Shown here: positions 1-55,178 of the stretch, piece after piece | Layout of the letters: every line of letters begins with the position of its first letter | How positions within the stretch are numbered: the first letter of the stretch is position 1 | Virus genome (UHGV): UHGV-0298867 | Length of the DNA: 55,178 nucleotides | From: a virus | Direction: 5' to 3' (one strand) | Made by a program: the position numbers and the translations under genes | The notes under the pieces: generated by a model | What the model was told of the DNA's origin: nothing | Database searches by the model: none | What the model saw: the letters and a program-made list of their open reading frames with translations, nothing else

Positions 1-373
1 AGACTCAGGAAACCGTAAAAAAGCCATAGAGGCACAAAAGTGGCTAAAGGAATTCGCTGGCGAACAGGGCGAGAAAGCAAAGTGGCGCAGGGAGAAACTA
101 AATCTCCCGCCCATTCCAGAGCCTGAAATCGATGCAGTTACTGGGGAGATCCTCAACGCTTACGCCATGATATCGCGCGGCAGGAAGTATGCCGGCATGG
201 CCGGAGTGCCGCTCCCTCTATCCCTGAACGATATTGAGCTTTACCTGGCATCGCGCACCATCCTGATCGACCGCATTGAGTTTGACGCAGCCATACTGGC
301 TCTCGATGATGCCTGGAGGGCTGAGTGGGCAGAGGCACAGAAACGTGCAGCGGATAAGAAAGGAAGCAACTGA
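1..373 (+). CDS. Tail assembly chaperone G/GT, partial. Frame-3 codons 3..29 are the C-terminal end of the G-like ORF (stop TAG 27-29). The -1 frame (frame 2) stays open from 23 to the stop at 371-373 and is the T-like extension.
   Basis: The slippery heptamer A_AAA_AAG lies immediately before the frame-3 stop, and a long overlapping -1 ORF follows. The gene sits directly upstream of the tape measure gene, as lambda G/GT does upstream of H. The frame-2 translation is KKAIEAQKWLKEFAGEQGEKAKWRREKL... Confidence 0.6.
   Translation, partial: DSGNRKKAIEAQKWLKEFAGEQGEKAKWRREKLNLPPIPEPEIDAVTGEILNAYAMISRGRKYAGMAGVPLPLSLNDIELYLASRTILIDRIEFDAAILALDDAWRAEWAEAQKRAADKKGSN
17..23 (+). promoter_or_regulatory. 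Programmed -1 ribosomal frameshift slippery site (A_AAA_AAG) of the G/GT tail chaperone
   Basis: Canonical X_XXY_YYZ heptamer read as gta-aaa-aag in the G frame, two codons before the stop. The -1 frame is open for 117 codons. Confidence 0.5.
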
Positions 374-449
374 CCTACCATTAATGGTGGTCCATGCTCC
401 TGAAAGTCGATGATAGGATGTTTCCGATTGCAATCAAAGGAAACATATA

Positions 450-806
450 ATGAAAAAAGTCATCGCTTTGGCGCTTGGAGCGCTGTTACTTTCTGGTTGT
501 ACAGTACGTGTTGCAGATTTGACTGTGGCGAGTACTAAAAATTACAACCTCAATGGGGGTAAGTTCTATAAAGGGAAACGTGTAACAGCAGAAGATAGCT
601 ATCCGGTTATCATCTTCCCTCTTGGCATCCCGAACGTTAAAACAGCCGCTGATCGAGCGATTGAAAAAGATCGCTGTGCAGTTGGTCTGTCTGACGTAGT
701 TGTCACTCAACTTAACCACTCCTTCCTGTTCGGTAAGATTGGTCTGCGTGTTGAGGGTAATCTTGTGATTGACCGCAGCCTGCCGGGTTGTGAGAACGCA
801 AGCTGA
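450..806 (+). CDS. Lipoprotein (signal peptide MKKVIALALGALLLSGC with lipobox), a moron inside the tail operon
   Basis: Lipobox LSGC at residues 14-17. An RBS precedes the ATG, and the gene is followed by its own intrinsic terminator. Confidence 0.75.
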   Translation: MKKVIALALGALLLSGCTVRVADLTVASTKNYNLNGGKFYKGKRVTAEDSYPVIIFPLGIPNVKTAADRAIEKDRCAVGLSDVVVTQLNHSFLFGKIGLRVEGNLVIDRSLPGCENAS

Positions 807-813
807 ATGATAA

Positions 814-838
814 AGCCACCATCTGGTGGCTTTTTAAT
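814..838 (+). terminator. Rho-independent terminator (AGCCACC-ATCT-GGTGGCT followed by TTTTT)
   Basis: A perfect 7-bp stem with a T-run, seen directly in the sequence. Confidence 0.7.
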
Positions 839-853
839 TTATGGGGTAGACAA

Positions 854-1285
854 GTGAAGATTATTGGATACTTAGCGATTGTAATAGGGGTGATCTTTGC
901 TGTATTGGCGCTATTTATGGATGTGACAGTAGCGACAAGCGGTGGCTATAGGGTTAACAATCTTGGATTAATATCATCGCGCCAAAATTATATGATATTT
1001 GGAGGTTTCGTAGCCATCGCAGGTATCATTATTGCTCTGGTGGGAGATAAGCTAAAAGCGTCCGGAACTTCAGTCAAATGCCCTTACTGCGCAGAATTAA
1101 TAAATTCCGAAGCGGTGAAGTGCAAGCATTGCGGGAGTGATGTAACTCCTTCGAAGATAATAGCTAACACTGACAATACTGGAGCTAGTGATAGGCTGGC
1201 TGATGTCAATGTAAAGTTAATCGCTGGAATTGCAATTACTGTCTTTGCGGTGATTATCGTAGCAATAATGTTTTACCGCCAATGA
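854..1285 (+). CDS. Membrane protein with two hydrophobic segments flanking a CxxC...CxxC zinc-ribbon (GTG start); a moron
   Basis: N- and C-terminal hydrophobic stretches with CPYC...CKHC between them. The gene is followed by its own terminator. Confidence 0.6.
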   Translation: MKIIGYLAIVIGVIFAVLALFMDVTVATSGGYRVNNLGLISSRQNYMIFGGFVAIAGIIIALVGDKLKASGTSVKCPYCAELINSEAVKCKHCGSDVTPSKIIANTDNTGASDRLADVNVKLIAGIAITVFAVIIVAIMFYRQ

Positions 1286-1315
1286 AGTAAAGACCCGACA
1301 GTTTCAAAAAGTTCC

Positions 1316-1339
1316 AACCTCGCTTTGGCGGGGTTTTTT
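1316..1339 (+). terminator. Rho-independent terminator (CCTCGC-TTTG-GCGGGG followed by TTTTTTA)
   Basis: A stem with one G-U wobble and a T-run. It overlaps the start region of the TMP. Confidence 0.55.
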
Positions 1340-1358
1340 ATTGCCCGGAGAAAAGCAC

Positions 1359-4256
1359 GTGACAGAACAAACCTCCCGCCTGGCCATTATTATTGACAGC
1401 TCTGGGGCAGAAAAGCAGGCTGACAATCTCGCAACTGCACTTGTAAAAATGACGCAGGCAGGTGAACGTGCTGCCACCAGTGCAGGGAAAGTGACAAAGG
1501 CCACTGATGAAGAAAAACAGTCCCTTTCTGAACTTTTAGATCGTATCGACCCGGTAAACGCCGCCCTGAACAAACTGGATAAACAACAGCAGGATCTTGC
1601 GAAATTCAAATCCAAGGGGATGGTAGATACCGATACATTCGATCTTTATTCAAAGAAAATCGAGGAAACACGAAACAGGCTAACAGGATTTCGCGACGAC
1701 CTTGGTAAAACCGGCCAATCCGCCGCCCAGACCGCCTATGCCATGCGCATGATCCCGGCTCAGATGACAGATATTGTTGTCGGCTTATCCACCGGTCAGT
1801 CTCCGTTTATGGTGCTGATGCAGCAGGGCGGGCAGTTAAAAGATATGTTTGGTGGTATTGGTCCGGCAATTAAGGGTGTGGGCACCTATGTTATGGGGTT
1901 GGTTAACCCTTTAACTCTTGCAGCTGCGGCGGTCGGATTTCTTGGTCTGGCCTATTACAAAGGCACTCAGGAGCAGGACGAATTTTATAAGTCTCTCGTT
2001 CTCACTGGTAATCTGGTAGGCAAAACTTCCGGTCAACTGGCAGATATGGCGGCCCGTGTATCGGTCGCAGCTAACTCCACAACCGGTGCAGCAGCTTCAA
2101 CGCTGAATCAGTTGGTGTTATCCGGTAAAGTAGCTGGCGACTCATTGGAGCGCGTGACAACCGCCATTGTTAAGACCAGCGAGGCGACGGGCATTGCTAC
2201 CGATAAGCTGGTTGGTGATTTCAACGACATTACTGCTGACCCGGTTGCGGCCATTACCAAACTTAACGACCAGTACCACTTTCTGACACTGGCAACCTAC
2301 AACCAGATTAAAGCGCTACAGGATGAAGGTAATCAGCAGGATGCTGCACGGGTGGCTACTGATGCTTACGCCAATGCCATGCAGCAGCGTGCGAATGATA
2401 TTCATCAGAATCTTGGTCTTCTTGAAAGTGCATGGGACTCGCTGGGTAAAACGGCCAAAGGCGCCTGGGATGCGATGCTCAATATTGGGCGTGAACAAAC
2501 ACTAACGGATAAACTTGCCACCTTAAACGAAAATATTGCTGAAGCCCAAAAAGGGCAAAAAGATGGTGGGTTCTGGAACAGTTTTAGCGCGAGGTTTACC
2601 AACCTCCCGGAGATGATAAAACAGAGAGATTTGCTCGAATCAGTTGCCAATCTTCAGGGGGATGTAACCAAAGGACAGGCGAAGGCTAAGGAAGCCGAAC
2701 AGCAAAGAATTAAAACGCAGCAGGAAGCAGATCGCGTTAACCAGCAATATCTGAGCAATGCGGATAAGCGCAATAAAGCTATTAAGCAGCAAAGCGAATT
2801 CCTGAAGGCTGGTGCAATTACTGCAGAGCAATATGCAAAAAATGTTTCTCGCATTAACGAGATGTACAAAGATCCGAAACCACCCAAGACGCCAAAGGGT
2901 AAAGCATATACCGAGGACGCAGCAACCAGGTTGCTTGATCAGATAAACCAGCAGACCGCTGCCATGCAGTCCCAGCTTGACGCCAGTGACAAGCTTAACA
3001 GCGCAACTCAGGCGCGGGTTAAGTTCGAACAGCAAATTACTGACCTCAAGTCTAAAACGCAGCTCACCGCTGACCAGAAATCGATCCTTTCCCGTTCAGA
3101 TGAAATCCTCCAGGCGTATAAGCAGCAGGAGGCACTGCAAAACTCCGTAAAAACCCTGGACGATTACCGGAAGATGCAGGAACAGGTAAAGACGAAGGAT
3201 GAGCGGACCAACGATCTGCTTAAAACCCGCCTTGAACTACTGGAGAAGGCCAAAGCAACCGGGCAACTCAAACCCGGTGAATATGAAAAAACGCGGGCAG
3301 ATATTTATCAAAATACCGATATGCAACTGCCCTCGACGGTTCGTAATGTTGTAGGAAACCTGACACCCACAGGAGGGCGACTCTCTGGAACTTTTGAGGG
3401 GATGCAGGGGCAAATCAACGAATATGACCAGGCTCAGCAAGAGCTCCAGCGCTGGCTGGCAGCTCAGGAGGAAGCTTATGCGAAGGCCGGCGAAATAACT
3501 GCCGAGGGTGAGGCCAGAATGACCTCGATTCGTCAGCGTGCAGCGGATGTAAATCAGGTCATAGAGGCTCAGAAAAACACCATCATATCTGCGGCCACGC
3601 AGTCCTTGTTTGACAGTACCGCCGACATCATGCGAACGGGGTTTGGTGAGCAATCGGCAATCTACAAGGTTGCTTTTGCTGCGAGCAAGGCATTCGCTAT
3701 CGCGGACTCAATGGTGAAAATCCAGCAGGCTATAGCAAGCGGTGCAGTTAGCTCGCCTTATCCGGCCAACATCATCGCTATGGCCTCAATCGCTGCGCAG
3801 ACCGCCAGTATCGTCTCAAATATCCAGGCTGTTTCAGGAGTTGGATTCGCCTCCGGCGGTTACACCGGCCCCGGTGGTAAGTATCAGCCAGCGGGTATTG
3901 TTCACAAAGGAGAGTACGTCTTCGACCAGGCATCAACGAACCGGATCGGCGTGTCTCAGCTTGAGGCACTTCGAAATGGCAAACCGCTTGATGCAACTCT
4001 GGGGCGTACAGGGTTTGGTACTGGTGTTCAGAACGTTAACAGCGATAACCGTAGGCAAACAACTGTACACGCGCCGATTAATCAGGAGTTTCATCTCCAG
4101 GGTATTACTCCGGAGCAGTTGAGCGCTACACTCAATCAGAATAATCGACTGCTTTCCAGGCAGTTAAAAGGTGAACTCACAAAGGAGGTTACCATGCCAC
4201 AAGGGGCTTTTGGCAACGCTCTAAAAGGAAACTATACACGACACGGTCCTAGGTAA
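1359..4256 (+). CDS. Tail tape measure protein. Probable GTG start at 1359 with RBS GGAG at 1347-1350 (the ORF is open from 1341).
   Basis: 966-971 aa, alpha-helical and Gln/Ala-rich with coiled-coil character. It lies after G/GT and before the tail-tip genes. The N-terminus MTEQTSRLAIIIDSSGAEKQADNL is typical of TMPs. Confidence 0.9.
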   Translation: MTEQTSRLAIIIDSSGAEKQADNLATALVKMTQAGERAATSAGKVTKATDEEKQSLSELLDRIDPVNAALNKLDKQQQDLAKFKSKGMVDTDTFDLYSKKIEETRNRLTGFRDDLGKTGQSAAQTAYAMRMIPAQMTDIVVGLSTGQSPFMVLMQQGGQLKDMFGGIGPAIKGVGTYVMGLVNPLTLAAAAVGFLGLAYYKGTQEQDEFYKSLVLTGNLVGKTSGQLADMAARVSVAANSTTGAAASTLNQLVLSGKVAGDSLERVTTAIVKTSEATGIATDKLVGDFNDITADPVAAITKLNDQYHFLTLATYNQIKALQDEGNQQDAARVATDAYANAMQQRANDIHQNLGLLESAWDSLGKTAKGAWDAMLNIGREQTLTDKLATLNENIAEAQKGQKDGGFWNSFSARFTNLPEMIKQRDLLESVANLQGDVTKGQAKAKEAEQQRIKTQQEADRVNQQYLSNADKRNKAIKQQSEFLKAGAITAEQYAKNVSRINEMYKDPKPPKTPKGKAYTEDAATRLLDQINQQTAAMQSQLDASDKLNSATQARVKFEQQITDLKSKTQLTADQKSILSRSDEILQAYKQQEALQNSVKTLDDYRKMQEQVKTKDERTNDLLKTRLELLEKAKATGQLKPGEYEKTRADIYQNTDMQLPSTVRNVVGNLTPTGGRLSGTFEGMQGQINEYDQAQQELQRWLAAQEEAYAKAGEITAEGEARMTSIRQRAADVNQVIEAQKNTIISAATQSLFDSTADIMRTGFGEQSAIYKVAFAASKAFAIADSMVKIQQAIASGAVSSPYPANIIAMASIAAQTASIVSNIQAVSGVGFASGGYTGPGGKYQPAGIVHKGEYVFDQASTNRIGVSQLEALRNGKPLDATLGRTGFGTGVQNVNSDNRRQTTVHAPINQEFHLQGITPEQLSATLNQNNRLLSRQLKGELTKEVTMPQGAFGNALKGNYTRHGPR

Positions 4257-4312
4257 GCTAAACTGCATTAGCTGAGACTTGATTAGGTAGGTAAGTCTAA
4301 CAATCTGAGTAG

Positions 4313-4675
4313 GTGCAAGAAAACACAAGGATCTTATTAATGGAAGCGTTGTTAACATTTACATTTAAAGACTTTATAGCTTTTATGATTCCTCTTTTTA
4401 TTGGCGGGCTTATCTTCAATAGGAGACGTAAACGTAAGGAGGTCCGAGTGAAGTTTTCATTTCTTTGGCTTGTTTTGATAGTTGGTGGAACTCTTGAAAT
4501 ATGTGATGAGATTTACACAACTTATTCCTATAGGCATAATCACTTATATAATAATGATACGCTTACAACCGTGTTTAACTATGATTTTGCAAAAATTGTT
4601 TTTTGTGGGGTTTTGATCTTTGTTTCTATTGCGCTTCTTCTTCAGGAGTTGCTTTTAAACAAGCAGTCACATTGA
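4313..4675 (+). CDS. Small hydrophobic membrane protein in an AT-rich moron. An alternative start is the ATG at 4340 (MEALLTF...).
   Basis: The region 4260-4985 is strongly AT-rich relative to its flanks. The ORF has multiple hydrophobic segments. Confidence 0.4.
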   Translation: MQENTRILLMEALLTFTFKDFIAFMIPLFIGGLIFNRRRKRKEVRVKFSFLWLVLIVGGTLEICDEIYTTYSYRHNHLYNNDTLTTVFNYDFAKIVFCGVLIFVSIALLLQELLLNKQSH

Positions 4676-4989
4676 CGTAATTTTCCTGTCGGCACGTCGC
4701 CCTTTTTTATTTTGATGTGGGGCTGTGCCGAAACAATGTAAGCTCACATTAAAGTCAATAAAATTAATATATTGATAATGCTGTTTTTTTTGATTTCTTT
4801 TAGCTCTTAAGATGAGCTGATAAATATATCGCCTTGTGTGTTTGTGTCGATTCAATAAGATTTTTATCTTCGTTAATCTGAACCAAAAAATCAGAGATTT
4901 CTTCGATTCCATCGTGCTTTATTCTGAAATGAATATCCTCCTGAGGTTAATGGTGAAATTTTATTCGAGATACTTTACCGGGAGACTGC

Positions 4990-5454
4990 ATGACTGATAT
5001 CAACTACCCACATGACAGCCTCCCTATGCCATTACAGGAAGGATACGGATTCCAGCCTGTAAGCCCGTTAAAACGTACCCAGTTAATCACCGGCCGCGCG
5101 CGGCAAAGGCGAGCTTTTACGTCCACGCCGACGCAGGCCAGCATCACCTGGTTTATGGAAACCGATGCGCAGGGCCTGGCGTTTGAGTCCTGGTTCCGTG
5201 ATGCGTTATCTGACGGGGCAGCGTGGTTCATGATGAAGCTGCAGACGCCGGCGGGCATTAAGTTTTACAAATGCCGCTTCACAGATATTTATCAGGGACC
5301 GGTGCTGGTGGCCCCGATTTACTGGAAGTACACGGCAACGCTTGAATTATGGGAGCGCCCCCTTGCTCCTGCCCCATGGGGTAATTACCCGGAATGGATC
5401 GTCGGCAGCTCACTGCTGGATATTGCGCTGAATAAGGAGTGGCCCAAGGCTTGA
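4990..5454 (+). CDS. Minor tail protein, lambda gpM-like
   Basis: Immediately after the TMP. EGYGFQ...AFESWF...KFYKCRF resembles gpM GDGYSQ...LESFLE...IKVTCAKW. RBS GGGAGA. Confidence 0.65.
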   Translation: MTDINYPHDSLPMPLQEGYGFQPVSPLKRTQLITGRARQRRAFTSTPTQASITWFMETDAQGLAFESWFRDALSDGAAWFMMKLQTPAGIKFYKCRFTDIYQGPVLVAPIYWKYTATLELWERPLAPAPWGNYPEWIVGSSLLDIALNKEWPKA

Positions 5455-5596
5455 TTAAAACCGTTTCACCTTCATAATCACTTGTGTCGATTTGTGGGAA
5501 AGTCCTTCATGCCGCTCCGTAGCCGGAGCGTGAAATAAAGCGCGGAATAGCGATCCTGCCGGTGATGGTACACCCACATTCGACACCAGTTTTTAA

Positions 5597-5622
5597 GGTC
5601 ACCTTCGGGTGGCCTTTTTTAT
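5597..5622 (+). terminator. Terminator-like hairpin GGTCACC-TTCG-GGTGGCC followed by TTTTTTATT, inside the tail operon
   Basis: UUCG-loop hairpin with a T-run. A near-identical module occurs at 49132-49157. Confidence 0.5.
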
Positions 5623-5634
5623 TGGGTAAAAATC

Positions 5635-6117
5635 ATGACAAGACTCAACCGCCTCTACGCCAGCAGCGGACCGGAGGTGATCATTGAAACGCTGCAGATC
5701 ACCATTGGCTCTGATGTTCACTACCTTTGCCAGGGTTACGACAACATCACGGCGACGACGGAGAACGGCGATACCGTAACGTTTACCGCCTGTGCGATAG
5801 ACATTGCGCTGCCGGCGCGCAATGCGGACGGCACGCAGGACCTCAAATTTGCCTTGTGCAATATCGATGGTGTTGTGTCCACGGCGATCCGCAATGCGCT
5901 GGCTAACCGTCTGTCTGCATTGTTGACGTACCGGCGTTATATCTCCACGGATTTAGCGGCCCCTGCGGAAGTGCCGTATACGCTGAAAATCAAGTCTGGT
6001 TACTGGACGGCGACAGAGGCGCAGATTACCGCGGGTTATATGAATATCCTCGATACCGCCTGGCCACGTTACCGCTACACGCTACCTGTATTCCCCGGAC
6101 TGCGTTATATCAGCTAA
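5635..6117 (+). CDS. Minor tail protein, lambda gpL-like N-terminal domain
   Basis: EVIIETLQITIGSD...VTFTACAID resembles gpL VVLWEIDLTEVGGERYFF...VTWQG. Its position between the M-like and K-like genes fits. Confidence 0.6.
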   Translation: MTRLNRLYASSGPEVIIETLQITIGSDVHYLCQGYDNITATTENGDTVTFTACAIDIALPARNADGTQDLKFALCNIDGVVSTAIRNALANRLSALLTYRRYISTDLAAPAEVPYTLKIKSGYWTATEAQITAGYMNILDTAWPRYRYTLPVFPGLRYIS

Positions 6118-6126
6118 GGAATCCCA

Positions 6127-6507
6127 ATGTTCAACCCTGATAAATACCGTTCAGTCACCTGGCTGAAGGGCGGGCGCGTATACCCGCAACTCGACTGTTT
6201 CGGCATTGTGAACGAGATACGCCGCGATCTGAATTTACCCGTCTGGCCCGATTTTGCCGGGGTAACCAAAGACGACGGCGGCCTCGACCGGGAAGCGCGC
6301 CGGATGATGCTTACCCTTGAGCGCTGCGAACCCTGCGAAGGGGCCGGGGTGGCCTGTTATTCCGGGTCGACTGTCACCCACGTAGGGATCGTGGTCAGTA
6401 TCGATGGTCTGCTGCATGTGGCGGAATGCAATCCGGGAACGAACGTCACCTTTCTGCCGTTGCCGCGGTTTAAGCGGCGATTTGTCAAAGTGGAGTTCTG
6501 GCAATGA
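6127..6507 (+). CDS. NlpC/P60-family cysteine peptidase tail protein (gpK C-terminal-domain-like)
   Basis: The Cys in DCFGIV and the His in THVGIV match the NlpC/P60 catalytic signature. Its stop overlaps the start of the next gene (ATGA). Confidence 0.7.
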   Translation: MFNPDKYRSVTWLKGGRVYPQLDCFGIVNEIRRDLNLPVWPDFAGVTKDDGGLDREARRMMLTLERCEPCEGAGVACYSGSTVTHVGIVVSIDGLLHVAECNPGTNVTFLPLPRFKRRFVKVEFWQ

Positions 6508-9500
6508 CTATTCGTTTTTACCCGTCCCGGCTTCCCGGTGAACCACTCGAAACGCATGAGCATGGTGTAACCAGTATTCGCAGCTGGCTGGTGGCAAATG
6601 TTGAAGGCTACGAGGATCGGGATGTCCCACCGCTGACCGTTGAGGTTGAGGGGCTGTTAATTCCGCCAGGCGAGTGGGCTAAGTGTGTGATTCGCCCTGA
6701 TAGTGATGTCAGGCTTTATCCGGTTCCCTTCGGGCTGGAGGCCGCCACAATCGCGTGGATCGGCGTCGGTATCTCCGTTGCCGCTGCAGCCTATTCGTAC
6801 TTTATGATGAGCAACATCGATACGGGCGGCTATACCTCATCCACAGGGCGAAGTCTCGACCTGAACCCGGCAAAGGCGAATACCGCAAAACTCGGTGATG
6901 CCATTCGTGAGGTATTTGGCCGGGTGCGTATCTACCCTGATTATGTGGTGCAGCCGGTTACCCGGTTTGATGCCGCCGATCCTACGAAAATGCGCGTCCA
7001 GATGCTGCTGTGTCTCGGTGTCGGTGATCTGATTTATACCAATGGCGATATCAGGGTTGGCAGTACGCCAGCTTCAACGCTACCGGGATTCAGCAGCACC
7101 CATTACCCGCCAGGCGCGGACGTTTCCGGTGATGAGCGCAGCGAAAACTGGGTCAACTCCACCGAAGTGAGCGGGACGTCATCCGGCACCGGGCTGGATA
7201 TGGCCCAGACGTCGCCGGACGCAGACGACATTATCGCAGACAGCATGACCGTCTCCGGATCGAGCGTGACGTTTACCGGGCTGGACACGGATGATGATGA
7301 CGATAATGACGAGAACGATAACGCACTGCCGCCCAGCTGGGTCGCTGGCGCCGTGGTCGAACTTAAAGCCCCGGCGAACTACCAGATCACCACGGCGGCC
7401 GGATACAGCGTTATCGCAAGCCCGCTGCTGACGGAGATCGCGCCGGTAGTAGGTATGCCGGTGACGCTGGGGTTTAACTCTGTCGATTACGATCTGTTTA
7501 TCGCGTCATATACCCCCGGTCAGGCTGCAGTGCCCGGCACCGGGGGGAGTGCGGCAAAAGTCCAGGCGAGTGCGGCCCCGACCACCTACGATTTTTCGAC
7601 CAGCTCCAGCACGTTCACGATCACCTGGCAGGGGGTTAGCTACCCGGTGTCGCTGGTGGCTAACTACGTCTCGATGTCGGGACTGCTGGCGGCCATCACC
7701 GAGGGACTCACCGGCTCCGGCCTGGTTGCGCAGGACAACGGCGGCACCGTACTGATAACCGAGTCGGCCAGTCCGTTCGCGGGTGGGGCGATCACGTCCT
7801 CTTCGCTGCCTGCAGCTGTTTTCGGTGATGCCCCGGTTTACACCTCCGGCACGGCATCAACCGGCGGCAGCCCGGCGGTAACGGCGAATGTGACACTCGC
7901 CTATAACTCTGCCACGGGCACCGCATTCTCCGGGATGCCGGAGGGGGTGCAACGGCTTTCACTTGCTCACCGCGGGAATGAGTACCGGATTGTGTCAGCT
8001 GACGGCACGACGGCGACGGTGGCGCGCCTGGTTTCCGGTGCCGTTGATGAGTCATGGCCGGGATTCACCGCTAGGACGATGATCGACTATGAGGCTTCTG
8101 GCCTTAACGACACGCTGGGCTGGCTGGGGCCTTTCCTCGTATGCCCTGAGAATGAAGTGGTGGATGCATTCGAGGTGAATTTCTCCTTCCCGAACGGCAT
8201 CTGTGGCTTTGACAGCAAGGGGAAAAAGCGGCTTCGGCATGTTGAGTGGGAGATTCAGTATCGCGCCTACGGTTCCGGATCGGGGTGGGTGAGTCACCAG
8301 GGAGAGTATGCGCTTAAAAACGTCAACGGGCTGGGATTCACTGAGCGGATCACCCTCAGCTCACCAGGGCTGGTAGAGGTTCGCTGTCGCCGGCGCAATG
8401 AGCAGGGCTCAAACAACGCCAGGGATTCGATGTACTGGCAGGCACTGCGCGGGAGACTGCTGACGCGCCCTTCATCCTATCCCGGCGTGTCGCTGATGGC
8501 GGTGACCGTTGAGACGGGGGGCAAATTGGCGGCTCAGTCGGACCGCCGCGTAAACGTTGTGGCCACGCGGGCCTATGACTCAGGAACGGCCAGAACCATT
8601 TCGGGAGCGCTGCTGCATGTCGCGAACTCTCTTGGGCTGGAAATGGATGTCGACACCATCAACGCGTTGGAATCCGCGTACTGGACGCCACGGGGCGAAA
8701 ATTTCGATTTCGCCACGGGCGACAGTATCTCGGCGCTGGAAATGCTGCAGAAGATAGCCAATGCCGGGAAGTCACGTTTTCTGCTGAGTGATGGCCTGGC
8801 GACGGTCAACCGCGAGGGGATTAAGCCATGGACCGGTGTGATCACTCCGCATGAGATGGTGGAGGAGCTGCAGAGCGGATTTACCGTGCCCTCAGATGAT
8901 GATTTTGATGGTGTCGACGTGACGTACATCAACGGGACTACCTGGGCAGAGGAGACCGTTAAGTGCCGGACGCCTGATAATCCCACGCCGGTGAAAATCG
9001 AGAACTACAAACTCGATGGGGTACTGAATCAGGATCACGCCTACCAAATCGGGATGCGTCGCCTTATGAAATACCTGCAGCAGCGGGTGACGTTCCAGAC
9101 CACTACCGAGCTGGACGCGCTGTGCTACAACACGGGCGATCGCATTGTGCTCACGGATGATATTCCGGGTAACAACACAATTTCCTGTCTGGTGGAGGCG
9201 ATGACAACGGCTGGTGGCGTGACAACGTTCACCGTTACGGAGCCGCTGGACTGGTCTTTCGAAAATCCCCGAGCGCTGATCCGCTATCAGGATGGCTCTG
9301 CATCCGGGCTGATGGTGGCGAGCAGGGTGGGCGATTTTCAGTTGTCAGTCCCGCACCTGAGCGAGTTTGATGACCCGATGAAGGTTGACCTGTCGTCGGC
9401 AACCATCGAACCGATCCGCCTGGTGTTCTGTGGCTCAACGCGCCACGTCTACGACGCCATTGTAGAGGAGATCGCCCCGCAGTCAGACGGAACCTGTCAG

Positions 9501-9572
9501 GTCACCGCTAAAGAATACCTCGAATCGTTCTACCAGTACGACGACGCCACATACCCCGGCGACGTCGCGTAA
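6504..9572 (+). CDS. Tail tip / host specificity protein J-like (1022 aa) with an N-terminal gpI-like region
   Basis: Size and position at the end of the tail-tip module. The N-terminus resembles gpI and the C-terminal region resembles gpJ. Contains a poly-acidic linker DDDDDNDENDN. Confidence 0.8.
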   Translation: MTIRFYPSRLPGEPLETHEHGVTSIRSWLVANVEGYEDRDVPPLTVEVEGLLIPPGEWAKCVIRPDSDVRLYPVPFGLEAATIAWIGVGISVAAAAYSYFMMSNIDTGGYTSSTGRSLDLNPAKANTAKLGDAIREVFGRVRIYPDYVVQPVTRFDAADPTKMRVQMLLCLGVGDLIYTNGDIRVGSTPASTLPGFSSTHYPPGADVSGDERSENWVNSTEVSGTSSGTGLDMAQTSPDADDIIADSMTVSGSSVTFTGLDTDDDDDNDENDNALPPSWVAGAVVELKAPANYQITTAAGYSVIASPLLTEIAPVVGMPVTLGFNSVDYDLFIASYTPGQAAVPGTGGSAAKVQASAAPTTYDFSTSSSTFTITWQGVSYPVSLVANYVSMSGLLAAITEGLTGSGLVAQDNGGTVLITESASPFAGGAITSSSLPAAVFGDAPVYTSGTASTGGSPAVTANVTLAYNSATGTAFSGMPEGVQRLSLAHRGNEYRIVSADGTTATVARLVSGAVDESWPGFTARTMIDYEASGLNDTLGWLGPFLVCPENEVVDAFEVNFSFPNGICGFDSKGKKRLRHVEWEIQYRAYGSGSGWVSHQGEYALKNVNGLGFTERITLSSPGLVEVRCRRRNEQGSNNARDSMYWQALRGRLLTRPSSYPGVSLMAVTVETGGKLAAQSDRRVNVVATRAYDSGTARTISGALLHVANSLGLEMDVDTINALESAYWTPRGENFDFATGDSISALEMLQKIANAGKSRFLLSDGLATVNREGIKPWTGVITPHEMVEELQSGFTVPSDDDFDGVDVTYINGTTWAEETVKCRTPDNPTPVKIENYKLDGVLNQDHAYQIGMRRLMKYLQQRVTFQTTTELDALCYNTGDRIVLTDDIPGNNTISCLVEAMTTAGGVTTFTVTEPLDWSFENPRALIRYQDGSASGLMVASRVGDFQLSVPHLSEFDDPMKVDLSSATIEPIRLVFCGSTRHVYDAIVEEIAPQSDGTCQVTAKEYLESFYQYDDATYPGDVA

Positions 9573-9601
9573 TACCCTATAACAACCCCTAATTAACTCT
9601 T

Positions 9602-9652
9602 TTCGCTCAAACCCTCGTTTGGGCGAAGCCTCTTTTTGGAGCAAAAAACATG
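9602..9652. repeat. Left inverted repeat of the invertible segment. It contains the 26-bp hix/gix-like crossover site TTCGCTCAAACC-CT-CGTTTGGGCGAA (9602-9627), plus the 5' UTR and ATG of the downstream fibre gene.
   Basis: 50/51 nt identical to the reverse complement of 14640-14690. The 26-bp site has 12-bp half-sites around a 2-bp core, as hix/gix sites do. Confidence 0.8.
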
Positions 9653-10393
9653 GCCCTGACTCCTCCACTCGGCTCGACGACACCAGAGGTCTTGTTACGT
9701 AATGCTGGCGATCTTGATCGCGCCATGAACAGTGAAGATGATACCTGGCAAAACCGAGGTGGTGATGAGCTCCCCACCATGAAGGGATATCAGAAACAGG
9801 TGGATGCCATCACTGATGATGTTTTTCAGGCCAGGGATACGGCTGTTGAAGCAGCTGCAACGTTACCCACAAAACAACAATTCCTTGAGCTACAGGTGGA
9901 AGTCGACGGTATCACGGCCGATCCTGCAAACGCGATTGCAAACATTACCATTCCGGCGAAAGACTTTGACCTTGCTGTAGGGAGTGCCAGTTTTGGCATG
10001 ATAGCCAGTCGCCTCGCGGGCTGGCAGTTCACTCATGGGGTAAACGCATCCATCACCAAAATGATAGACCTGCCGTCTCACTGGTCAAAAATGCGTATAT
10101 CCCTGATCTGGACAAACCTCGTTGCTAACAACAATTTCAATGTGAGCCTTTCAGGTGAGCGGCATAGCTGGTCTGCCGGTGAGTCTTTCAATCAGGAGCC
10201 TGCAGGTTATGCTGCGGTCGTTCCGGTTAATGGCACACCGTTTATTGCAGTGGAAACACAATTAGCGCTTGATCTCACCGTTGACCCTACACGGCATACT
10301 ACCCTTCGCATCGGACGAAATGGCGCGTCTTCCAGCGATACCCTGCCCACTGCCATCGCATTACTCGCCGTCAGACTGACAAAGGTGGCTTAA
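9650..10393 (+). CDS. Tail fibre/spike N-terminal anchor-domain protein (247 aa), module A of the switchable receptor-binding cassette
   Basis: The N-terminus MALTPPLGSTTPEVL is shared with the convergent 868-aa fibre (MAELNPPLGTTTPEIF). It lies immediately downstream of the J-like gene and inside the IR-bounded segment. Confidence 0.6.
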   Translation: MALTPPLGSTTPEVLLRNAGDLDRAMNSEDDTWQNRGGDELPTMKGYQKQVDAITDDVFQARDTAVEAAATLPTKQQFLELQVEVDGITADPANAIANITIPAKDFDLAVGSASFGMIASRLAGWQFTHGVNASITKMIDLPSHWSKMRISLIWTNLVANNNFNVSLSGERHSWSAGESFNQEPAGYAAVVPVNGTPFIAVETQLALDLTVDPTRHTTLRIGRNGASSSDTLPTAIALLAVRLTKVA

Positions 10394-11629
10394 ATGAGTG
10401 TTTACCAGTCATGGCGGACGGCCTGGCGAACACCAGGCGTGTTAAGAAATTATCCTCCTAATCCGCTTTATGTGGATACGGTCAGAGGAAAAGCGTCGGG
10501 AAAAGGGTCAGTCGATGATCCAGTGAACAGCCTCGGTCTGGCGCAGGGGTTATGCCTCGGTCTTTCCGATTATGAAATAAAGATTATTGCCCCGGAAAGT
10601 TCTCCACTACGACAGGAGGTTGTATTTAACACCACCGAGAATGTGACCTTATCAGGCGTTGATGGTGAACCGTGGTACACCTTTGGATCTGAAGAACATA
10701 CATCCGGGTGGACTCAGAACGGTCAGATTTTTCAGAAAACACTGGGGTATACCTCTGTGCTTCAGGTGGTCGTTACATCAATGACGGAGACGGTCGGTGA
10801 CAGAGATGATTTTCTTTTTAAACTACTACAAAACACCTCCACGCCGACCACGCCAGCAGCTGGTGAGTATGGATATGCAGGAGGCATTATTTATGTCCGG
10901 TTACCGGATGATTCAGACCCTGCTCTGCACTCGATTGAAATATCCCGGCGTAATTTTGGGGTAGCGACAACCGGGTTTGGACTCCTTACGGTGAATGACT
11001 GTATCGCGCGCTATTGCATGATTAATGGCATTTCCTGCGGGTTATCCACGCAACCGGCAGGCACCGGCTTCCTGACCGTCAATGACTCCGTTATTGAGTA
11101 CTGTGCGAATGCCGGTGTTGGTGGTACGGGGCGAAATGAGTTGATAATCTGTAATAACGTGCGTGCCTGGCGGATTTCAAATGATGGCTTCGGGCAGCAT
11201 GCGCCTGTAGGCGGTGCCGGAAAAATGATCCTGAATGGCTGTAATGGTAGTTATAACGGCGATCAGGCCGGTCAGTCTGCCCAGGGGGCTTCAAACCATG
11301 AGTTTACGAAAATGGTAATCAACGGAGGGACATTCAATTTTAATGTCTCAGGCGGAATGGTGGCTATTGAAAATGCGCAGTGTGATATTCACGGCGACAC
11401 AAAATACGGGCCTGTTGTGATGGACGGGAATATGAGGCTGGGGAATACGGCAGGAACTATCGCCAGCCAGGCTGGATGCGCCTGGCTGAACTATGCCACT
11501 GGGATAGTGACGGGAGATGTAACCGTTAAAAACGGTCAAGGTGTCGGCGTTCGCCGTGGGCCAGATGCCATCGTGGAAGGTATCGCAACGATCCACTCAA
11601 TCAACAACGCACTGCCGGATATTTTGTGA
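10394..11629 (+). CDS. Right-handed beta-helix (pectate-lyase-like) receptor-binding or depolymerase-like tailspike protein (411 aa)
   Basis: Repeated beta-helix rungs (NDCIARYCMINGISCG, NDSVIEYCANAGVGG, ICNNVRAWRISNDGFG). It has its own RBS AAGGTGG. It is in the same frame as the upstream ORF, separated from it by a single TAA. Confidence 0.65.
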   Translation: MSVYQSWRTAWRTPGVLRNYPPNPLYVDTVRGKASGKGSVDDPVNSLGLAQGLCLGLSDYEIKIIAPESSPLRQEVVFNTTENVTLSGVDGEPWYTFGSEEHTSGWTQNGQIFQKTLGYTSVLQVVVTSMTETVGDRDDFLFKLLQNTSTPTTPAAGEYGYAGGIIYVRLPDDSDPALHSIEISRRNFGVATTGFGLLTVNDCIARYCMINGISCGLSTQPAGTGFLTVNDSVIEYCANAGVGGTGRNELIICNNVRAWRISNDGFGQHAPVGGAGKMILNGCNGSYNGDQAGQSAQGASNHEFTKMVINGGTFNFNVSGGMVAIENAQCDIHGDTKYGPVVMDGNMRLGNTAGTIASQAGCAWLNYATGIVTGDVTVKNGQGVGVRRGPDAIVEGIATIHSINNALPDIL

Positions 11630-11636
11630 GGTAAAA

Positions 11637-11852
11637 ATGACAGTATGCAGATTGTGTCAGTGTGAGCCAATGGTGATGACAAAGCCGGAAACCGATGGAA
11701 TCACCTATTTTTATGTGCATTATGTGGAATGTTCCGGATGTGGCATAGGAACAAAACGGTTTTCTGAGCAAATGATGGAGGCTGAGGCCGCTATCAGCCA
11801 GGCTTCAGAACAGTGGGAGCTGATGAATATAACGGTTCCTGACATCAGATAG
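11637..11852 (+). CDS. Lar-family restriction alleviation-like zinc-ribbon protein (71 aa)
   Basis: CRLCQC...YFYVHYVECSGCG...SEQW fits the Lar/RalR pattern CxxCxC...C..C...A..W. The ATG at 11637 lies 8 nt after the spike-gene stop. Confidence 0.5.
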   Translation: MTVCRLCQCEPMVMTKPETDGITYFYVHYVECSGCGIGTKRFSEQMMEAEAAISQASEQWELMNITVPDIR

Positions 11853-12007
11853 ACGATATGCGGCTCCTGTCACGTACGTTATTTAACGAGCCTCCCGGCG
11901 ACCTTGTTGCACTCTAAAGACGAGAAACATCTGGAAACACCAGGAATTTTCTTAGAAGATACTCGATGCGCAAAGACGCACACAGCAATAATGTCATTCA
12001 GTATTTT

Positions 12008-12037
12008 CCCCCGGCGTGCCTCCGGGGGCGTTTTTTT
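12008..12037 (+). terminator. Intrinsic terminator CCCCCGG-CGTGCCT-CCGGGGG-CG-TTTTTTT, at the convergence point of modules A and B
   Basis: A 7-bp GC stem with a 7-T run. The stop codon of the minus-strand fibre gene (12036-12038) overlaps the T-run. Confidence 0.7.
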
Positions 12038-14642
12038 AAAGCATATTCACAACGCTTGCCATTCTCCGGGCTATCAACTCTCCGCCAGCGGCATTCGGAT
12101 GCAGGTTATCCCCGGTATAGAGACTCAGGTTATAGAGATTTATTCCGCTTTCAGCAAACAAATCGCAGACTGGCACACTGAATAACGCGCACACTTCTCT
12201 AATGGCCTGCACGTACTGTGGCAACGTAAAGCCCGCTGAGTTCGCCGCCGGATAAACCGGCTGGCTTTCAAATGTACCTCGTTTCATCGGCGTACTGAAC
12301 ATCACTCGTACCGTTGGTTTCAGGGTATAGATTTTGTTCAATACGAAGAACACGTCGTAATAAAACGATTTAACCGTCGTATCATCATAATCCGCCCTGG
12401 CGTCTGCAATTGTCCCGAGCCGGCGATTTCCCCCGTAATCGTTCGTCCCTCCCAGAATCGAAATGAAATCCATCGCATCAATAGTGGTGGCGTTGAGTGA
12501 ATCAGCCATCGTTCTGACTCCCTGACCAGGTACGCCATAATTGGCAATCTGGCGCATACCAGTCCGGGAAAGTAGTGGCGCAATGTAATTCCCCGTGTTT
12601 GTTATGCTGTCACCAAGGAATCCGATCCCCTTTCCCTGCCAGGGCAATTCCTGCCCCTGCCCACCGAAAGGAACATATCCAGCAGGAACAGCCTGACCAG
12701 GTGAAACCATCAGGCTGTTCAGGCGTGTCAGGTTGTAGACCTGGAACCGAACAAAATATGCATTATCAGGAACAGCATAAGGCGTATTTGCGACCAGATT
12801 CTGGAAGCCGCTGAGGAAGGTGCCGTCAATTTTATAGAATGCGCCGCCACCTGAGCCATACGTAGAAACGAACCAGTCTCCAGGAGTGACCATCATCATT
12901 GGCGTTGCGAAGTACCCCGGTGAAGAGGTTAGCCCGCCGGTCTGATAAGAAACGCCCCTGTCTGTCTGGGCGAGTTCGCTGTTATAGAGATTCACCGACA
13001 CTTTTTGCAGGGACAGTGCGACCGAGCGCGCTACAGTCAGCGATTTTGTATCAACGTAAGTTGACGTCGGCGAACCAAACGACAGGTAGCTCGCAGGGAG
13101 TGCTGAGCCTTCAACCATCATCAGTGTGTTTTTTGCTGAAAGACCGTATACCTGAAACCGGACATAAACCGCACCAGATGGCGTGGTAAAAACGGTTCCG
13201 GCAGCAATAGTGGTGTTCAAAATTTTGGTTTTGTTGATATCAAAATAGACAACCACACCTGATGCACTGCTTGCGATGTATTGCGTGTTAGGTTTTACCG
13301 GGATAAATGGCGTGACAAAATATCCGGATGCCACATAGGGCGCTCCAGTAGTCGCCAGCGCATAATTATCCAGCGCAACATCCTTGTTGAACATATTGCG
13401 TATGGCGGCCAGAGTACCGTCCGCAATTCCCCAGCTGATTGACTGGGTGATTGCCGTTGCCTCTGCAGTTGTCAGCGCGCCAAACCCCAAATAAGATGAC
13501 GGCAGAGAGGTTCCGCGAACAACCATCAGACTTTCTTTACCCGATAGCGGTGTGCTCTGGAAACGCAGGTAACAGGAACCAGTCGGAACGGTAAAGGTCG
13601 TTGCAGCAGCGACAGTGATATTTGACGTTTTGCTCAGGTCAGGATCATAGAAGCATAATACCTGCGTACCAGATGAGAGGATGTAACTCTCTCCGGGAAG
13701 GACCGGGATATAGTCAGTAACAAAATAGCTGGCATTTGCCGTCAGACTGCCGTTAGTCGAGAGCGCATATCCGTCGTTAGCCCGGTTTTTATCAAACAGG
13801 TTTCGTACCAGAGCGTTCGCTCGTGAGCTAATATCAATTGCCTGCTCCAGGGCAGTTCGTTTGGCGGAGAAAGGGTCGACCAGACCGGCCCCAATGTGAC
13901 CAGCAGGAAGAGAAGTACCTTTAATTAGCATCTGTCCGGATTTGCCAGTGCTCAGCGTCTGCGAGAACCGGATATAACGAGTCCTGGCTGGCGTGGTAAA
14001 AACGGTTCCGGCAGTGGCGCCTGCAACATAGGAAATGAAATTGCCCTGTAAATCATAAAATGCCAGTTGTGACACATTCACAGCGAAAACATACTGCGTA
14101 CCGTCGAGTGCGGGTATCATGTCACTCACAAAGTACGCCGCATTTGCGACCAGCGAGCCGGTAGAGCCAACCGCAAAACCATCCGTAGTCCGCTCTTTGT
14201 CGAAATAGTTAATGACCAGTGAGCCGCGCCCTACATCAGAATAAATCTGCCCAGTCACCGCACTGACAGAATCCAGATATGACTTAGACGGCATCTGCCG
14301 CCCGGTAGGCTGCAACGTCCCACCGTTGTTGATTACCTCAAGAGCCAGCGCGCTATCGTCCGGGCTGCGGTAATACGTCGTAGAGCCCACCGGAATATTC
14401 GCGATATCCGCCTGCGCCGCAGCCAGCGTCGCATACTGGCGGCTGAGAGGAATCAGATTCTGTCGTGTCTCCTCTGTAAGGGCTTCATTCTTCGCCATCA
14501 TTCCGCGCCAGGTATCGAGCGGTTCACCGCCGCGGTCGTCAACCGTTCCTGCCGGACCGTTAACCAGTTCGTCAGCGCGCTTAACGTTGTCCATGAATAT
14601 TTCCGGCGTCGTCGTGCCCAGTGGCGGGTTAAGTTCGGCCAT
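12036..14642 (-). CDS. Tail fibre (868 aa), module B. It has an N-terminal anchor, four tandem ~110-aa repeat (carbohydrate-binding-like) domains, and a C-terminal SGNH/GDSL esterase domain.
   Basis: GDSIT (block I), GTND (block III) and DNLHPN (block V) are SGNH hydrolase motifs. The four repeats have the form F(D/N)K..DGYA..TGSL.AN..YFV..IP...F..P.G..Y.RFQ. Confidence 0.8.
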   Translation of the reverse strand: MAELNPPLGTTTPEIFMDNVKRADELVNGPAGTVDDRGGEPLDTWRGMMAKNEALTEETRQNLIPLSRQYATLAAAQADIANIPVGSTTYYRSPDDSALALEVINNGGTLQPTGRQMPSKSYLDSVSAVTGQIYSDVGRGSLVINYFDKERTTDGFAVGSTGSLVANAAYFVSDMIPALDGTQYVFAVNVSQLAFYDLQGNFISYVAGATAGTVFTTPARTRYIRFSQTLSTGKSGQMLIKGTSLPAGHIGAGLVDPFSAKRTALEQAIDISSRANALVRNLFDKNRANDGYALSTNGSLTANASYFVTDYIPVLPGESYILSSGTQVLCFYDPDLSKTSNITVAAATTFTVPTGSCYLRFQSTPLSGKESLMVVRGTSLPSSYLGFGALTTAEATAITQSISWGIADGTLAAIRNMFNKDVALDNYALATTGAPYVASGYFVTPFIPVKPNTQYIASSASGVVVYFDINKTKILNTTIAAGTVFTTPSGAVYVRFQVYGLSAKNTLMMVEGSALPASYLSFGSPTSTYVDTKSLTVARSVALSLQKVSVNLYNSELAQTDRGVSYQTGGLTSSPGYFATPMMMVTPGDWFVSTYGSGGGAFYKIDGTFLSGFQNLVANTPYAVPDNAYFVRFQVYNLTRLNSLMVSPGQAVPAGYVPFGGQGQELPWQGKGIGFLGDSITNTGNYIAPLLSRTGMRQIANYGVPGQGVRTMADSLNATTIDAMDFISILGGTNDYGGNRRLGTIADARADYDDTTVKSFYYDVFFVLNKIYTLKPTVRVMFSTPMKRGTFESQPVYPAANSAGFTLPQYVQAIREVCALFSVPVCDLFAESGINLYNLSLYTGDNLHPNAAGGELIARRMASVVNML

Positions 14643-14690
14643 GTTTTTTGCTTCAAAAAGAGGCTTCGCCCAAACGAGGGTTTGAGCGAA
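14640..14690. repeat. Right inverted repeat of the invertible segment. It contains the 26-bp hix/gix-like site (14665-14690) and the start codon (minus strand) of the module B fibre.
   Basis: Its reverse complement equals 9602-9652 with one mismatch. The IR ends exactly at the outer edge of the 26-bp site. Confidence 0.8.
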
Positions 14691-14733
14691 TGGCCGCGGC
14701 TTTTTACAATCAGCTATTTCAAGGAGTTAGATA

Positions 14734-15282
14734 GTGCTGATTGGCTATGCTCGGGTATCAACCGGGGATCAAAACCTCGATTTACAGAAAAATGCGCTGA
14801 TTCGCGCAGAATGTGAGCTGATTTACGAGGATACGGCGAGCGGAAAGAATGCCCGGCGGGCTGGGCTAAAGCGCGCGCTGCGGCAGCTAAAGCCGGGTGA
14901 TGTGCTGGTGGTCTGGAAACTGGATAGGTTGGGGCGCAGCGTGCGGGATTTAATCACGTTGGTGTCAGAGCTGCAGGCGCGTGGGGTGAACTTTCGAAGC
15001 CTGACTGACTCGATCGACACATCAACGGCCGCGGGGCGTTTCTTCTTCCACGTCATGAGCGCGCTGGCAGAGATGGAACGAGAGCTGATTGTGGAGAGGA
15101 CCCGCGCAGGACTGGTGGCGGCGAGAGAGCAGGGGCGTATCGGCGGACGTCGCCGGGTAATGACTGAAGAAGTGGTGGAGCGGTGCCGCAGAATGCTGGA
15201 GAACGGCGCTACCCGGCAGCAGGTAGCCGATGTGATAGGTGTAGACGTGAAAACAATCTACAAGTACCTCCCGGCGACTTGA
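14734..15282 (+). CDS. Serine DNA invertase of the Hin/Gin/Cin/Pin family (GTG start, RBS AAGGAG)
   Basis: MLIGYARVSTGDQNLDLQ...GRFFFHVMSALAEMERELI...GRIGG matches Gin (MLIGYVRVSTNDQNTDLQ...GRFFFHVMGALAEMERELI) almost throughout. The gene abuts IR-R. Confidence 0.95.
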   Translation: MLIGYARVSTGDQNLDLQKNALIRAECELIYEDTASGKNARRAGLKRALRQLKPGDVLVVWKLDRLGRSVRDLITLVSELQARGVNFRSLTDSIDTSTAAGRFFFHVMSALAEMERELIVERTRAGLVAAREQGRIGGRRRVMTEEVVERCRRMLENGATRQQVADVIGVDVKTIYKYLPAT

Positions 15283-15359
15283 AGGCAAAGATTTCACTAC
15301 TTTTCCTGATATGTTACGTTTGGCTTAATCAATTCATTCAGCTTTGAAAACAGTTTGGT

Positions 15360-15782
15360 TTGTTCGTGAACGGTAAGAAAACAATAAGTTTTGAGCAATT
15401 TTTAACTATTAACAGCAATCTTGTTTCCATCTCAGATACATGGGCTGACTTGTGGGCGTTAATTTTTCACACGGGTTTAAGCGCTGGAAGGCTGCTGAGT
15501 ATTCGATATGATGATATTGATGGTGACTTGATACTGATACGAAAACAGGGTCACCTGAAGGAGCTACGTGTTAAATCAACCCCTCCAGTGGAGGCGATGA
15601 TTGCTCGTAGAAGAGAACGCTATCCAGAAGATGTTTTTTTATTTCAGAGCCATTCTAACCGTGTGAAGTACCAACGCCGGCCGGTCACTATAATTGCTTT
15701 CAACGCCGCTTTACGTCGCGCCGCTAGATCATTACCAGACGTTAACGTAAGCAGTAGTAGCGCGAGAAACATACCGGACTAA
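15360..15782 (+). pseudogene. Fragment of a small FimB/FimE-like tyrosine recombinase. It lacks both the N-terminal part and the C-terminal H-R-H-Y region.
   Basis: HTGLSAGRLLSIRYDDIDGDLILIRKQGHLKELRV has the first catalytic Arg and the Lys box of tyrosine recombinases. The ORF ends before the HxLRH and Tyr motifs. Confidence 0.45.
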
Positions 15783-15796
15783 CCGCCTGTCCAGTC

Positions 15797-15855
15797 GCGT
15801 GTGGCCGATGTGACAGGCGTGGGGGGGGAAGACTATTTACAAATATTTGCCAGTA
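15797..15855 (+). pseudogene. Degenerate relic copy of the invertase 3' end
   Basis: GGCCGATGTGACAGGCGTGG...ACTATTTACAAATATTT aligns with the invertase C-terminus GTAGCCGATGTGATAGGTGTAGACGTGAAAACAATCTACAAGTACCT (15222-15270). Confidence 0.55.
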
Positions 15856-15864
15856 CAATACGGC

Positions 15865-15970
15865 GATAAAAAATCCCCTTGAGCAGGCACACTCAAGGGG
15901 AAAATACTACATAACATCATTGCTGTGTGCGTCTTTGCGCTCGTCTATCTTCCAAGAAGATGCCTAAAGC
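15865..15970 (-). repeat. Inverted, diverged copy of the fibre-end/terminator region 11890-12037. It includes a conserved terminator hairpin (15875-15900) with its T-run on the minus strand.
   Basis: The reverse complement of 11935-12037 aligns with 15868-15945 (GGGGAAAATACT..ATTGCTGTGTGCGTCTTTGCGC). The stem differs by compensatory changes. Confidence 0.55.
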
Positions 15971-16010
15971 TTCCAGATATTTCTGGTCTGAGCAGTTAAA
16001 ACATTGGTTT

Positions 16011-16070
16011 GGTAGCCGATGTGATAGGAGTGGGAGTAAAGACGATTTATAAATATTTTCCAGCCGGTTA
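16011..16070 (+). pseudogene. Second degenerate relic of the invertase 3' end
   Basis: GTAGCCGATGTGATAGGAGTGGGAGTAAAGACGATTTATAAATATTTTCC aligns with the invertase C-terminal coding sequence. Confidence 0.55.
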
Positions 16071-16294
16071 AGTTTGCTCACCTGCGAACCGTATGCAAGA
16101 GATCGCAGGTGAGCAATTTGCTATTAAGGCATTGCCATAGCTGAAAAATTTTAACCTCGCATTGTTCGCAAAACCATCAAACAGCTAAGGCCTGAAAACA
16201 CTTTCAGACTAACCTTACTCGTTACATCAATGTGTTACGGCAATGACAAAAATTTATAGCCAGAACCTATATTGATCTGTCGTCCTGTTAAAAC

Positions 16295-16314
16295 TACTGT
16301 ATATAAAAACAGTA
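16295..16314. promoter_or_regulatory. LexA (SOS) box TACTGTATATAAAAACAGTA upstream of umuD
   Basis: A perfect CTGT-N8-ACAG palindrome matching the consensus TACTGTATATATATACAGTA, 20 nt upstream of the umuD ATG. Confidence 0.85.
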
Positions 16315-16334
16315 TTAATCTGAGCGAGTCAATT

Positions 16335-16754
16335 ATGCAGTTTTACACGCCCGTTGAGTTACGTGAGATCATGCTGATCCCGTTGTACAGTGACCTTGTG
16401 CAATGTGGTTTTCCAAGCCCTGCACAGGATTACGTTGAGCAACGCATCGATCTGAACGAGTTGCTCGTTAACCACCCCAGTGCGACGTATTTTGTCAAAG
16501 CCGCCGGCGACAGCATGAAGGATGCCGGCATAGGAGAAGGTGATCTTCTTGTTGTGGATAGCTCAAGGACAGCAGTTCATGGCGATATCGTTATCGCTGC
16601 AGTGGATGGGGAATTCACCGTTAAGAAGCTGCAGCTGCATCCGCGGGTTCAGCTTAACCCAATGAACCCTGCATATTCGCCGATAGTCGTCGGTAGTGAG
16701 GACACTCTCGACGTGTTCGGGGTGGTTACGTACATCATCAAATCAGCTGGCTGA
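16335..16754 (+). CDS. umuD: UmuD (DNA polymerase V accessory subunit, S24 LexA-like peptidase)
   Basis: [61 protein letters not shown] is near-identical to E. coli UmuD, including the CG cleavage site and the Ser and Lys catalytic residues. Confidence 0.95.
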
Positions 16755-16755
16755 G

Positions 16756-18021
16756 ATGTTTGCACTTTGCGATGTGAACTCATTTTACGCATCCTGCGAA
16801 ACTGTTTTCCGTCCTGACCTGAAGGGGCGTCCGGTGGTCGTTCTGTCAAACAACGACGGCTGTGTGATCGCCCGCTCGCAAGAGGCGAAGCCCTTCGTCA
16901 AAATGGGCGAGCCTTATTTCAGGCAAAAGGACATGTTTCGCCGGCACGGTATTATCGCGTTTAGCAGCAACTATGAGCTTTATGCCGATATGTCCAACCG
17001 AGTGATGACAACGCTGGAGGAACTCTCTCCACGCTGCGAAATTTACAGTATTGATGAGGCATTTTGCGACCTGGCAGGAGTTCGGAATTGTCGCGACCTT
17101 ACCGACTTTGGCAGGGAAATTCGCGAGACGGTTCTGCGCAGGACGCACCTCACGGTCGGTGTCGGCATAGCCCAGACTAAAACCCTGGCAAAGCTGGCCA
17201 ATCACGCGGCGAAACAGTGGCAGCGGCAGACCGGAGGAGTGGTGGATCTGTCTAATCTGGAAAGACAGAGAAAGTTGATGGCTTTGCTTCCGGTGGATGA
17301 GGTCTGGGGAGTCGGGCGCCGCATCAGTAAAAAACTGGAGGCAATGGGCATTAAAACAGTGCTTCAACTGGCTGATACCGATATCCGTTTTATCCGGAAG
17401 CATTTTAATGTGGTTCTGGAGCGAACCGTGCTGGAGCTGCGAGGCGAACCATGCCTCGGGCTGGAGGAGTTCGCGCCGGTAAAGCAGGAGATTGTCTGTA
17501 GTCGCAGCTTTGGGCAGCGGATTTCCACCTACGAAGAGATGCGCCAGGCAATATGCAGCTACGCATCGCGCGCAGCGGAGAAACTCCGTGGTGAGCACCA
17601 GTATTGCAGATTTATCTCCGTATTTGTTAAAACCAGCCCCTTTGCGTTGAATGAACCGTACTACGGGAACAGCGCATCAGTAAAGCTGCTAACTCCAACC
17701 CAGGACAGTCGGGACATAATTACCGCGGCGACGAAATGCCTCGATGTAATCTGGCGAGACGGACATTGCTACCAAAAAGCAGGAGTGATGCTCGGGGATT
17801 TCTTCAGCCAGAGCGTAGCGCAGCTTAACCTCTTCGATGATAACGCACCACGGAAGAACAGTGAAAAGCTTATGGAAGTTCTCGACCACCTCAACGCAAA
17901 GGATGGCAGGGGGACGCTATATTTTGCTGGGCAGGGGATCCAGACTGCCTGGCAGATGAAGCGAGAAATGCTATCACCTCGATACACCACGAGATATAGT
18001 GACTTGATTAAAATCAGATAA
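16756..18021 (+). CDS. umuC: UmuC (DNA polymerase V catalytic subunit, Y-family)
   Basis: MFALCDVNSFYASCETVFRPDLKGRPVVVLSNNDGCVIARS... matches E. coli UmuC along its whole length. It starts 1 nt after the umuD stop. Confidence 0.95.
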   Translation: MFALCDVNSFYASCETVFRPDLKGRPVVVLSNNDGCVIARSQEAKPFVKMGEPYFRQKDMFRRHGIIAFSSNYELYADMSNRVMTTLEELSPRCEIYSIDEAFCDLAGVRNCRDLTDFGREIRETVLRRTHLTVGVGIAQTKTLAKLANHAAKQWQRQTGGVVDLSNLERQRKLMALLPVDEVWGVGRRISKKLEAMGIKTVLQLADTDIRFIRKHFNVVLERTVLELRGEPCLGLEEFAPVKQEIVCSRSFGQRISTYEEMRQAICSYASRAAEKLRGEHQYCRFISVFVKTSPFALNEPYYGNSASVKLLTPTQDSRDIITAATKCLDVIWRDGHCYQKAGVMLGDFFSQSVAQLNLFDDNAPRKNSEKLMEVLDHLNAKDGRGTLYFAGQGIQTAWQMKREMLSPRYTTRYSDLIKIR

Positions 18022-18269
18022 TTCAGTCCATGAATGTTGCATTGTACTATACAAGTTCTACTGCTATCTCAGTTCGCTTAGGAGCGAAAAGCGGAAGTTC
18101 ATAAAGGCTGTTAGCATGGGTAAGATCTTAACAAACGCATAGGTGTATTAGTCCCATCGGGATGGACAAGGAAATAATCAGCCAGTTAAGAGATTTCTAA
18201 AGTGAGTGTTCCAGCTAAGCGGGGGTGCTTGCGATGATTGCTAGATGAATATAAAAAGGTTATGCAGCT

Positions 18270-19364
18270 ATGAAAAATAAAAACTACAGCGTTGAGTGTG
18301 ATGATGAATCATTTGTATCTAAAGACGTTCAAGCTCTGATCAACAACGGTCTGGAATTTCTGGATAAGGCACGCGAAGAGTTGGAAGCCTCCAAGCCGAA
18401 ATTTTCGATTGTCAGTTTCTGGACAGCGGTTGAGATTATGTTGAAAGTGCCGCTGGTACACGAACACTGGAGCTTAGTGTGTTCCGGAAGGAAAATTGAA
18501 AAAGCAAAATACCTTGCAGGTGATTTCCAGTCGATCACGTATGATGAAACCTGTCAGCGATTAGGTGATGTGCTTCAAAATCCCTTACCGAAAGAAACCA
18601 TCGCTGTATTCAAAAAAGTTAAGGACCACCGCAACCGTGTAGTTCATTTTTATCATTCTGATTTCACCGATACTCAAGTGAAGACAATTCTTGATGAACA
18701 GGCTGATGCTTGGTTTGCGCTAAACCGTTTTATGCGTGATCAGTGGTTCTACCTTTTTGGAGAACCGCTAAACTCAAAGCTGGCATCAGATGAGGACCGT
18801 ATGCTCCGGAGTTCGTTATTTTATGCTGATGCAAAATTTCGTTTTCTCCAGCCTATTCTTGATAATCTCAGAAATAAGGGAAGCACGATTTCAACCTGTC
18901 GTGCCTGCAGCAAAGAAGCTCTCGTTGACATGCCTATCAATGAGGAAAGTGGGAATACTCTTCACGAGGCAGATTGCTTAGTGTGCGGTTGCAGGGCTGA
19001 TCCATATGTCGAAGTGACATGCCCTGATTGCGGGGCAAAGCAGGATATGGGTGCTACCGGTGGAACGCAATTCAATTGCAGTAACTGTAATTATTCTTCA
19101 TCACGGTACGACTTGCTGGATGAGTGGATTGGCAAACCGGAAGAATTTAGTTATTCGGGTCTTCCAGCAAGTTGTTCCGATTGCGAAGGCTATGAGACGG
19201 TATGTGAGTACGGAGGTGGATATCTGTGTACGAACTGCCTTGTTTTTCATCAGTCAATAGGTACTTGTGGTTACTGCGGAGGAAGCTCTACATCAGTTAG
19301 TGAAATGAGCGGGCTGGTTGGTTGCGGATTTTGTGACGGAAATACTAAGTATCTTGATGACTGA
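18270..19364 (+). CDS. Orphan protein: an N-terminal all-alpha domain with a possible HEPN Rx4H motif (DHRNRVVHF), then a C-terminal array of about eight CxxC pairs (four zinc ribbons)
   Basis: Lower GC than its flanks. A long ORF with a good RBS context. Cys pairs: CRAC..CLVCGC, CPDCG..CSNCNYSS, CSDCEG..CTNC, CGYCGG..CGFCDG. Confidence 0.6.
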   Translation: MKNKNYSVECDDESFVSKDVQALINNGLEFLDKAREELEASKPKFSIVSFWTAVEIMLKVPLVHEHWSLVCSGRKIEKAKYLAGDFQSITYDETCQRLGDVLQNPLPKETIAVFKKVKDHRNRVVHFYHSDFTDTQVKTILDEQADAWFALNRFMRDQWFYLFGEPLNSKLASDEDRMLRSSLFYADAKFRFLQPILDNLRNKGSTISTCRACSKEALVDMPINEESGNTLHEADCLVCGCRADPYVEVTCPDCGAKQDMGATGGTQFNCSNCNYSSSRYDLLDEWIGKPEEFSYSGLPASCSDCEGYETVCEYGGGYLCTNCLVFHQSIGTCGYCGGSSTSVSEMSGLVGCGFCDGNTKYLDD

Positions 19365-19407
19365 AGTTAGCAAAAAATAGTCAATCATAAGGGAATATAT
19401 GACAACT

Positions 19408-19974
19408 TTATTTAGCTGAGTTTTCTATCAGTTCTGGCCCCTTAGTCTTCACGTTACCCACCGCGCGGGATACAGGGTGCCAGGTGAATTGATCTGCTGG
19501 CACTGTACCATTTGCTGTTATCTCCTCCGCCTCTTTACCTCCTACATCCTGCTTCATCTCCGCGCTCGAAAGGGACGCTGCCAATAGTCGCCATGAAGAT
19601 GGGCTTGCCGTCTTTACGGTGAATGAAGTAAGGCTGTTTCTTGTCGCCTTCTTTTTCCATTCGAACCATCCATCAGCAAAGCAGATCGCCCGGCCATGTT
19701 GCCAGAGAGGTTTAAACATTCTACTAGCGGCTGCCGTTTAGACGCGTGCGTTAATCAGAGGCGGTTTATCCCACCACCCGGGTGCGTAACCCCAGTGAAC
19801 CGGATCGAGGTGCAGCTGTTCGTCTCGTTCGCTCAGGAGCAAAACTTTAGTCCCCGGCGCCACGTTGTAACGCCAAATCGGCTCAGGGTCGTATGCGATG
19901 TCTCGCTCGGCTTCATCCGCCAGGTATACCAGATATTCTTCACGGGTTTGTGATTGAGCAAAGCGTCCGCACAT
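19408..19974 (-). pseudogene. yedK: SOS-response-associated peptidase (SRAP, YedK-like) pseudogene. It has a nonsense codon after INARV, a +1 frameshift in a poly-A tract after EWKK, and a ~100-nt internal deletion.
   Basis: The N-part MCGRFAQSQTREEYL...PPLINARV* and the C-part MFKPLWQHGRAICFADGWFEWKK... match E. coli YedK. The alternate frame restores EGDKKQPYFIHRKDGKPIFMATIGSVPFERGDEA. Confidence 0.85.
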
Positions 19975-20368
19975 GGTTACCTCCAGTCTTCAGACTGAAA
20001 GTATAGAAGGTGTGGAGGAAACGTAGGAAGGGAACTCCGACAGCCATCTAACTGATGACTGTCGGAGATGACGTCAAAAACAATGTGTACAAAATTGTGT
20101 ATTAAAATCAGGAAAATTGCACAATTTGAAAATTTAACTCATTGTTTTTAATTGACAAAAACATTTATTTTGTAGGTGCTATCGTAGGGCATATGAATCC
20201 GTTTTAAGTTTGTTAGTCATGCTTTAAGTCTTTTCAAAAATCCCGCTAATACCAACACATTGCCAGCATTCAGTGCTTTAATTTTGTGTGTTCTGCATTG
20301 ATTTGAAGGTTATCAATTTAACCAAAATGTGTACACTGATGTGTATATCATCTTCCGGAGTGTACACA

Positions 20369-21556
20369 TTGCTTACCGACACAAAATTAAGAAAAGCTCT
20401 TGGCAAAAAGAGAGACCAGATCGAGGTCATATCGGACGCTCATGGTCTGAATGTCCGGTTGTCTACTTCCGGCAGTATAACATTCTTTTACCGCTACAGA
20501 TGGAACGGGAAAGCCGCTCAGCTAACGATTGGCGATTATCCCACCACCTCCTTATCTCAAGCTCGCGAACGTAGACAGCAGTTCAGGGCGTGGTTGACAG
20601 AAGGACTCGATCCGAGACGGCAAATAGTTCTGGAGAAACAGAAAAAAGTCGAAGCGCTCACCGTTAAAGAGGCTTTCGATTACTGGGAAAAGTATTACTG
20701 CATCCCTGAAGGTCTTGTGAAAATCAAGGTTAACCGACGGGACTTCAATAACCATATAGCGCCTGTGCTGGGGAACATGATTGTTGATCAGACCACTAAA
20801 GCGCACTGGCTTAACCTTTTTGATGGCATGGGGCGAAGAGTTGTCACTGGTCAGATGCTTGGGCTGATGCAGCGTACGTTCCGTTTTTGCTCCAATCGAG
20901 GGGTCATTAATGTGAACCCAATTGAGAGCCTTAGGCGCTCTGACGTAGGTCTCACAGCATCCGTTAAAGATCGCAGATTGAGTGATGAGGAAATCAAAAC
21001 AGTTTGGAATATCCTTCCTGAATTGAAGTACAGACAACAGCTGATAATGAAGTTTCTCATCATGACTGGCTGCAGGAGTACAGAGATCAGGACAGCAAGA
21101 TGGGAGTGGTTCGATTTCCATGAGCAAACTTGGACCATTCCGGCAAGTGATTATAAAACCGGTAAATCGGTCAGAAGGGCACTTCCCGAGGCAGTAGTAA
21201 GAATGATGTTAGCAGAGAAGGAAACGTCAGTTTCAAAACACGTTGTGACACTGTCACGCTACAGGGGGCCAGAAGATGACAGACCGCCACTACAACCAAA
21301 CGTCGCTCTGTTTTCTGCTCAGATTATAGCTAAAACAGGCATGAAACCCTGGTCTCTCCATGACCTCAGGCGAACAGTGGCGACACGCCTTTCTGAATTA
21401 GGTGCGCCGCCACATGTTGTGGAAAAACTGCTTGGCCATCATATGGCAGGTGTCATGGCACGTTATAACCTGCATGATTATCTGGATGATCAGCGTCACT
21501 GGCTTGCTGTTTGGCAGGATCACCTTGAGAAGCTGGTTGGTCAGCCTCTGGTTTAA
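20369..21556 (+). CDS. int: Tyrosine integrase, P4-type. Probable TTG start at 20369 (MLTDTKLRKAL...). The ORF is open from 20288, with alternative ATGs at 20327 and 20339.
   Basis: An LTDTKLRKA N-terminus is typical of P4-family integrases. The C-terminus has HDLRRT...GH...ARY (R-H-R-Y catalytic residues). Confidence 0.9.
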   Translation: MLTDTKLRKALGKKRDQIEVISDAHGLNVRLSTSGSITFFYRYRWNGKAAQLTIGDYPTTSLSQARERRQQFRAWLTEGLDPRRQIVLEKQKKVEALTVKEAFDYWEKYYCIPEGLVKIKVNRRDFNNHIAPVLGNMIVDQTTKAHWLNLFDGMGRRVVTGQMLGLMQRTFRFCSNRGVINVNPIESLRRSDVGLTASVKDRRLSDEEIKTVWNILPELKYRQQLIMKFLIMTGCRSTEIRTARWEWFDFHEQTWTIPASDYKTGKSVRRALPEAVVRMMLAEKETSVSKHVVTLSRYRGPEDDRPPLQPNVALFSAQIIAKTGMKPWSLHDLRRTVATRLSELGAPPHVVEKLLGHHMAGVMARYNLHDYLDDQRHWLAVWQDHLEKLVGQPLV

Positions 21557-21767
21557 TCCCCACGTTATCTTCCCAGGCCAACAAGTCTGAAAGTCTCCAC
21601 CTTTTAGGGCTGCCATTTATTTTAGGCTGCGGGAATGGCTGAGCAAAGTAAGAGGGCATCCGGGATGGGGTGCTCCAGAAATAGAGTGTGCTGCGCGATA
21701 TTTTGTATCTGGACAGAACGTCATCGGTTATCAAAATTTCATCTGATTTATGAGATGTATTAGTCAT
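21453..21767 (-). CDS. AlpA/excisionase-family small DNA-binding regulator
   Basis: ILITDDVLSRYKISRSTLYFW...RWRLSDLLAWE fits the AlpA/MerR-like HTH pattern. It is convergent with and adjacent to int. RBS AAGGGG. Confidence 0.55.
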   Translation of the reverse strand: MTNTSHKSDEILITDDVLSRYKISRSTLYFWSTPSRMPSYFAQPFPQPKINGSPKRWRLSDLLAWEDNVGIKPEADQPASQGDPAKQQASDADHPDNHAGYNVP

Positions 21768-21776
21768 AGAAACCCC

Positions 21777-22016
21777 TTAGTTACATTGTCCAGGCAGATG
21801 GTGTAGCCGGCGCGCGCAGCTCATGGCTGTGGCCACATAGCTACTTTTTCTGTTAACAACTTCTACAGTGATCTTTGAGCCTTGAACCACCACCGTATAA
21901 GTTCTTTTCGTTTTCTGTCGCCCGTAGGCTCCATAAAGCTCAACGTGTTTTGCCAGTGCCGCATCGCACGCCTGGCGGCCCAGCGGTGATTGTTTGCTTC
22001 GGTTAATCAGTCGCAT
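21777..22016 (-). CDS. Hypothetical small protein (start at the ATG at 22016, RBS GAGGTG)
   Basis: ORF with an RBS; there is no recognisable domain. Confidence 0.35.
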   Translation of the reverse strand: MRLINRSKQSPLGRQACDAALAKHVELYGAYGRQKTKRTYTVVVQGSKITVEVVNRKSSYVATAMSCARRLHHLPGQCN

Positions 22017-22023
22017 ATTCACC

Positions 22024-22332
22024 TCACACAAAGACATCAACCGGATCGCCAGCTGCGCGCGCGTTGTCGTTCGCTTCACGGCGGAGGCCGAGAACATAGC
22101 CAACGGGATCCCAACTGGACAGAATTGCATTGAGCTCTTTATGGCTGTGCCAGGTTGTCAGGCGTTTTTTAAGCTCGCTGGCGCAGGCGCGCACGTTCGC
22201 CCGGGTGGGGCCGGCCATCTTCATGCATAAGCACAAAGTCAGAAGCAGATCCGAATATTCGTCGGCGGCTGCACGCAATGCTGCCGGGTCGATGCTGGCT
22301 TCCAGCTCAGGTAATCGATGTTTAAGACTCAT
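22024..22332 (-). CDS. Hypothetical protein (102 aa)
   Basis: ORF with RBS GAGGAG, part of the minus-strand early operon. Confidence 0.45.
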   Translation of the reverse strand: MSLKHRLPELEASIDPAALRAAADEYSDLLLTLCLCMKMAGPTRANVRACASELKKRLTTWHSHKELNAILSSWDPVGYVLGLRREANDNARAAGDPVDVFV

Positions 22333-22994
22333 GCTGTCAGCTCCTCAATTCGTTTGAACTTAATAACCCAAACCCATGGATTGGAATTCCATGATTCGTC
22401 GCCGTAGATTGATTTCCAAAGGGTTACGAATGAGCCGCGGGCGCTCAGTTGATGTTGAGTCCAGCCTGGCTGATAGTGCTTCCAGAAGCCCCCTCGTAGC
22501 TTCGCCACACCTTCTGCCTGAGCATCATGCTCGTTGATAGCGTTTAGCCGCTCAACCCGCACGTCGGTGATTTCCAGCAGAATGCGGCTGGCCCAGCGTG
22601 GCATGTGCAGCGAAGGAGTCCATTTCTCATGCTTTGCCGGCTTATTGCAGACAGCTACGGGTACACGGTGGGTTTGCTCAGTCCATGAATTTCGCTCGCT
22701 GGCTTTGTATACCTGGGTGGCGACGTCTGTAGCCCGGCTATGCACCCGAAAGGCCTCCCGCACCCAGATGCGATCGCCTGGTATTCCGTATGGGCAGCAT
22801 TCCCTGATCAGTTCAGGTACATCTTCCGGGTAGCAGCCGATAAACTTCTTCTCGATCTGAATGAATTTTGAAATTTGGTCTCTTCCGACCGTGCAGTCCT
22901 TTATAATCCTGCGCGTCTGCGTCTTTCGGCCATCCAACAATGCCCGCACCATCTCCCCGTTAAAAATCATCCCGCGTTCAGTAATTTTCGTCAT
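22329..22994 (-). CDS. ASCH/PUA-like domain protein
   Basis: MIFNGEMVRALLDGRKTQTRR...GDRIWVREAF matches the ASCH N-terminal signature. Confidence 0.45.
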   Translation of the reverse strand: MTKITERGMIFNGEMVRALLDGRKTQTRRIIKDCTVGRDQISKFIQIEKKFIGCYPEDVPELIRECCPYGIPGDRIWVREAFRVHSRATDVATQVYKASERNSWTEQTHRVPVAVCNKPAKHEKWTPSLHMPRWASRILLEITDVRVERLNAINEHDAQAEGVAKLRGGFWKHYQPGWTQHQLSARGSFVTLWKSIYGDESWNSNPWVWVIKFKRIEELTA

Positions 22995-23028
22995 ATCGTT
23001 ACCGGGAGGGCGAACCCTCCCGCCTCCC

Positions 23029-24138
23029 TTAGCCCACGTATTCCGGTTTCATGTCGTCCAGGGTGATGCGGAACTGCTCATACAGTTCATCACCGAGGTG
23101 GCGGCGCGATGAGGTCAGGGTGCTTTCTGCCTTCGCGAATAACGCTTCGGCTTCCGGATCCCCCGGGTTAGGAAGTGAATTTATGGCGGCCTCAACTTTG
23201 TTTCGGGCGTCTACCATGAAATAACGCTGCACGGCTTTACCTTTCAGTTCGGTGAAAAGAACAGTGCCAAACACAGCTTTCTCTTTATCCAGATCCGCCC
23301 TGATGGCTTTTGCTGCATCGACCGATTCGGCGCGCTCAATGCGGTCACGGAAATCATCTGCCAGGGAGTCAATATTGAGAGCTGAATCCTGCGCGCTGGT
23401 GGTGATGTCTGTTCCGCTGGTGATCTCTGCGACAGACATTCTTTGCGCCGGCGCCGGGTTTATTTCTCGCTCGGTCCTTTGTTCAACTTCATCCGGGCTG
23501 TAAACACCCAGGATGACTTCCGGGCAATACAGCCGTGCCCAGTATTTGACGCCCAGATAAGCGATCTGCTGTTTCGGGTTAGAAACCCACAAAGGAGAAT
23601 TACGTGTGACGACTCCAGAGAGATAAAGTGGCTCACCCCAGGTGATTTCTGATTCACCACGCAGAATCGCGCCGACCTGGACGAATAACCCGATTTCGTC
23701 TTCATCAGTCCAGCCGCGCACCCGTTCTGTAACGCTGTATTTCCCATTTTTACCGTGTTTTTCCCTGGTAATTTCCTGCGTCCTTGTGCAACGTTCCCAG
23801 TCGCCGCCGTAGCGATAATGAAATCGACCGTTAATAGCGCTGGAACTGGCGATTACCGCGTTGACGAGTTGGGCTTCATATCCGAGCACGCCGTTTACCA
23901 GATGCGTTTTTTGCGCGACTGCATAGGGATTCATGCCCCACTGCATAGCCTGCATAACGATGGCCATGCAATCGGCTGGCTTACCTGCAAGGTGAGCTGG
24001 CACTGTCACTTGTGAATCAGCCATAAGGTTTGCGAAAGCAGTTAACTGACCGAGAGCCTGAACGTTAAAGATCGCGTTGCTAGCTGAAATGGTGTTTGGT
24101 GCCTGCTGTTCGGCTGTAACAATGTTAGTGTTTTCCAT
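23029..24138 (-). CDS. recT: RecT-family single-strand annealing protein
   Basis: Immediately downstream of the RecE-like gene. YEAQLVNAVIASSSAINGR resembles RecT GYRGMIDLARRSGQIASL. The C-terminus is acidic. Confidence 0.65.
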   Translation of the reverse strand: MENTNIVTAEQQAPNTISASNAIFNVQALGQLTAFANLMADSQVTVPAHLAGKPADCMAIVMQAMQWGMNPYAVAQKTHLVNGVLGYEAQLVNAVIASSSAINGRFHYRYGGDWERCTRTQEITREKHGKNGKYSVTERVRGWTDEDEIGLFVQVGAILRGESEITWGEPLYLSGVVTRNSPLWVSNPKQQIAYLGVKYWARLYCPEVILGVYSPDEVEQRTEREINPAPAQRMSVAEITSGTDITTSAQDSALNIDSLADDFRDRIERAESVDAAKAIRADLDKEKAVFGTVLFTELKGKAVQRYFMVDARNKVEAAINSLPNPGDPEAEALFAKAESTLTSSRRHLGDELYEQFRITLDDMKPEYVG

Positions 24139-24150
24139 GACTGTTCCCCC

Positions 24151-27100
24151 TTATGCCTGTACGCGCAGCGCTTCGAGACGGCGCATATCAAAATCGTTAA
24201 GTTCTTCGGTGTAGTCTTCGGTAATCGGCGCCGGCCATTCGCCAGTGTCGAAACCGTTCGCGATGGCACGCATTGCTTTGCGATATTCCAGCATGCCGAG
24301 TTCCAGCAGTTCTTCGGATGCCTCGATGATGGCGATCCAGTGGTAGTTCTCGTCTTTGTTGACGAATATCCAGAAGAACTGGTCAAGGGCTGCGGTTTCG
24401 CAGTACATAGCCGCGCTCAGGTGGTAATCGCGCTCGATGATTTCCCGGTGCAGCTTCGCGCGCAGGCCTTCCTGCTTAATGTTCCACATACTGATGGTTT
24501 TCAGGTCCGCACCAATGCGCAGGCCGCCCATGTCTATCTCAAGGTCAGGGCGCACGCGAACTTCCAGCCCGGTTTCCTCATCAATGCCGAAATAGCTCAC
24601 CTCGACGGCACGGCTCGGGTGCGTCAACAACTTGCCAGCGGTCGGGTGATTCAACAGTGCTTTCTGAATGGCCAGTGCCGTAGCCAGCTGCTGGCGGGTA
24701 ACCAGCACTTTTCCTTCCGGGTTCTCGCGCCATGCATCCAGCAGCTCGTCGGCAAACACGGCATCCGGTTTTACCGATTTCACGGCCTGAATCAGATCGG
24801 CCTTTGTGCCAGAGACTTTCAGGGGCTGCGCCTTCTGTGTTTCCTGAGCAACCATGTCAGGATTAATAAGCGCCAGCTGTTCCAGTAAGGCATCGCGGCC
24901 ACCGCTGGTTTTCACCTGGGCGGGCAGGGTGGCGTTGTATTCTTTGATGCAGGCCTTCATTGCGGTGGCGGTTTGCTTCTGACCGTCTTCAATGCGCTGG
25001 AACTCAGCAGGTAAAGACATATAACCCTGGCCGGTTTCTTCAACTGATGTACCCAAGGGAACCTGGGCGGGCAGGTTCGCGTTGTATTCCTCCAGGTATC
25101 TTTTGATGTCATCTGCGCTGAGTAAAACCGGAAGCCCGTTGTTGTATTCGTCGATAAATGCGCGGATCGTCGCCGTAGTGGTGAAAGCGCCTTCCGGGAT
25201 TTCCGGCTCGATACTGAATTCTTTTTCCAGCTGATCAGGCTGCAGCGCCAGTGCATGCACCAGATTTCCCATATCCAGAACAGGGGAGCGTACCTTCTGG
25301 ATGGTCTTGGATACGTGGCGCGCCTCGAAATACATCAGCGATACCCGCGCATCTTTAACCATCGTGGAGCTGATGCCGTTAGCGGCGTGGTAGACCTCAT
25401 TTGGCACGCCTTCATATCGACCAGGCTCGAAATACTCCGGCCATGCTGACGCTGCTTGTTCAGCATCTTCCTCATCATCACTGTGAGCATTCTCAGAAAC
25501 CTGGCTTTTCAGCACTTCGGCGGTAAGATCCGGGCAGCGTTCAGCCAGTATTTCGCTCATGTTCACGGCAGTTGTTTGCGCAGGAGGTTCATCAGCGCCT
25601 TCGCCTGTTGATACCGCATTATCATTTTCGTCTTCGACCGGCTGAGCCGTTTCCATCTGCACATCGCTGGTGGTTTCCCCGGAATTAGCTGGATGTAATT
25701 TTTCTTCTGCAGCGCGCTGGCGCGCCTGGTCCACGATATAAAGTGCTGGTGCTGGCTGGCTATCCATCAGACCATCAATCGAAAAAACACCATTGCCCAT
25801 GTTTGAAACTTCAGGCTGTTTGGGTTTGGTCAGGTCTTCGGTTATCCACTTCGGATCCGTGGGGTCACTGATACCTTCGACATATTCGCCACGTTCGGCG
25901 GCCAGAACCTGATTAGCGTCAGGTCGTTTCTTTTGAGCTTCTTTCACCAGTTCGGTGCCAATTACCTGAAAGTCAGTTGGGAGAGTTTCCAGGTCAGGCA
26001 CACCTTCATCTCCATCGATAGCCTTTTTCACAGCGTCCAGAGTGACGGCGGCAGATGAAACATGACCGGCTTTTTCAAGCGTCTCAGCAGAAGGGACGTC
26101 ATGCTTATGCTCGGTCAGGTTCGCATTGATATAGGTCTGCAGACTTACCGGGAAATGATGAATGTCGCTGGTGGCGCCACGAATAAGGGCAAAAATGGCG
26201 GCGCGGGAATAATCCAGGATGCCTGCAACCTTGCGCAGCGCTGCAGACCATTCCTTGAACGGACTTTCTTTCTTCTGGACGATCTCTTTGGCCCGGCGGT
26301 GAATTGATGCCGGGAAATTGTAGATATCGAAATCCATTGGCATTGTGGCCAGAGCTATTTCTACATCGAGCGTATCAAGGGTATGGGTGTAGTCAGGGTT
26401 GCGATCGGTTTTATTACCGCCGCCAGCATTCGTACCTGCATCGGTTTTCAAAACCGAAGAAATGCAGTTACCGGCAGCCCATTCCCTGGTGAGAATGCCG
26501 CGGTCGATCGCGTTCGTGGCGAACCACAACTTTGCAAACTGGATACGTTTGCCGAGCTCATGTCGTTTCCCTTCCGGGAAGACTTTTTTATTGGCGCTGG
26601 TGAATTTCCAGAGCGCCGGCATATCGTATTTTTTGATTTCAGGGACATTCTCGGCGGCCAGAATCAGATCCTGGACGGCTGCGTTATCAGTGTCCATTTC
26701 AAGAGCTGACAGCTCCTGCCGGTGAGGCATGCTGATATGATAAACGTGACGTTCTTCAGCCATGTACTGCGCCAGCAGCTGAGCGCGAAAGGGGAGTTCT
26801 GCCACGCTAAAAAGCGCGCTGGAATCGTCCTGGTATTCATCGCTACCGAAAGTTTCCACGGTCTCACCTTGTGCCGCATCGCCAGTAGTATTGGCATCAA
26901 CCAGCACGCCACTAACGGGCTCAGCGGATTCTCCGGCATCATCGCCGTGATGAACATCAGCAGGCGCCTGTCCTGGCTTCAAAGTCCAGGTGCGGCCATC
27001 GTCGCCGAGCTGGTAGCGTTCGCACCATGAGTAATCGAGAACACCCTCTGCCGGCAGGTCGTTGAATACCGGGAAATCGGTGCGAATAGGTTTTTGATAG

Positions 27101-27249
27101 TCTTTGCCGCGGCCTGTTTCGATCCCAGCGTCTTCCAGATCGACGTCGAGCTGGAGTAGAGCGCGAGCTTCTGATTTATTAGTGCGCCAGATTACGGCAT
27201 CAGCTTTACCCGATTTTTGAGTCGCTTTTATCAGATAAAAATATTCCAT
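24151..27249 (-). CDS. recE: Exodeoxyribonuclease VIII (RecE-like). Start at the ATG at 27249 ([24 protein letters not shown]), RBS GAGG.
   Basis: [38 protein letters not shown] matches RecE [38 protein letters not shown]. There are more matches along the protein, and the C-terminus is a PD-(D/E)xK nuclease domain. Confidence 0.85.
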   Translation of the reverse strand: [1032 protein letters not shown]

Positions 27250-27386
27250 GTGATAGCCTCTATTTTGGATGTAGAATCCCCCGGGCCATTGGTAGCGCCC
27301 ATTCAGGGTGGTCATTGGTTTTGGTAATTTCCGGTGAAACTTTGGTCGGTGGCACCGGACGTACAGCCCGCTTCGGCGGGTTTACG

Positions 27387-27542
27387 TTAGCCCTCGTGAG
27401 CCATCTGGTCGTGAGAGGCGCAACGTTCAGAGCAATACTCTTTTTCTTTCCGTGCTAGCTGGTTCCCCTGGAGGTACAACAGGGTGCTTACCACTGGCTT
27501 TCCCTCGATTGCTTTACTGCAGTAACCGCATTTCTTCTGCAT
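27387..27542 (-). CDS. Small zinc-finger protein (51 aa, MQKKCGYCSKAIEGKP...CSERCASH)
   Basis: CxxC...CxxC with RBS GGGGGAAG. The longer 74-aa ORF has a basic, low-complexity N-extension. Confidence 0.45.
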   Translation of the reverse strand: MQKKCGYCSKAIEGKPVVSTLLYLQGNQLARKEKEYCSERCASHDQMAHEG

Positions 27543-27550
27543 TCTTCCCC

Positions 27551-27742
27551 CTACATTTGCACCGTGAACCCGGCCGGATGCTCGTCCAGTAAACCTTTCA
27601 GTGGATAACATTCAGCTTTCACGTGTTGCTCTTCTGCAGCTGCCTTGCAGTCATTCTCAGTGTCGTAAACGCCGAGCAGGACATCCTGATTACCGCCCGT
27701 CAGCATGCTGACGGTGAGAACCAGGGCAAACATCGTGCTCAT
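27551..27742 (-). CDS. Small secreted/hydrophobic-leader protein (63 aa), possibly DUF1482-like
   Basis: MSTMFALVLTVSMLTGG... then a Cys-containing acidic tail. RBS AAGGAGG. Confidence 0.45.
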   Translation of the reverse strand: MSTMFALVLTVSMLTGGNQDVLLGVYDTENDCKAAAEEQHVKAECYPLKGLLDEHPAGFTVQM

Positions 27743-27848
27743 GAAGGGCCTCCTTTTTGCGCGAGCATGTAGCACACCCGGCGGATGAAAGCCGACAGCG
27801 GATTTAAACGAACAGCCTGCTGACGAGCGGGTTTGCGTGCGAAATCAT

Positions 27849-27947
27849 TCATAGAAACAATCCCCTCAGTGCGCTGAAGAGCGCGATCCAGATGAAGAGC
27901 CCAATAACTGCTGAAATGATCAGGGCTCTGATGCCTTGCTTGCTCAT
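27849..27947 (-). CDS. Putative 32-aa hydrophobic membrane peptide (MSKQGIRALIISAVIGLFIWIALFSALRGLFL). It is not in the supplied ORF track because it is shorter than 60 aa.
   Basis: RBS GGAG 5 nt upstream of the ATG. It is fully hydrophobic. It overlaps a less plausible 80-aa Arg-rich ORF in another frame. Confidence 0.3.
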   Translation of the reverse strand: MSKQGIRALIISAVIGLFIWIALFSALRGLFL

Positions 27948-28035
27948 TCCAACTCCTCATGTTTGCCTGTCTTTTAACCACTTCAGGCTCGGTGGTATGC
28001 TGGTAGTTCTCACACAGCCAGCAAGGAAATAAAAA

Positions 28036-28266
28036 ATGTCAAAACTGACAACTATGAAAGTTGCTTGCCCTGATTGCGGAAGCGAGATGCTCAAGCGTCC
28101 CGATGATTTCGACTTTGATACAAATTTTGTTGGCGTCAGTTGTGCCAACTGTGGTCGAGAAATCACTAAGGACGATGTTGTTAAGCAAGGGACGGATGTT
28201 GTCAAAAAGCAGGTTGACGACATCCTCAGGGATGCCTTCAAGGGAACGGGCTGGAAGCTCAAGTAA
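28036..28266 (+). CDS. Zinc-ribbon protein (76 aa; CPDCG...CANCG)
   Basis: RBS AAGGAAA. Two CxxC pairs ~20 aa apart. It is fully overlapped by a minus-strand 102-aa ORF (28039-28347), so which strand is coding is uncertain. Confidence 0.4.
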   Translation: MSKLTTMKVACPDCGSEMLKRPDDFDFDTNFVGVSCANCGREITKDDVVKQGTDVVKKQVDDILRDAFKGTGWKLK

Positions 28267-28573
28267 CCCCAGTAGTTCCTCGACCTGATTGATTACTTCC
28301 GTGGCGTCTATTTCGAGTTCAATAGGCGCCACCTTTACCTTACTCATCTCACCCTCATTGCCTTGTCGCCGGCCAGCGGAACGTTTATCGGAGCAACGCA
28401 GCGCGTTGTTGATGTAATGAGTTTAATCATTGCTAAACTATTCTGTAAAGTAAAAAGTAAACTTTTATGCGTAAAAAATTGAAGCCTTCAGATCCTGAGG
28501 CCCAAATGAAGGAAGGGGTTGTGAAAAAACCAAAGCCCGCCTTAGACGAGATTTGGTTTGGGAGGCGTGAGCG

Positions 28574-28939
28574 TTAACTGCGTGAAGCCAGTAACTCTTT
28601 GAAAAGTTCGTTGAATTTATTGAACTTAGATTCAAATTCAATTAGCGCTTCTTTCTTTGCGGAGTCAGGGAATCCACGAAAAAAAGTAATGAGCTTAAGT
28701 TCTTCTTCACTCAACACAAGACTTGGCGGTGTGCTTTGGGAGTCAGAGGTGTCTGAGTCAAGGAAGCCTGAGGGCATTCCGTAATCTCTTTCTAACCTTC
28801 TTGCCGCTCTTTCGCCAAAGGAACTGCGGCCATTTATCAATTGAGATAAATAGCTTTTCTCTTTCTCTGGAAGCGACTTTTCTGAGAACCATTCCTTAAG
28901 TCGCCTGCGTCTAATTTCCTGTGTCGTCATAGAAAGCAT
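28574..28939 (-). CDS. CI-like HTH repressor (XRE family, no S24 peptidase domain). Start at the ATG at 28939 or 28930, apparently leaderless.
   Basis: Divergent from the Cro-like gene. LPEKEKSYLSQLINGRSSFGERAARRLERDYGMP has an HTH character. The position matches lambda cI. Confidence 0.55.
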   Translation of the reverse strand: MLSMTTQEIRRRRLKEWFSEKSLPEKEKSYLSQLINGRSSFGERAARRLERDYGMPSGFLDSDTSDSQSTPPSLVLSEEELKLITFFRGFPDSAKKEALIEFESKFNKFNELFKELLASRS

Positions 28940-28951
28940 TTTGATTAGTAA

Positions 28952-28999
28952 TTTATAAACAAGCAAATACTTGACGTTTTGGTTTAGTGTTTTATAAAC
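28952..28999. promoter_or_regulatory. Operator-like inverted motifs TTTATAAACA (28952-28961) and TGTTTTATAAAC (28988-28999) between the cI-like and cro-like genes
   Basis: Imperfect inverted repeats that overlap the putative PR -10 element. Confidence 0.35.
28971..28998 (+). promoter_or_regulatory. PR-like sigma70 promoter (-35 TTGACG, 16-nt spacer, -10 TATAAA) for the cro-like operon
   Basis: Good consensus match 29 nt upstream of the cro-like ATG. Confidence 0.45.
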
Positions 29000-29026
29000 T
29001 CACCGTAATCACATGAGGGAGCCACT

Positions 29027-29290
29027 ATGCAACTTAAAGATTATCTAAACATGAAACGAGGCAGCTCCAAGGCCTTGGCTACAAAGCTCGAGGTATCGAC
29101 TTCTTATCTTTCACAAATGGCATCTGGGATTGCTGCCATATCCCCATCTCGCGCCATACAAATAGAACAGCTTACGGAAGGCGCTGTTACCAGAGCAGAT
29201 TGTTTCCCAGATGATTGGGAAACAATCTGGCCTGAGTTTATACCTCCTACAACTCCCCTAACTAACAGCTCCGAGCTTAATGGGGATTAA
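29027..29290 (+). CDS. Cro-like HTH regulator (YdaS family)
   Basis: ...KLEVSTSYLSQMASG...RAIQIEQLTEGAVTRADCFPDDW is typical of YdaS/Cro-type HTH proteins. Confidence 0.65.
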   Translation: MQLKDYLNMKRGSSKALATKLEVSTSYLSQMASGIAAISPSRAIQIEQLTEGAVTRADCFPDDWETIWPEFIPPTTPLTNSSELNGD

Positions 29291-29292
29291 CC

Positions 29293-29829
29293 ATGCAAAC
29301 ACTTCCCTTTCAACAAAATACCGGATTCAACACCGGCGCTCTGATAAAGCGAAATCAGCTGAGAGAGTCAGATCACGACGCTATTCGCTCTGCTGTTCGC
29401 GCCTGGGCTGCAGCTGAGGGCCAGGATGTTGTGTCGGCACATATCATCGATGAGTGGCGCCAGCAGGGCGGCGAGGAGATCGCGTTCCCTGATGATATCA
29501 GCCGTGCCCGACAGAAGCTTTTTCGCTACCTGGACAACCCGGCCGAGTCTGAGCGCTATCGCGAGTACGTTCGCCTTCTTACCCCGGCAATCATGGCCGT
29601 TCTTCCGCTGGAGTTCCGACATCGTCTGATGCCTCAGGACGATATTTTGTCGCGCCTGTCTTCGGCCATGAAGGAATGCGCTGAAGCAAAGCAGGCGGTG
29701 ATGCTGAACGCGCCAGAGCACCAGAAACTGAAGGAGGTGAGCGAGGGAATAGCGTCGCTTTTCAGGTTAATGCCTGAGCAGACAGGAGCGCTGATGACGA
29801 TCGTGAGCTCAATGCTCGGCGTGATGTAA
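29293..29829 (+). CDS. YdaT-like regulatory protein in the CII position
   Basis: It follows the YdaS-like gene, as in Rac-type prophages; 178 aa. Confidence 0.4.
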   Translation: MQTLPFQQNTGFNTGALIKRNQLRESDHDAIRSAVRAWAAAEGQDVVSAHIIDEWRQQGGEEIAFPDDISRARQKLFRYLDNPAESERYREYVRLLTPAIMAVLPLEFRHRLMPQDDILSRLSSAMKECAEAKQAVMLNAPEHQKLKEVSEGIASLFRLMPEQTGALMTIVSSMLGVM

Positions 29830-29840
29830 GCAGGGTATCC

Positions 29841-30101
29841 ATGAATCACATCAAATTTATTGAGAAAAACGTCCGCGAGGAACTTCTTCGCCAGGACTTC
29901 ACGCAAGCAGTGGCTCAGGGGGGGGCATACCAGGCGGTCGATATGTACAAGCGGATGTCACAGGCAAGCCGCAAAGGGGAAATTTTTGACGATGTTATGC
30001 GACACGCAAAGTTATGGGCAGAGAAGCAGACCAGCGCAGCTGAACGCCGGGAAGCAAAGCGCAAAGTGCGAAAGGGCGGCGACCAGGCTGGGTTGTTCTG
30101 A
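29841..30101 (+). CDS. Hypothetical protein (86 aa)
   Basis: ORF in the early-right operon. Confidence 0.4.
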   Translation: MNHIKFIEKNVREELLRQDFTQAVAQGGAYQAVDMYKRMSQASRKGEIFDDVMRHAKLWAEKQTSAAERREAKRKVRKGGDQAGLF

Positions 30102-30175
30102 AAGGGTGAAGACTGTTGTGCGCCAACACAGCCAGTCTTCGGGTGAATTAATTGGGTCAATTCACGGGATGAAGT

Positions 30176-31096
30176 ATGTCAAATACCGCTGAAGTTATCA
30201 ATTTTCCGATTAAAACCGAGCGTTCGGGAGGTCAAATGGCCGACCTGGCTAACGGGTATACCAAGATCGCAAACGAGATACAGAAGCTCAAGCCGCGTCT
30301 GCGGATGTCAGGTCGTGAGTGGCAGTGTCTTGAGGCTGTTATCTGGCTTACCTATGGATGGAACAAGAAGCAGGACCGAGTAACAAACACGGTGATTGCT
30401 GAGCTGACAGACCTCGGAGAGTCGCATATTTCCGACACAATCAAATCTCTCGCGGAGCGGAAAATTATCTTCGCTCATAAGCAGGGAGTGATGAAAATTG
30501 TCGGTATAAATACTGAGCTATCTGAGTGGATTTTAGACAAACCGAAAACGGGAAAACTCTTCCCGGAATCGGGAAAAGTGTTACCGAAAACGGGAAAACC
30601 TTTCCCGGAAACGGGAGACACCCAATACAAGAACAAGAACAATAGTAAAAGATCTTCTTCGTCTCGGAATTCTAAAGAATCCCGAAACGAGGAAACTTTG
30701 AAGTTTCTCTCTCGTCATCCAGAAGCGGCCGATGGGATTTATACCCCTGCGGGTAAATCCTGGGGAACAGCTGACGACCTCAAAGCCGCGCGATGGATTT
30801 TCGATAAAGCCCTCACCGTGAACGCCTCCCTCTCAGAGCCCAACTGGGTTGAATGGGCGAACACCATCCGCCTGATGCGTCTGCAGGACAAGCGCACTCA
30901 CTATGAAATCTGCGAACTGTTCAAGTGGGCGAATGAAAATGATTTCTGGCAAGAAAACATTCTCTGCCCATCAAAACTACGCAAACAGTGGGATCAACTC
31001 ACGACAAAAAGACTTCGTAGCCATAGCCCATCAAAAAACAAATCAGGCGCCAGCGCGCTGGACAATACCGATTGGATCGACGGGGTACTCGAATGA
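30176..31096 (+). CDS. Replication initiator O-like (replisome organiser)
   Basis: N-terminal ADLANGYTKIANEIQ...LSGREWQCLEAVIWLTYGWNKK fits the phage_rep_O domain. Iterons lie inside the gene. The stop overlaps the P-like start (ATGA). Confidence 0.8.
   Translation: MSNTAEVINFPIKTERSGGQMADLANGYTKIANEIQKLKPRLRMSGREWQCLEAVIWLTYGWNKKQDRVTNTVIAELTDLGESHISDTIKSLAERKIIFAHKQGVMKIVGINTELSEWILDKPKTGKLFPESGKVLPKTGKPFPETGDTQYKNKNNSKRSSSSRNSKESRNEETLKFLSRHPEAADGIYTPAGKSWGTADDLKAARWIFDKALTVNASLSEPNWVEWANTIRLMRLQDKRTHYEICELFKWANENDFWQENILCPSKLRKQWDQLTTKRLRSHSPSKNKSGASALDNTDWIDGVLE
30541..30620. repeat. Four ~17-bp iteron-like direct repeats ((T/A)CCGGAAAACGGGAAAAC) at ~21-bp spacing inside the O-like gene, followed by an AT-rich stretch. 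This is a candidate origin of replication.
   Basis: ACCGAAAACGGGAAAAC / TCCCGGAATCGGGAAAAG / ACCGAAAACGGGAAAAC / TCCCGGAAACGGGAGAC. Confidence 0.6.
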
Positions 31097-31836
31097 AATC
31101 TATCGCAGAAAGCATGCACAACTTCGACCGTGAAAACTTCCAGCGAGTGGCTGCCGGGCTTCCGGAAATGCAGGACGAGCAGGCAGTAAAGCGCCAGGCG
31201 GCCAAGACTGCGGAGATCTTCAACGAGCTGTTCCGCCAGCTGCTTGCCGTATTCCCGGTGTTGGCCAACAAATCTGTGGAAGACCTCAACGAGATGCGTC
31301 GCCAGTGGTTGTTGGCGTTCAAAGAAAACGGGATCACCACAGTTGAGCAGATTAACGCAGGGATGCGGGTTGCGCGCAAACAGGAAAAACCATTTATGCC
31401 ATCACCGGGACAGTTCGTCGCCTGGTGTCGTTCTGAGGAGGCGGTAACTGTAGGCCTGCCAGATGCGAGTGAGCTGGTTGAAATGGTTTACCAGTATTGC
31501 CGGTCTCGCGGCCAGTATCCAGACGCTGAGTCGTACCCATGGCCTGAGCACAAAATCGAACCGTTAACGCTGAAACACAAAGCTTGCTACTGGATGGTTA
31601 CTGGCTTGTACGCAGACATGCGCGCAAACGGCCTCAGCGACACTGAGCTGCGACGTAAGGCGCAGGATGAGCTTCTGCGTATGGTTCGTCGCTTGAATGC
31701 CGGGGAAGTGATTCCCGAGCCGGTTAAACAGATCCCAAAGCTTGGCGGACGTCCGCTGAGTAACGAGCAGGGCTTAAACAAAATCGCTGAAATCCGCGCG
31801 AAATTCGGTTTAGGCAGAGGGCGGAATCATGGCTAG
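31093..31836 (+). CDS. Replication protein P-like (DnaB helicase loader)
   Basis: MKSIAESMHNFDRENFQRVA...RRQWLLAFKENGITTVEQINAGMRVARKQEKPFMPSPGQFVAWCR matches lambda P (MKNIAAQMVNFDREQMRRIA...RRQWVLAFRENGITTMEQVNAGMRVARRQNRPFLPSPGQFVAWCR). Confidence 0.9.
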   Translation: MKSIAESMHNFDRENFQRVAAGLPEMQDEQAVKRQAAKTAEIFNELFRQLLAVFPVLANKSVEDLNEMRRQWLLAFKENGITTVEQINAGMRVARKQEKPFMPSPGQFVAWCRSEEAVTVGLPDASELVEMVYQYCRSRGQYPDAESYPWPEHKIEPLTLKHKACYWMVTGLYADMRANGLSDTELRRKAQDELLRMVRRLNAGEVIPEPVKQIPKLGGRPLSNEQGLNKIAEIRAKFGLGRGRNHG

Positions 31837-32164
31837 AGCATTATCAGCAGTTGAGCGCAGAGAGTACGTCCGCGCAGTGATTCGGATCACCAGGCATCAG
31901 GGGCGCCTTACGACCACCGAGGCAATGAAAAAACTGGGGCTGAGCCGCGCTACTGTCCAGCGGTATTTTTCCGAAGCAGAAGCGACTGGCGAGGTTGTCC
32001 GGCATGGTCGTTTGGGGCTTTTCCGCGATCAGCGGGCCGTCATCGACTTTGACATGAAGCGTTTTGGCCTGGTGCCGAAAGTTGCTGTTGGGATGAATTA
32101 CAGCCTGCTTGGCAGTCCTGTTTTTCAGCGAGTTTTAGATGTTCAGGAGGCTATTCATGGCTAA
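31829..32164 (+). CDS. Hypothetical HTH-containing protein (111 aa)
   Basis: TTTEAMKKLGLSRATVQRYF is an HTH-like segment. The start overlaps the P-like stop. Confidence 0.45.
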   Translation: MARALSAVERREYVRAVIRITRHQGRLTTTEAMKKLGLSRATVQRYFSEAEATGEVVRHGRLGLFRDQRAVIDFDMKRFGLVPKVAVGMNYSLLGSPVFQRVLDVQEAIHG

Positions 32165-32942
32165 GAATTCAATCGATGTATACGGTGCCAGCGGCAAAAC
32201 AAACGTGCTCAATTTCGAGCCTGAAAACCTGCACCTGGTCACCGATAAGACCCACCCACTTTATGATGAGCGGGTACACCTGCCTATTGAGGAAGGGATG
32301 GTACTGAACATTGCGGAGCTGGGTGTACTTGAGCCGATCATCGTCTGGAAAGACCCTGAAACGGGGCTCACCTGCGTAGTTGTTGGCCGTCAGCGCGTTA
32401 AACATACCCTGGAGGCAAATAAACTCCGTCTGAAAGAAGGCAAAGACCCACTGCTTGTACCTGGAGTCGTTAAGCGCGGATCAGCAAATCAGATGGCTAA
32501 ATACATGGTCAGTGAAAACGAAATTCGCCGACCTGATACACCACTTGGCCGGGCTAAAAAAATGTCAGACGCGCTCGACCGCGGGCTCGATGAGGACGAC
32601 ATTGCGGTGTTGTTTGGCTGCAGCGTTCAGACCGTTCGTGCAACGCTCTCCCTTCTCGATGCCACTCAGGCCGTCCGGGAAGCGGTGGAGGCTGGAACTG
32701 TCACCGTTACCCAGGCACGTCAGCTAGGTGCGCTCACACCTGAAGAGCAGCGGGCAAAAGTAGCAGAAATCGAGCTGGCGACAGCTGGTACCAAAGGCCA
32801 CGAAAAAGCCCGTCGACAACGCCAGATTCTCGGTGAAGCAAAGCCGCGTCTCAAATCACGCAAAGAAATCACAAAAGCCCTCGAAGGTGCCAGCGGTGAA
32901 TACGCGGAGGCTCTGCGCTGGGTGCTTGGGGAGGCTGTATGA
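32157..32942 (+). CDS. ParB/Srx-like nuclease-domain protein (start MAKNSIDVYG, RBS CAGGAGG)
   Basis: The N-terminal region fits a ParB N-domain-like pattern (VLEPIIVW...GRQRV). The C-terminus is basic. Confidence 0.55.
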   Translation: MAKNSIDVYGASGKTNVLNFEPENLHLVTDKTHPLYDERVHLPIEEGMVLNIAELGVLEPIIVWKDPETGLTCVVVGRQRVKHTLEANKLRLKEGKDPLLVPGVVKRGSANQMAKYMVSENEIRRPDTPLGRAKKMSDALDRGLDEDDIAVLFGCSVQTVRATLSLLDATQAVREAVEAGTVTVTQARQLGALTPEEQRAKVAEIELATAGTKGHEKARRQRQILGEAKPRLKSRKEITKALEGASGEYAEALRWVLGEAV

Positions 32943-33142
32943 CAATCGTAAAAAACCATACCGGCACCGTGATCACCAAAGACGGTCCGAAGGTAAAAAA
33001 ACTGCACCAGACAGAGCGGATGTGGGTCGTCGGCAAAAACGAGTTTTACCATAAAGAAACCGGGCGCCGTCACTTTGCAGAAAATACGCGCCGCCGACTG
33101 CTGCTCGACACCATCAAGCCTATCGGGGTGAAGCATGTTTAA
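32939..33142 (+). CDS. Hypothetical small protein (67 aa)
   Basis: ATGA overlap with the upstream gene. Confidence 0.4.
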   Translation: MTIVKNHTGTVITKDGPKVKKLHQTERMWVVGKNEFYHKETGRRHFAENTRRRLLLDTIKPIGVKHV

Positions 33143-33371
33143 ACAGAACGAAAAATGTATCGCTCAAATTGCTGAGTATATCCCGCGCGCCTGCCGGGGT
33201 ATGCAGCTGCAGGAGGCCAAAGCGCGCCTGGAGAAAAAAATAGCGCTCTATATCGATGACGGCTGTGATGCTGCCGTCCTTAATGCGGCCTTTGCGCCAG
33301 CTCTTAACAGTCATACGAGGGAGTCTTTTTTTTCGTGCATCGCAGCGCAGCTGTATGAGGGGGGCAAATGA
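33135..33371 (+). CDS. Hypothetical small protein (78 aa)
   Basis: ORF with RBS GGGGTG. Confidence 0.4.
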   Translation: MFKQNEKCIAQIAEYIPRACRGMQLQEAKARLEKKIALYIDDGCDAAVLNAAFAPALNSHTRESFFSCIAAQLYEGGK

Positions 33372-33501
33372 GCAACTCACTGCAAATTCTCTGCATTAAG
33401 GATACCGAAGGATACTGGATTGAAGGTGAAATGTATCCGGCCCGACAGTTATAGCGGTTTTTTTCACATCTCATGCAGAAGCATGGAAACCACGACACAA
33501 A

Positions 33502-33545
33502 GCGGGCAGGCGTCGCAGGGATACAAGCGCGCCTGCTCGCTTTTT
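33502..33545 (+). terminator. Intrinsic terminator (GCGGGCAGGCG...CGCCTGCTCGC then TTTTT) closing the nin-side operon, just before the AT-rich island
   Basis: An 11-bp stem with one mismatch, followed by a T-run. Confidence 0.55.
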
Positions 33546-33682
33546 AATAGTCTGAGTGAGGTCGCTTTTTAGAATCAAATGGCTTGCAAATTTTTTCAAC
33601 ATTGAGGTAACTTGATAGGAATCGAAGGATAAATTAGGACAAAAGCAATTGTAATTGCTTTTTGGATGATTAGGTGTAGGTT

Positions 33683-34789
33683 ATGACAGGTAGTGTCCCG
33701 GTAGTGCTTTCTGAATCTGAGTTAAAGTCGATCTTGACCTTGACTGAGCGTTTCACATGGAGCGTTGCAAGACCAATTATTGCTTCTTTAGGGCTACCAA
33801 CAGGTAGAGGGCGCGAAGCAACCAACGAAAAAATACTTGAAAGCCTCATTGATCTTAAAAGTAAAGATAAGAAAAAATTTGATGGCATCATGGAAAATGT
33901 AAGTGACCTGGTTTTTGGTCAGGTTGTTTATGGTGAAAAAGCTATATTTAGTTTGTCTGTAGACAATGGCGTAATTAAAACACTAAATGACAGATTTAGT
34001 TTGCAATGGAATTCAATGAATCAAGCAATATCATTGGTTGATACAATTCTTGATAATATCCAATTGCAAAGTGCTGTTAAAAATCAACCTAAGCTTATTA
34101 ATTACTCTATTCAGAATAGTCAATCTATTCTGGTTTTTTCATCTGTCAGAGAATTGGTTATAAGAGAAATAATCCCTCCTGCAGCACTTGCGCAATATAA
34201 ACATTTTGACGAAATCATTGCAAAGAGAAAAGAAAAACGGCAGTGTTTCGATGTGTGTATAATGGATTTTGCTTCTAATAAAATTCATATTTTGATTGAT
34301 ACCAATGGTAATATTGTTGGTGATAATGTTACTTTTGCAAAGAGTAGCATTATTCGCGAATTGTATAATAAAGCCGGTTATGAGTTTAAATCTTCGGAAA
34401 AAGAGTTTTATCCGTTGATTGAACCAATTTTTAAGCAAGATGTATTACCCTATTCAAAATTAAACTATAAAGTCTTTGATTTGTCATTTTTGACGAGTGA
34501 GGGCACCACGCATAAGGAAAAGAAAAATGTGGCTACAAAAGATTTGCGTGATGACTTGTTTAATAAGGAAGGTATAAAAGCAGTAGGCAGTATTGGTTTG
34601 TATCGTATTGGAATTAGAGTCGAAAGAAATAATCCAAAATTGCAATTGGCAGATAACGTAGAGCTTATCATTCCTGGAACCCTCCGCAGGCATTTAGGAG
34701 GGAGTGGTTGCTCTCCTGTCAACTATGCTATATTAAGTAAATGTATATCCAAAGGTGATTTCGAAACCCTCACAAAGCTGATATTATAA
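33683..34789 (+). CDS. Island gene A: 368-aa protein with no recognisable domain (AT-rich)
   Basis: A long ORF with RBS AGGTGT. About 35% GC against ~53% in the flanks. It is the first of three tightly packed genes. Confidence 0.6.
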   Translation: MTGSVPVVLSESELKSILTLTERFTWSVARPIIASLGLPTGRGREATNEKILESLIDLKSKDKKKFDGIMENVSDLVFGQVVYGEKAIFSLSVDNGVIKTLNDRFSLQWNSMNQAISLVDTILDNIQLQSAVKNQPKLINYSIQNSQSILVFSSVRELVIREIIPPAALAQYKHFDEIIAKRKEKRQCFDVCIMDFASNKIHILIDTNGNIVGDNVTFAKSSIIRELYNKAGYEFKSSEKEFYPLIEPIFKQDVLPYSKLNYKVFDLSFLTSEGTTHKEKKNVATKDLRDDLFNKEGIKAVGSIGLYRIGIRVERNNPKLQLADNVELIIPGTLRRHLGGSGCSPVNYAILSKCISKGDFETLTKLIL

Positions 34790-34801
34790 TCGGAGTCAGC
34801 A

Positions 34802-35236
34802 ATGAAGGATGGTGATATGCCCAAAGTCATCAAAGAAATGTGTGCAGAGCGTCCTGATGTTGGGGCGCTAGCTTGCTATTTGTACGATGAAATTGAGGCA
34901 AGGGCTAAAAAATCATCAAACATGGCTTTAAGTTATAAGGATTTGTTTAATATAGCTGATGGTTATAACAAGGGTTTACAATCAGAAACGTATGAGCAGG
35001 TTCTCTATCCAGCCATACAAATTCTGTGCAGTCCAAAAATTGATTTTTTAAAACTCAATTACTGGTTTATTGATGATTTTCATGACCCTGTAGAACTTGA
35101 GATAGAGGAAGTGGTTGAGGCGGAAATTAGTCAATGTTTAGTAAACCCATATACAGGTGAGCTTATGCATGACTATAAGTTGTTCGTCTTCCCTTTTTTT
35201 ACATTAGATGAGTCTAAATCAAAGGATATTGTCTGA
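34802..35236 (+). CDS. Island gene B: 144-aa acidic protein with no recognisable domain
   Basis: It starts 12 nt after gene A and its stop overlaps the gene C start (ATGA). Confidence 0.55.
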   Translation: MKDGDMPKVIKEMCAERPDVGALACYLYDEIEARAKKSSNMALSYKDLFNIADGYNKGLQSETYEQVLYPAIQILCSPKIDFLKLNYWFIDDFHDPVELEIEEVVEAEISQCLVNPYTGELMHDYKLFVFPFFTLDESKSKDIV

Positions 35237-35901
35237 TGTTAAAAATGTCCACACCAATGAGTTTGGCTGATATTGATAATGATTTTTTCCTTCAGCGTAT
35301 CAATGCTGCTATTACTCGTGTTAAATTTGCACTTCAATCATATGATAATTTCAAACAATTTGTTAGGATTGAACTTGATCGTGCTGTAAAAGAAATAGAA
35401 GAGAATTCAAATAAGTTGAACTTTGATTTAACGGAAGATCAGCTTACTTTAATTCTGTTGGCTAATATCAAAAATAGGGATATGGGCGTTGAGGCCTATC
35501 ATGAAAATAATCAACGTGGACATTGTGATATTACAATAAAGTTAAATAACTTTATTTGGCATGGTGAGGCTAAAAAACATACGTCTTCATATAGTTATTT
35601 GTTTAAAGGATATGCTCAACTCACAGAACGATATAGTACGGGTACCGTAGACAGCGCAAGTGGTGGATTGATCATCTATACTCGTAATCGGAAGTGCAAT
35701 GAAATGATGACCAAGTGGAAATCTCATTTAGATAAGTCCGCACCAAGAATACATGCCTGTAAGGCTATAACAATTACTCCTTGTCAAAAAAATCCTTTGG
35801 TTTTTTATAGTCAGCATGTTCACACAGTTTCTCAACTAGATTATGAAGTTATTCATTATCCTGTAAATCTATATCATGAGCCTGTAGATCCGGACCTGTG
35901 A
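35236..35901 (+). CDS. Island gene C: 221-aa protein with a candidate PD-(D/E)xK nuclease motif (GHCDITIKLNNFIWHGEAKKH)
   Basis: The D...(13 residues)...E-A-K spacing fits the restriction-endonuclease-like core. Translationally coupled to gene B. Confidence 0.5.
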   Translation: MLKMSTPMSLADIDNDFFLQRINAAITRVKFALQSYDNFKQFVRIELDRAVKEIEENSNKLNFDLTEDQLTLILLANIKNRDMGVEAYHENNQRGHCDITIKLNNFIWHGEAKKHTSSYSYLFKGYAQLTERYSTGTVDSASGGLIIYTRNRKCNEMMTKWKSHLDKSAPRIHACKAITITPCQKNPLVFYSQHVHTVSQLDYEVIHYPVNLYHEPVDPDL

Positions 35902-36331
35902 ATTTTAATATACATGCGCCTGTGTTTATACTAAAAATTAAAGCCTCTTAAAACGGGCTCTTAAGTATCTTCCATTCCTAAATTATAATCTTCAAAACGC
36001 ATGTCATCTTCGCCAAGCCAGTCGTTCAATTCATGAAGGCGCTACCGCATAGGTATCAATTCGTCGCAGACAAAGACGCGGTTGGCCTTTTCCACACCCC
36101 CAACTCCTCCGACATGGCTGGGCATTATTATCATCATCTGCGGCTGTACGCGATGCGCTGTCATTCACTGAGGCACTTATAAGTGCTAATTTGCCACAGA
36201 TGTGTCAGACGCCAGCAGCGACTTAAACTATAATCCCCTCTATACCAGAGGGGATATAGAAGTAGGTCCACCCCATCCGGTGTCGCATGAAAAAGCGTCT
36301 TAGTAGCCTAGGGATACAAGGAAAACAAAAG

Positions 36332-36664
36332 ATGGTATCGTTTCTAAAAAAAACATCACTTCTGGTTTGCGCTGTTCTTATATCAAATGTGGCATTTGCT
36401 GTTGATAATAAAGAAGAAATAGCGCCTGTGCGTATAGGTTGTCCTACGCCAGCGATGCCAGTCAAGGCTCAGGCATTGAGAACTGAAGGGAGAGTCGATT
36501 ATGCGGCATGGGTTAATGATAAAGGAGAAGTGTACTCAGTAGACAAAACGGGCGATGAGGTTTTCTTCAGGGAAACTGAGGTTGCTATTAAAAAGTGTAA
36601 GTTTGTGCCAGGCCATCCAGGGGTATATCGGGATACAATAAAATTCAGTCTGGTAAAACCTTGA
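36332..36664 (+). CDS. Secreted/periplasmic protein with an N-terminal signal peptide (MVSFLKKTSLLVCAVLISNVAFA)
   Basis: A hydrophobic leader ending AFA. A possible TonB-C-like fold is a weak guess. Confidence 0.45.
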   Translation: MVSFLKKTSLLVCAVLISNVAFAVDNKEEIAPVRIGCPTPAMPVKAQALRTEGRVDYAAWVNDKGEVYSVDKTGDEVFFRETEVAIKKCKFVPGHPGVYRDTIKFSLVKP

Positions 36665-36884
36665 AAAGTGCGTTTAACGTCTAATCTCCACCATGGGGGT
36701 AACTCCGCTTCATGCTAAAGTGCTGGTGAGGTCCAATCTGCCGGAAATTTGCCTGAAAAAAGTATTGCAGCATGATAAAACCCGCTTCGGCGGGTTTTTT
36801 AATATGGAAAAACATCAATCTAAACATAAGCATGGTGTTAGCAAAAAGTGCTGCAGAGGGGTTGAACATTTCATGCAATCGGTA

Positions 36885-36904
36885 TACTGTTTATTTATAC
36901 AGTA
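36885..36904. promoter_or_regulatory. LexA (SOS) box TACTGTTTATTTATACAGTA upstream of dinI, overlapping a sigma70-like -10
   Basis: A perfect CTGT-N8-ACAG palindrome 20 nt upstream of the dinI RBS. A -35 TTGAAC lies at 36862-36867. Confidence 0.8.
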
Positions 36905-36923
36905 TCCATGTGAGGTGCTAACC

Positions 36924-37157
36924 ATGAAAGTTGAAGTCACAATTGATAAACATAAAAAACTCCCTGATGGCGCCATACCTGCGCTTGAGCAAGAATTGCT
37001 GCGCCGCTTGTCCCAGTCTTATGATGACTGCAAATTAACCATTCGACGCACAAGCAACGATGGCCTTAGCGTTTTGGGCGGCGCTGATGGCGATAAAAAA
37101 CGCGTTGAGCAAATTCTGCAAGAGACGTGGGAAAGCGCGGACGACTGGTTTTACTGA
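36924..37157 (+). CDS. dinI: DinI-family DNA-damage-inducible protein
   Basis: MKVEVTIDKHKKLPDGAIPALEQELLRRL...KKRVEQILQETWESADDWFY matches E. coli DinI (MRIEVTIAKTSPLPAGAIDALAGELSRRI...KQRISEILQETWESADDWF). Confidence 0.9.
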   Translation: MKVEVTIDKHKKLPDGAIPALEQELLRRLSQSYDDCKLTIRRTSNDGLSVLGGADGDKKRVEQILQETWESADDWFY

Positions 37158-37234
37158 TTCACCTTTTGGTGGCTGGCATTTCCCAAAGCATCGCAATAAG
37201 CGTGTCCCTTTGATGCTGTCGCCAGACTATATTT

Positions 37235-37456
37235 TTGCGTCTGTATGTCGCTCAGGGGGATGAAGTGGATCTCGATATCGCCGAAGTGGTGGACATTATC
37301 AGGCAGGGCGGGAAGTTTTTAATTTCGAGCGATGGGGGGAAAATAACTGGGCTCGAAAAGGTAAGAAAAAATCAGTTTTTGCTGACGATTGAAGAGTTTA
37401 AAGAGCTAGCTAAAGAAGCTGGCTGCATTGACGAAACCGAGAGTAAGCTGCAATAA
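37235..37456 (+). CDS. Hypothetical small protein (TTG start; uncertain)
   Basis: ORF only. Confidence 0.25.
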   Translation: MRLYVAQGDEVDLDIAEVVDIIRQGGKFLISSDGGKITGLEKVRKNQFLLTIEEFKELAKEAGCIDETESKLQ

Positions 37457-37513
37457 TTTACCTGCCGCCTGAACAACGGCAACGGAGCATCTCAGCGCCA
37501 CGGAGTGAAACCC

Positions 37514-38113
37514 ATGGCGCAACAATTACACCTGATAAAACAGACCCAAGGAATACTGATCCCTGCCACGCAGGAGACCAGCGATTTCTTGCAATCAAAA
37601 TGCAAGCTCGGCGCCGTTCTGGAGGCCGATTTTAAGCTTGTCCGCAATCCGGCGTTTCACCGCCGTTACTTTGCTTTACTCAATCTCGGCTTTGAATATT
37701 GGGAACCTACCGGCGGGGCGATTTCGTCTAACGAGCGCAGGCTTATCACAGGTTACGCCAAATACCTTGCTGCATATGGCGGGAGTGAATCGGCGTTACT
37801 TGATGCCGCCGGGCAATATCTCGACCGAATAGCCGAGAAGCGATCCGGCTATATCAGTATTTGCAAATCCTTCGATGCTTACCGGGCGTGGGTCATCGTT
37901 GAAGCCGGCCACTATGACGCCATACAGCTGCCGGACGGCACGCTGAAAAAACACCCTCGCAGCATTTCTTTCGCAAGCATGGACGAATGCGAGTTCCAGG
38001 AACTGTACAAAGCATCGCTGGATGTTCTCTGGCGGTGGATCCTCTCTCGTTCATTCAACAGCCTGCAGGAAGCTGAGAACGCCGCCAACCAGCTTTTAAG
38101 CTTCGCTGGGTGA
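37514..38113 (+). CDS. nin-region protein, DUF1367-like (hypothetical)
   Basis: Its position upstream of DUF1364 and rusA matches lambdoid nin regions. ATG at 37514 with RBS GGAG. Confidence 0.45.
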   Translation: MAQQLHLIKQTQGILIPATQETSDFLQSKCKLGAVLEADFKLVRNPAFHRRYFALLNLGFEYWEPTGGAISSNERRLITGYAKYLAAYGGSESALLDAAGQYLDRIAEKRSGYISICKSFDAYRAWVIVEAGHYDAIQLPDGTLKKHPRSISFASMDECEFQELYKASLDVLWRWILSRSFNSLQEAENAANQLLSFAG

Positions 38114-38319
38114 TGCCGATGAAACACTCATGGTTTCAGCATCCCGAATGCACTGCGGAGCAGGCCGACGAATTGGTAGCGAGATATCGTCAGCGGGGCG
38201 TAAAGGTCGAACGAAGCTTAAACCCTGACTTTATGACATGGACCGTCAGCGCGCAGCTGGTGGAGGACAAAAATCCGCCTCGGCCAGACTCTCGCTGGCG
38301 CAACAGGATGTGGGGGTGA
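38110..38319 (+). CDS. Hypothetical small protein (69 aa)
   Basis: ORF with overlapped starts and stops in the nin-like operon. Confidence 0.35.
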   Translation: MMPMKHSWFQHPECTAEQADELVARYRQRGVKVERSLNPDFMTWTVSAQLVEDKNPPRPDSRWRNRMWG

Positions 38320-38321
38320 GT

Positions 38322-38618
38322 ATGGCGAACCTTCGCAAAGCGGCCCGAGGTCGCGAATGTACAGTGCGGATCCCTGGTTACTGCAACGGCAACCCGGAAA
38401 CCAGCGTGTTGGCGCATTACCGCCTGGCGGGTACGTGCGGCACAGGATGCAAGCCTGACGATACTCAGGCGGCGATCGCCTGCAACGGGTGCCATGACGT
38501 AATCGACGGCAGAACTAAAACCACCGATTTCACCTACGACGAATTGCGCCTGATGCACGCGGAGGGGGTAATGCGCACCCTGGAAATCTGGCGGAAAGAG
38601 GGACTCATTAAATCATGA
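38322..38618 (+). CDS. DUF1364 (YbcO-like) putative metal-dependent nuclease
   Basis: MANLRKAARGRECTVRIPGYCNGNPETSVLAHYRLAG...CNGCHDVIDGR matches the YbcO family. Confidence 0.75.
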   Translation: MANLRKAARGRECTVRIPGYCNGNPETSVLAHYRLAGTCGTGCKPDDTQAAIACNGCHDVIDGRTKTTDFTYDELRLMHAEGVMRTLEIWRKEGLIKS

Positions 38619-38983
38619 AAATCTACGATATCACGCCCATCGGCAAACCCAGGATGACCAGAGCTGATAAGTGGAAGCAGCGTCCGGCGGTAATGCGCTA
38701 CCGGGCATTCTGCGATGAGGTCCGTCTGAAGAACGTTGCTATGACGGAGCAGGGCGGACACATAACCTTCGTGGTTCCCATGCCAAAGAGCTGGAGCCAG
38801 AAGAAGCGAGTAACGATGAACGGACAGGCACACCAGCAGAAACCAGACGCCGATAACATGATCAAAGCGCTGATGGATGCTCTGTTTACTGATGACGCAC
38901 ATATCTGGGACTTTCGTGTAACAAAAGTCTGGGGTGAATCCGGACAAATTTTAATTTCTGATATCGGAGAAGTGGCCGCATGA
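38615..38983 (+). CDS. rusA: RusA Holliday-junction resolvase
   Basis: Size, position, and the C-terminal RVTKVWGESGQILISDIGE with the Asp-rich catalytic region DADNMIKALMDAL. Confidence 0.75.
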   Translation: MKIYDITPIGKPRMTRADKWKQRPAVMRYRAFCDEVRLKNVAMTEQGGHITFVVPMPKSWSQKKRVTMNGQAHQQKPDADNMIKALMDALFTDDAHIWDFRVTKVWGESGQILISDIGEVAA

Positions 38984-39762
38984 AACTGGAAGCATCGTTA
39001 AAGCATTTCAGCCCGCAGGGGATGCATATCAGCGACGACGTGAAAAGCACATCGCCGAATCGACTGACCGGAACAGATGTTATGGCGGCCATCGGTACCA
39101 CCAGCAGTCGTGCGCGCTTCGGCCTTGCCGCTTTCCTCGGAAAGGCTGGTATCAGCAAAACGGACGAACAGCTTGCAATTCAGGCGCTGGCGCAGTTTGC
39201 CATCAAAAACGCTCCTAAAAATGTCCGCAAAGCCGCTGGTGACAAGCTCGGCGCCTGCATGTTGACGCTGGCGCAATTTGCCTTTGCGGAATACTCACGT
39301 TCGGCGGCCACCAGAGCAACGTGTCAAAGCTGCAGCGGTACCGGCTTTATTTCCCGCCATGAAGATGTAATTAAGCACCCCGGTATTTTCGATGCTGACG
39401 GTGTCGAAGTGAAGGCCCCAAAGATTAGAAATGAACTGGTGAAAAGGGTCTGTGGAGTGTGCGGAGGAAAGAAAGTGATCCATGCGCGATGCAGGTGTAG
39501 TGGTAAAGGGGAGGTCTTAGATCGCAAAGCGACCAAAGAACTTGGCGCACCGGTTTTCAAAACATGTGAACGCTGCTCTGGTAATGGCTTCTCTGTTGTA
39601 CCCTCTGCGACGGTACACCGCGCCATTCTGAAGCGTCTCCCGGATCTCCATCAGTCTTCGTGGTCACGCAACTGGAAGCCGTTCTATGAAGGGCTGGTGG
39701 ATATGCTTCACAAAGGAGAGAGACAGGCAGCGGCTGAATTTGAGAAGGCGACCATTTATTGA
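38980..39762 (+). CDS. Late antiterminator Q-like protein with four DnaJ-type CxxCxGxG zinc-finger repeats
   Basis: It lies between rusA and the lysis genes. The repeats are CQSCSGTG, CGVCGGKK, CRCSGKG, CERCSGNG. Confidence 0.5.
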   Translation: MKLEASLKHFSPQGMHISDDVKSTSPNRLTGTDVMAAIGTTSSRARFGLAAFLGKAGISKTDEQLAIQALAQFAIKNAPKNVRKAAGDKLGACMLTLAQFAFAEYSRSAATRATCQSCSGTGFISRHEDVIKHPGIFDADGVEVKAPKIRNELVKRVCGVCGGKKVIHARCRCSGKGEVLDRKATKELGAPVFKTCERCSGNGFSVVPSATVHRAILKRLPDLHQSSWSRNWKPFYEGLVDMLHKGERQAAAEFEKATIY

Positions 39763-40078
39763 TGTGATCGAAACAGATGGCGGCAAATTTTTGCACGATA
39801 GAGTTGACTTTGCATAAAATTGTCCTGTATTCTTCTAATCATGGATACGTACATCCAAATGAAACTGATTCTGAACCCTGCCAACCGGCGGGGTTTTGCT
39901 TTTCTGGGGGAAGCGATGCAGCAGCCATATTTTTTTAACCCGGGCATGACCACTCAACAGCTTGAAGACTGGCTTGGGCAACAGAAAATCTATCTTGCCC
40001 ACTTCAACCGTCTGATAGCAGAAAAAGCCGCTCTTGAGGAGCGGCTGAGTCAGATCTCTGCGGAGATTGGGCGAGTCG

Positions 40079-40525
40079 CTACTGGTAGCTTTGAAGGAAT
40101 ACTGAGTTTTCCCTGGGATCCCAGTCCTCTTGTGGAAAATCCTCAACAGGAAAGTGGCCAGTCGGCAGATTGAGTGACGCCAGGACAGCGGCAGCATCTT
40201 CTGACATATAACTGGGCTTTAGTTGACTGGCAATGATAAAGAGACAGTCGTTTAGCGAGAGTCTTCTAATCTCTTCAGGTTTCCACTTGGTCATTTCGAA
40301 GATAAGGTGATGAAGAGCCTTATCGTTATCAAGATAATAATAATCCGATGAAAAATGTTTCCTGTACTCATCGAGAATACATTCAAGAGTGAATATTTGT
40401 CCTATTCGATACCAAACCTGCCTGGCTCTGTAACTGTGTGAGTCTGCCAGTAATGTTTGGGGGAAGTTGTTATTTTGGCAAACCCGTGACTTGATTACCT
40501 GTAAAAGGTCTGAGTACTTACTCAT
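40079..40525 (-). CDS. Hypothetical protein (148 aa) in an AT-rich moron between Q and the late promoter
   Basis: RBS GGTGA before the ATG at 40525. It overlaps the 3' end of a plus-strand ORF (39820-40173). Confidence 0.4.
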   Translation of the reverse strand: MSKYSDLLQVIKSRVCQNNNFPQTLLADSHSYRARQVWYRIGQIFTLECILDEYRKHFSSDYYYLDNDKALHHLIFEMTKWKPEEIRRLSLNDCLFIIASQLKPSYMSEDAAAVLASLNLPTGHFPVEDFPQEDWDPRENSVFLQSYQ

Positions 40526-40651
40526 ATTTTCACCAGTTGATGTTTTAATCATTTGCGAATCAATTTTATCAAAGAGAAAAACAAGCCGCTACACGCTGAT
40601 AACATCAGGCTGGGCGGTTATGGTGAGCCGATACCTCAGATAAGCAGAGTA

Positions 40652-40680
40652 TTGAAACCAGAAAGACTGAATGTTAAATT
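40652..40680 (+). promoter_or_regulatory. Candidate late promoter PR'-like (-35 TTGAAA, 17-nt spacer, -10 TAAATT)
   Basis: A consensus-like sigma70 promoter ~300 nt upstream of a strong terminator and ~470 nt upstream of the holin gene. Confidence 0.35.
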
Positions 40681-40956
40681 TCTGGTGTGGTGAATCCCCC
40701 TATGCGGAGGGACGTCCAGTCAGTTACAGAACCTGTAAATGCAGCGCGGGCCATGCCGACTGGGGCATGCTCACCGGGAGGCACCCGGCACCACGCAATG
40801 CTACTAAGCTATTTGGTAGTGGGGTTGCTGTTTCGGCTTCTCCAGCTATGTTTAAAAGGCAGTAACGGAAAAAGCGAGCGCTCTCCTGGTAAATCGGTAG
40901 CTCGGACTATTAGGTACGTCTCGATCCGGTACAGAATCAGTATTGCCTACATTTCT

Positions 40957-40984
40957 GCCCGTTCCTCTGAGCGGGCTTTTTTTC
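40957..40984 (+). terminator. Intrinsic terminator (GCCCG-TTCCTCTGA-GCGGGC then TTTTTTT), a tR'-like site upstream of the lysis genes
   Basis: A GC stem with a 7-T run. Confidence 0.65.
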
Positions 40985-41152
40985 GTCTGATTAAGGCACT
41001 TCAACTAACCAAAAACATTTAAGGGCTGCGCTAATACGTGGCCTTTTTCATTTCTGGCTCACGGATGACTCCTTTTAAGGCTTGTCGCTAAATCAGCCCG
41101 ATGGGCCTGCCCCTTTATTCACACAGCACCCCGTTAACCCGGAGGTGAAACT

Positions 41153-41464
41153 ATGGCAAAGCATATGCAAGACAAAGAGAGCATGGCCGGAATCACCTGG
41201 CTGGCTCTGCTGATCATTGCTGGTTGGGGCGGCCTTGTCCGATTCCTGATGGATGTGAAGCAGGGCAAAGCAAAATGGAGCTGGATAAATGCTTTTGCGC
41301 AAATTGTGGTTTCGGCTTTTACCGGGGTCATTGGTGGGCTCATCAGCATTGAAGGTGGGCTGAGTATTTACATGATACTGGCCACTGCCGGTATCAGTGG
41401 TGCTATGGGTTCCGTAGCGCTCACGTATTTCTGGGAACGAATCACCGGAGTGAAAGCACAATGA
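41153..41464 (+). CDS. Holin-like membrane protein (103 aa, 2-3 TMDs)
   Basis: It sits immediately upstream of the endolysin, with the stop overlapping the endolysin start. RBS GGAGGTGA. Confidence 0.6.
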   Translation: MAKHMQDKESMAGITWLALLIIAGWGGLVRFLMDVKQGKAKWSWINAFAQIVVSAFTGVIGGLISIEGGLSIYMILATAGISGAMGSVALTYFWERITGVKAQ

Positions 41465-42000
41465 CAGCAGACCAGATTATCGAGGGGATTCTCGGCAAGG
41501 AGGGTGGTTATGTCGATCATCCGTCGGATAAAGGCGGGCCGACCCGCTGGGGCATCACGCAGACCACCGCCCGTGCACATGGCTACACCGGTGATATGCG
41601 GAACCTGCCCAGGGAAACAGCTAAGCAAATCCTGCTGAGCGATTACTGGACCGGCCCCCGGTTTGACCAGGTGGCAGCTCTATCTACGTTACTGGCAGAT
41701 GAGCTTTGCGACACTGGCGTGAACATGGGGCCATCTGTAGCCAGTAAGTTTTTCCAGCGCTGGCTGACCGCAATGAATATGCGCGGAAAGCTGTATCCCG
41801 ATCTGATTCCGGATGGCGCCATTGGTCCCCGAACCATCACCGCGCTTAAGGGATACCTTTCCGCCCGCGGGAAAGAGGGTGAACAGGTTCTGTTGCGTGC
41901 GCTGAACTGCAGCCAGGGTGCCAGATACCTCGAACTGGCGGAGGGCCGCGAAGCCAACGAGGATTTTCTCTACGGCTGGGTTAAGGAGCGTGTCCTGTGA
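41461..42000 (+). CDS. Endolysin, GH108-family lysozyme with a peptidoglycan-binding domain
   Basis: EGGYVDHPSDKGGPTRWGIT is the GH108 N-terminal signature. Confidence 0.8.
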   Translation: MTADQIIEGILGKEGGYVDHPSDKGGPTRWGITQTTARAHGYTGDMRNLPRETAKQILLSDYWTGPRFDQVAALSTLLADELCDTGVNMGPSVASKFFQRWLTAMNMRGKLYPDLIPDGAIGPRTITALKGYLSARGKEGEQVLLRALNCSQGARYLELAEGREANEDFLYGWVKERVL

Positions 42001-42341
42001 AGATGATCATTTTCGCTTTGCTTGTGCTGGTGGCTGTGCTCGTTCTGTTACTTCTGCGCAAATATACCCGGCTGGAGTTCGTAGGGCATGCCAGCTTGCT
42101 GCTGAAAACGTGGTCTGTAAAGCTGGGAGCTATCGGCGCGCTGGTTGGTGTATGGGCGCAGTCGTTCCCGGATGCTGCGCTGCACGCCTGGGCGGTGCTG
42201 CCGCCGGATATCAAAAACATCCTGCCGCCAAACATCGTTGCGTTGATTAGCCCTGCGCTGGTGGTGCTGGCCGTACTATCGCAATACGTACGCCAGCCAG
42301 CATTGAAAGAAAAGGCCGACGAACTGAAGGAGCAGCAATGA
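41997..42341 (+). CDS. Lysis-cassette membrane protein of unknown role (N- and C-terminal hydrophobic segments)
   Basis: It lies between the endolysin and the spanins. Confidence 0.4.
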   Translation: MKMIIFALLVLVAVLVLLLLRKYTRLEFVGHASLLLKTWSVKLGAIGALVGVWAQSFPDAALHAWAVLPPDIKNILPPNIVALISPALVVLAVLSQYVRQPALKEKADELKEQQ

Positions 42342-42613
42342 GCTTTGAAATTATCGCGGGACTGGTGGTCGTCATCCTGGGTGCTATTGCTGGCGCGTTC
42401 GGCATTGGCCATGCTCGCGGGGCCAGTAAGGCGAAAGCCAAAGCTGATCAGCAACGTACCGAAGAGAACGCCGCTGCTACTGTCGCCGCGGCAGAACGCC
42501 GTGCTGAAGTCACGAAAGGGGCCAGCGATGTACAGGAAGACGTTAAGCGTATGGGCGATGACGATGTTGATCGGGAGTTGCGCGAAAAGTTTACCCGCCC
42601 CGGTAGTCGTTGA
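42338..42613 (+). CDS. i-spanin (Rz-like): N-terminal TMD plus a charged periplasmic helical domain
   Basis: MSFEIIAGLVVVILGAIAGAF, then a K/E/R-rich coiled-coil-like region. RBS GGAG. Confidence 0.6.
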   Translation: MSFEIIAGLVVVILGAIAGAFGIGHARGASKAKAKADQQRTEENAAATVAAAERRAEVTKGASDVQEDVKRMGDDDVDRELREKFTRPGSR

Positions 42614-42758
42614 CACGGCCTGCAGCTGGGTGCGGATCATCTACCTGACTGACCACGATATCGATGTGTTGGATAAGCAGACCAAGCGTGACATCCTGGC
42701 GCACAACAAAGCAGTGCAGGCCAATTGCTCGCAGCTCACAGAGAAGGGTTCCAGGTAA
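42528..42758 (+). CDS. o-spanin (Rz1-like) lipoprotein in the +1 frame, overlapping the i-spanin 3' end and extending beyond it
   Basis: MYRKTLSVWAMTMLIGSC has a lipobox LIGSC. The mature part is Pro-rich. Start at the ATG at 42528. Confidence 0.55.
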   Translation: MYRKTLSVWAMTMLIGSCAKSLPAPVVVDTACSWVRIIYLTDHDIDVLDKQTKRDILAHNKAVQANCSQLTEKGSR

Positions 42759-42888
42759 TTCAGCTACAAACGCAGAACACTTTAGGTATTGAAATTTACA
42801 TGGCCACATGAACAAAAAATCAGAATACGAGACAACAGAGCGCTGAAAAATGAAAAGTTGGTATCTAAGTCAGGTGCATTAAGGCACT

Positions 42889-43137
42889 ATGGATTTTCAA
42901 TTCCTTCTATCTAAGAAGCTGCCCATGACAAGAAATTCACTCCCTCAACTTCCGCATGGTTATCGATACGGTGACGAGCACTCTATTCACCCTCATTGTG
43001 ATGGGGATTATTTAGCTCCGCAGGGATGTGTTATCAAGTCCGTTAACCTTGTAGATGGGGCGGTTATTTATGTGCCCATCCAACGCTACATCAAGCATCT
43101 AGATCTTTGGGTTAATGCCGAAGGAACTGTCGAATAA
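42889..43137 (+). CDS. Hypothetical protein (82 aa)
   Basis: ORF only; its composition is atypical. Confidence 0.25.
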   Translation: MDFQFLLSKKLPMTRNSLPQLPHGYRYGDEHSIHPHCDGDYLAPQGCVIKSVNLVDGAVIYVPIQRYIKHLDLWVNAEGTVE

Positions 43138-43289
43138 ATTGTTAGTTACCGGCCTCGTTCGGGAGAGCTGAGAATTGCCATCAAAAGACCAGCAGAGATG
43201 CCTGGTGCTCTGGTTGAATGTTCCGGCAAGTTGAAAATGATTGGTTCAATGAGCTCTTTCGATATTTAAATGCTATCGATAACTTAAAT

Positions 43290-43441
43290 GAAGCTATCAT
43301 CACGTTATCACTGCCAGCCAACACCAAAACGGCAGTGGTCAGTTAAAAAGCAGAAAAGCCTCTCCCGGGTGGCTCCTGAGAGATTTTAGTTTTCTAACTG
43401 GTACCAACCAAAGGTCGCATTTTTTATGCGACCTTTTTTAT
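43290..43441 (+). repeat. Copy 1 of a ~150-bp direct repeat ending in an intrinsic terminator (AGGTCGCAT-TTTTT-ATGCGACCT then TTTTTT at 43412-43441)
   Basis: It aligns with 43920-44074 (ACGT..CTGCC.GCCAACA.CA.AACG.CAG.GGT.AGTTA...CCTCTC...TGGCTCCTGAGAGATT...ACCAAAGG.CGCA). Confidence 0.6.
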
Positions 43442-43571
43442 TGTGCGTAACAGGCATCCGTAAGGAAACCGTTCAGCTTGTACACACGGCAAAGATAAAT
43501 GCAAAAGCATCACAGAGGCTATTTTGTCGAATGGCTTCGATAATACTCCCCACATCGCACAGAGGTAAGAC

Positions 43572-43817
43572 ATGTCAGAGATCACTGCATCCGAGCAAAT
43601 CCGCCTGGATATCATCAAGAAAGTTAATTATGACACCGCAGCGGCCAAGCTGGCCATTGACTGGGTAGGCGACAGCTATCTGAAGTCTGAGCTATTCGCT
43701 GACTCTTTCGATCGTGTTTTCACGGAAAGTGAGATTGTCTCGAAGACCCGTAAGGCAATCCAGGAAGCGACCGAAGCGCTGGCGCTGTTTGATACTGCCG
43801 CTGAGAAGGTCAGCTAA
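43572..43817 (+). CDS. Hypothetical acidic small protein (81 aa), bracketed by the two repeat/terminator elements
   Basis: ORF with RBS AGAGGTAAGA. Confidence 0.45.
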   Translation: MSEITASEQIRLDIIKKVNYDTAAAKLAIDWVGDSYLKSELFADSFDRVFTESEIVSKTRKAIQEATEALALFDTAAEKVS

Positions 43818-43919
43818 GGCATTACAGCAGGTATTCATTGAGTGCCTGTGATAATGCCCGTCAGACAATGGACTGATATCATTGTCTGTTTCTCCCGGTG
43901 TATTTTGAAATACTCAATA

Positions 43920-44074
43920 CTCTCATAACGTCTCTGCCTGCCAACATCAGAACGCCAGAGGTTAGTTAGCCGGATAGATGCACCTCTCTCTGTTGGCTCC
44001 TGAGAGATTCTTTATACGCTGGTTGGTAGTGACCAAAGGCCGCATAATTTTGCGGCCTTTTTCATTTCTGTAAA
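43920..44074 (+). repeat. Copy 2 of the ~150-bp direct repeat, ending in an intrinsic terminator (AAGGCCGCA-TAATTT-TGCGGCCTT then TTTTT at 44047-44074)
   Basis: Its stem carries compensatory substitutions (T/C and A/G) relative to copy 1, and pairing is maintained. Confidence 0.6.
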
Positions 44075-44092
44075 ATGAAAGTCCTCAGGCGG

Positions 44093-44221
44093 TTAACGAT
44101 GCTCTGGACCATGGAAGTGATCTCCACCATGTCCGCCGCTATGAGGCCCAGGGGGAAGGAAACATCCTGAAAGAGACAGCGCACCACAGATCACAAAAAC
44201 AGCAAGCATAATTCTTTTCAT
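44093..44221 (-). CDS. Putative small lipoprotein (42 aa: MKRIMLAVFVICGALSLSGC FLPPGPHSGGHGGDHFHGPEHR). It is not in the ORF track because it is shorter than 60 aa.
   Basis: RBS GGAG 5 nt upstream. The lipobox LSGC follows a hydrophobic leader. The mature part is Gly/His-rich. Confidence 0.4.
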   Translation of the reverse strand: MKRIMLAVFVICGALSLSGCFLPPGPHSGGHGGDHFHGPEHR

Positions 44222-44325
44222 AATAACTCCTGAACTAAAGAGCCTTAATTCCAAAACAAAAAAGTGAATATTTTATGGAGAATCAGTAATTCCTTTTTCT
44301 CCCTCACGTTAAATAGGAATAATCC

Positions 44326-45330
44326 ATGGCAAAACCGGACTGGGGCGAGCTTCAGCGACGGTTCCTGTCCGATCATGCCGCAACCGGCGTATCACCGAAG
44401 GATTGGTGTGAAGCGCAGGGACTGAATTACGCTACTGCCCGCCGATACATCAAGAAACCCACTGCGCAAACTGCGCAAAAACCTGCGCAGAAGAAACTGC
44501 GCACTGCGCAAAAGGAAAAGTGCGCAGAAGAGCTGGTGGATGATGATGGCCTCACCGATCAGCAACGTTTATTTGTCGCAGAATACCTGAAGGACCACAA
44601 CGCCACGCAGGCCGCTATCCGTGCCGGGTACAGCAAGAAGACTGCTGAACAAATTGGCTATCAGCTGCTTCAGAAAACTTCAGTTGCGCAGGCCATTGCG
44701 CAGCAGCAGAAAGCATCCATTGTGCGCACGCTTGGCAGCGCGGATGAAGTGCTTGAGCAGATGTGGCGGCTGGCAACATTCGACGCCAACCAACTTTCTC
44801 AGTATCGCCGCGGGAGCTGCCGTTACTGCTGGGGCTTCGGTCACCAGTATCAATGGCGCGATGCGGTTGAGTTCGAAGAGAAGCTGGCTGAGGCTTTAGC
44901 GAAGAAAGGGAAAGAGCCAAACGACAGAGGCGGCTACGGTTACGACCATACCAGCTCGCCTAACCCGAAATGTCCTCGCTGTAATGGTGATGGCATCGGC
45001 CAGCCTTTCTTCGCCGATACGCGCAAGCTGGCGCCGGATGCTGCGCTTGCCTATTCCGGTGTGAAGCTTGGTAAGAATGGCGTTGAGATAACCGCCATCA
45101 GCCGTGAGCGCATGTACGAGGCGGTGATGAAACGTCTCGGCCTGGCTGACAGTGAGTTCGCCCAGCGTCTACAGCAGATTGAAATCGAGCGCCGGCAGCT
45201 GGAGATCGACAAGCTCCGTAAAGAGCTGGCCGCTGACCCAGAAGATGACGAACCAACGCCAGTTGCGATCAATATCAACGTAGTCGATGCGCGAGTGAGG
45301 GAAGAGGATGGCGATAGCTCCGACGCTTAA
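44326..45330 (+). CDS. Terminase small subunit (Terminase_2-like HTH region LTDQQRLFVAEYLKDHNATQAAIRAGYS)
   Basis: It lies immediately upstream of the large terminase. A basic AQ-repeat region is encoded by the TGCGCA DNA repeats. Confidence 0.75.
   Translation: MAKPDWGELQRRFLSDHAATGVSPKDWCEAQGLNYATARRYIKKPTAQTAQKPAQKKLRTAQKEKCAEELVDDDGLTDQQRLFVAEYLKDHNATQAAIRAGYSKKTAEQIGYQLLQKTSVAQAIAQQQKASIVRTLGSADEVLEQMWRLATFDANQLSQYRRGSCRYCWGFGHQYQWRDAVEFEEKLAEALAKKGKEPNDRGGYGYDHTSSPNPKCPRCNGDGIGQPFFADTRKLAPDAALAYSGVKLGKNGVEITAISRERMYEAVMKRLGLADSEFAQRLQQIEIERRQLEIDKLRKELAADPEDDEPTPVAININVVDARVREEDGDSSDA
44463..44526. repeat. Six TGCGCA hexamer repeats at irregular 7-16-bp spacing inside the 5' part of terS; a candidate pac/terminase-binding site
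   Basis: TGCGCA at 44463, 44472, 44484, 44498, 44505 and 44521. Confidence 0.4.
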
Positions 45331-46615
45331 CGTTCCCCAGGCTCGTTTTCTGGCTATGCAGCAGAAGTTCAAAGCCTATGTAGCTGGTTTTGGATCCGGT
45401 AAGACATGGGTTGGCTGCGGTGGAATATGCAAAGGGTTCTGGGAGTTCCCCAAAATAAACCAAGGCTACTTTGCCCCGACTTATCCTCAGATCCGCGATA
45501 TTTTCTACCCCACGGTGGAAGAAGTTGCTCACGACTGGGGACTGAAAGTCAAAATCGTTGAAAGCAACAAAGAGGTCCATTTCTACAGTGGGCGCCAGTA
45601 CCGCGGCACGACAATTTGTCGGTCGATGGAAAAGCCCGACACGATAGTAGGCTTTAAAATCGGCAATGCGCTGGTGGATGAACTCGACGTTCTGAAAGCG
45701 GATAAGGCGCGTCAGGCGTGGCGAAAAATAATCGCGCGTATGCGTTATAAAGTTGATGGTCTGCGTAATGGCATTGACGTGACTACCACACCTGAAGGAT
45801 TTAAGTTCGTCTATAACCAGTTTGTTAAGGCTGTGAGGGAAAAGCCTGAACTGAGGTCGATGTATGGTCTGGTACAGGCTTCGACATTCGACAACGAAAA
45901 GAACCTGCCGGATGACTATATTCCTTCGCTTCTGGCGAGTTACCCGCCGGAATTGATCAAGGCATATCTGAACGGCCAGTTTACTAACCTGACCAGCGGC
46001 ACCATTTATCATCAGTTCGACAGAGTGCTGAATAATTCCAGTGAGGAAGAACAGCCAGGTGAAGCGCTGTATATCGGGATGGATTTCAACGTCGGGAAGA
46101 TGGCCGGGATCGTCCATGTATTGCGGCTCGGCTTACCACACGCGGTAACAGAGATTATCAACGCTTACGATACGCCAGACATGATACGCATCATCAAGGA
46201 ACGTTTCTGGCTGTATGCCGACGGTGACTACCGCAAGGTCCGCGAGATTTATATTTACCCGGATGCCTCTGGTGACTCCAGGAAATCAAACAACGCCAGC
46301 AAAACAGATATTGAGCAGCTCCGACAGGCCGGATTTAACGTCATCGTTGATGATGCTAACCCGCCGGTAAAGGACCGCATCAACTCCATGAACGCCATGT
46401 TCTGTAATGGTAATGGTGATCGCCGGTACAAGGTGAATGTGGCCCGTTGCCCGGTCTATGCCGACTGCCTGGAACAACAGGTGTGGGATAAAAACGGCGA
46501 GCCGGATAAAAAGAGCGATAACGATCACCCCAACGATGGCGCTGGTTACTTCATTGTGAAGCAATTCCCAATCGTTCGACCTGCATTCTCTATTTCACTG
46601 GACACGACATTCTGA
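45308..46615 (+). CDS. Terminase large subunit
   Basis: Walker A GFGSGKTW near the N-terminus. Size and position. Confidence 0.9.
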   Translation: MAIAPTLNVPQARFLAMQQKFKAYVAGFGSGKTWVGCGGICKGFWEFPKINQGYFAPTYPQIRDIFYPTVEEVAHDWGLKVKIVESNKEVHFYSGRQYRGTTICRSMEKPDTIVGFKIGNALVDELDVLKADKARQAWRKIIARMRYKVDGLRNGIDVTTTPEGFKFVYNQFVKAVREKPELRSMYGLVQASTFDNEKNLPDDYIPSLLASYPPELIKAYLNGQFTNLTSGTIYHQFDRVLNNSSEEEQPGEALYIGMDFNVGKMAGIVHVLRLGLPHAVTEIINAYDTPDMIRIIKERFWLYADGDYRKVREIYIYPDASGDSRKSNNASKTDIEQLRQAGFNVIVDDANPPVKDRINSMNAMFCNGNGDRRYKVNVARCPVYADCLEQQVWDKNGEPDKKSDNDHPNDGAGYFIVKQFPIVRPAFSISLDTTF

Positions 46616-48015
46616 TGGCCAATAACGATATTACTTATGTTCGCCCTGAGGTCAGGGCGGCGATGCCCGTGTGGAAAAAAATTCGTGACGTGTGCAAAGG
46701 GGCTGATGCTGTAAAGGCCGCCGGGAATGAATACCTCCCTTTTCTGGATCCGTCCGATAAGTCTGCACGCAATAAAAAGCGCAATGCTGATTACATTCAG
46801 CGCGCCGTTTTCTACGCGATAACGGGCAATACAAAAGTGGGTCTACTGGGGCTGGCATTCAGAAAAGACCCGACCATGACCGCGCCGGATAAACTGAATT
46901 ATCTTCGTGACAACGCCGATGGTGCTGGTGCCAGCATTTATCAGCAGTCCCAGCAGGTTACAGAAAATATTCTGGAGGCCGCGCGCGAGGGGCTTTATAC
47001 GGATTATGCAGCTGAGACCGACGAGGCGATCATCCTTCGTTATCAGGCGGAAAGCATCATTAACTGGCGCACCAAACGCATCAATGGACGTGATCAACTG
47101 GTGCTGGTGGTTTTACGTGAATGCATGGAAAAGGAAGATGGTTTTGCGTACGAGGATGAAATCCAGTATCGCGAACTGGCTCTGGAGAACGGAAAGTTTG
47201 TCTGCCGGGTATGGCGAAAGTCAGCTGACGCAGGCTCTTTTTCCGTCGATTCTGAGTATCACCCGAAGCCTAAAGGTGAGGATTTTTGGGATGAAATCCC
47301 CTTTACCTTCGTTGGTGCACAAAATAACGATCCCAGCATCGACGAGTCGCCTTTAGCCGCCCTCGTTGAAATTAACCTTGGTCATTATCGAAATTCGGCG
47401 GATTACGAAGACAGCGTATTTTTCTGCGGTCAGGTTCAGCCGGTGATTTCCGGTCTTGATACCGCCTGGCGTGACTGGCTGCAGGATAAGGGAATTCGTG
47501 TCGGTTCTCGTTCTCCATTCCTGCTGCCGAAGGAGGGGAGTTTTACCTATGCTCAGGCGCAACCAAACACCCTGGCTAAAGAGGCGATGGACAGTAAGCG
47601 TGATTATTCTGTTCAGCTTGGCGCCCGGCTTATCGAGCAGAACGGCGCGGTTAAAACCGCCACGCAATCCAGCGGCGAGCAAACCGCATCCACATCGGTG
47701 CTCGGCATTTGCGTTTCCAATGTCTCGGAGGCCTATACGCTGGCGCTCGGCTGGTGCGCCAGATATCTCGGCATTAAAGGCGAGGAATATCGTTACAGCA
47801 TCAATCAGGAGTTTATCGCCAAAGTCGCAGAATCCGGCATGGTAACGGCAATCGTCAATGCCTGGCAGTACGGTGCGATTCGCGACACTGATATGGTCAG
47901 AGCTCTGCAGAGGCTTGACCTGATAGATCCTGCTGACGACCCTGAAACTGTCATTGACGCTATTCGTAACGGCGCGCCTAACCTGATTGGTGGCAATAAT
48001 GGCAACGGCGAATGA
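46615..48015 (+). CDS. Portal protein (466 aa)
   Basis: It lies between TerL and the Mu-F-like head morphogenesis gene. ATGA overlap with TerL. Confidence 0.7.
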   Translation: MANNDITYVRPEVRAAMPVWKKIRDVCKGADAVKAAGNEYLPFLDPSDKSARNKKRNADYIQRAVFYAITGNTKVGLLGLAFRKDPTMTAPDKLNYLRDNADGAGASIYQQSQQVTENILEAAREGLYTDYAAETDEAIILRYQAESIINWRTKRINGRDQLVLVVLRECMEKEDGFAYEDEIQYRELALENGKFVCRVWRKSADAGSFSVDSEYHPKPKGEDFWDEIPFTFVGAQNNDPSIDESPLAALVEINLGHYRNSADYEDSVFFCGQVQPVISGLDTAWRDWLQDKGIRVGSRSPFLLPKEGSFTYAQAQPNTLAKEAMDSKRDYSVQLGARLIEQNGAVKTATQSSGEQTASTSVLGICVSNVSEAYTLALGWCARYLGIKGEEYRYSINQEFIAKVAESGMVTAIVNAWQYGAIRDTDMVRALQRLDLIDPADDPETVIDAIRNGAPNLIGGNNGNGE

Positions 48016-49111
48016 CAAACTGCAGGATGAATCCATAGCCCACGCTATATGGGTTAGTCGCTACAGCACCGGCGTTGCCAACAGGATGATAAAAGTTCTG
48101 AATGACAGCGACGCCGAACTTACCGCCAGGCTGCTGGTGGCTATCGATACGCTGGATCCCGAGAGCTTTACCGTTTCGCGTCTGGAAGCGTTACTGGTCA
48201 GTGTCAGGGCCGTAAACAAGGATGCCATACAGTCGATGTATGCAGCCCTCTCTACCGAGCTGCAGGAGCTGGCGAAACATGAGGCCAGTTTTCAGATGAG
48301 CCTCTTCCAGTTTGCCATTCCCGACGATGTTCTGGCTCTTCATCCACTGGTTGGCATCTCCCCGGATGCAGTTTATGCCGCGGCGATGGGGCGTCCATTT
48401 CAGGGGCGGTTGCTAAGCGAATGGGCCAGCAACCTCGAAGCTGATCGTATGGCGCGCATATCCAATACGGTACGGCAGGGATTCCTGCTGGGCGATACGC
48501 ATGAACAGATCGCAAAAAAGGTTCGTGGCCATGCTAACCGCGGCTACCAGGATGGTGCGCTTCAGATGAGCCGGGCCAATGCAGCCAGCATAGCGAAAAC
48601 GGCAGTAGGGCATCTTGCATCGACAGCAAGACAAAGCTTTGCAGCGGCGAACGACGACATTCTGAAGGGTAAGCAGTGGTTATCTACTTTGGATAACCGG
48701 ACATCAAAGGATTGTCGGATCCGCGACCGACTCAAGTACACGCTGGATAACAAACCGATAGGGCACAAGGTGCCTTATTTGCAGGGACCGGGGAAAATCC
48801 ACTTTTGCTGTCGGAGCACCGAAACTTACATCCTGAAATCGTCCGAGGAATTGGGTATCAAAGTCGGCGAAATCAAGGACAGCTCGCGCGCCAGTATGGA
48901 TGGACAGGTTCCGGCTGATACGACTTACCAGGACTGGTTCTCCCGGCAGTCGTTCACGCGACAAGCTGAGATTGTCGGAGAAACGCGCGCCAGGCTGATT
49001 CGTGATGGCGGCATGTCTCCCGATGAGTTCTACAACGACAGAGGCGAGTGGCTGACGCTGGACCAGTTGCGCTCAAAGGATGAGCAGGCATTCAGAAACG
49101 CCAGGCTTTAA
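47999..49111 (+). CDS. Head morphogenesis protein (Mu F / SPP1 gp7 family)
   Basis: The C-terminal NRTSKDCRIRDRL...HFCCRST region resembles Mu F-like proteins. It follows the portal. Confidence 0.75.
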   Translation: MATANDKLQDESIAHAIWVSRYSTGVANRMIKVLNDSDAELTARLLVAIDTLDPESFTVSRLEALLVSVRAVNKDAIQSMYAALSTELQELAKHEASFQMSLFQFAIPDDVLALHPLVGISPDAVYAAAMGRPFQGRLLSEWASNLEADRMARISNTVRQGFLLGDTHEQIAKKVRGHANRGYQDGALQMSRANAASIAKTAVGHLASTARQSFAAANDDILKGKQWLSTLDNRTSKDCRIRDRLKYTLDNKPIGHKVPYLQGPGKIHFCCRSTETYILKSSEELGIKVGEIKDSSRASMDGQVPADTTYQDWFSRQSFTRQAEIVGETRARLIRDGGMSPDEFYNDRGEWLTLDQLRSKDEQAFRNARL

Positions 49112-49131
49112 CTAACATATCTTATTCAATC

Positions 49132-49157
49132 AGGCTGCCTTCGGGTGGCCTTTTTTA
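49132..49157 (+). terminator. Terminator-like hairpin GGCTGCC-TTCG-GGTGGCC then TTTTTTATT (the same module as 5597-5622)
   Basis: UUCG tetraloop with a T-run. Confidence 0.5.
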
Positions 49158-49195
49158 TTGGGCCAGGCCCACAGTAACTATCCCAAGGGGACAAC

Positions 49196-49981
49196 ATGCT
49201 TATTCGTAACATGCTCATTAAATATTATTCGGCAGCTGGTGGTGAAGGTGGTGATGGCGGTGGCTCCGGTAGTGGTGCGCCCGAGATTACGCCGGAAATC
49301 CAAAAGCTGATCGATGAGCAGGTCAGTGCTCAGGTTTCAGGCCTGAAAAATAAAAATAGTGAGTTACTCGGTAAGCTCAAAGAGTCCACTGAGTCGCTTA
49401 AGCGTTTTGATGGTATCGATCCTGACGCGGTGAAAACCATTCTCCAGCGTTTCTCTGATGATGAAGAGGCGCAACTGATCGCCGCCGGGAAAATTGACGA
49501 GGTACTGGATAAACGCACTGAGCGGCTACGTGCTGATGTTGATAAGCAAATCAAAGCCGCTAATGAACGCGCTGAAAAGGCGGAAGCGTTCTCCAACAAA
49601 TTCCGTGATCGTGTCCTGGGTGATGCTATCCGCAGCGCAGCGCTTAAGGCAGGCGCGCTGCCAGAAGCATCCGACGATCTGATTCTTCGTGCTAAAGGCA
49701 CATTCCAGCTCAACGACGAAGGCGAGGCCGTAGCAGTTGATGCAAATGGCGATGTTCTGTTCGGTAAAGACGGCAAAACTCCGCTCACCCCGGTTGAGTG
49801 GGCTGAATCTCTGAAAGAGACGGCCCCGCACCTGTTCCCGCGCGCCGAAGGCTCCGGGGCTGGTGGTCATAAACCCGGTGGCGGTGGCGGTAGTCTGAAA
49901 CGTTCAGAAATGAGCTCAAGCGACAAAGCGGACTACATCCGCAAACATGGCCAGCAGGCCTATCTCAAATTGCCTAAGTAA
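49196..49981 (+). CDS. Scaffolding protein (coiled-coil; Gly-rich N and C termini)
   Basis: Its position before the major capsid gene. Strongly helical and charged. Confidence 0.7.
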   Translation: MLIRNMLIKYYSAAGGEGGDGGGSGSGAPEITPEIQKLIDEQVSAQVSGLKNKNSELLGKLKESTESLKRFDGIDPDAVKTILQRFSDDEEAQLIAAGKIDEVLDKRTERLRADVDKQIKAANERAEKAEAFSNKFRDRVLGDAIRSAALKAGALPEASDDLILRAKGTFQLNDEGEAVAVDANGDVLFGKDGKTPLTPVEWAESLKETAPHLFPRAEGSGAGGHKPGGGGGSLKRSEMSSSDKADYIRKHGQQAYLKLPK

Positions 49982-49991
49982 GGACTAATCA

Positions 49992-50945
49992 ATGCCTACG
50001 ACCGTAAACAGTGACCTGATTATCTATGACGACCTCGCGCAGACTGCGTTTCTTGAGCGTCGCCAGGATAATCTGGAAGTCTTCAACGCCGCTTCAAACG
50101 GCGCAATCATTCTCGACAACGAACTGATCGAGGGTGATTTTCGCAAGCGCACCTTCTATAAAGTTGGTGGTTCTATCGAATCGCGCAACGTTAACTCCAC
50201 CGACCCGGTAACGGGTAAAAAAATCGGTGCCGGTGAATCTGTCAGCGTTAAGGCGCCGTGGAAATACGGCCCGTATGAAACCACGGAGGAGGCGTTTAAA
50301 CGTCGGGGTCGCGACGTTAGCGAATTCTCCGAGGTGATCGGCGTCGACGTCGCTGATGCAACGCTTGAAGGTTATATCAAGTATGCCCTACAGGGTCTTG
50401 TTGCAGCCATTGGCGCAAATGCTGACATGACGGTATCCGCGGATATTGCCACTGATGGTAAGAAAACGCTGACCCGTGGCCTGCGTAAATACGGCGATAA
50501 ATTTAACCGTGTTGCGCTGTTCGTTATGCATTCCACGACCTATTTCGACATTGTTGATCAGGCTATCGACAACAAAATTTACGAAGAAGCTGGCGTGGTG
50601 GTTTATGGCGGACAGCCAGGCACGTTGGGTAAACCGGTGCTGGTAACTGACACCATGCCAGTTGATGCGATTCTGGGGCTGGTGGCCGGCGCGGTATCCG
50701 TAACGGAATCACAGGCTCCGGGCTTCCGTTCCTACGATATCAACGACCAGGAAAACCTTGCCATTGGCTATCGCGCAGAGGGTACGGTTAACGTTGAACT
50801 GCTGGGTTACAGCTGGGATGAGACGAAGGGCGCTAACCCTGACCTGACCAAAATCGGCACCGGCGCGAACTGGAAGAAACATTTCACCAGTAACAAATCC
50901 ACTGCAGGCGTACTGATTAAGCTGGAAGCCCCTGCGGGGGAGTAA
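49992..50945 (+). CDS. Major capsid protein (HK97-fold type)
   Basis: 317 aa, directly after the scaffold. It has a strong RBS and is followed by a terminator. Confidence 0.8.
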   Translation: MPTTVNSDLIIYDDLAQTAFLERRQDNLEVFNAASNGAIILDNELIEGDFRKRTFYKVGGSIESRNVNSTDPVTGKKIGAGESVSVKAPWKYGPYETTEEAFKRRGRDVSEFSEVIGVDVADATLEGYIKYALQGLVAAIGANADMTVSADIATDGKKTLTRGLRKYGDKFNRVALFVMHSTTYFDIVDQAIDNKIYEEAGVVVYGGQPGTLGKPVLVTDTMPVDAILGLVAGAVSVTESQAPGFRSYDINDQENLAIGYRAEGTVNVELLGYSWDETKGANPDLTKIGTGANWKKHFTSNKSTAGVLIKLEAPAGE

Positions 50946-50953
50946 CCCTGTCA

Positions 50954-51226
50954 GTGGATAAAACTTCCGCAACTGCTGACAGTACCGACGCGGTGACCGT
51001 TTCGCTCAAGTACACCAGAAATGGTGCAGGAGTCTCCGGGGCATCTGTGGCGTGGACGTCTACAGGCGGCACACTCAGTGCTTCGACGTCACAGACAGGG
51101 TCTGCTGGTGGCTCGACGGTGAAACTCACCTCTGCTACGGCCGGCTCCTTCACGGTGACGGCTACCGTTGACGGCGTGGTGAAAACAACTGAAGCGATCG
51201 CGTTCACTGCTCCTGCGGGTGGTTAA
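50954..51226 (+). CDS. Ig-like domain protein (90 aa), in the -1 frame relative to the capsid gene. It is either a separate decoration protein or a frameshift extension of the MCP.
   Basis: Thr/Ser/Gly-rich beta strands (VTVSLKYTRNGAGVSGASVAWTSTGG...FTVTATVDG). The -1 frame is open from 50921. Confidence 0.55.
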   Translation: MDKTSATADSTDAVTVSLKYTRNGAGVSGASVAWTSTGGTLSASTSQTGSAGGSTVKLTSATAGSFTVTATVDGVVKTTEAIAFTAPAGG

Positions 51227-51230
51227 CCGA

Positions 51231-51254
51231 CGGGGCGAAAGCCCCGTTTCTTTT
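51231..51254 (+). terminator. Intrinsic terminator/attenuator (CGGGGC-GAAA-GCCCCG then TTTCTTTT) after the capsid module
   Basis: GNRA-loop hairpin with a T-rich tail. Confidence 0.65.
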
Positions 51255-51266
51255 GGTGAGGATCCG

Positions 51267-51662
51267 ATGACCGTTTATATAACAATCCAGGACGTTGACG
51301 AGTTGCTGGGGGATACCTGGGCTGCCGCCGACAAAAAGGCTAAAGCCGTGCTCCAGGCAAACACCTGGATGACGGCGCTTAACCTTCAGGATATCGACCC
51401 GGAGCATATTCCTGAAGAAGTTAAGCAAGCCGGAGCGTTTATCGCTTCCGTAGCCGCTGCAGGCAATTTGTATCAGCAAAAAACAGATTCCGGCGTGGTG
51501 ACGAGCAAAAGCGTTGAGGCCGACGATGTGAAGGTTTCCCGCACTTTTGCCGAGCTTTCAACCACCAGCACTGAATTACTCGATCCTGATTTGCAGCTGG
51601 CGCTGGATATGCTCAAACCGTGGATGATTAACCCTTTCCAGACGTTCTTTGTGAGGGCGTGA
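51267..51662 (+). CDS. Putative head-tail adaptor / head completion protein
   Basis: Position after the capsid gene. RBS GGTGAGGA. Confidence 0.4.
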   Translation: MTVYITIQDVDELLGDTWAAADKKAKAVLQANTWMTALNLQDIDPEHIPEEVKQAGAFIASVAAAGNLYQQKTDSGVVTSKSVEADDVKVSRTFAELSTTSTELLDPDLQLALDMLKPWMINPFQTFFVRA

Positions 51663-51663
51663 T

Positions 51664-51918
51664 ATGTCCGATTTGAAGGTGGTCCCATTTCAAAAGCCCA
51701 GCCATCACAACCTCGATAACGACCAGGTTATTCGCCTGCTGAAACAGGCTCTGGAGCGAGCCGAAAACGGCGGCTGCCACAGTGTCGCAGTGATACTGCT
51801 TGATGATGAGGGTAACGCGATTGATTGCTGGCATAACGGTGGACGCCCCTATGTGATGGTTGGCGCTATGGAGTCGCTTAAAACCGACTTTATCCATGCT
51901 CATATTGAGCGGCGGTAA
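51664..51918 (+). CDS. Hypothetical head-tail region protein (84 aa)
   Basis: ORF with RBS GAGGGCGTGA. Confidence 0.4.
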   Translation: MSDLKVVPFQKPSHHNLDNDQVIRLLKQALERAENGGCHSVAVILLDDEGNAIDCWHNGGRPYVMVGAMESLKTDFIHAHIERR

Positions 51919-51927
51919 GGGGGTAAC

Positions 51928-52161
51928 ATGCAAAATCCATATGTGCATTATGCCGGCGACGGCCTCGGTCCCCGCGATGTGTTTGTGAATGGAAACCCGA
52001 TCAGACATGTCGTTTACGCAAACGAGGCAAAGGGTGTTGTAGAGTTTGCTCCGCTCCCGCTGCGGGTTAAACGCAATGGCGAAATTTATACCCGCAAACT
52101 CCACGGTACAGTGATCGTTAAACCTCAGCAGCGTATTGGTGGGTGCAATGGGCATTCGTGA
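51928..52161 (+). CDS. Hypothetical head-tail region protein (77 aa)
   Basis: ORF with RBS AAGGGGG. Confidence 0.4.
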   Translation: MQNPYVHYAGDGLGPRDVFVNGNPIRHVVYANEAKGVVEFAPLPLRVKRNGEIYTRKLHGTVIVKPQQRIGGCNGHS

Positions 52162-52531
52162 CGAGCTGCAAACCGAAGTCGCCGCGGCATTCGATACCGA
52201 CCTGCAGGATGCCGTTAAGGATTTCACTGGGTCATATACCGTTCGGGGTGCCTGGGACCCGGTGACGGAAACCGGCACTGAAACGCAGGTGACTTACTCA
52301 GGGCGTGGAGTGCTGGCGCGCTATAAGCTGCGCCGTATCGATGGCGTTAACATTCTGCATGGTGATGTGAAGCTAACCGCACTGGTTAACGAGGTGACTG
52401 ATAAGCCGGCCGTCGGGCATATCATCACCGCACCGGATCCGGTTACGGGTGAGCTTCAGCGCTACGAGGTCATCACCGCTTCTGCCGACTCTGCTGGCGC
52501 TGCGTACTCCATTCAACTGAGGAGGGCGTGA
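52148..52531 (+). CDS. Putative head-tail joining / head closure protein
   Basis: Position; RBS GGTGGG. Confidence 0.4.
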   Translation: MGIRDELQTEVAAAFDTDLQDAVKDFTGSYTVRGAWDPVTETGTETQVTYSGRGVLARYKLRRIDGVNILHGDVKLTALVNEVTDKPAVGHIITAPDPVTGELQRYEVITASADSAGAAYSIQLRRA

Positions 52532-52532
52532 T

Positions 52533-53084
52533 ATGGCTAAGGGCTGGAACATTGACCCAGCGGCATTCGCCGGGCTGGTGGCAGAAGATGTCAAACTACG
52601 CCAGCGGACAATCGCCATTCAGCTGCTGAATGAAATCGTTCAGCGGTCGCCGGTAGGAAACCCGGAGCTGTGGGCCATCAACGCGACCGCGGTTCAATAC
52701 AACAAAGCGGTAGGTGAGTGGAACGAGTCTCTTTATGCCGATCCTGCCAACCTGACAAAGACTGGCCGTCTCAGAAAGAAAGTCCGTGTTAATGACAGCA
52801 TGGATATCAGGCGACCGGCTGAGTATCGCGCAGGAACCTTCAGGGCATCGCATTTTGTCAGCATCGGCGAACCTGATCATTCCGTCCCGACCGAACCGGA
52901 TCCGCGCGGGACAATGACGTTTCTTAATGGCAAAAATATCATTGACCAGGCGCCAGCCTACTCGGTGATTTACATCCAGTCGAACCTGCCTTACTCCGTG
53001 CCTCTGGAGAATGGCCACTCAACGCAAGCGCCGACAGGCGTCTATGCCGTCTCGTTTAATGGTGTGATTCAGGCCTACAAATGA
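52533..53084 (+). CDS. Putative neck / tail completion protein (183 aa)
   Basis: Position; RBS GGAGGG. Confidence 0.4.
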   Translation: MAKGWNIDPAAFAGLVAEDVKLRQRTIAIQLLNEIVQRSPVGNPELWAINATAVQYNKAVGEWNESLYADPANLTKTGRLRKKVRVNDSMDIRRPAEYRAGTFRASHFVSIGEPDHSVPTEPDPRGTMTFLNGKNIIDQAPAYSVIYIQSNLPYSVPLENGHSTQAPTGVYAVSFNGVIQAYK

Positions 53085-53473
53085 CCCTTACAGAAATCAG
53101 AAACGCTGTCATTTCCCGAATGGCGGCACAGACCGCTATTGCCTCTGATGCGGTGGATTATCCCAATGGTCCGGTATTTGACCCCAGCAACCGCGATATC
53201 TGGGCCCGTCTCACCAACATTGCAGGGCAGGCAGGCACAACCGAGATCGGGGATGGGCCGGTAGTCCACAGGACGGGCTTACTCATCATTCAGCTGTTTG
53301 TTCCGGTCGGTTCCGGGACGTTGATTATCTCCCGAACGGCCGACCAGCTAACGGAGCTATTCGAGTTTAAGGACGACGGAAAGCTGAGTTATTTCGCTGT
53401 TTCTGCTGTGCCGGCGGGTGAGACCGATGGCTGGTTACAGCTCAATCTTCAAATTCCTTATCGCGCTCTGTAG
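53081..53473 (+). CDS. Putative tail terminator protein (gpU-like position)
   Basis: It lies immediately upstream of the major tail protein. ATGA overlap. Confidence 0.4.
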   Translation: MTLTEIRNAVISRMAAQTAIASDAVDYPNGPVFDPSNRDIWARLTNIAGQAGTTEIGDGPVVHRTGLLIIQLFVPVGSGTLIISRTADQLTELFEFKDDGKLSYFAVSAVPAGETDGWLQLNLQIPYRAL

Positions 53474-53497
53474 CGCACAAAAAAACAGGAGGCTCCT

Positions 53498-54670
53498 GTG
53501 AGCTCAGGTGCAAAAGTAGTAGCCGCGTTTATTCGCGAGACAACACTAGGAATCACGCCTACAGCAGGGGTGTGGAACCTGCTGCGTCGTTCTTCATTTG
53601 GTCTGAAACCAACGCAGAACACCAACGACAATGACGAAATCGCTGGTGACCGCATGGCGCAGGGCGTTTCACGTGGCACAGTGGATGTCGGCGGCGATGT
53701 CGGCACGCGGTTTCGCTGGAACCAGCATGATGATTTTCTTGCCAGTTGTTTCGGTTCCGAGTGGCAAAATAACGTGCTGACGATGGGGAACGGTCGCATT
53801 ACGTTCTCCGTGGCGACTTTTGCCAGTGATGTGGGGATCGCCCAGATTGCTCGCGGTTGTCAGGTTGGCACCTTCCAGATGGAAATCCCGGCCGATGGTG
53901 ATATCACTGCAACCATTACGTTTGCTGGGCTGGACTGGGAGACGAAAGGGGACGATACCAGCTATTTCACCGCGCCGGTGGATTTAGCGGGGGCGCTGCG
54001 TTACTCCTTCAAAGAGGTCACCAACATCCGGCTGAATGGTGTTGATGGCGGGACAGGCTTCTGCGTCGACACCTTTAACATTCAGTTCGACAACAATATG
54101 CAGACCCAGCGCTGCATCGGTACCGGTTCGGCGTTCGCCGGCGCAAACATTCCGACAACCTTTACCCCGTCAGGTCAAATCACGCTGTCATGGTCAAAGG
54201 CAGCCTGGGAGGTTTACAAAAAAACGTTCACCGGCGAAACGGTGCCGTTTAGCTTCACCCTGGAGAATGCTGAAGGCGCCTATACCTTCGATTTCCCGGA
54301 AGTGCAGATCTCCGGCGACTGGCCGGATGCGGGGAGCACTGACATTGTTCAGGTTCAGCTGGATATCACCGCGGCCAATACTCCGCCTACGATTACGCGC
54401 GTGCCTAAAGTGCCGGCGACGGCAATCAGTGTTGCGCCAGCCACTTCAACTGGCGCCGTGGGTTCTACTGTGACGTTAACCGCCACGCTTACGCCAGCTG
54501 ATTCAACTGATACCGTCCAGTGGACGTCATCGGATCCGACTATCGCCAGTGTGGTTTCTACCGGGCAGAAAACAGCGAAGGTCACGCGTAACGCAGCCGG
54601 TACTGCAATCATCACTGGTATGGCCCGCACCTTTACCGCAACGTCTGAAATCACCGTTACCGCGCCTTAA
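53498..54670 (+). CDS. Major tail protein (gpV-like) with a C-terminal Big_2 Ig-like domain (GTG start, RBS AGGAGG)
   Basis: The C-terminal TLTATLTPADSTDTVQWTSSDPTIASVVSTGQKTAKVTRNAAGTAIITG has a Big_2 signature, as does the lambda V C-terminus. Confidence 0.75.
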   Translation: MSSGAKVVAAFIRETTLGITPTAGVWNLLRRSSFGLKPTQNTNDNDEIAGDRMAQGVSRGTVDVGGDVGTRFRWNQHDDFLASCFGSEWQNNVLTMGNGRITFSVATFASDVGIAQIARGCQVGTFQMEIPADGDITATITFAGLDWETKGDDTSYFTAPVDLAGALRYSFKEVTNIRLNGVDGGTGFCVDTFNIQFDNNMQTQRCIGTGSAFAGANIPTTFTPSGQITLSWSKAAWEVYKKTFTGETVPFSFTLENAEGAYTFDFPEVQISGDWPDAGSTDIVQVQLDITAANTPPTITRVPKVPATAISVAPATSTGAVGSTVTLTATLTPADSTDTVQWTSSDPTIASVVSTGQKTAKVTRNAAGTAIITGMARTFTATSEITVTAP

Positions 54671-54724
54671 TTTACCTGGCCCGTTCTGCAGTCATCGCGG
54701 ATCGGGCTTCATTATGGAGTTATT

Positions 54725-55178
54725 ATGCTGATTGTTACCCAGAAAATTGATTTAAATGGCGAGCGCTGGTTTTCCCCCTACAAAAAGCCAGAAGGCAGCA
54801 AAAAGGAATTCTCGCCGGAAGAAGAATCGCTGTTCAAACTTCGCCTGCTGGTGACAAGCAGCGAGAATCCTCAATATCGCTCTCGTAATGCGCTGGTGCG
54901 CCGCCACATCGATAAGATGGACGCGGGTTATAAGGTGGGGACAACGGATTTTAATCTCGCCAGCGTGGACGATATCGACTCTGTTGATGACCTGCTGATC
55001 GATAACGCCGCTCGGTTCCTGCTGAAAGGTTGGGAGGGGGTGGGCCAATTGGTGGATGGCTCAGAGGTTGCTCTCGACTATACCCCAGAGCTCGGGATCG
55101 CCATGCTGAAACAGTACCCGGATTTGTACTGGCGGATACTGGCCGAGGCCGCAAGCATTGCTCAGGGTAAGGAGCAGC
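54725..55178 (+). CDS. Tail assembly chaperone G-like, 5' part (runs off the window end; continues in frame at the window start if the sequence is circular)
   Basis: An acidic ~150-aa ORF directly after the major tail gene. Its frame at the window end continues into frame 3 at position 3, which ends at the GT slippery site. Confidence 0.55.
   Translation, partial: MLIVTQKIDLNGERWFSPYKKPEGSKKEFSPEEESLFKLRLLVTSSENPQYRSRNALVRRHIDKMDAGYKVGTTDFNLASVDDIDSVDDLLIDNAARFLLKGWEGVGQLVDGSEVALDYTPELGIAMLKQYPDLYWRILAEAASIAQGKEQ

Follow-up and report, generated by a model that had tools for sequence, protein, structure and literature searches.

The window analysed here, a 55,178-nucleotide stretch of the virus genome UHGV-0298867, belongs to an apparently complete phage, in which genes for integrase, RecET, replication protein O, terminase and tail are all present. 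Its J-like gene closes the constant part of the late tail operon and is taken as the source of the transcript reading into the locus downstream. It is followed by a segment that is bounded by an inverted repeat and flanked on its outer right side by a recombinase gene (Table 1). The segment holds two convergent fibre modules, and the open reading frames are as a preliminary description of this DNA had set them out. A terminator-like hairpin sits between the converging modules, in the orientation that would stop plus-strand transcripts leaving module A. The third gene of module A is the frame that public annotations call, listed in the table, and not the open reading frame at 11966-12181, which overlaps this terminator.

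Table 1. Features of the inversion locus, with positions in the window
Feature	Position	Strand	Description and basis
J-like central tail fibre / tip attachment gene, 1022 aa	6504-9572	+	PF24801 FNIII-A_GpJ, PF13550; phrog_469 tail protein, E 1e-296
IR-L	9602-9655		26-bp site, then T-run, GGAG ribosome-binding site, ATGGCC; repeat search and sequence
Left site, TTCGCTCAAACC-CT-CGTTTGGGCGAA	9602-9627	+	outer half-site 9602-9613, core CT 9614-9615, inner half-site 9616-9627
Module A gene 1, 247 aa	9650-10393	+	N-terminal helices; C-terminal CBM-like beta-sandwich (predicted)
Module A gene 2, 411 aa	10394-11629	+	right-handed parallel beta-helix, predicted with AlphaFold and Foldseek
Module A gene 3, 71 aa	11637-11852	+	called in public annotations; Cys-x2-Cys pairs
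Intrinsic-terminator-like hairpin	12008-12037	+	7 G-C pairs, then T7; sequence scan
Module B, 868-aa fibre	12036-14642	-	~130-aa N-terminal docking domain, four tandem ~135-aa domains, predicted C-terminal SGNH/GDSL esterase
IR-R	14637-14690		site 14665-14690, core AG 14677-14678, ribosome-binding-site variant GAAG
Promoter-like element for invertase	14682-14710	+	TTGAGC, 17 nt, TACAAT; consensus scan only
Gin/Cin-family serine DNA invertase, 182 aa	14734-15282	+	GTG start; PF00239 and PF02796; phrog_125 DNA invertase
Putative enhancer region	14752-14823	+	equivalent of annotated Cin enhancer (gene nt 19-90); P1 record and consensus scan

A repeat search of the window returned two arms of 54 nt, complementary at 53 of 54 positions (98%) and spaced 4981 nt apart; the inverted repeat proposed earlier is therefore present, and its length, given as 51 bp (50/51 identical), needs correction. 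The sole mismatch between the arms (GGAG on the left, GAAG on the right) falls within a ribosome-binding site. In each arm the 26-bp site is outermost and is followed by the ribosome-binding site and the ATGGCC of the inward-facing gene, with the site ending 22 nt upstream of both ATG codons and the repeat including only the first two codons. Exactly two copies of the site, in inverted orientation, occur in the window even with three mismatches allowed, and 100 shuffles of the sequence gave 0 matches; a third, cryptic site of the kind expected in a shufflon-like system was rejected, since none was present at up to three mismatches. The central dinucleotide is the same in both sites (CT on the left, read as AG on the plus strand at the right) and non-palindromic, and an identical non-palindromic dinucleotide allows religation only after inversion. 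The 12-2-12 layout matches gix and cix, as taken from the Mu and P1 records: gix shares 15 of 26 positions with the site (TT..C..AAACC / GTTT....GAA, including TT at positions 1-2 and AAACC at 8-12), and the crossover point annotated in the P1 record is the central dinucleotide of cix. The earlier view of a hix/gix-like site, with two 12-bp half-sites around a 2-bp core, agrees with both alignments. The site also folds into a hairpin (-19.5 kcal/mol, z -3.6) that precedes a T-run, immediately ahead of the active gene. Such an element could cause partial termination of the incoming late transcription, which would count against the switch logic proposed below; it may also insulate the modules from non-antiterminated transcription.

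The recombinase gene starts 43 nt outside the right arm, and the full-length identity of its product is 64% with Mu Gin and 68% with P1 Cin. The Gin structures 4m6f and 3uj3 align with it from end to end (4m6f, E 4e-68), the catalytic serine motif YARVST is present, and the Pfam domains Resolvase and HTH_7 were found, all in line with the Gin-like serine invertase that had been placed just outside the right repeat. NCBIfam named no invertase family, its matches all being to distant serine recombinases and scoring under the cut-off. The -35 hexamer of the putative invertase promoter falls within the outer half-site. In a scan with a Fis consensus, a Fis-consensus-like site at 14804-14818 (GCGCAGAATGTGAGC, gene nt 71-85) shares 14 of 15 positions with cin, while the second expected site, 48 bp upstream (14756-14770, nt 23-37; TATCAACCGGGGATC), has a G+C-rich middle and scores low against the consensus. 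The putative Fis enhancer is recognisable only by half, through one of its two expected Fis sites. By analogy with the Gin and Cin systems, inversion would be catalysed by this invertase and would require Fis.

Both modules encode proteins with features of receptor-binding proteins. PDB sequence searches with the 411-aa protein, the 247-aa protein and the N-terminus of the 868-aa fibre gave no significant match, so fold prediction was needed for the first two. The 411-aa protein was modelled with high confidence (AlphaFold pLDDT 93.6, pTM 0.90), and Foldseek matched the model with probability 1.0 to glycoside hydrolases, a K1 capsule lyase and phage tailspikes; PF13229 (Beta_helix) was found in distant homologues. 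The beta-helix spike recognised in the preliminary description is borne out by these models, and the protein is a candidate polysaccharide-degrading spike, with no recognisable docking domain of its own. The 247-aa protein, called an anchor earlier, has N-terminal helices in its AlphaFold model (pLDDT 80.7) and also a carbohydrate-binding-module-like beta-sandwich that had been missed (matches to CBM6/16/36, E about 1e-5 to 3e-6). Over about 70 residues its N-terminus shares 37% identity with that of the 868-aa fibre (BLASTP, E 3e-10); its N-terminal part is variable and its C-terminal part conserved. The 71-aa protein had been called Lar-like, a weak assignment given its score below the gathering threshold of PF14354 (E 0.0046, 17.6 bits against a cut-off of 28.6). 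In module B, residues 1-130 of the fibre are covered by phrog_9750 and related families, and direct repeats with a 405-nt period run through the gene. The C-terminus is a predicted SGNH esterase, as previously suggested for this minus-strand fibre: Pfam PF13472 (GDSL_2) covers residues 675-853 (E 6e-15), GDSL proteins in the PDB match (E 5e-19), and all four catalytic blocks (GDS, G, GxND and DxxH) are found in the translation as GFLGDSIT, GVPGQG, GGTNDY and DNLHPN. No gene in the segment gave a Pfam, PHROG or NCBIfam match to a tail fibre chaperone of the Tfa/U type.

The same prophage is present in both orientations among public Klebsiella assemblies, a comparison made between assemblies and not within one culture. 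Orientation A, as in the window, was found in L004-L007, L010, L013 and L016-L018, and orientation B in L008, L009, L011, L012 and L020-L023. Compared with the window, prophages of the opposite orientation have flanks whose identity over 5 kb reaches 100% and a reversed segment that is 99.96-99.98% identical, differing at just 1-2 positions. The switch is real: the earlier proposal that inversion places either module behind the J-like gene is confirmed by these near-identical prophages in both states. The ribosome-binding-site polymorphism adds resolution, as the GAAG variant keeps with the 868-aa module in either orientation (A: the window, L007, L010, L016 and L018; B: L011 and L012). Because GGAG and GAAG move with their modules, the exchange point lies within the outer 37 nt (9602-9638), which contain the site, and because both orientations are seen with both alleles, the segment has flipped repeatedly. 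An assembly artefact was rejected as the source of the two orientations, since complete chromosomes (CP025541.3, LR890569.1, OZ259499.1 and CP031808.1) include both states; it is also unlikely because the 54-bp repeat is shorter than typical reads. Contig-length histograms showed an excess of 2-10 kb contigs among public assemblies, and short contigs were considered as a sign of mixed orientation in one culture. This was rejected: two 5,075-bp NCBI contigs that were inspected end within conserved N-terminal coding sequence of another cassette and so reflect a longer repeat, and Logan contigs would break at any repeat exceeding the k-mer (k = 31). Module exchange between phages exactly at the site core was likewise dropped, as the inner half-site variant of L020, the same as in L003, tracks the flank type and not the module.

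The site is not confined to this prophage. It was found in more than 120 IMG/VR stretches, with its outer side formed by the 3' end of J or the 5' end of the invertase gene in 120 of 134 sites (84 J-adjacent and 36 invertase-adjacent; the remaining 14 lie at contig edges or are unassigned) and its inner side by a gene for a conserved N-terminal docking domain. Many relatives have a single site without an invertase, or only a 40-aa invertase remnant (L001). About 50 types of receptor-binding protein are flanked by the same site in Klebsiella/Raoultella prophages. Eleven further protein types, each with at least 95% identity among its members, stand beside J in one contig and beside the invertase in another, and the pair L032 and L096 provides a second worked example of a module in both places. 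Phage KPP5665-2 carries the same site with a different cargo, and its repeat identity is perfect across the 26 bp and then breaks; this limit of the identity points to constraint on the site itself.

Taken together, the locus is very probably a two-state DNA inversion switch for the receptor-binding proteins of a complete temperate lambda-like siphovirus of Klebsiella. The Gin/Cin-family invertase would bind both inverted 26-bp sites, cut at the central CT and invert the 5,063-bp segment. Because the sites lie in an untranslated leader, upstream of the start codons, inversion would need no promoter on the segment and create no fusion protein, and a consensus scan found no outstanding promoter within the segment. 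The module facing the J-like gene would be transcribed by read-through as the final part of the late tail operon, with the other module antisense and silent. Orientation A would express the 247-aa docking and lectin-like protein, the 411-aa beta-helix enzyme and the 71-aa protein, and orientation B the 868-aa fibre with its SGNH acetyl-esterase. Each module has its own N-terminal tail-docking sequence, so both products could mount on the same tail. Inversion would take place mainly in the prophage state, as in Mu, such that an induced lysate would mix particles of two surface-polysaccharide specificities, and the switch would in this way probably alter host range.

Other explanations of the two orientations have to be weighed against this switch. 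RecA-dependent homologous recombination between the 54-bp repeats could invert the segment, with the invertase irrelevant or inactive. The mapped exchange interval alone fails to separate site-specific from homologous exchange, and in some family members the repeat reaches over the conserved N-terminal coding region, where the 5,075-bp contigs break. However, 54 bp is close to the shortest length on which RecA recombination works, an intact invertase closely related to Gin and Cin lies beside the right arm, the site has the gix/cix architecture, identity in KPP5665-2 is perfect over the site only, and the pairing of site and invertase recurs with many unrelated cargoes; we consider this route very unlikely. 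It is more improbable still that the orientations are old fixed states of diverged lineages in which inversion has ceased. Such a relic would fit the many relatives that lack the invertase or retain its remnant, the surplus of J-adjacent over invertase-adjacent sites, and the gene decay seen in some prophage copies, in which the 247-aa gene is cut to 165 aa (L006) or J is split (L007). Against it stand the near-identity of opposite-orientation prophages in flanks and segment, the repeated flips recorded by the two ribosome-binding-site alleles, and the window itself, which retains an intact invertase frame, both sites and both modules.

Least probable of all is that inversion serves the lysogen and not phage host range, with one orientation giving a product that alters the cell surface or blocks other phages. 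A precedent exists in the Pin-type inversions (PinQ/PinR) of cryptic E. coli prophages, which are reported to inhibit adsorption of phage T2 (PMC12529663; bioRxiv 10.1101/2025.03.28.646004), and an SGNH esterase could in principle deacetylate the capsule of its own host. Yet the phage appears complete, both modules start with a tail-docking domain common to other tail fibres, and the proposed late read-through needs no internal promoter; none stands out within the segment.

The recurrence of the site suggests a broader reading of the switch, which we offer tentatively, as possible rather than probable: the site, the leader and ATGGCC would form the common adapter of a large family of two-state switches, apparently undescribed, that temperate phages of Klebsiella/Raoultella carry. 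Each switch would alternate between two complete enzymatic receptor-binding operons, with at least about 50 types to draw on. Full-text searches of the open-access literature gave no account of the Klebsiella cassette. If the adapter reading is true, each such prophage would have one expressed and one silent surface-polysaccharide specificity, a hidden reason for the frequent failure of prophage receptor-binding genes to predict host capsule type. Scans for invertible promoters or gene-altering inversions would probably miss this layout, because the repeats are intergenic and no known promoter lies on the segment.

What chiefly stands in the way of host-range prediction and engineering in Klebsiella phages is the specificity for capsule and O-antigen. 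A prophage with two receptor-binding gene sets, of which one is expressed at a time, would release mixed lysates, and its silent set would carry a specificity unrelated to the capsule of the current host. In a recent survey of Klebsiella prophages, nearly a third of K-loci had no statistically significant predictor, and for 5 of the 14 active prophage depolymerases the K-type attacked was not the one predicted for the host (PMC13123978); a switch of this kind could explain part of such mismatches. The words invert, inversion, recombinase and orientation are all absent from the text of that study, and alternating expression of two modules is not considered there. The conserved 54-bp adapter and the N-terminal docking domain are natural exchange points for the engineering of receptor-binding proteins.

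Module B and, more tentatively, module A have counterparts among characterized receptor-binding proteins. The SGNH domain is among the commonest in Klebsiella prophage receptor-binding proteins, and two SGNH prophage fibres of Klebsiella are active acetyl-esterases (PLoS Biol 2026, PMC13123978); module B resembles these fibres and gp63.1 of phage G7C in being a tail fibre whose end is an SGNH domain, every catalytic block being present. For module A, residues 5-80 of the 247-aa protein match residues 8-83 of the Sf11 tailspike gp13 (PDB 9OCC) weakly, with an E of 0.018 that is not significant alone. In gp13 the spike is attached to the distal tail protein through helices formed by residues 4-59 (PDB 9OCC), and the AlphaFold model of the 247-aa protein likewise has N-terminal helices, the N-terminus of the 868-aa fibre being without a PDB match; docking of the 247-aa protein in the manner of gp13 is a lead only.

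As an inversion system, the cassette is closest to the G segment of Mu with Gin and the C segment of P1 with Cin, with which it shares a serine invertase related over its full length and encoded just outside one repeat, two inverted 26-bp sites of 12-2-12 layout with AAACC / GGTTT-type arms common to all, and two converging alternative fibre modules whose outcome, here presumably as well, is alternative receptor specificity. The Pin invertases of the lambdoid cryptic prophages e14, Rac and Qin of E. coli (P segments) are also of the Gin family and are encoded where the tail operon ends, next to side tail fibre genes. The e14 P segment reportedly swaps C-terminal parts of stf together with tfa chaperones, whereas the window swaps whole genes and its sites are intergenic. 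In Mu and P1, according to the record annotations, the crossover lies inside gene S and joins the constant N-terminal part, Sc, to either Sv or Sv', with a chaperone (U or U') in each module; in the window it lies upstream of the ATG, and the segment has no detected chaperone. The window phage is a lambda-like siphovirus and Mu and P1 are myoviruses, half-site positions 3-7 and the recognition helix of the invertase differ between them, and unlike that of Mu and P1 the cargo of the window is enzymatic (esterase and beta-helix, both predicted). The likeness to gin, cin and pin cassettes drawn in the preliminary description stands for the invertase and the sites and not for what is exchanged, as whole genes with their own N-terminal docking part are swapped here instead of the C-terminus of one fibre gene. 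The principle is classical, as known from Mu and P1; what differs here is the whole-gene swap, with the crossover upstream of the start codon.

The same prophage occurs in both orientations across Klebsiella isolates, which supports the invertible segment proposed in the preliminary description. About twenty Klebsiella loci (L-numbers, from public assemblies and records) were gathered by exact-sequence look-up of the 868-aa and 247-aa proteins and compared with the window after cutting at the site cores. The window order (J, 247, 411, 71, reversed 868, invertase; orientation A) is found in L004-L007, L010, L013 and L016-L018, and the alternative order (J, 868, reversed 71/411/247, invertase; orientation B) in L008, L009, L011, L012 and L020-L023, with several records of both orientations being complete chromosomes. 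The left flanks of L008 and L009 are 100% identical to the window over 5,013 bp, the right flank of L012 is likewise 100% identical, and the 5,063-bp segment of these three loci is reversed at 99.96-99.98% identity. In orientation A (window, L007, L010, L016, L018) the GAAG variant of the arm adjoins the 868-aa gene, and it does so in orientation B too (L011, L012), where it comes after the J flank and the 26-bp site. Because it stays with the 868-aa gene in both orientations, the exchange point lies within 9602-9638 (37 nt, site included). On this comparison between isolates, we regard the segment as a real, naturally flipping switch. Separately, genes are damaged in some otherwise near-identical prophages: L006 has a 247-aa gene truncated to 165 aa (14250-14747), J is split into 827 + 200 aa in L007 (15071-18132) and L016 has a shorter fibre of 852 aa (12387-14945), and part of the prophage population is therefore decaying.

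The bounding inverted repeat had been put at 51 nt; it is present, but a repeat search of the window gives arms of 54 nt with 53/54 matches. From the outer end, each arm reads TTCGCTCAAACC-CT-CGTTTGGGCGAA, then GCCTCTTTTTG(G/A)AGCAAAAAAC and last ATGGCC, codons 1 and 2 of both the 247-aa gene (plus strand) and the 868-aa gene (minus strand). With up to three mismatches allowed, the 26-bp site has exactly two copies in the 55-kb window (0/100 shuffles). Inversion requires an identical non-palindromic core in both sites, and the core dinucleotide here, located by alignment, is non-palindromic and the same in both. Alignment to gix (TTATCCAAAACC-TC-GGTTTACAGGAA, Mu record) and cixR (TTATCCAATACC-TT-GGTTTAAGAGAA, P1 record) bears out the suggested hix/gix-like architecture, as all three have the 12-2-12 layout, TT at the outer end, C at position 5 and AAACC/GTTT inner arms. 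The window site matches gix at 15/26 positions overall and differs from gix/cix at positions 3-7; the recognition helix of the invertase is different as well. The P1 record annotates the crossover at the central dinucleotide of cix. Each recombination site can also form a stable hairpin with an 11-bp stem followed by a T-run (MFE -19.5 kcal/mol, z -3.6), which the scan classed as a terminator for transcription into the segment from both directions; the T-run is retained in common leader variants of the site family.

The recombinase gene begins with GTG, 43 nt beyond the right arm, and encodes 182 aa with Resolvase and HTH_7 domains. Its assignment as a Gin-like serine invertase holds, with end-to-end alignment to crystallised Gin (E 4e-68), 64% identity to Mu Gin and 68% to P1 Cin, and the YARVST catalytic-serine motif. 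The Cin enhancer in the P1 record covers gene nt 19-90. Scanned with a Fis consensus, the invertase gene has a Fis-consensus-like site at nt 71-85 with 14/15 positions the same as in cin, and the second enhancer position, 48 bp upstream, has a G+C-rich centre. A consensus scan also placed a promoter-like element ahead of the invertase with its -35 hexamer inside the outer half-site, an arrangement that would permit autoregulation.

ORF calling in the window reproduced the genes described earlier, and the two modules differ in content. In module A, the 247-aa protein has about 70 N-terminal residues in common with the 868-aa fibre (37% identity, E 3e-10); among its homologues the first ~65 residues vary with phage type and the last ~175 are conserved. 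Its AlphaFold model (pLDDT 80.7) has N-terminal helices and a beta-sandwich that resembles the carbohydrate-binding modules CBM6, CBM16 and CBM36. The 411-aa protein has no Pfam match and no PDB sequence match; its predicted fold is a parallel beta-helix (pLDDT 93.6) matching glycoside hydrolases, the Klebsiella K1 capsule lyase and phage tailspikes, so that the model favours the beta-helix spike previously proposed. Homologues of both proteins lie on contigs of matching lengths, in one instance a 6,780-bp Martelella alba contig, which suggests that they co-occur in other phages. This would fit a docking protein paired with an enzymatic spike. The 71-aa protein carries Cys-x2-Cys pairs, and the label Lar-like is weak, the Lar match being below threshold. 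A strong terminator-like hairpin with a T7 tail closes the module on the plus strand. In module B, residues 1-130 of the 868-aa fibre match many phage tail-fibre families in their N-terminal part, and the C-terminus is an SGNH/GDSL hydrolase (PF13472, E 6e-15; PDB GDSL proteins, E 5e-19); with the blocks GDS, G, GxND and DxxH all found in the translation, its sequence agrees with the esterase claimed. Residues ~140-660 form four tandem ~135-aa domains, three of them detectable as 405-nt DNA repeats. This domain matches phrog_11541 (unknown function) and may be a carbohydrate-binding repeat.

Since the sites lie in the leader, ribosome-binding sites and start codons are supplied by the segment itself. 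The 29 nt from the J stop codon to the site show no conspicuous promoter, and the J-facing module should therefore be transcribed as the terminal portion of the late operon. Late transcription would read through from J into the facing module; the opposite module lies antisense. From either side, transcripts running into the segment would encounter the terminator-like site structure, which antiterminated late transcripts would be expected to pass in a lambdoid phage. The invertase would catalyse inversion, possibly with Fis, and host range may thereby be altered.

The window is a circularly permuted temperate phage genome, apparently complete, whose nearest records are Klebsiella prophages; the cassette therefore closes the late tail operon of a lambda-like siphovirus.

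Coordinates of the cassette and its surroundings in the window
Feature	Position	Remark
Tape measure	1341-4256	
J-like gene	6504-9572	
Left arm	9602-9655	54 nt
Left site hairpin	9602-9640	
Left site core	9614-9615	CT
Sequence preceding inter-module terminator	11968-12018	51 nt
Inter-module terminator-like hairpin	12008-12037	closes module A
Tandem fibre domains	12450-14250	minus strand
Right arm	14637-14690	54 nt
Right site hairpin	14652-14690	
Right site core	14677-14678	AG
Promoter-like element	14682-14710	ahead of invertase
Invertase start	14734	GTG
140-aa ORF	15360-15782	directly after invertase
Remnant region	15783-16120	
Invertase remnant 1	15801-15850	3' end
Terminator-like hairpin	15874-15901	minus strand
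Inverted 51-nt copy	15890-15940	86%
Invertase remnant 2	16012-16071	3' end
umuDC	16272-18021	after cassette and invertase
364-aa gene	18270-19364	no family match
Tyrosine integrase	20288-21556	
RecT, exonuclease VIII, replication protein O		among window genes
Large terminase	45308-46615	
Head genes		after large terminase, running to window end

The 140-aa ORF, kept beside the invertase in many related prophages, partially matches tyrosine-integrase families (phrog_1 positions 268-388; phrog_19751) and could be either a piece of an integrase or a separate small gene. After the intact invertase, two invertase 3'-end remnants, one with a frameshift in a G-run and the other reading VADVIGVGVKTIYKYFPAG*, flank an inverted copy of the sequence preceding the inter-module terminator, to which the minus-strand hairpin belongs. 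The region looks like a set of cassette remnants, and a deletion from within an old module to within an old invertase gene would give this pattern. The umuD/umuC-like error-prone polymerase operon and the 364-aa gene separate the cassette from the attachment/integrase region. Past umuC, related prophages have different cargo in this slot: a DUF3800 protein, a reverse transcriptase, or proteins of 192 aa and 124 aa. In L009 and L011 (~17028-18515, locus coordinates) the interval from the 140-aa gene to umuD contains an inserted reverse transcriptase gene (RVT_1, 495 aa), which may be a group II intron. L003 (MK416008.1, Klebsiella phage ST405-OXA48phi1.3) has an annotated TIR-domain gene on the opposite strand (4135-5013) within the tail cluster, just upstream of its J-like gene.

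The exact site was found in at least 120 IMG/VR stretches and, among species-representative genomes, in Klebsiella and Raoultella contigs and one 1,095-bp contig labelled Streptomyces. Among the matches listed, its outer side is the J 3' end in 84/134 and the invertase 5' end in 36/134, the remaining 14 being at contig edges or unassigned, and its inner side is a gene whose first ~120 aa resemble the fibre N-terminus. Among these matches, too, comparison of C-terminal parts sorts the 101 distinct complete proteins after the site into 52 clusters, an invertase is present for 10 of the 12 J-side sites with at least 7.5 kb downstream, and eleven further protein types stand beside J in one contig and beside the invertase in another (for example, L032 versus L096). 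There are single-site derivatives as well, such as ST846-OXA48phi9.2, which retains a 40-aa 'Hin recombinase' remnant alone. In phage KPP5665-2 the site accompanies other cargo, and the arms are identical across 26 bp and diverge directly after. In another cassette of the family (L150/L151, NCBI contigs of 5,075 bp), both ends of the short-read contigs fall where the two converging fibre genes encode their conserved N-terminal region; the inverted repeat of that cassette therefore extends into the genes by several hundred bp, like that of P1. Two chromosomes, JAMJQY010000001.1 (L008/L009, 1.93 and 2.93 Mb) and LR890569.1 (L018/L019, 2.94 and 3.15 Mb), each contain a pair of prophages whose sites and invertases are identical. 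Of the LR890569.1 pair, one prophage has the 247/411/71 module next to J and the other has it next to the invertase, with a different 818-aa SGNH fibre as its partner. Invertases of such pairs could work in trans, and large chromosome segments could be inverted if the two prophages recombined.

SGNH-esterase fibres are described as common and active in Klebsiella prophages, with inversion not mentioned (PMC13123978), and we found no description of this cassette in the open-access papers searched. Overall, the preliminary observation is confirmed and its interpretation supported, with corrections to the repeat length (54 nt), the crossover position (outside the fibre gene) and the weak Lar match. 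The enzyme and sites have the features of the Gin/Cin/Pin/Hin family. However, crossover in Mu G and P1 C lies inside the fibre gene, whereas here it lies outside, so that there is no constant N-terminal part; the U/Tfa-type chaperone of Mu G and P1 C was likewise not detected among the cassette genes. Judged from sequence comparison, the cassette is a variant of the classical switch type, widespread in prophages of the clinically important genus Klebsiella, that works like Mu G, yet exchanges whole genes.

Follow-up and report, generated by a model that had tools for sequence, protein, structure and literature searches.

The window analysed here is the whole 55,178-nt stretch of the virus genome UHGV-0298867. 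Its tail operon ends with a gene for a tail-tip/host-specificity protein of the J/TipJ type, beyond which lies a 5,089-bp segment (9602-14690) bounded by a 54-nt inverted repeat (Table 1). The arms of the repeat are separated by 4,981 nt and are 98% complementary, differing at a single position, 9639, where the left arm reads GGAG and the right arm GAAG. Two sets of complete genes converge inside the segment: ORF247 and ORF411 with an additional 71-aa ORF (cassette A) and ORF868 (cassette B). The gene for a serine DNA invertase begins just outside, 43 nt beyond the right site, and is transcribed away from the segment.

Table 1. Features in and around the 5,089-bp segment (positions are those of the window).
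Feature	Position	Strand	Remarks
Fixed upstream gene, tail-tip/host-specificity protein of J/TipJ type, 1022 aa	6504..9572	+	Pfam FNIII-A_GpJ, Phage-tail_3; PHROG 469 (tail protein), PHROG 31 (central tail fiber J)
Fixed leader part	9573..9613	+	J stop codon to outer half-site; same place in both orientations
Left arm of inverted repeat	9602..9655	+	26-bp site, 22-nt leader and ATGGCC
Left recombination site (putative)	9602..9627	+	26-bp imperfect dyad TTCGCTCAAACC-CT-CGTTTGGGCGAA; central CT 9614-9615
Invertible leader part	9628..9649	+	T-run, Shine-Dalgarno GGAG (9638-9641), A-rich spacer
Cassette A, gene 1 (ORF247), 247 aa	9650..10393	+	N-terminal anchor (about residues 1-60), helices, C-terminal beta-sandwich (predicted)
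Cassette A, gene 2 (ORF411), 411 aa	10394..11629	+	Right-handed beta-helix (predicted; model pLDDT 93)
Cassette A, third ORF, 71 aa	11637..11852	+	Called as gene in relatives
GC-rich hairpin followed by T-run	12008..12028	+	Between the convergent cassettes
Cassette B (ORF868), 868 aa	12036..14642	-	N-terminal anchor (about residues 1-127), three 135-aa repeats, C-terminal SGNH/GDSL esterase domain
Right arm of inverted repeat	14637..14690	-	Right site 14665-14690; central dinucleotide 14677-14678; A of GAAG at 14653
Invertase promoter-like sequence, TTGAGC-17-TACAAT	14682..14710	+	Consensus match; -35 hexamer within right site
Serine DNA invertase, Gin/Cin/Pin/Hin family, 182 aa	14734..15282	+	Outside segment; Pfam Resolvase and HTH_7
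Candidate recombinational enhancer inside invertase gene	14752..14823	+	Position equivalent to annotated cin enhancer

The outer 26 nt of each arm form a gix/pix-like dyad of 12-2-12 format. The two copies are inverted relative to each other, have the same asymmetric central dinucleotide and are the putative targets of the invertase. Their half-sites have the TT...AAAC(C/G) form common to gix, pix and cix, and the right half-site matches e14 pix at 10 of 12 positions. Exactly two copies were found in the window with up to three mismatches tolerated (chance expectation 0.00, 100 shuffles), and an array of more than two sites, of the type of p15B Min or the R64 shufflon, was not found there at this tolerance. 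The outer half-sites are identical though they are never exchanged and though the flanks outside the two arms share only 24% identity, a pattern that fits protein-binding sites and not homology-driven exchange. Matches from other phages stop at 9648-9655, indicating that the left arm is a mosaic boundary as well. As RNA, the site folds into a stable hairpin (-14.8 kcal/mol, z -3 to -3.6), though its U-run begins 5 nt past the stem; it resembles a terminator and could reduce expression of either cassette.

The 26-bp site (9602-27) is separated from the ATG by 22 nt, not the 23 nt given in an earlier, sequence-only reading of this DNA, and its central dinucleotide (9614-15) lies 34 nt upstream of the ATG. 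On both flanks the frame is closed by an in-frame stop codon, TAA at 9590-9592 on the J side and another TAA within the spacer towards the invertase gene, and neither ATG nor GTG nor TTG occurs from these stops to the ATG. The ATGs at 9650-9652 and 14640-14642 are thus the sole possible starts, and no reading frame crosses the site. These findings agree with the proposal, made in the sequence-only reading, that the crossover falls in the untranslated leader. The first 41 nt of the leader are fixed, the flanks being collinear with those of flipped relatives up to the repeat, and the invertible part is almost invariant throughout the family described below. An Rfam scan of the whole window gave no match at the leader, its sole match being STnc100 (40658-40849); no tRNA genes were found.

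Other points of the sequence-only reading needed adjustment. It had placed the end of the repeat exactly at the ATG; the ATG positions are right, but the repeat continues 3 nt further, through GCC. As it had noticed, the DNA of the two genes diverges right after ATGGCC, identity falling from 98% to about 35% without gaps (49% in a codon-wise alignment). It had also described the exchange of a complete gene with a shared ribosome-binding site and ATG. The coding units are indeed complete, but it is entire cassettes or operons that change places, one with two to three genes and the other with one, and not single genes. Likewise, ribosome-binding site and ATG do travel with the ORF, but they are not physically shared, each cassette having its own copy inside the invertible DNA.

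The N-termini of the two fibres, MALTPPLGSTTPEVL and MAELNPPLGTTTPEIF, were correctly quoted in that reading, where their likeness was ascribed to convergence or homology. BLASTP aligns them at 37% over 73 aa (E 3e-10), and both match the N-terminal part of the same PHROG profiles; together these results rule out a convergent origin. Judged from such matches, the similar N-termini are a homologous anchor domain, of which each cassette has its own copy. This domain, about 60-130 aa long, is presumably the part that docks at the tail tip.

In cassette A, the start of ORF411 directly adjoins the stop codon of ORF247. Functional readings for these two proteins derive from predicted structures only (models and fold search). 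The C-terminal beta-sandwich modelled for ORF247 resembles lectins and carbohydrate-binding modules, and this C-domain is joined to differing N-termini in other phages. Foldseek matched the ORF411 model to glycoside hydrolases, to a K1 capsule lyase and to phage tailspikes, and distant homologues bear PF13229; ORF411 is a putative capsule glycanase or lyase. A PDB sequence search with ORF411 gave no match, and Pfam assigned no significant family to ORF247, ORF411 or the 71-aa ORF, lenient thresholds included, the last showing a weak Lar-like match under the Pfam cut-off. The hairpin between the convergent cassettes looks like a terminator for cassette A. ORF868 has a Pfam match to Lipase_GDSL_2, PHROG matches and internal repeats D1 and D2; its C-terminal SGNH/GDSL esterase domain makes it a putative capsule deacetylase fibre. 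Esterase activity has been reported for fibres of this kind (PMC13123978).

The invertase is 64% identical to Mu Gin over its full length and 68% identical to P1 Cin, and matches the Gin structures 3uj3 and 4m6f in the PDB over its full length (E about 1e-67). It has the catalytic serine motif RVST in a predicted N-terminal catalytic domain, followed by a predicted C-terminal helix-turn-helix domain. P1 annotation places the cin enhancer at nt 19-90 of cin. The equivalent stretch of our invertase gene shares GCGCAGAATGTGAGC with cin, gin and pinE. Of its Fis-like motifs, the proximal one has been retained whereas the distal one is diverged, and a clear pair of Fis sites could not be called from the sequence. 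Synonymous diversity of the gene reaches its minimum at codons 11-30, where cin has its annotated enhancer. These data only suggest an enhancer at this place, and inversion may depend on it and on Fis. The dip in synonymous diversity could equally reflect mosaic ancestry.

A consensus scan detected no promoter-like sequence between J and the ATG, both cassettes being preceded by the same promoterless leader, and none facing the distal, invertase-proximal cassette. No promoter reading outward from the segment was found except the invertase candidate, which straddles the right site. The scan suggests that only the J-proximal cassette would be expressed, leaving the distal one silent.

Public Klebsiella genomes carry the segment 9602-14690 in both orientations. 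The evidence for inversion is a comparison between genomes, the segments being 99.96-99.98% identical; in BLAST, the reversed match covers exactly 5,089 nt and the flanks are collinear. Among relatives with the same J and invertase genes, J is followed by ORF247 in L125-128, L134-137, L140 and L143 and by ORF868 in L131-133, L138, L139, L141 and L142. The single polymorphism of the repeat served to locate the breakpoint. The A at 9639 (GAAG) occurs only beside ORF868, that is, on the invertase side in the window and in L126, L128, L137 and L140, and on the J side in L141 and L142. Since the polymorphism stays with ORF868, the exchange occurs upstream of 9639, within 9602-9638. According to a preprint, a prophage of K. 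pneumoniae ST14 has undergone an inversion spanning about 5 kb with five ORFs, next to a DNA invertase, that "does not disrupt any ORF" (10.64898/2025.12.17.694638). It is similar to the one studied here and was reported without a mechanism; we count it as an independent wet-lab hint.

The same junction recurs in a family of 143 sites, of which 90 lie next to J and 44 next to the invertase gene. The 26-bp site is identical in about 140 instances, and at every one of them the distance to the ATG is 21-23 nt, followed by ATGGC and an MA..P.LG.. anchor. This constancy places the anchor always on the invertible side, never in a fixed constant region. The proteins behind the sites fall into 57 clusters, nine of which are found on both sides. 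Repeat length varies from 26 to 323 nt. In some relatives (L003, L031 and L067) the repeat is reduced to the 26-bp site alone; in others (L001, L008, L075, L106 and L117) it attains 130-320 nt and extends far into the coding sequence. The sequence-only reading had named an extension of this kind as a finding that would refute it. The extension exists, but the claim of a leader crossover stands, as the site is upstream of the ATG everywhere. Five relatives have the site without an intact invertase (L054, L057, L030, L078 and L098); here the leader may have a second role, or these may be frozen copies. Some chromosomes hold two such prophages with identical sites. The layout is common among Klebsiella prophages.

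Several hallmarks of the Din family are present: a small serine recombinase, two inverted 26-bp sites, and both orientations with breakpoints at the sites. The hallmark of gene splicing, a crossover inside the fibre gene behind a fixed N-terminal part, is absent; so is that of promoter inversion as in the Hin H segment or fimS, a mobile promoter with fixed genes outside, the segment carrying complete ORFs. The G segment of Mu, with Gin, resembles this locus in several respects. Both have 26-bp inverted dyad sites, enclose convergent alternative host-range genes and have a promoter outside; in both, the invertase gene lies just beyond the right end and is read outward. However, Mu gix lies 508 nt inside gene S, so that a fixed Sc is spliced to Sv or S'v, whereas here the site precedes the ATG by 22 nt, there is no splicing and every cassette has its own copy of the anchor. 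The two sites have only 15 of 26 positions in common. Furthermore, Mu is a myovirus; the phage studied here is a siphovirus with a J-type tip and cassettes that encode enzymes of different classes. The C segment of P1, which we group with P7 and Min of p15B, shares the closely related invertase and the proximal Fis-like motif in the enhancer-equivalent 5' stretch, but its crossover lies 1,361 nt inside S, and cin is at the opposite end, its 3' end overlapped by cixL. The P segment of e14, with PinE, goes together with the Pin systems of Rac and Qin. Its half-site is the nearest (GGTTTGGGAGAA, against CGTTTGGGCGAA here), and e14, like the present phage, is a prophage element with a lambdoid-type tail module; its repeat, however, lies about 290 nt inside stfP, and only C-terminal parts and assembly proteins are exchanged. 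The departure from Mu, P1 and e14 asserted in the sequence-only reading is thus borne out. Min of p15B has several sites and undergoes multiple inversions; in the window, only two were found at the above tolerance. The Hin system of Salmonella uses the same recombinase family and site type to set which gene is expressed, but Hin flips a promoter relative to fixed genes, whereas the present system flips the genes and leaves the promoter in place. In the sap locus of Campylobacter fetus, inversion brings complete ORFs with a conserved 5' end under a single promoter; that process is RecA-dependent, uses long repeats and moves a promoter-bearing segment, with no serine invertase and no phage genes.

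We consider it very probable that this locus of a temperate siphovirus of Klebsiella works as a site-specific inversion switch of the Din type (Gin/Hin/Cin/Pin), with its crossover in the untranslated leader. The invertase would pair the two 26-bp sites and catalyze strand exchange at the central CT, 9614-9615 on the left and 14677-14678 on the right. The flip would cover 9616-14676 and leave the tail operon, J and the first 41 nt of the leader fixed. Each end of the flipped DNA would carry its own leader remainder, GGAG and ATG, and then a complete receptor-binding cassette, the constant part of the fibre being duplicated within the cassettes rather than spliced on. In the orientation of the window, read-through from J would express cassette A, with its lectin-tipped short fibre (ORF247), beta-helix glycanase (ORF411) and 71-aa ORF; in the opposite one it would express cassette B, the 868-aa fibre with its SGNH esterase. 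Flipping would thereby change the host range.

Four other explanations were weighed. The homology of the N-termini, and the 130-320 nt by which the repeat enters the coding sequence in several relatives, could point to a switch of the Mu type with a diverged constant region and a true crossover within the coding sequence. This we regard as very unlikely: at all of the about 140 sites the sole gix-like dyad precedes the ATG, the 9639 marker sets the exchange ahead of the ribosome-binding site, the repeat is in places no longer than the 26-bp site, and the in-frame stops on both flanks prevent any ORF from running from the fixed DNA into the segment. General RecA-dependent recombination between the 54-nt repeats, with the invertase uninvolved, is improbable for other reasons. 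Recombination can occur between inverted repeats of any kind, and in some relatives these are 170-320 nt long, but 54 nt is a poor substrate for RecA, and the breakpoint marker confines the exchange to 37 nt that contain the site. Moreover, cassettes are found on both sides even where lineages share the 26-bp site alone, the outer half-sites are conserved despite never being exchanged, and site and invertase co-occur.

There is a slightly larger, still small, chance that both cassettes are always expressed, yielding a virion with two receptor-binding proteins, and that orientation has no effect on expression. In the literature, Klebsiella phages often have branched systems with two receptor-binding proteins. 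Against such an arrangement stand the promoterless leader common to both cassettes and the lack, in the consensus scan, of a promoter-like sequence facing the invertase-proximal one; a conserved invertase and two invariant sites would be purposeless, and proteins with the same anchor domain would compete for one docking place. Lastly, assemblers can be misled by repeats, but the notion that the database orientations are artefacts of this kind can practically be dismissed: at 54 nt the repeat is below sequencing-read length, and the orientations appear in multi-megabase chromosome records, CP025541.3 and LR890569.1 showing one and OZ259499.1 and JAMJQY010000001.1 the other.

Full-text searches found no description of this architecture in the literature they covered. 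Large recent studies tie prophage receptor-binding proteins of Klebsiella to capsule type (PMC13123978, PMC12491483, PMC13385381); the words invertase and inversion are absent from all three. On balance, we lean slightly towards the view that the locus represents a widespread form of host-range phase variation, undescribed in the searchable literature, in temperate siphoviruses of Klebsiella and some of E. coli. An invariant "socket" behind J, made of the 26-bp site and the 22-nt leader, would allow a Gin-like invertase to switch between entire receptor-binding operons that differ in enzymatic class, for example a glycanase and an SGNH deacetylase, and the junction with its anchor would serve as a handle for the horizontal exchange of more than 50 cassette types. 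For four decades, phage switches driven by Din invertases have served as the textbook example of inversion that splices genes. The same machinery would also be able to exchange complete, multi-gene, enzymatically unrelated cassettes, which is possible because the site lies before the start codon and every cassette has a copy of the virion anchor.

If this is true, at any given time roughly half of the receptor-binding genes of such prophages would be silent, and these genes would not have to fit the capsule of the host that carries them. A silent cassette whose identity depends on orientation would weaken associations between receptor-binding proteins and capsule. The capsule specificity of prophage-encoded receptor-binding proteins is reported to be hard to predict from genome data (PMC13123978), and we suggest that silent cassettes could help explain this. 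Where two prophages with identical sites share a chromosome, their invertases could act in trans on each other's sites, with possible consequences for genome stability. For engineering, the conserved junction of site, leader and anchor would offer a natural plug-in point for designed receptor-binding cassettes.

The invertible segment (9602-14690, 5,089 bp) is bounded by a 54-nt inverted repeat whose two copies differ at a single position. The outer 26 nt of the repeat form an imperfect dyad, TTCGCTCAAACC-CT-CGTTTGGGCGAA, present in exactly two copies in the window with up to three mismatches allowed (chance expectation 0.00). In its 12-2-12 layout and its TT...AAAC(C/G) half-sites, this 26-bp site agrees with gix, pix and cix (the sites of Mu, e14 and P1, respectively), and 10 of the 12 positions in its right half are identical to the e14 site. 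Sequences flanking the repeat on the outside are unrelated (24% identity), and on the inside the two copies part company directly after GCC, the codon following the ATG. No alternative start is possible upstream, because no ATG, GTG or TTG precedes the ATG and in-frame stops are present on both flanks. The inferred crossover lies 34 nt upstream of the ATG. These data confirm the sequence-only reading, which had placed a gix-like site in an inverted repeat ahead of the ATG and DNA divergence right after ATGGCC, apart from two details: the repeat continues for 3 nt beyond the ATG rather than ending exactly at it, and the site ends 22, not 23, nt before it. At the RNA level, the site forms a hairpin of 11 bp (-14.8 kcal/mol), with a U-run beginning 5 nt after it, and both arms were picked up by the terminator scan. 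The hairpin may attenuate transcription between J, the fixed upstream tail-tip gene, and the cassette.

Features of the invertible segment and its surroundings (window positions)
Feature	Position	Strand	Remarks
Tail genes	start of window order		
J/TipJ tail-tip gene, 1022 aa	6504-9572		stop codon 29 nt before left repeat copy
Left repeat copy	9602-9655		mismatch at 9639
Site hairpin, left and right	9601-9640, 14652-14690		
Leader inside site, 22 nt			T-run, GGAG (9638-41), A-rich spacer; then ATG GCC (9650-55)
ORF247, ORF411	between repeat copies	+	joined stop-to-start
71-aa ORF	11637-11852	+	end of cassette A, after ORF411; called as gene in most relatives
Terminator-like hairpin	12008-28		after 71-aa ORF
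ORF868		-	converges on ORF247/ORF411
ORF868 repeats	12889-14014	-	
Right repeat copy	14637-14690		mismatch at 14653
Serine recombinase gene, 182 aa	14734-15282		start 43 nt from right copy, transcribed away from it
Invertase codons 11-30	14764-14823		
140-aa ORF	15360-15782		
Invertase 3'-end relics	15800-15855, 16012-16068		
Inverted copy of 11918-12011	15897-15989		between relics
umuD-like and umuC-like genes	16272-18021		right downstream of switch
364-aa cysteine-rich ORF	18270-19364		after umuC-like gene
Integrase	20288-21556		
RecT and RecE-like genes	23029-27315	-	
STnc100 sRNA match	40658-40849		
Large ORFs	~44 to 54 kb		by position, look like head and packaging module

Exact-protein look-ups identified the same segment in many Klebsiella assemblies, in both orientations and with the same J and invertase genes bordering it. 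ORF247 is next to J in loci L125-128, L134-137, L140 and L143, and ORF868 in L131-133, L138, L139, L141 and L142. In BLAST comparisons with four flipped loci, 9602-14690 aligned in the reverse direction, 99.96-99.98% identical across exactly 5,089 nt, and the flanks were collinear. The sole repeat mismatch, a GAAG variant polymorphic among these near-identical prophages, served as a marker. It is always associated with ORF868, be it on the invertase side (window, L126, L128, L137, L140) or on the J side (L141, L142), and is absent from the ORF247 copy throughout these prophages. The exchange point therefore maps upstream of 9639, to a 37-nt stretch that includes the site. Gin and Hin exchange strands at the central dinucleotide, and the mapped interval would be consistent with the same mode here. 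The GGAG to GAAG change also leaves the ORF868 copy with a weaker Shine-Dalgarno sequence and may tune expression of this cassette.

The recombinase shows 64% identity to Mu Gin across the whole length and 68% to P1 Cin, carries the RVST active-site motif and matches Gin crystal structures (E ~1e-67). In P1, the recombinational enhancer is annotated at nt 19-90 of cin. The equivalent stretch here retains the proximal Fis-like motif (GCGCAGAATGTGAGC vs GCGCAGGATGTGAGC in cin), the distal one having diverged. Across 42 distinct invertase genes from the family, synonymous codon diversity reaches its minimum at codons 11-30 (0.13 vs a mean of 0.31), which coincide with the enhancer position in cin. 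The dip and the proximal motif point, suggestively but short of proof, to a possible enhancer inside the invertase gene.

The position of the crossover sets this element apart from the classical systems. The G boundary of Mu lies 508 nt within S, the annotated cixR crossover of P1 1,361 nt within S, and the e14 repeat about 290 nt within stfP, whereas here the crossover falls ahead of the ATG. Direct inspection of these positions thus bears out the difference from Mu, P1 and e14 that had been proposed. By this comparison, the element shows the tested features of Din invertases (recombinase, site form and arrangement, inversion), while a crossover inside the fibre gene, which defines the gene-splicing fibre switches, is absent. 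The site count and the promoter scan set it apart from promoter-flip switches and multi-site shufflons. The scan found no promoter-like sequence between J and the ATG or facing the invertase-proximal cassette. The right site contains the -35 hexamer of a candidate invertase promoter. In the simplest reading, only the J-proximal cassette would be transcribed, through read-through of the late tail operon. Overall, the results support a crossover in the leader and the exchange of whole genes.

The cassettes encode distinct proteins with related anchors. ORF247 combines an anchor, helices and a beta-sandwich resembling lectins or carbohydrate-binding modules (model and fold search). Its C-domain is joined to very different N-termini in other phages, and a Martelella alba contig of 6,780 bp carries it alongside an ORF411 homologue. 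ORF411 is modelled as a right-handed beta-helix (pLDDT 93), its nearest folds by structure comparison being glycoside hydrolases, a Klebsiella K1 capsule lyase and phage tailspikes. The 71-aa ORF gives a weak Lar-like (zinc-ribbon) match, under the Pfam cut-off. In ORF868, an anchor is followed by three spaced 135-aa repeats (period 405 nt, 61-82% DNA identity), probably a repeated shaft domain of the fibre, and the C-terminus is an SGNH/GDSL esterase; Klebsiella prophage fibres of this kind are proven active esterases (PMC13123978). The N-termini of ORF247 and ORF868 had been thought alike by convergence or homology. They share 37% identity across 73 residues (E 3e-10), and both match the N-terminal portion of the same PHROG profiles. 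In a codon-by-codon alignment, identity of the anchor DNA is 49% and that of third positions a near-random 33%; of the 22 residues in common, 12 are encoded by different codons. On these alignments, the resemblance is old homology kept at the protein level rather than convergence.

Scanning viral contigs with a degenerate dyad yielded at least 120 loci, bringing the total to at least 143 sites with the window and two annotated relatives. Among the matches listed, the dyad centre is always CT, with almost no variation where the pattern permitted it, and an ORF beginning MA(F/EL)NP(P/E)LG... starts 21-23 nt (...TTTTGGAGCAAAAAACATGGCC) past each site, a rule that leaves out a few truncated or odd loci. 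At least 90 of the listed sites adjoin J and at least 44 an invertase; 90 complete first ORFs fall into 57 clusters, and 9 of the 16 multi-member clusters are present on both sides. In the listed two-site loci, repeat length ranges from the 26-bp site alone to 323 nt, depending on whether both cassettes have the same anchor allele. Repeat homology thus does extend into the coding region in relatives, a finding that the sequence-only reading had held would reduce the present copy to a diverged constant region; yet its claim of whole-gene exchange stands, because the anchor is always on the invertible side of the site. Six loci (L054, L057, L030, L078, L098 and L124) have a J-side site with the invertase absent or fragmentary, or cassette A internally deleted, and appear to be frozen or decayed switches. 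The junction doubles as a mosaic boundary, many phages matching 9000-9655 at 94-97% identity and ending there. Usually in two copies per genome, the repeat is present in 23 deposited genomes of Klebsiella phages and, among 5,426 complete E. coli genomes, in 22. Two chromosomes carry two related prophages with identical sites, 0.2-1 Mb apart (L131/L132 in GCA_023554495.1, L128/L129 in GCA_904865805.1); their invertases could act in trans or between prophages.

The window appears to represent a single complete genome of a temperate phage, with its order permuted. Past the invertase, two relics of invertase 3' ends, encoding VADV...KTIYKY(L/F)P, flank an inverted, 83% identical copy of the cassette A 3' intergenic region, terminator included; they look like scars of past cassette or invertase replacements. 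The 140-aa ORF, conserved beside the invertase across many relatives, gives a match to PHROG 19751 and a weak one to the C-terminal part of tyrosine integrases; it resembles an integrase fragment. Cargo genes downstream belong to the Peptidase_S24 (umuD-like) and IMS (umuC-like) families; the cysteine-rich ORF has no family match.

No description of a whole-gene-swap architecture was found in the full texts open to search. In three large studies of recent date on receptor-binding proteins from Klebsiella (PMC13123978, PMC12491483, PMC13385381), the words "invertase" and "inversion" are absent, and the paper announcing the genome of the related phage KPP5665-2 says nothing on switch architecture. 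According to a preprint, an inversion of about 5 kb and five ORFs beside a DNA invertase in a K. pneumoniae ST14 prophage 'does not disrupt any ORF'; the authors only speculate that it may attenuate fibre production (10.64898/2025.12.17.694638). The leader-sited switch is mechanistically simple, common, and undescribed in searchable papers, and it matters directly for host-range prediction in Klebsiella phages.

Follow-up and report, generated by a model that had tools for sequence, protein, structure and literature searches.

How did the DNA behind the invertase gene of an invertible fibre segment come to hold repeated ends of that same gene? In the virus genome UHGV-0298867, whose 55,178 nucleotides form the window analyzed here, the invertase is followed by two degenerate repeats of its own 3' end, an open reading frame related to tyrosine recombinases (ORF140) and an inverted copy of a fibre terminator region (Table 1). 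The original prediction explained this field as debris from repeated cassette exchange or inversion at the invertase end of a shufflon. In our analysis, the region 15283-16120 is probably a layered mosaic joint, located where the fibre/invertase module ends on the right in a temperate Klebsiella siphophage, in which some parts are leftovers and others are conserved.

Table 1. Positions of the features in the window that bear on the origin of the region behind the invertase
Feature	Position	Strand	Remarks
Left inverted repeat of the invertible fibre segment	9602..9655		holds the 26-bp crossover site 9602-9627
Possible micro-remnant of a type A invertase end (CCTCCCGGCGACCTTG), 16 nt	11890..11905	+	score 25, z = 5.6
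X(+), second X copy, inside the invertible segment	11918..12042	+	
Right inverted repeat of the invertible fibre segment	14637..14690		holds the crossover site 14665-14690
Intact serine DNA invertase	14734..15282	+	182 aa
Spacer between invertase and ORF140	15283..15359		pi = 0.156 (window and 34 same-layout relatives)
ORF140	15360..15782	+	140 aa, TTG start; GTG at 15366 is the start annotated in one relative
E1, dead remnant of a type B invertase 3' end	15797..15862	+	
X(-), conserved non-coding module	15866..16006	-	invariant core (GCGCAAAGACGCACACAGCAAT.ATGT.AT)
E2, remnant of a type C invertase 3' end	16009..16070	+	
Perfect 14-bp hairpin	16074..16116	+	inverted repeat I22; no T run after it

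First, the nature of the switch itself could be defined. The invertase (Pfam Resolvase, 6e-48, and HTH_7, 2e-7; phrog_125 DNA invertase, 6e-84) stands beside a fibre segment bounded by a 54-nt inverted-repeat pair (I1) that is 98% complementary, and a pattern search at up to 3 mismatches found exactly two crossover sites in the window. With a serine invertase and an inverted pair of crossover sites around alternative fibre genes, the segment is of the Gin/Cin/Pin type, the inversion itself being predicted. Like the known Gin/Cin/Pin/Hin segments (Mu G, P1 C, e14 P and p15B Min), it joins a Resolvase and HTH_7 serine invertase to an adjacent inverted-repeat segment, 26-bp imperfectly palindromic crossover sites and alternative fibre genes on opposite strands; in contrast with them, its inverted repeat includes a ribosome-binding site and ATG, so that whole fibre genes, and not C-terminal parts only, would be exchanged. 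Shufflons such as that of R64 have several sfx sites and an active Rci, and FimB and FimE are proteins of about 200 aa with the full R-K-H-R-H-Y set. Our locus resembles these systems only in having DNA rearrangement near adhesin or fibre genes and a tyrosine-recombinase-related protein, whereas it has two sites, a serine invertase that is not of the Rci type, and an ORF140 without the catalytic residues. It is therefore not a shufflon.

Second, the invertase does not appear to have made the scars. Unlike the switch, the field behind the gene lies outside the inverted repeats, and no rearrangement is predicted for it: half-site scoring of 15200-16200 revealed no crossover site above background, and none was present 3' of the invertase in any of 76 related loci (0/76), so relatives gave no sign of a second invertible cassette behind the gene. 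One candidate site at 15992 (AAAACATTGGTTTG) scored 13/24, which was within background, and was rejected. The points at which invertase fragments are truncated in relatives vary (nt 259, 312, 355, 472, 478 and 485-490), and no crossover-like sequence was seen at the relic junctions.

The two repeats of the invertase 3' end, on the other hand, are genuine. Local alignments were compared with 500 mononucleotide shuffles each, and all scores, including those of the inverted copy discussed below, were far above chance. The template of the repeats is the last ~60 nt of the invertase (15222-15282), a 'type A' end that reads ...KTIYKYLPAT before the stop codon. Aligned with it, the region 15780-15870 scored 28 (shuffles 13.7 +/- 2.1, maximum 22; z = 6.9) and the region 15995-16090 scored 40 (z = 12.6), and the two relics scored 54 against each other (z = 18.7). 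An independent repeat search recovered the same features as direct families D3, D4 and D6. By eye, weak similarity of E1 may reach back to ~15783.

Each relic is the real end of an invertase gene in relatives. E1 shares 92% identity with the end of the intact invertase in locus L002 and also aligns with that of L004; in both of these loci, an intact type B end (...KTIYKYLPVQYGDKKSP and the stop codon) is followed directly by X(-) and a relic, whereas in E1 a 1-nt insertion within a run of G disrupts the frame. E2 shows 98% identity to the end of the L003 invertase gene, itself without its first ~70 nt. Its frame is still open (VADVIGVGVKTIYKYFPAG and the stop codon), with a stop codon four codons upstream and X preceding it. 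The hairpin behind E2 travels with it, and its native position is directly after the type C stop codon, as in L003. Both E1 and E2 are thus homologous to an intact gene end, with the rest of the gene gone and with decay, which supports their assignment as invertase 3'-end remnants. We propose that they are decaying sequences without any function in their own right; in particular, the frameshift in E1 suggests that the relics are leftovers of serial replacement of the fibre/invertase module. As E2 is nearly undecayed relative to an intact allele, it must either be recent or have been renewed through recombination. The possible micro-remnant in front of X(+) was absent in front of the X(+) copies of other loci.

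Third, the inverted copy of the terminator region proved to be something other than a local inversion product. It had been placed at 15865-15970 as a copy of 11890-12037. The copy is real, since the reverse complement of 11850-12045 aligned locally with 15850-16010 at a score of 108 (z = 43), and the repeat search returned the inverted pairs I2 (51 nt, 86%) and I3 (49 nt, 78%); its refined extent is 15866-15990, matching 11918-12042 in inverted orientation. Similarity with small indels could be followed by eye toward 16006 and 11900, so that the copy exceeds the original estimate by about 20-35 nt. For the fibre operon on the plus strand, X(+) provides the 3' region and predicted terminator; it also lies directly against the stop codon of the fibre gene on the minus strand. 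Most relatives carry X 3' of the invertase, and in other places, such as the virulent Proteus phage Mydo, it lies 3' of fibre genes; its exact core occurs in more than 120 viral contigs and is nearly invariant across 47 unique aligned copies. Judged from this distribution, X would be a widespread 3' module of fibre cassettes rather than a local copy.

On the minus strand of X(-), a terminator scan identified a stem of 12 pairs (15901-15874) followed by TTTTTT, which has the form of an intrinsic (Rho-independent) terminator and is predicted to act as one. Three of its pairs were changed on both sides in 5-7 of 17 sequences, that is, in a compensatory manner, and the stop codon of intact type B invertases sits within this hairpin. 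X may also encode a stable RNA. RNAalifold on MAFFT alignments of X gave a short core stem and the terminator only, and a long-range helix (GAAGAUA/UAUUUUC) fitted most copies with almost no covariation. An Rfam 15 scan of 9000-17000 at E <= 1 yielded no match, and a search of the minus strand upstream of X(-) gave no sigma-70 consensus promoter. We also considered, and rejected, the possibility that X codes for a small protein: the frame and stop codon of the ORF vary between copies, and the reverse-strand ATG of X(+) is missing from the X(-) class.

Fourth, ORF140 had been taken for a truncated, FimB-like recombinase carrying a catalytic-domain fragment. Its fold and a remote relation to tyrosine recombinases were borne out. 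The AF2 model (pLDDT 74.7, pTM 0.72) is predicted to have the fold of a tyrosine-recombinase catalytic domain, the leading Foldseek matches in the PDB being catalytic domains of integrases, Xer and Cre (probability 1.0, TMq 0.61-0.67), and the PHROG integrase profile phrog_1 was matched in part (positions 268-388 of 611) with E = 1e-8. The FimB-like identity was not upheld, as the match to Pfam Phage_integrase (PF00589; 12.1 bits, E = 0.16) did not reach the gathering cut-off of 27.1 and catalytic residues are missing. These residues were mapped by motif inspection and the box I/II consensus rather than by structural superposition. In an alignment of 22 family members, box I reads HTGLSAGRLL and has Ser or Gly in the place of Arg-I, the residue of ORF140 being Ser, and the protein ends with VSSSSARN where box II (HxLRH...Y) should begin, with Ser at the box II His; since the end coincides with the start of box II, the Tyr segment is missing in all aligned members. 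Arg-I, the box II His and the Tyr were lacking in 22 of the 22 members, down to 60% identity.

A recent truncation is also at odds with the family as a whole. ORF140 matches phrog_19751 over its full length (E = 4e-46), a family with sizes of 138-144 aa down to 60% identity, and its 158 homologues, down to the same identity, are stand-alone proteins of which nearly all have 136-145 aa; none beyond ~145 aa with the missing part was found among them. The dN/dS ratio was 0.09-0.14, with dS saturated. No box II remnant was seen by eye in three-frame translations 3' of the homologues in L005 and L010. ORF140 and its family profile gave only noise against PDB sequences, and neither BLASTP nor hhalign revealed a relationship between ORF140 and the phage's own integrase. 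From these comparisons, ORF140 appears to be a conserved stand-alone family under purifying selection and not debris, and the loss of catalytic residues appears to be ancient instead of the result of local truncation. We suggest that it acts as a DNA-binding or regulatory accessory protein. Precedents exist in SPbeta MrpR/YopR, a demonstrated repressor of ~320 aa with core-binding and catalytic domains (PMC10516654), and in phi3T SroF (PDB 9rd5, rank 47 among the Foldseek fold matches of ORF140), both of which share with ORF140 a tyrosine-recombinase fold without key catalytic residues; unlike MrpR, ORF140 has only 140 aa, which reach from about box I to the point where box II begins, and its DNA binding is putative.

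These results bear directly on the view that everything in this field, the ORF among it, is functionless debris left at one end of a shufflon by repeated inversion or cassette exchange. In its favor, both repeats and the inverted copy exist, and X(+) and X(-) do form inverted repeats that enclose the second fibre gene together with the right crossover site and the invertase; however, the distribution of crossover sites in the window, the scar field and the related loci and the strong purifying selection on ORF140 have largely refuted this view. A near-invariant X core shared with an unrelated virulent phage also speaks against it, and we consider it highly improbable. What did survive of it is the idea of repeated exchange, because the nested layouts described below and the frameshift in E1 fit repeated module replacement, but ORF140 and X are conserved parts.

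Comparison with relatives revealed a nested series of loci. The shortest have the order INV-hairpin-umuDC, the middle ones INV-X(-)-E-umuDC and the longest ones INV-ORF140-E1-X(-)-E2-umuDC, where INV is the invertase and E an invertase end (in fuller notation, INV-E-hp-umuD, INV-E-X-E-... and INV-E-sp-ORF140-E-X-E-(hp)-umuD). The longest layout, that of the window, was observed in ~40 of the 90 loci tallied. Loci of the middle and longest types have identical variants of the X/E2 junction. In relatives with longer invertase fragments (starting at nt 259, 312 or 355), other cargo lies between the fragment and the intact invertase, which indicates that the same process recurs with varied endpoints. 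The cargo of one such locus, L039, comprises a 254-aa ORF and an ORF that looked DinI-like by eye.

Nucleotide diversity, computed over the window and 34 same-layout relatives, differed greatly along the locus. It was 0.13 in the invertase (0.30 at third codon positions), and that of the spacer was as high as the invertase's own (Table 1); it was 0.034 in ORF140 (0.05 at synonymous sites), 0.031 in E1, 0.006-0.08 in X and 0.24 in E2. The stretch 15360-15990 is therefore a young low-diversity block with diverged invertase-end homology on both sides. Similarity to L048, L062 and L011 stops at 16061, and that to L048 and L062 resumes upstream of umuD; relatives thus still show a mosaic breakpoint in E2. 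RecT and an exonuclease VIII-like protein (Exonuc_VIII domain) are both encoded by the phage, so that the diversity profile, the breakpoints and these recombination domains together mark a mosaic block of the kind exchanged by relaxed homologous recombination. Rad52-like phage recombinases act on diverged homology and thereby produce mosaics, in which the edges of the exchanged fragments bear such traces (De Paepe et al., 2014; PMC3945230). Our locus resembles such joints in its recently exchanged low-diversity block, its borders of diverged homology and the RecT-type recombinase of the phage. It differs in that the flank consists of stacked truncated copies of one gene's 3' end, and from this relic stack at least two successive replacements can still be read in their nested order.

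The same data allowed us to weigh site-specific integration, in which a tyrosine-integrase element, the ancestor of ORF140, would have entered an att site in the invertase 3' end with a replacement end, leaving the relics as attR-like duplicates. As in prophages and islands integrated into gene 3' ends, tandem end copies surround DNA with an integrase-related gene: E1 and E2 start at nearly one invertase position (nt ~470-490), the integrase-derived ORF140 lies 78 nt past the invertase stop codon, and the low-diversity ORF140-E1-X stands between intact and relic ends. However, the intact end and E1 share only about 73-78% identity and the copies represent different allelic types, the integrase relative is inactive, with the three catalytic residues absent from every aligned family member and no member longer than ~145 aa that has the missing part, the endpoints vary among the relatives' fragments (nt 259, 312 and 355), the spacer beside ORF140 lacks the low diversity of the block, and no relic follows ORF138 in the INV-X-ORF138 arrangement of K. 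michiganensis. Such an origin seems very unlikely to us.

Retention of the relics as functional elements, for example as an antisense promoter, the 5' leader of an X RNA or regulatory targets, appears highly improbable. All loci of the middle and longest types keep the X/E2 junction, an AT-rich TATAAAT-like stretch is present in the reverse complement of E2, and the low diversity of E1 could in principle reflect function instead of hitch-hiking. Yet the E1 value matches the synonymous diversity of ORF140, E2 is the most variable segment, with different invertase-end types past the same junction, and no consensus promoter was detected.

The layered joint that we favor would have formed as follows, in an order that we infer. 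The original locus would have had an invertase with a type C end, the hairpin and umuDC. A module with a type B invertase and X(-) would then have replaced everything leftward, with its right junction inside the resident invertase, so that only the last ~60 nt of the latter were left as E2. Subsequently, a module with a type A invertase and ORF140 would have replaced the type B invertase and left E1. Because E1 and E2 are homologous to every invertase 3' end, they may serve as short patches of diverged homology, and further exchange would occur at them, probably via RecE/RecT-type recombination of the phage. X(-) would stop leftward minus-strand transcription that otherwise enters the invertase and fibre genes antisense.

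Several observations stand against this scheme, among them the failure to find a sigma-70 consensus promoter for minus-strand transcription into X(-), and the low diversity of E1 and near-intact state of E2 noted above. In addition, E1 and E2 both begin within ~20 nt of the single invertase position given above, which is a coincidence for two independent illegitimate junctions; elsewhere, the endpoint is not fixed. Moreover, the direction of the series was read from relic decay alone. If it ran the other way, the long layout would be ancestral, and direct invertase-end repeats would have recombined to delete ORF140 and/or X. The ~60-nt direct repeats do flank deletable units, the shorter layouts are exact subsets of the long one, and RecT is encoded by the phage. 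On the other hand, E1 is frameshifted and decayed in comparison with the intact, longer-coding type B ends of the short layouts, and this 1-nt insertion favors accretion over a deletion series; use of the present-day E1 would usually yield a defective invertase, and the same junction-forming events would still be needed to build the long form. We regard the deletion series as distinctly unlikely.

It is also conceivable, if unlikely, that ORF140-E1-X (~630 bp, 15360-15990) is a self-contained accessory cassette spreading among divergent invertase alleles, with the invertase 3'-end homology as portable recombination arms, ORF140 as a domesticated, catalytically dead DNA-binding protein with the tyrosine-recombinase fold, and X as a structured RNA that accompanies receptor-binding cassettes as they move between temperate and virulent phages. 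As part of such a cassette, ORF140 might modulate fibre inversion, prophage integration/excision or competing integrases.

Since ORF140 and the terminator module are conserved rather than debris, the locus is an ordinary, well-documented case of phage mosaicism and joins the existing understanding unchanged. Annotations of Klebsiella prophages should not list the relics as genes, and should call ORF140 neither an integrase nor a pseudogene; in the annotation of one relative, a 41-aa "Hin recombinase" had been derived from a truncated invertase. Our analysis also flags two conserved parts, a dead recombinase-fold protein beside the invertase in dozens of prophages, and a non-coding 3' module of fibre cassettes that is common to a virulent Proteus phage. 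The locus provides a clear, datable record of receptor-binding module swaps in temperate phages, in which each swap would have left ~60 nt of the previous invertase gene and these leftovers may then guide later exchange.

Our analysis confirmed the original prediction as an observation and found its interpretation to be partly right. Downstream of the serine invertase, the two relics of the invertase 3' end (E1 and E2) matched the resident end (type A) with z = 6.9 and z = 12.6, respectively, in local alignments against shuffled controls, and aligned with each other at z = 18.7. Reverse-complemented, the terminator region of the fibre operon matched 15866-15990 with z = 43 against the same kind of control; a repeat search split this inverted copy into two arms (86% and 78% complementary). 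The window reads like the complete, circularly permuted genome of a temperate Klebsiella siphophage, and in database searches it came closest to Klebsiella prophages and phage-like plasmids.

Positions of the main features (window coordinates unless stated)
Feature	Position	Description
Tip protein	6504-9572	1022 aa; tail genes extend up to it
Borders of invertible fibre segment	9602-9655 and 14637-14690	54-nt inverted repeats, 98% complementary (repeat search)
X(+)	11918-12042	Module X copy in the invertible segment
Serine invertase	14734-15282	Resolvase and HTH_7 domains; 3' of the fibre segment
ORF140	15360-15782	140 aa
E1	15797-15862	Invertase 3'-end relic
X(-)	15866-16006	Module X copy past the invertase
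E2	16009-16070	Invertase 3'-end relic
umuD homologue	16335-16754	Followed by umuC (IMS domains)
umuDC		The umuD homologue and umuC together; beyond the relic region, which follows the invertase
P4-type integrase	20288-21556	
Cargo in relative L039	6872-7915 (L039)	254-aa ORF of unknown function and an ORF DinI-like by eye; between invertase and invertase fragment

Counterparts of both relics in related loci settled what these are. In plasmid pKPTCM2-4 (L002) and NCTC9793 plasmid 3 (L004), the E1 sequence is the end of an intact invertase, which terminates in KYLPVQYGDKKSP and a stop codon (labelled type B here); X(-) comes immediately after it, and where the window has E2 there is again a relic. 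The E2 sequence itself ends an invertase gene without its first ~70 nt in pVA126-339 (L003) (type C, 98% identity), and the 16074-16116 hairpin lies directly 3' of this end. Each relic is thus the true end of an invertase allele together with the native downstream sequence of that allele. E2 can still be read as VADVIGVGVKTIYKYFPAG plus stop, but a stop codon four codons upstream cuts it off, and it adjoins module X. The frame of E1 is broken by a 1-nt insertion in a G run, which disfavours a pure deletion series as a rival explanation. In Klebsiella phage ST846-OXA48phi9.2, a 41-aa CDS annotated as 'Hin recombinase' (3103-3225) is no more than the 3' end left from an invertase that had its 5' part replaced; the same kind of scar formation has thus produced an artefact of annotation.

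We then compared the modules downstream of the invertase in 90 loci, including 80 viral contigs gathered via the invertase protein, and their architectures formed a nested series: INV-E-hairpin-umuD (INV, invertase; E, invertase end or relic), INV-E-X(-)-E-...-umuD and, in about 40 loci, the layout of the window, INV-E-spacer-ORF140-E-X(-)-E-(hairpin)-umuD. The same variants of the X-E2 junction occurred in loci of the middle and longest types. Three loci show the same process with other endpoints and other cargo: L039 has an invertase fragment from nt 312, preceded by an intact invertase and its cargo, L020 has fragments beginning at nt 355 and nt 478, and L010 has an internal fragment (nt 259-328). 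A colicin-immunity-like gene and a small ORF lie between invertase and fragment in L010 (5262-5742). It appears that accessory genes generally tend to insert at the invertase end, as at a hotspot.

Among the window and 34 relatives of the same layout, the invertase had a high nucleotide diversity (0.13, with 0.30 at third codon positions), as did the spacer (0.156); diversity fell sharply to 0.03-0.06 at the start of ORF140, was near zero at 15600-15780 and 15870-15930, and climbed again to 0.17-0.38 at the X-E2 border. E1 diversity (0.031) was in line with that of ORF140 at synonymous sites (0.05), which is what a neutral passenger should show. The very high diversity of E2, together with its switches of type, disfavours the possibility that the relics are functional. 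Similarity of the window to L048, L062 and L011 ends at 16061, the end of E2; these loci share the X junction and continue into a different, type A-like relic, and in L048 and L062 similarity picks up again 5' of umuD. This pattern is that of a young block with diverged homology at its borders, the signature that De Paepe et al. (PMC3945230) ascribe to Rad52-like recombinases of phages acting through relaxed homologous recombination; the phage in the window carries RecT, among RecT/exonuclease VIII-like genes beyond umuDC. The best-supported explanation is that the fibre/invertase module was replaced serially, each time with its right-hand junction falling within the invertase gene already in place, and that leftover invertase ends then served for homology-driven exchange.

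ORF140 had been predicted to be a truncated FimB-like recombinase. The ORF does exist, and its kinship with tyrosine recombinases is real and remote: its Pfam match was below threshold, a PHROG integrase profile matched at 1e-8, and the top structure matches of its AlphaFold model (pLDDT 74.7) were integrase, Xer and Cre catalytic domains (TMq 0.61-0.67). It is nevertheless conserved and not debris. The match to phrog_19751 covers its full length (E = 4e-46), nearly all of the 158 homologues, from Klebsiella and Raoultella and down to 60% identity, are 136-145 aa long, invariant motifs are present in the family alignment, and dN/dS was 0.09-0.14 (dS saturated) in comparison with the homologues in K. 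michiganensis and in a different K. pneumoniae prophage. Its location is also consistent, always in the accessory region just past the fibre invertase; in K. michiganensis the homologue (ORF138) is the final prophage gene before host DNA, in the order INV-X-ORF138. Several closely spaced TTGGGGCA-like motif copies 3' of this homologue (about 6500-6600 in that locus), just ahead of host DNA, are probably arm-type sites of the integrase at attR; the window lacks this motif and has a different integrase. All 22 aligned members have TGLSAGRLL as box I, with Ser or Gly in the place of Arg-I, and end at SSSSARN, the expected start of box II. Since the protein stops there, the box II His and the Tyr nucleophile are missing, and on this motif reading ORF140 is ruled out as a recombinase. 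Its best precedent is SPbeta MrpR/YopR, a tyrosine-recombinase-fold protein that has lost its catalytic activity and turned into a repressor that binds DNA (PMC10516654); ORF140 is much smaller than MrpR.

The main oddity, namely that the starting points of E1 and E2 in the invertase gene lie no more than about 20 nt apart, would fit site-specific integration with an ancestor of ORF140 as the integrase. The evidence is against this: endpoints vary in other loci, the intact end and E1 are only about 73-78% identical, catalytic residues are lost throughout the family, the K. michiganensis module order differs, and the spacer adjoining ORF140 is highly diverse.

The inverted terminator copy belongs to a widespread non-coding module, X, which is present twice in the window and whose core was found in exact form in more than 120 viral contigs. 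Among the matches listed (81 copies in 80 loci), 58 lay in the full invertase-ORF140-X arrangement, five followed an invertase but had no neighbouring ORF140, and 11 were near neither of the two. In an alignment of 47 unique copies, the core GCGCAAAGACGCACACAGCAAT.ATGT.AT was nearly invariant. Pairing in the terminal hairpin is kept via compensatory changes. X(+)-type copies lie 3' of diverse fibre/chaperone genes within invertible segments, and X(-)-type copies downstream of the invertase; in intact type B invertases the stop codon falls within the hairpin. The hairpin is a canonical terminator on the X strand only (minus strand, 15901-15874), so X(-) is predicted to block leftward antisense transcription into the invertase/fibre genes. 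X may be more than a terminator, e.g. a stable RNA; we found no Rfam match, no conserved ORF and, beyond the terminator itself, no covariation that was convincing. Virulent Proteus phage Mydo (Vequintavirinae; MK024806.1) carries an X copy (3001-3117, 77% identity) in an unannotated gap, 3' of a 1122-aa hypothetical protein and a 70-aa ORF and just 5' of an L-shaped tail-fibre gene, which would reflect passage of the non-coding end of a fibre cassette between temperate and virulent phages. The two phages have unrelated small ORFs ahead of X. In the window, a 71-aa ORF (11637-11852) lies directly 5' of X(+), at the site of small chaperone-like ORFs in relatives, with two CxxC pairs (zinc-ribbon-like by eye); the 103-aa ORF containing it (11541-11852) had no match in Pfam or PHROG.

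Finally, the proposed shufflon and inversion events were not borne out. The entire window has two 26-bp crossover sites, both inside the fibre-segment inverted repeats, and no crossover-like site (up to 4 substitutions) was found downstream of the invertase in 76 loci; there is therefore no second invertible cassette in relatives and no shufflon. No invertase-mediated event is involved in the relic region. In the fibre switch itself, the repeats take in the Shine-Dalgarno and ATG of the first gene on either side (9650, plus strand; 14642, minus strand), so inversion exchanges whole fibre genes while the operon upstream of them stays fixed, whereas in Mu and P1 only C-terminal exons are exchanged. 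The minus-strand fibre protein (12036-14642, 868 aa) has a C-terminal GDSL/SGNH hydrolase domain, and its gene contains three tandem ~405-nt (135-aa) repeats at about 13156, 13561 and 13966. A consensus LexA (SOS) box (TACTGTATATAAAAACAGTA, 16296-16315) lies just 5' of the umuD homologue. A minus-strand ORF (19405-19974, starting MCGRFAQ), which by motif we take to resemble a peptidase of the SOS-response-associated YedK/SRAP type, is interrupted after 78 codons by a TAA in frame and may be a pseudogene.

Of the proposed debris, E1 and E2 are scars that module exchange has left repeatedly, and ORF140 and the terminator copy are conserved functional parts. The phenomenon is ordinary temperate-phage mosaicism, unusually legible here, and the ORF140 family and module X are the sole parts that deserve experiment.
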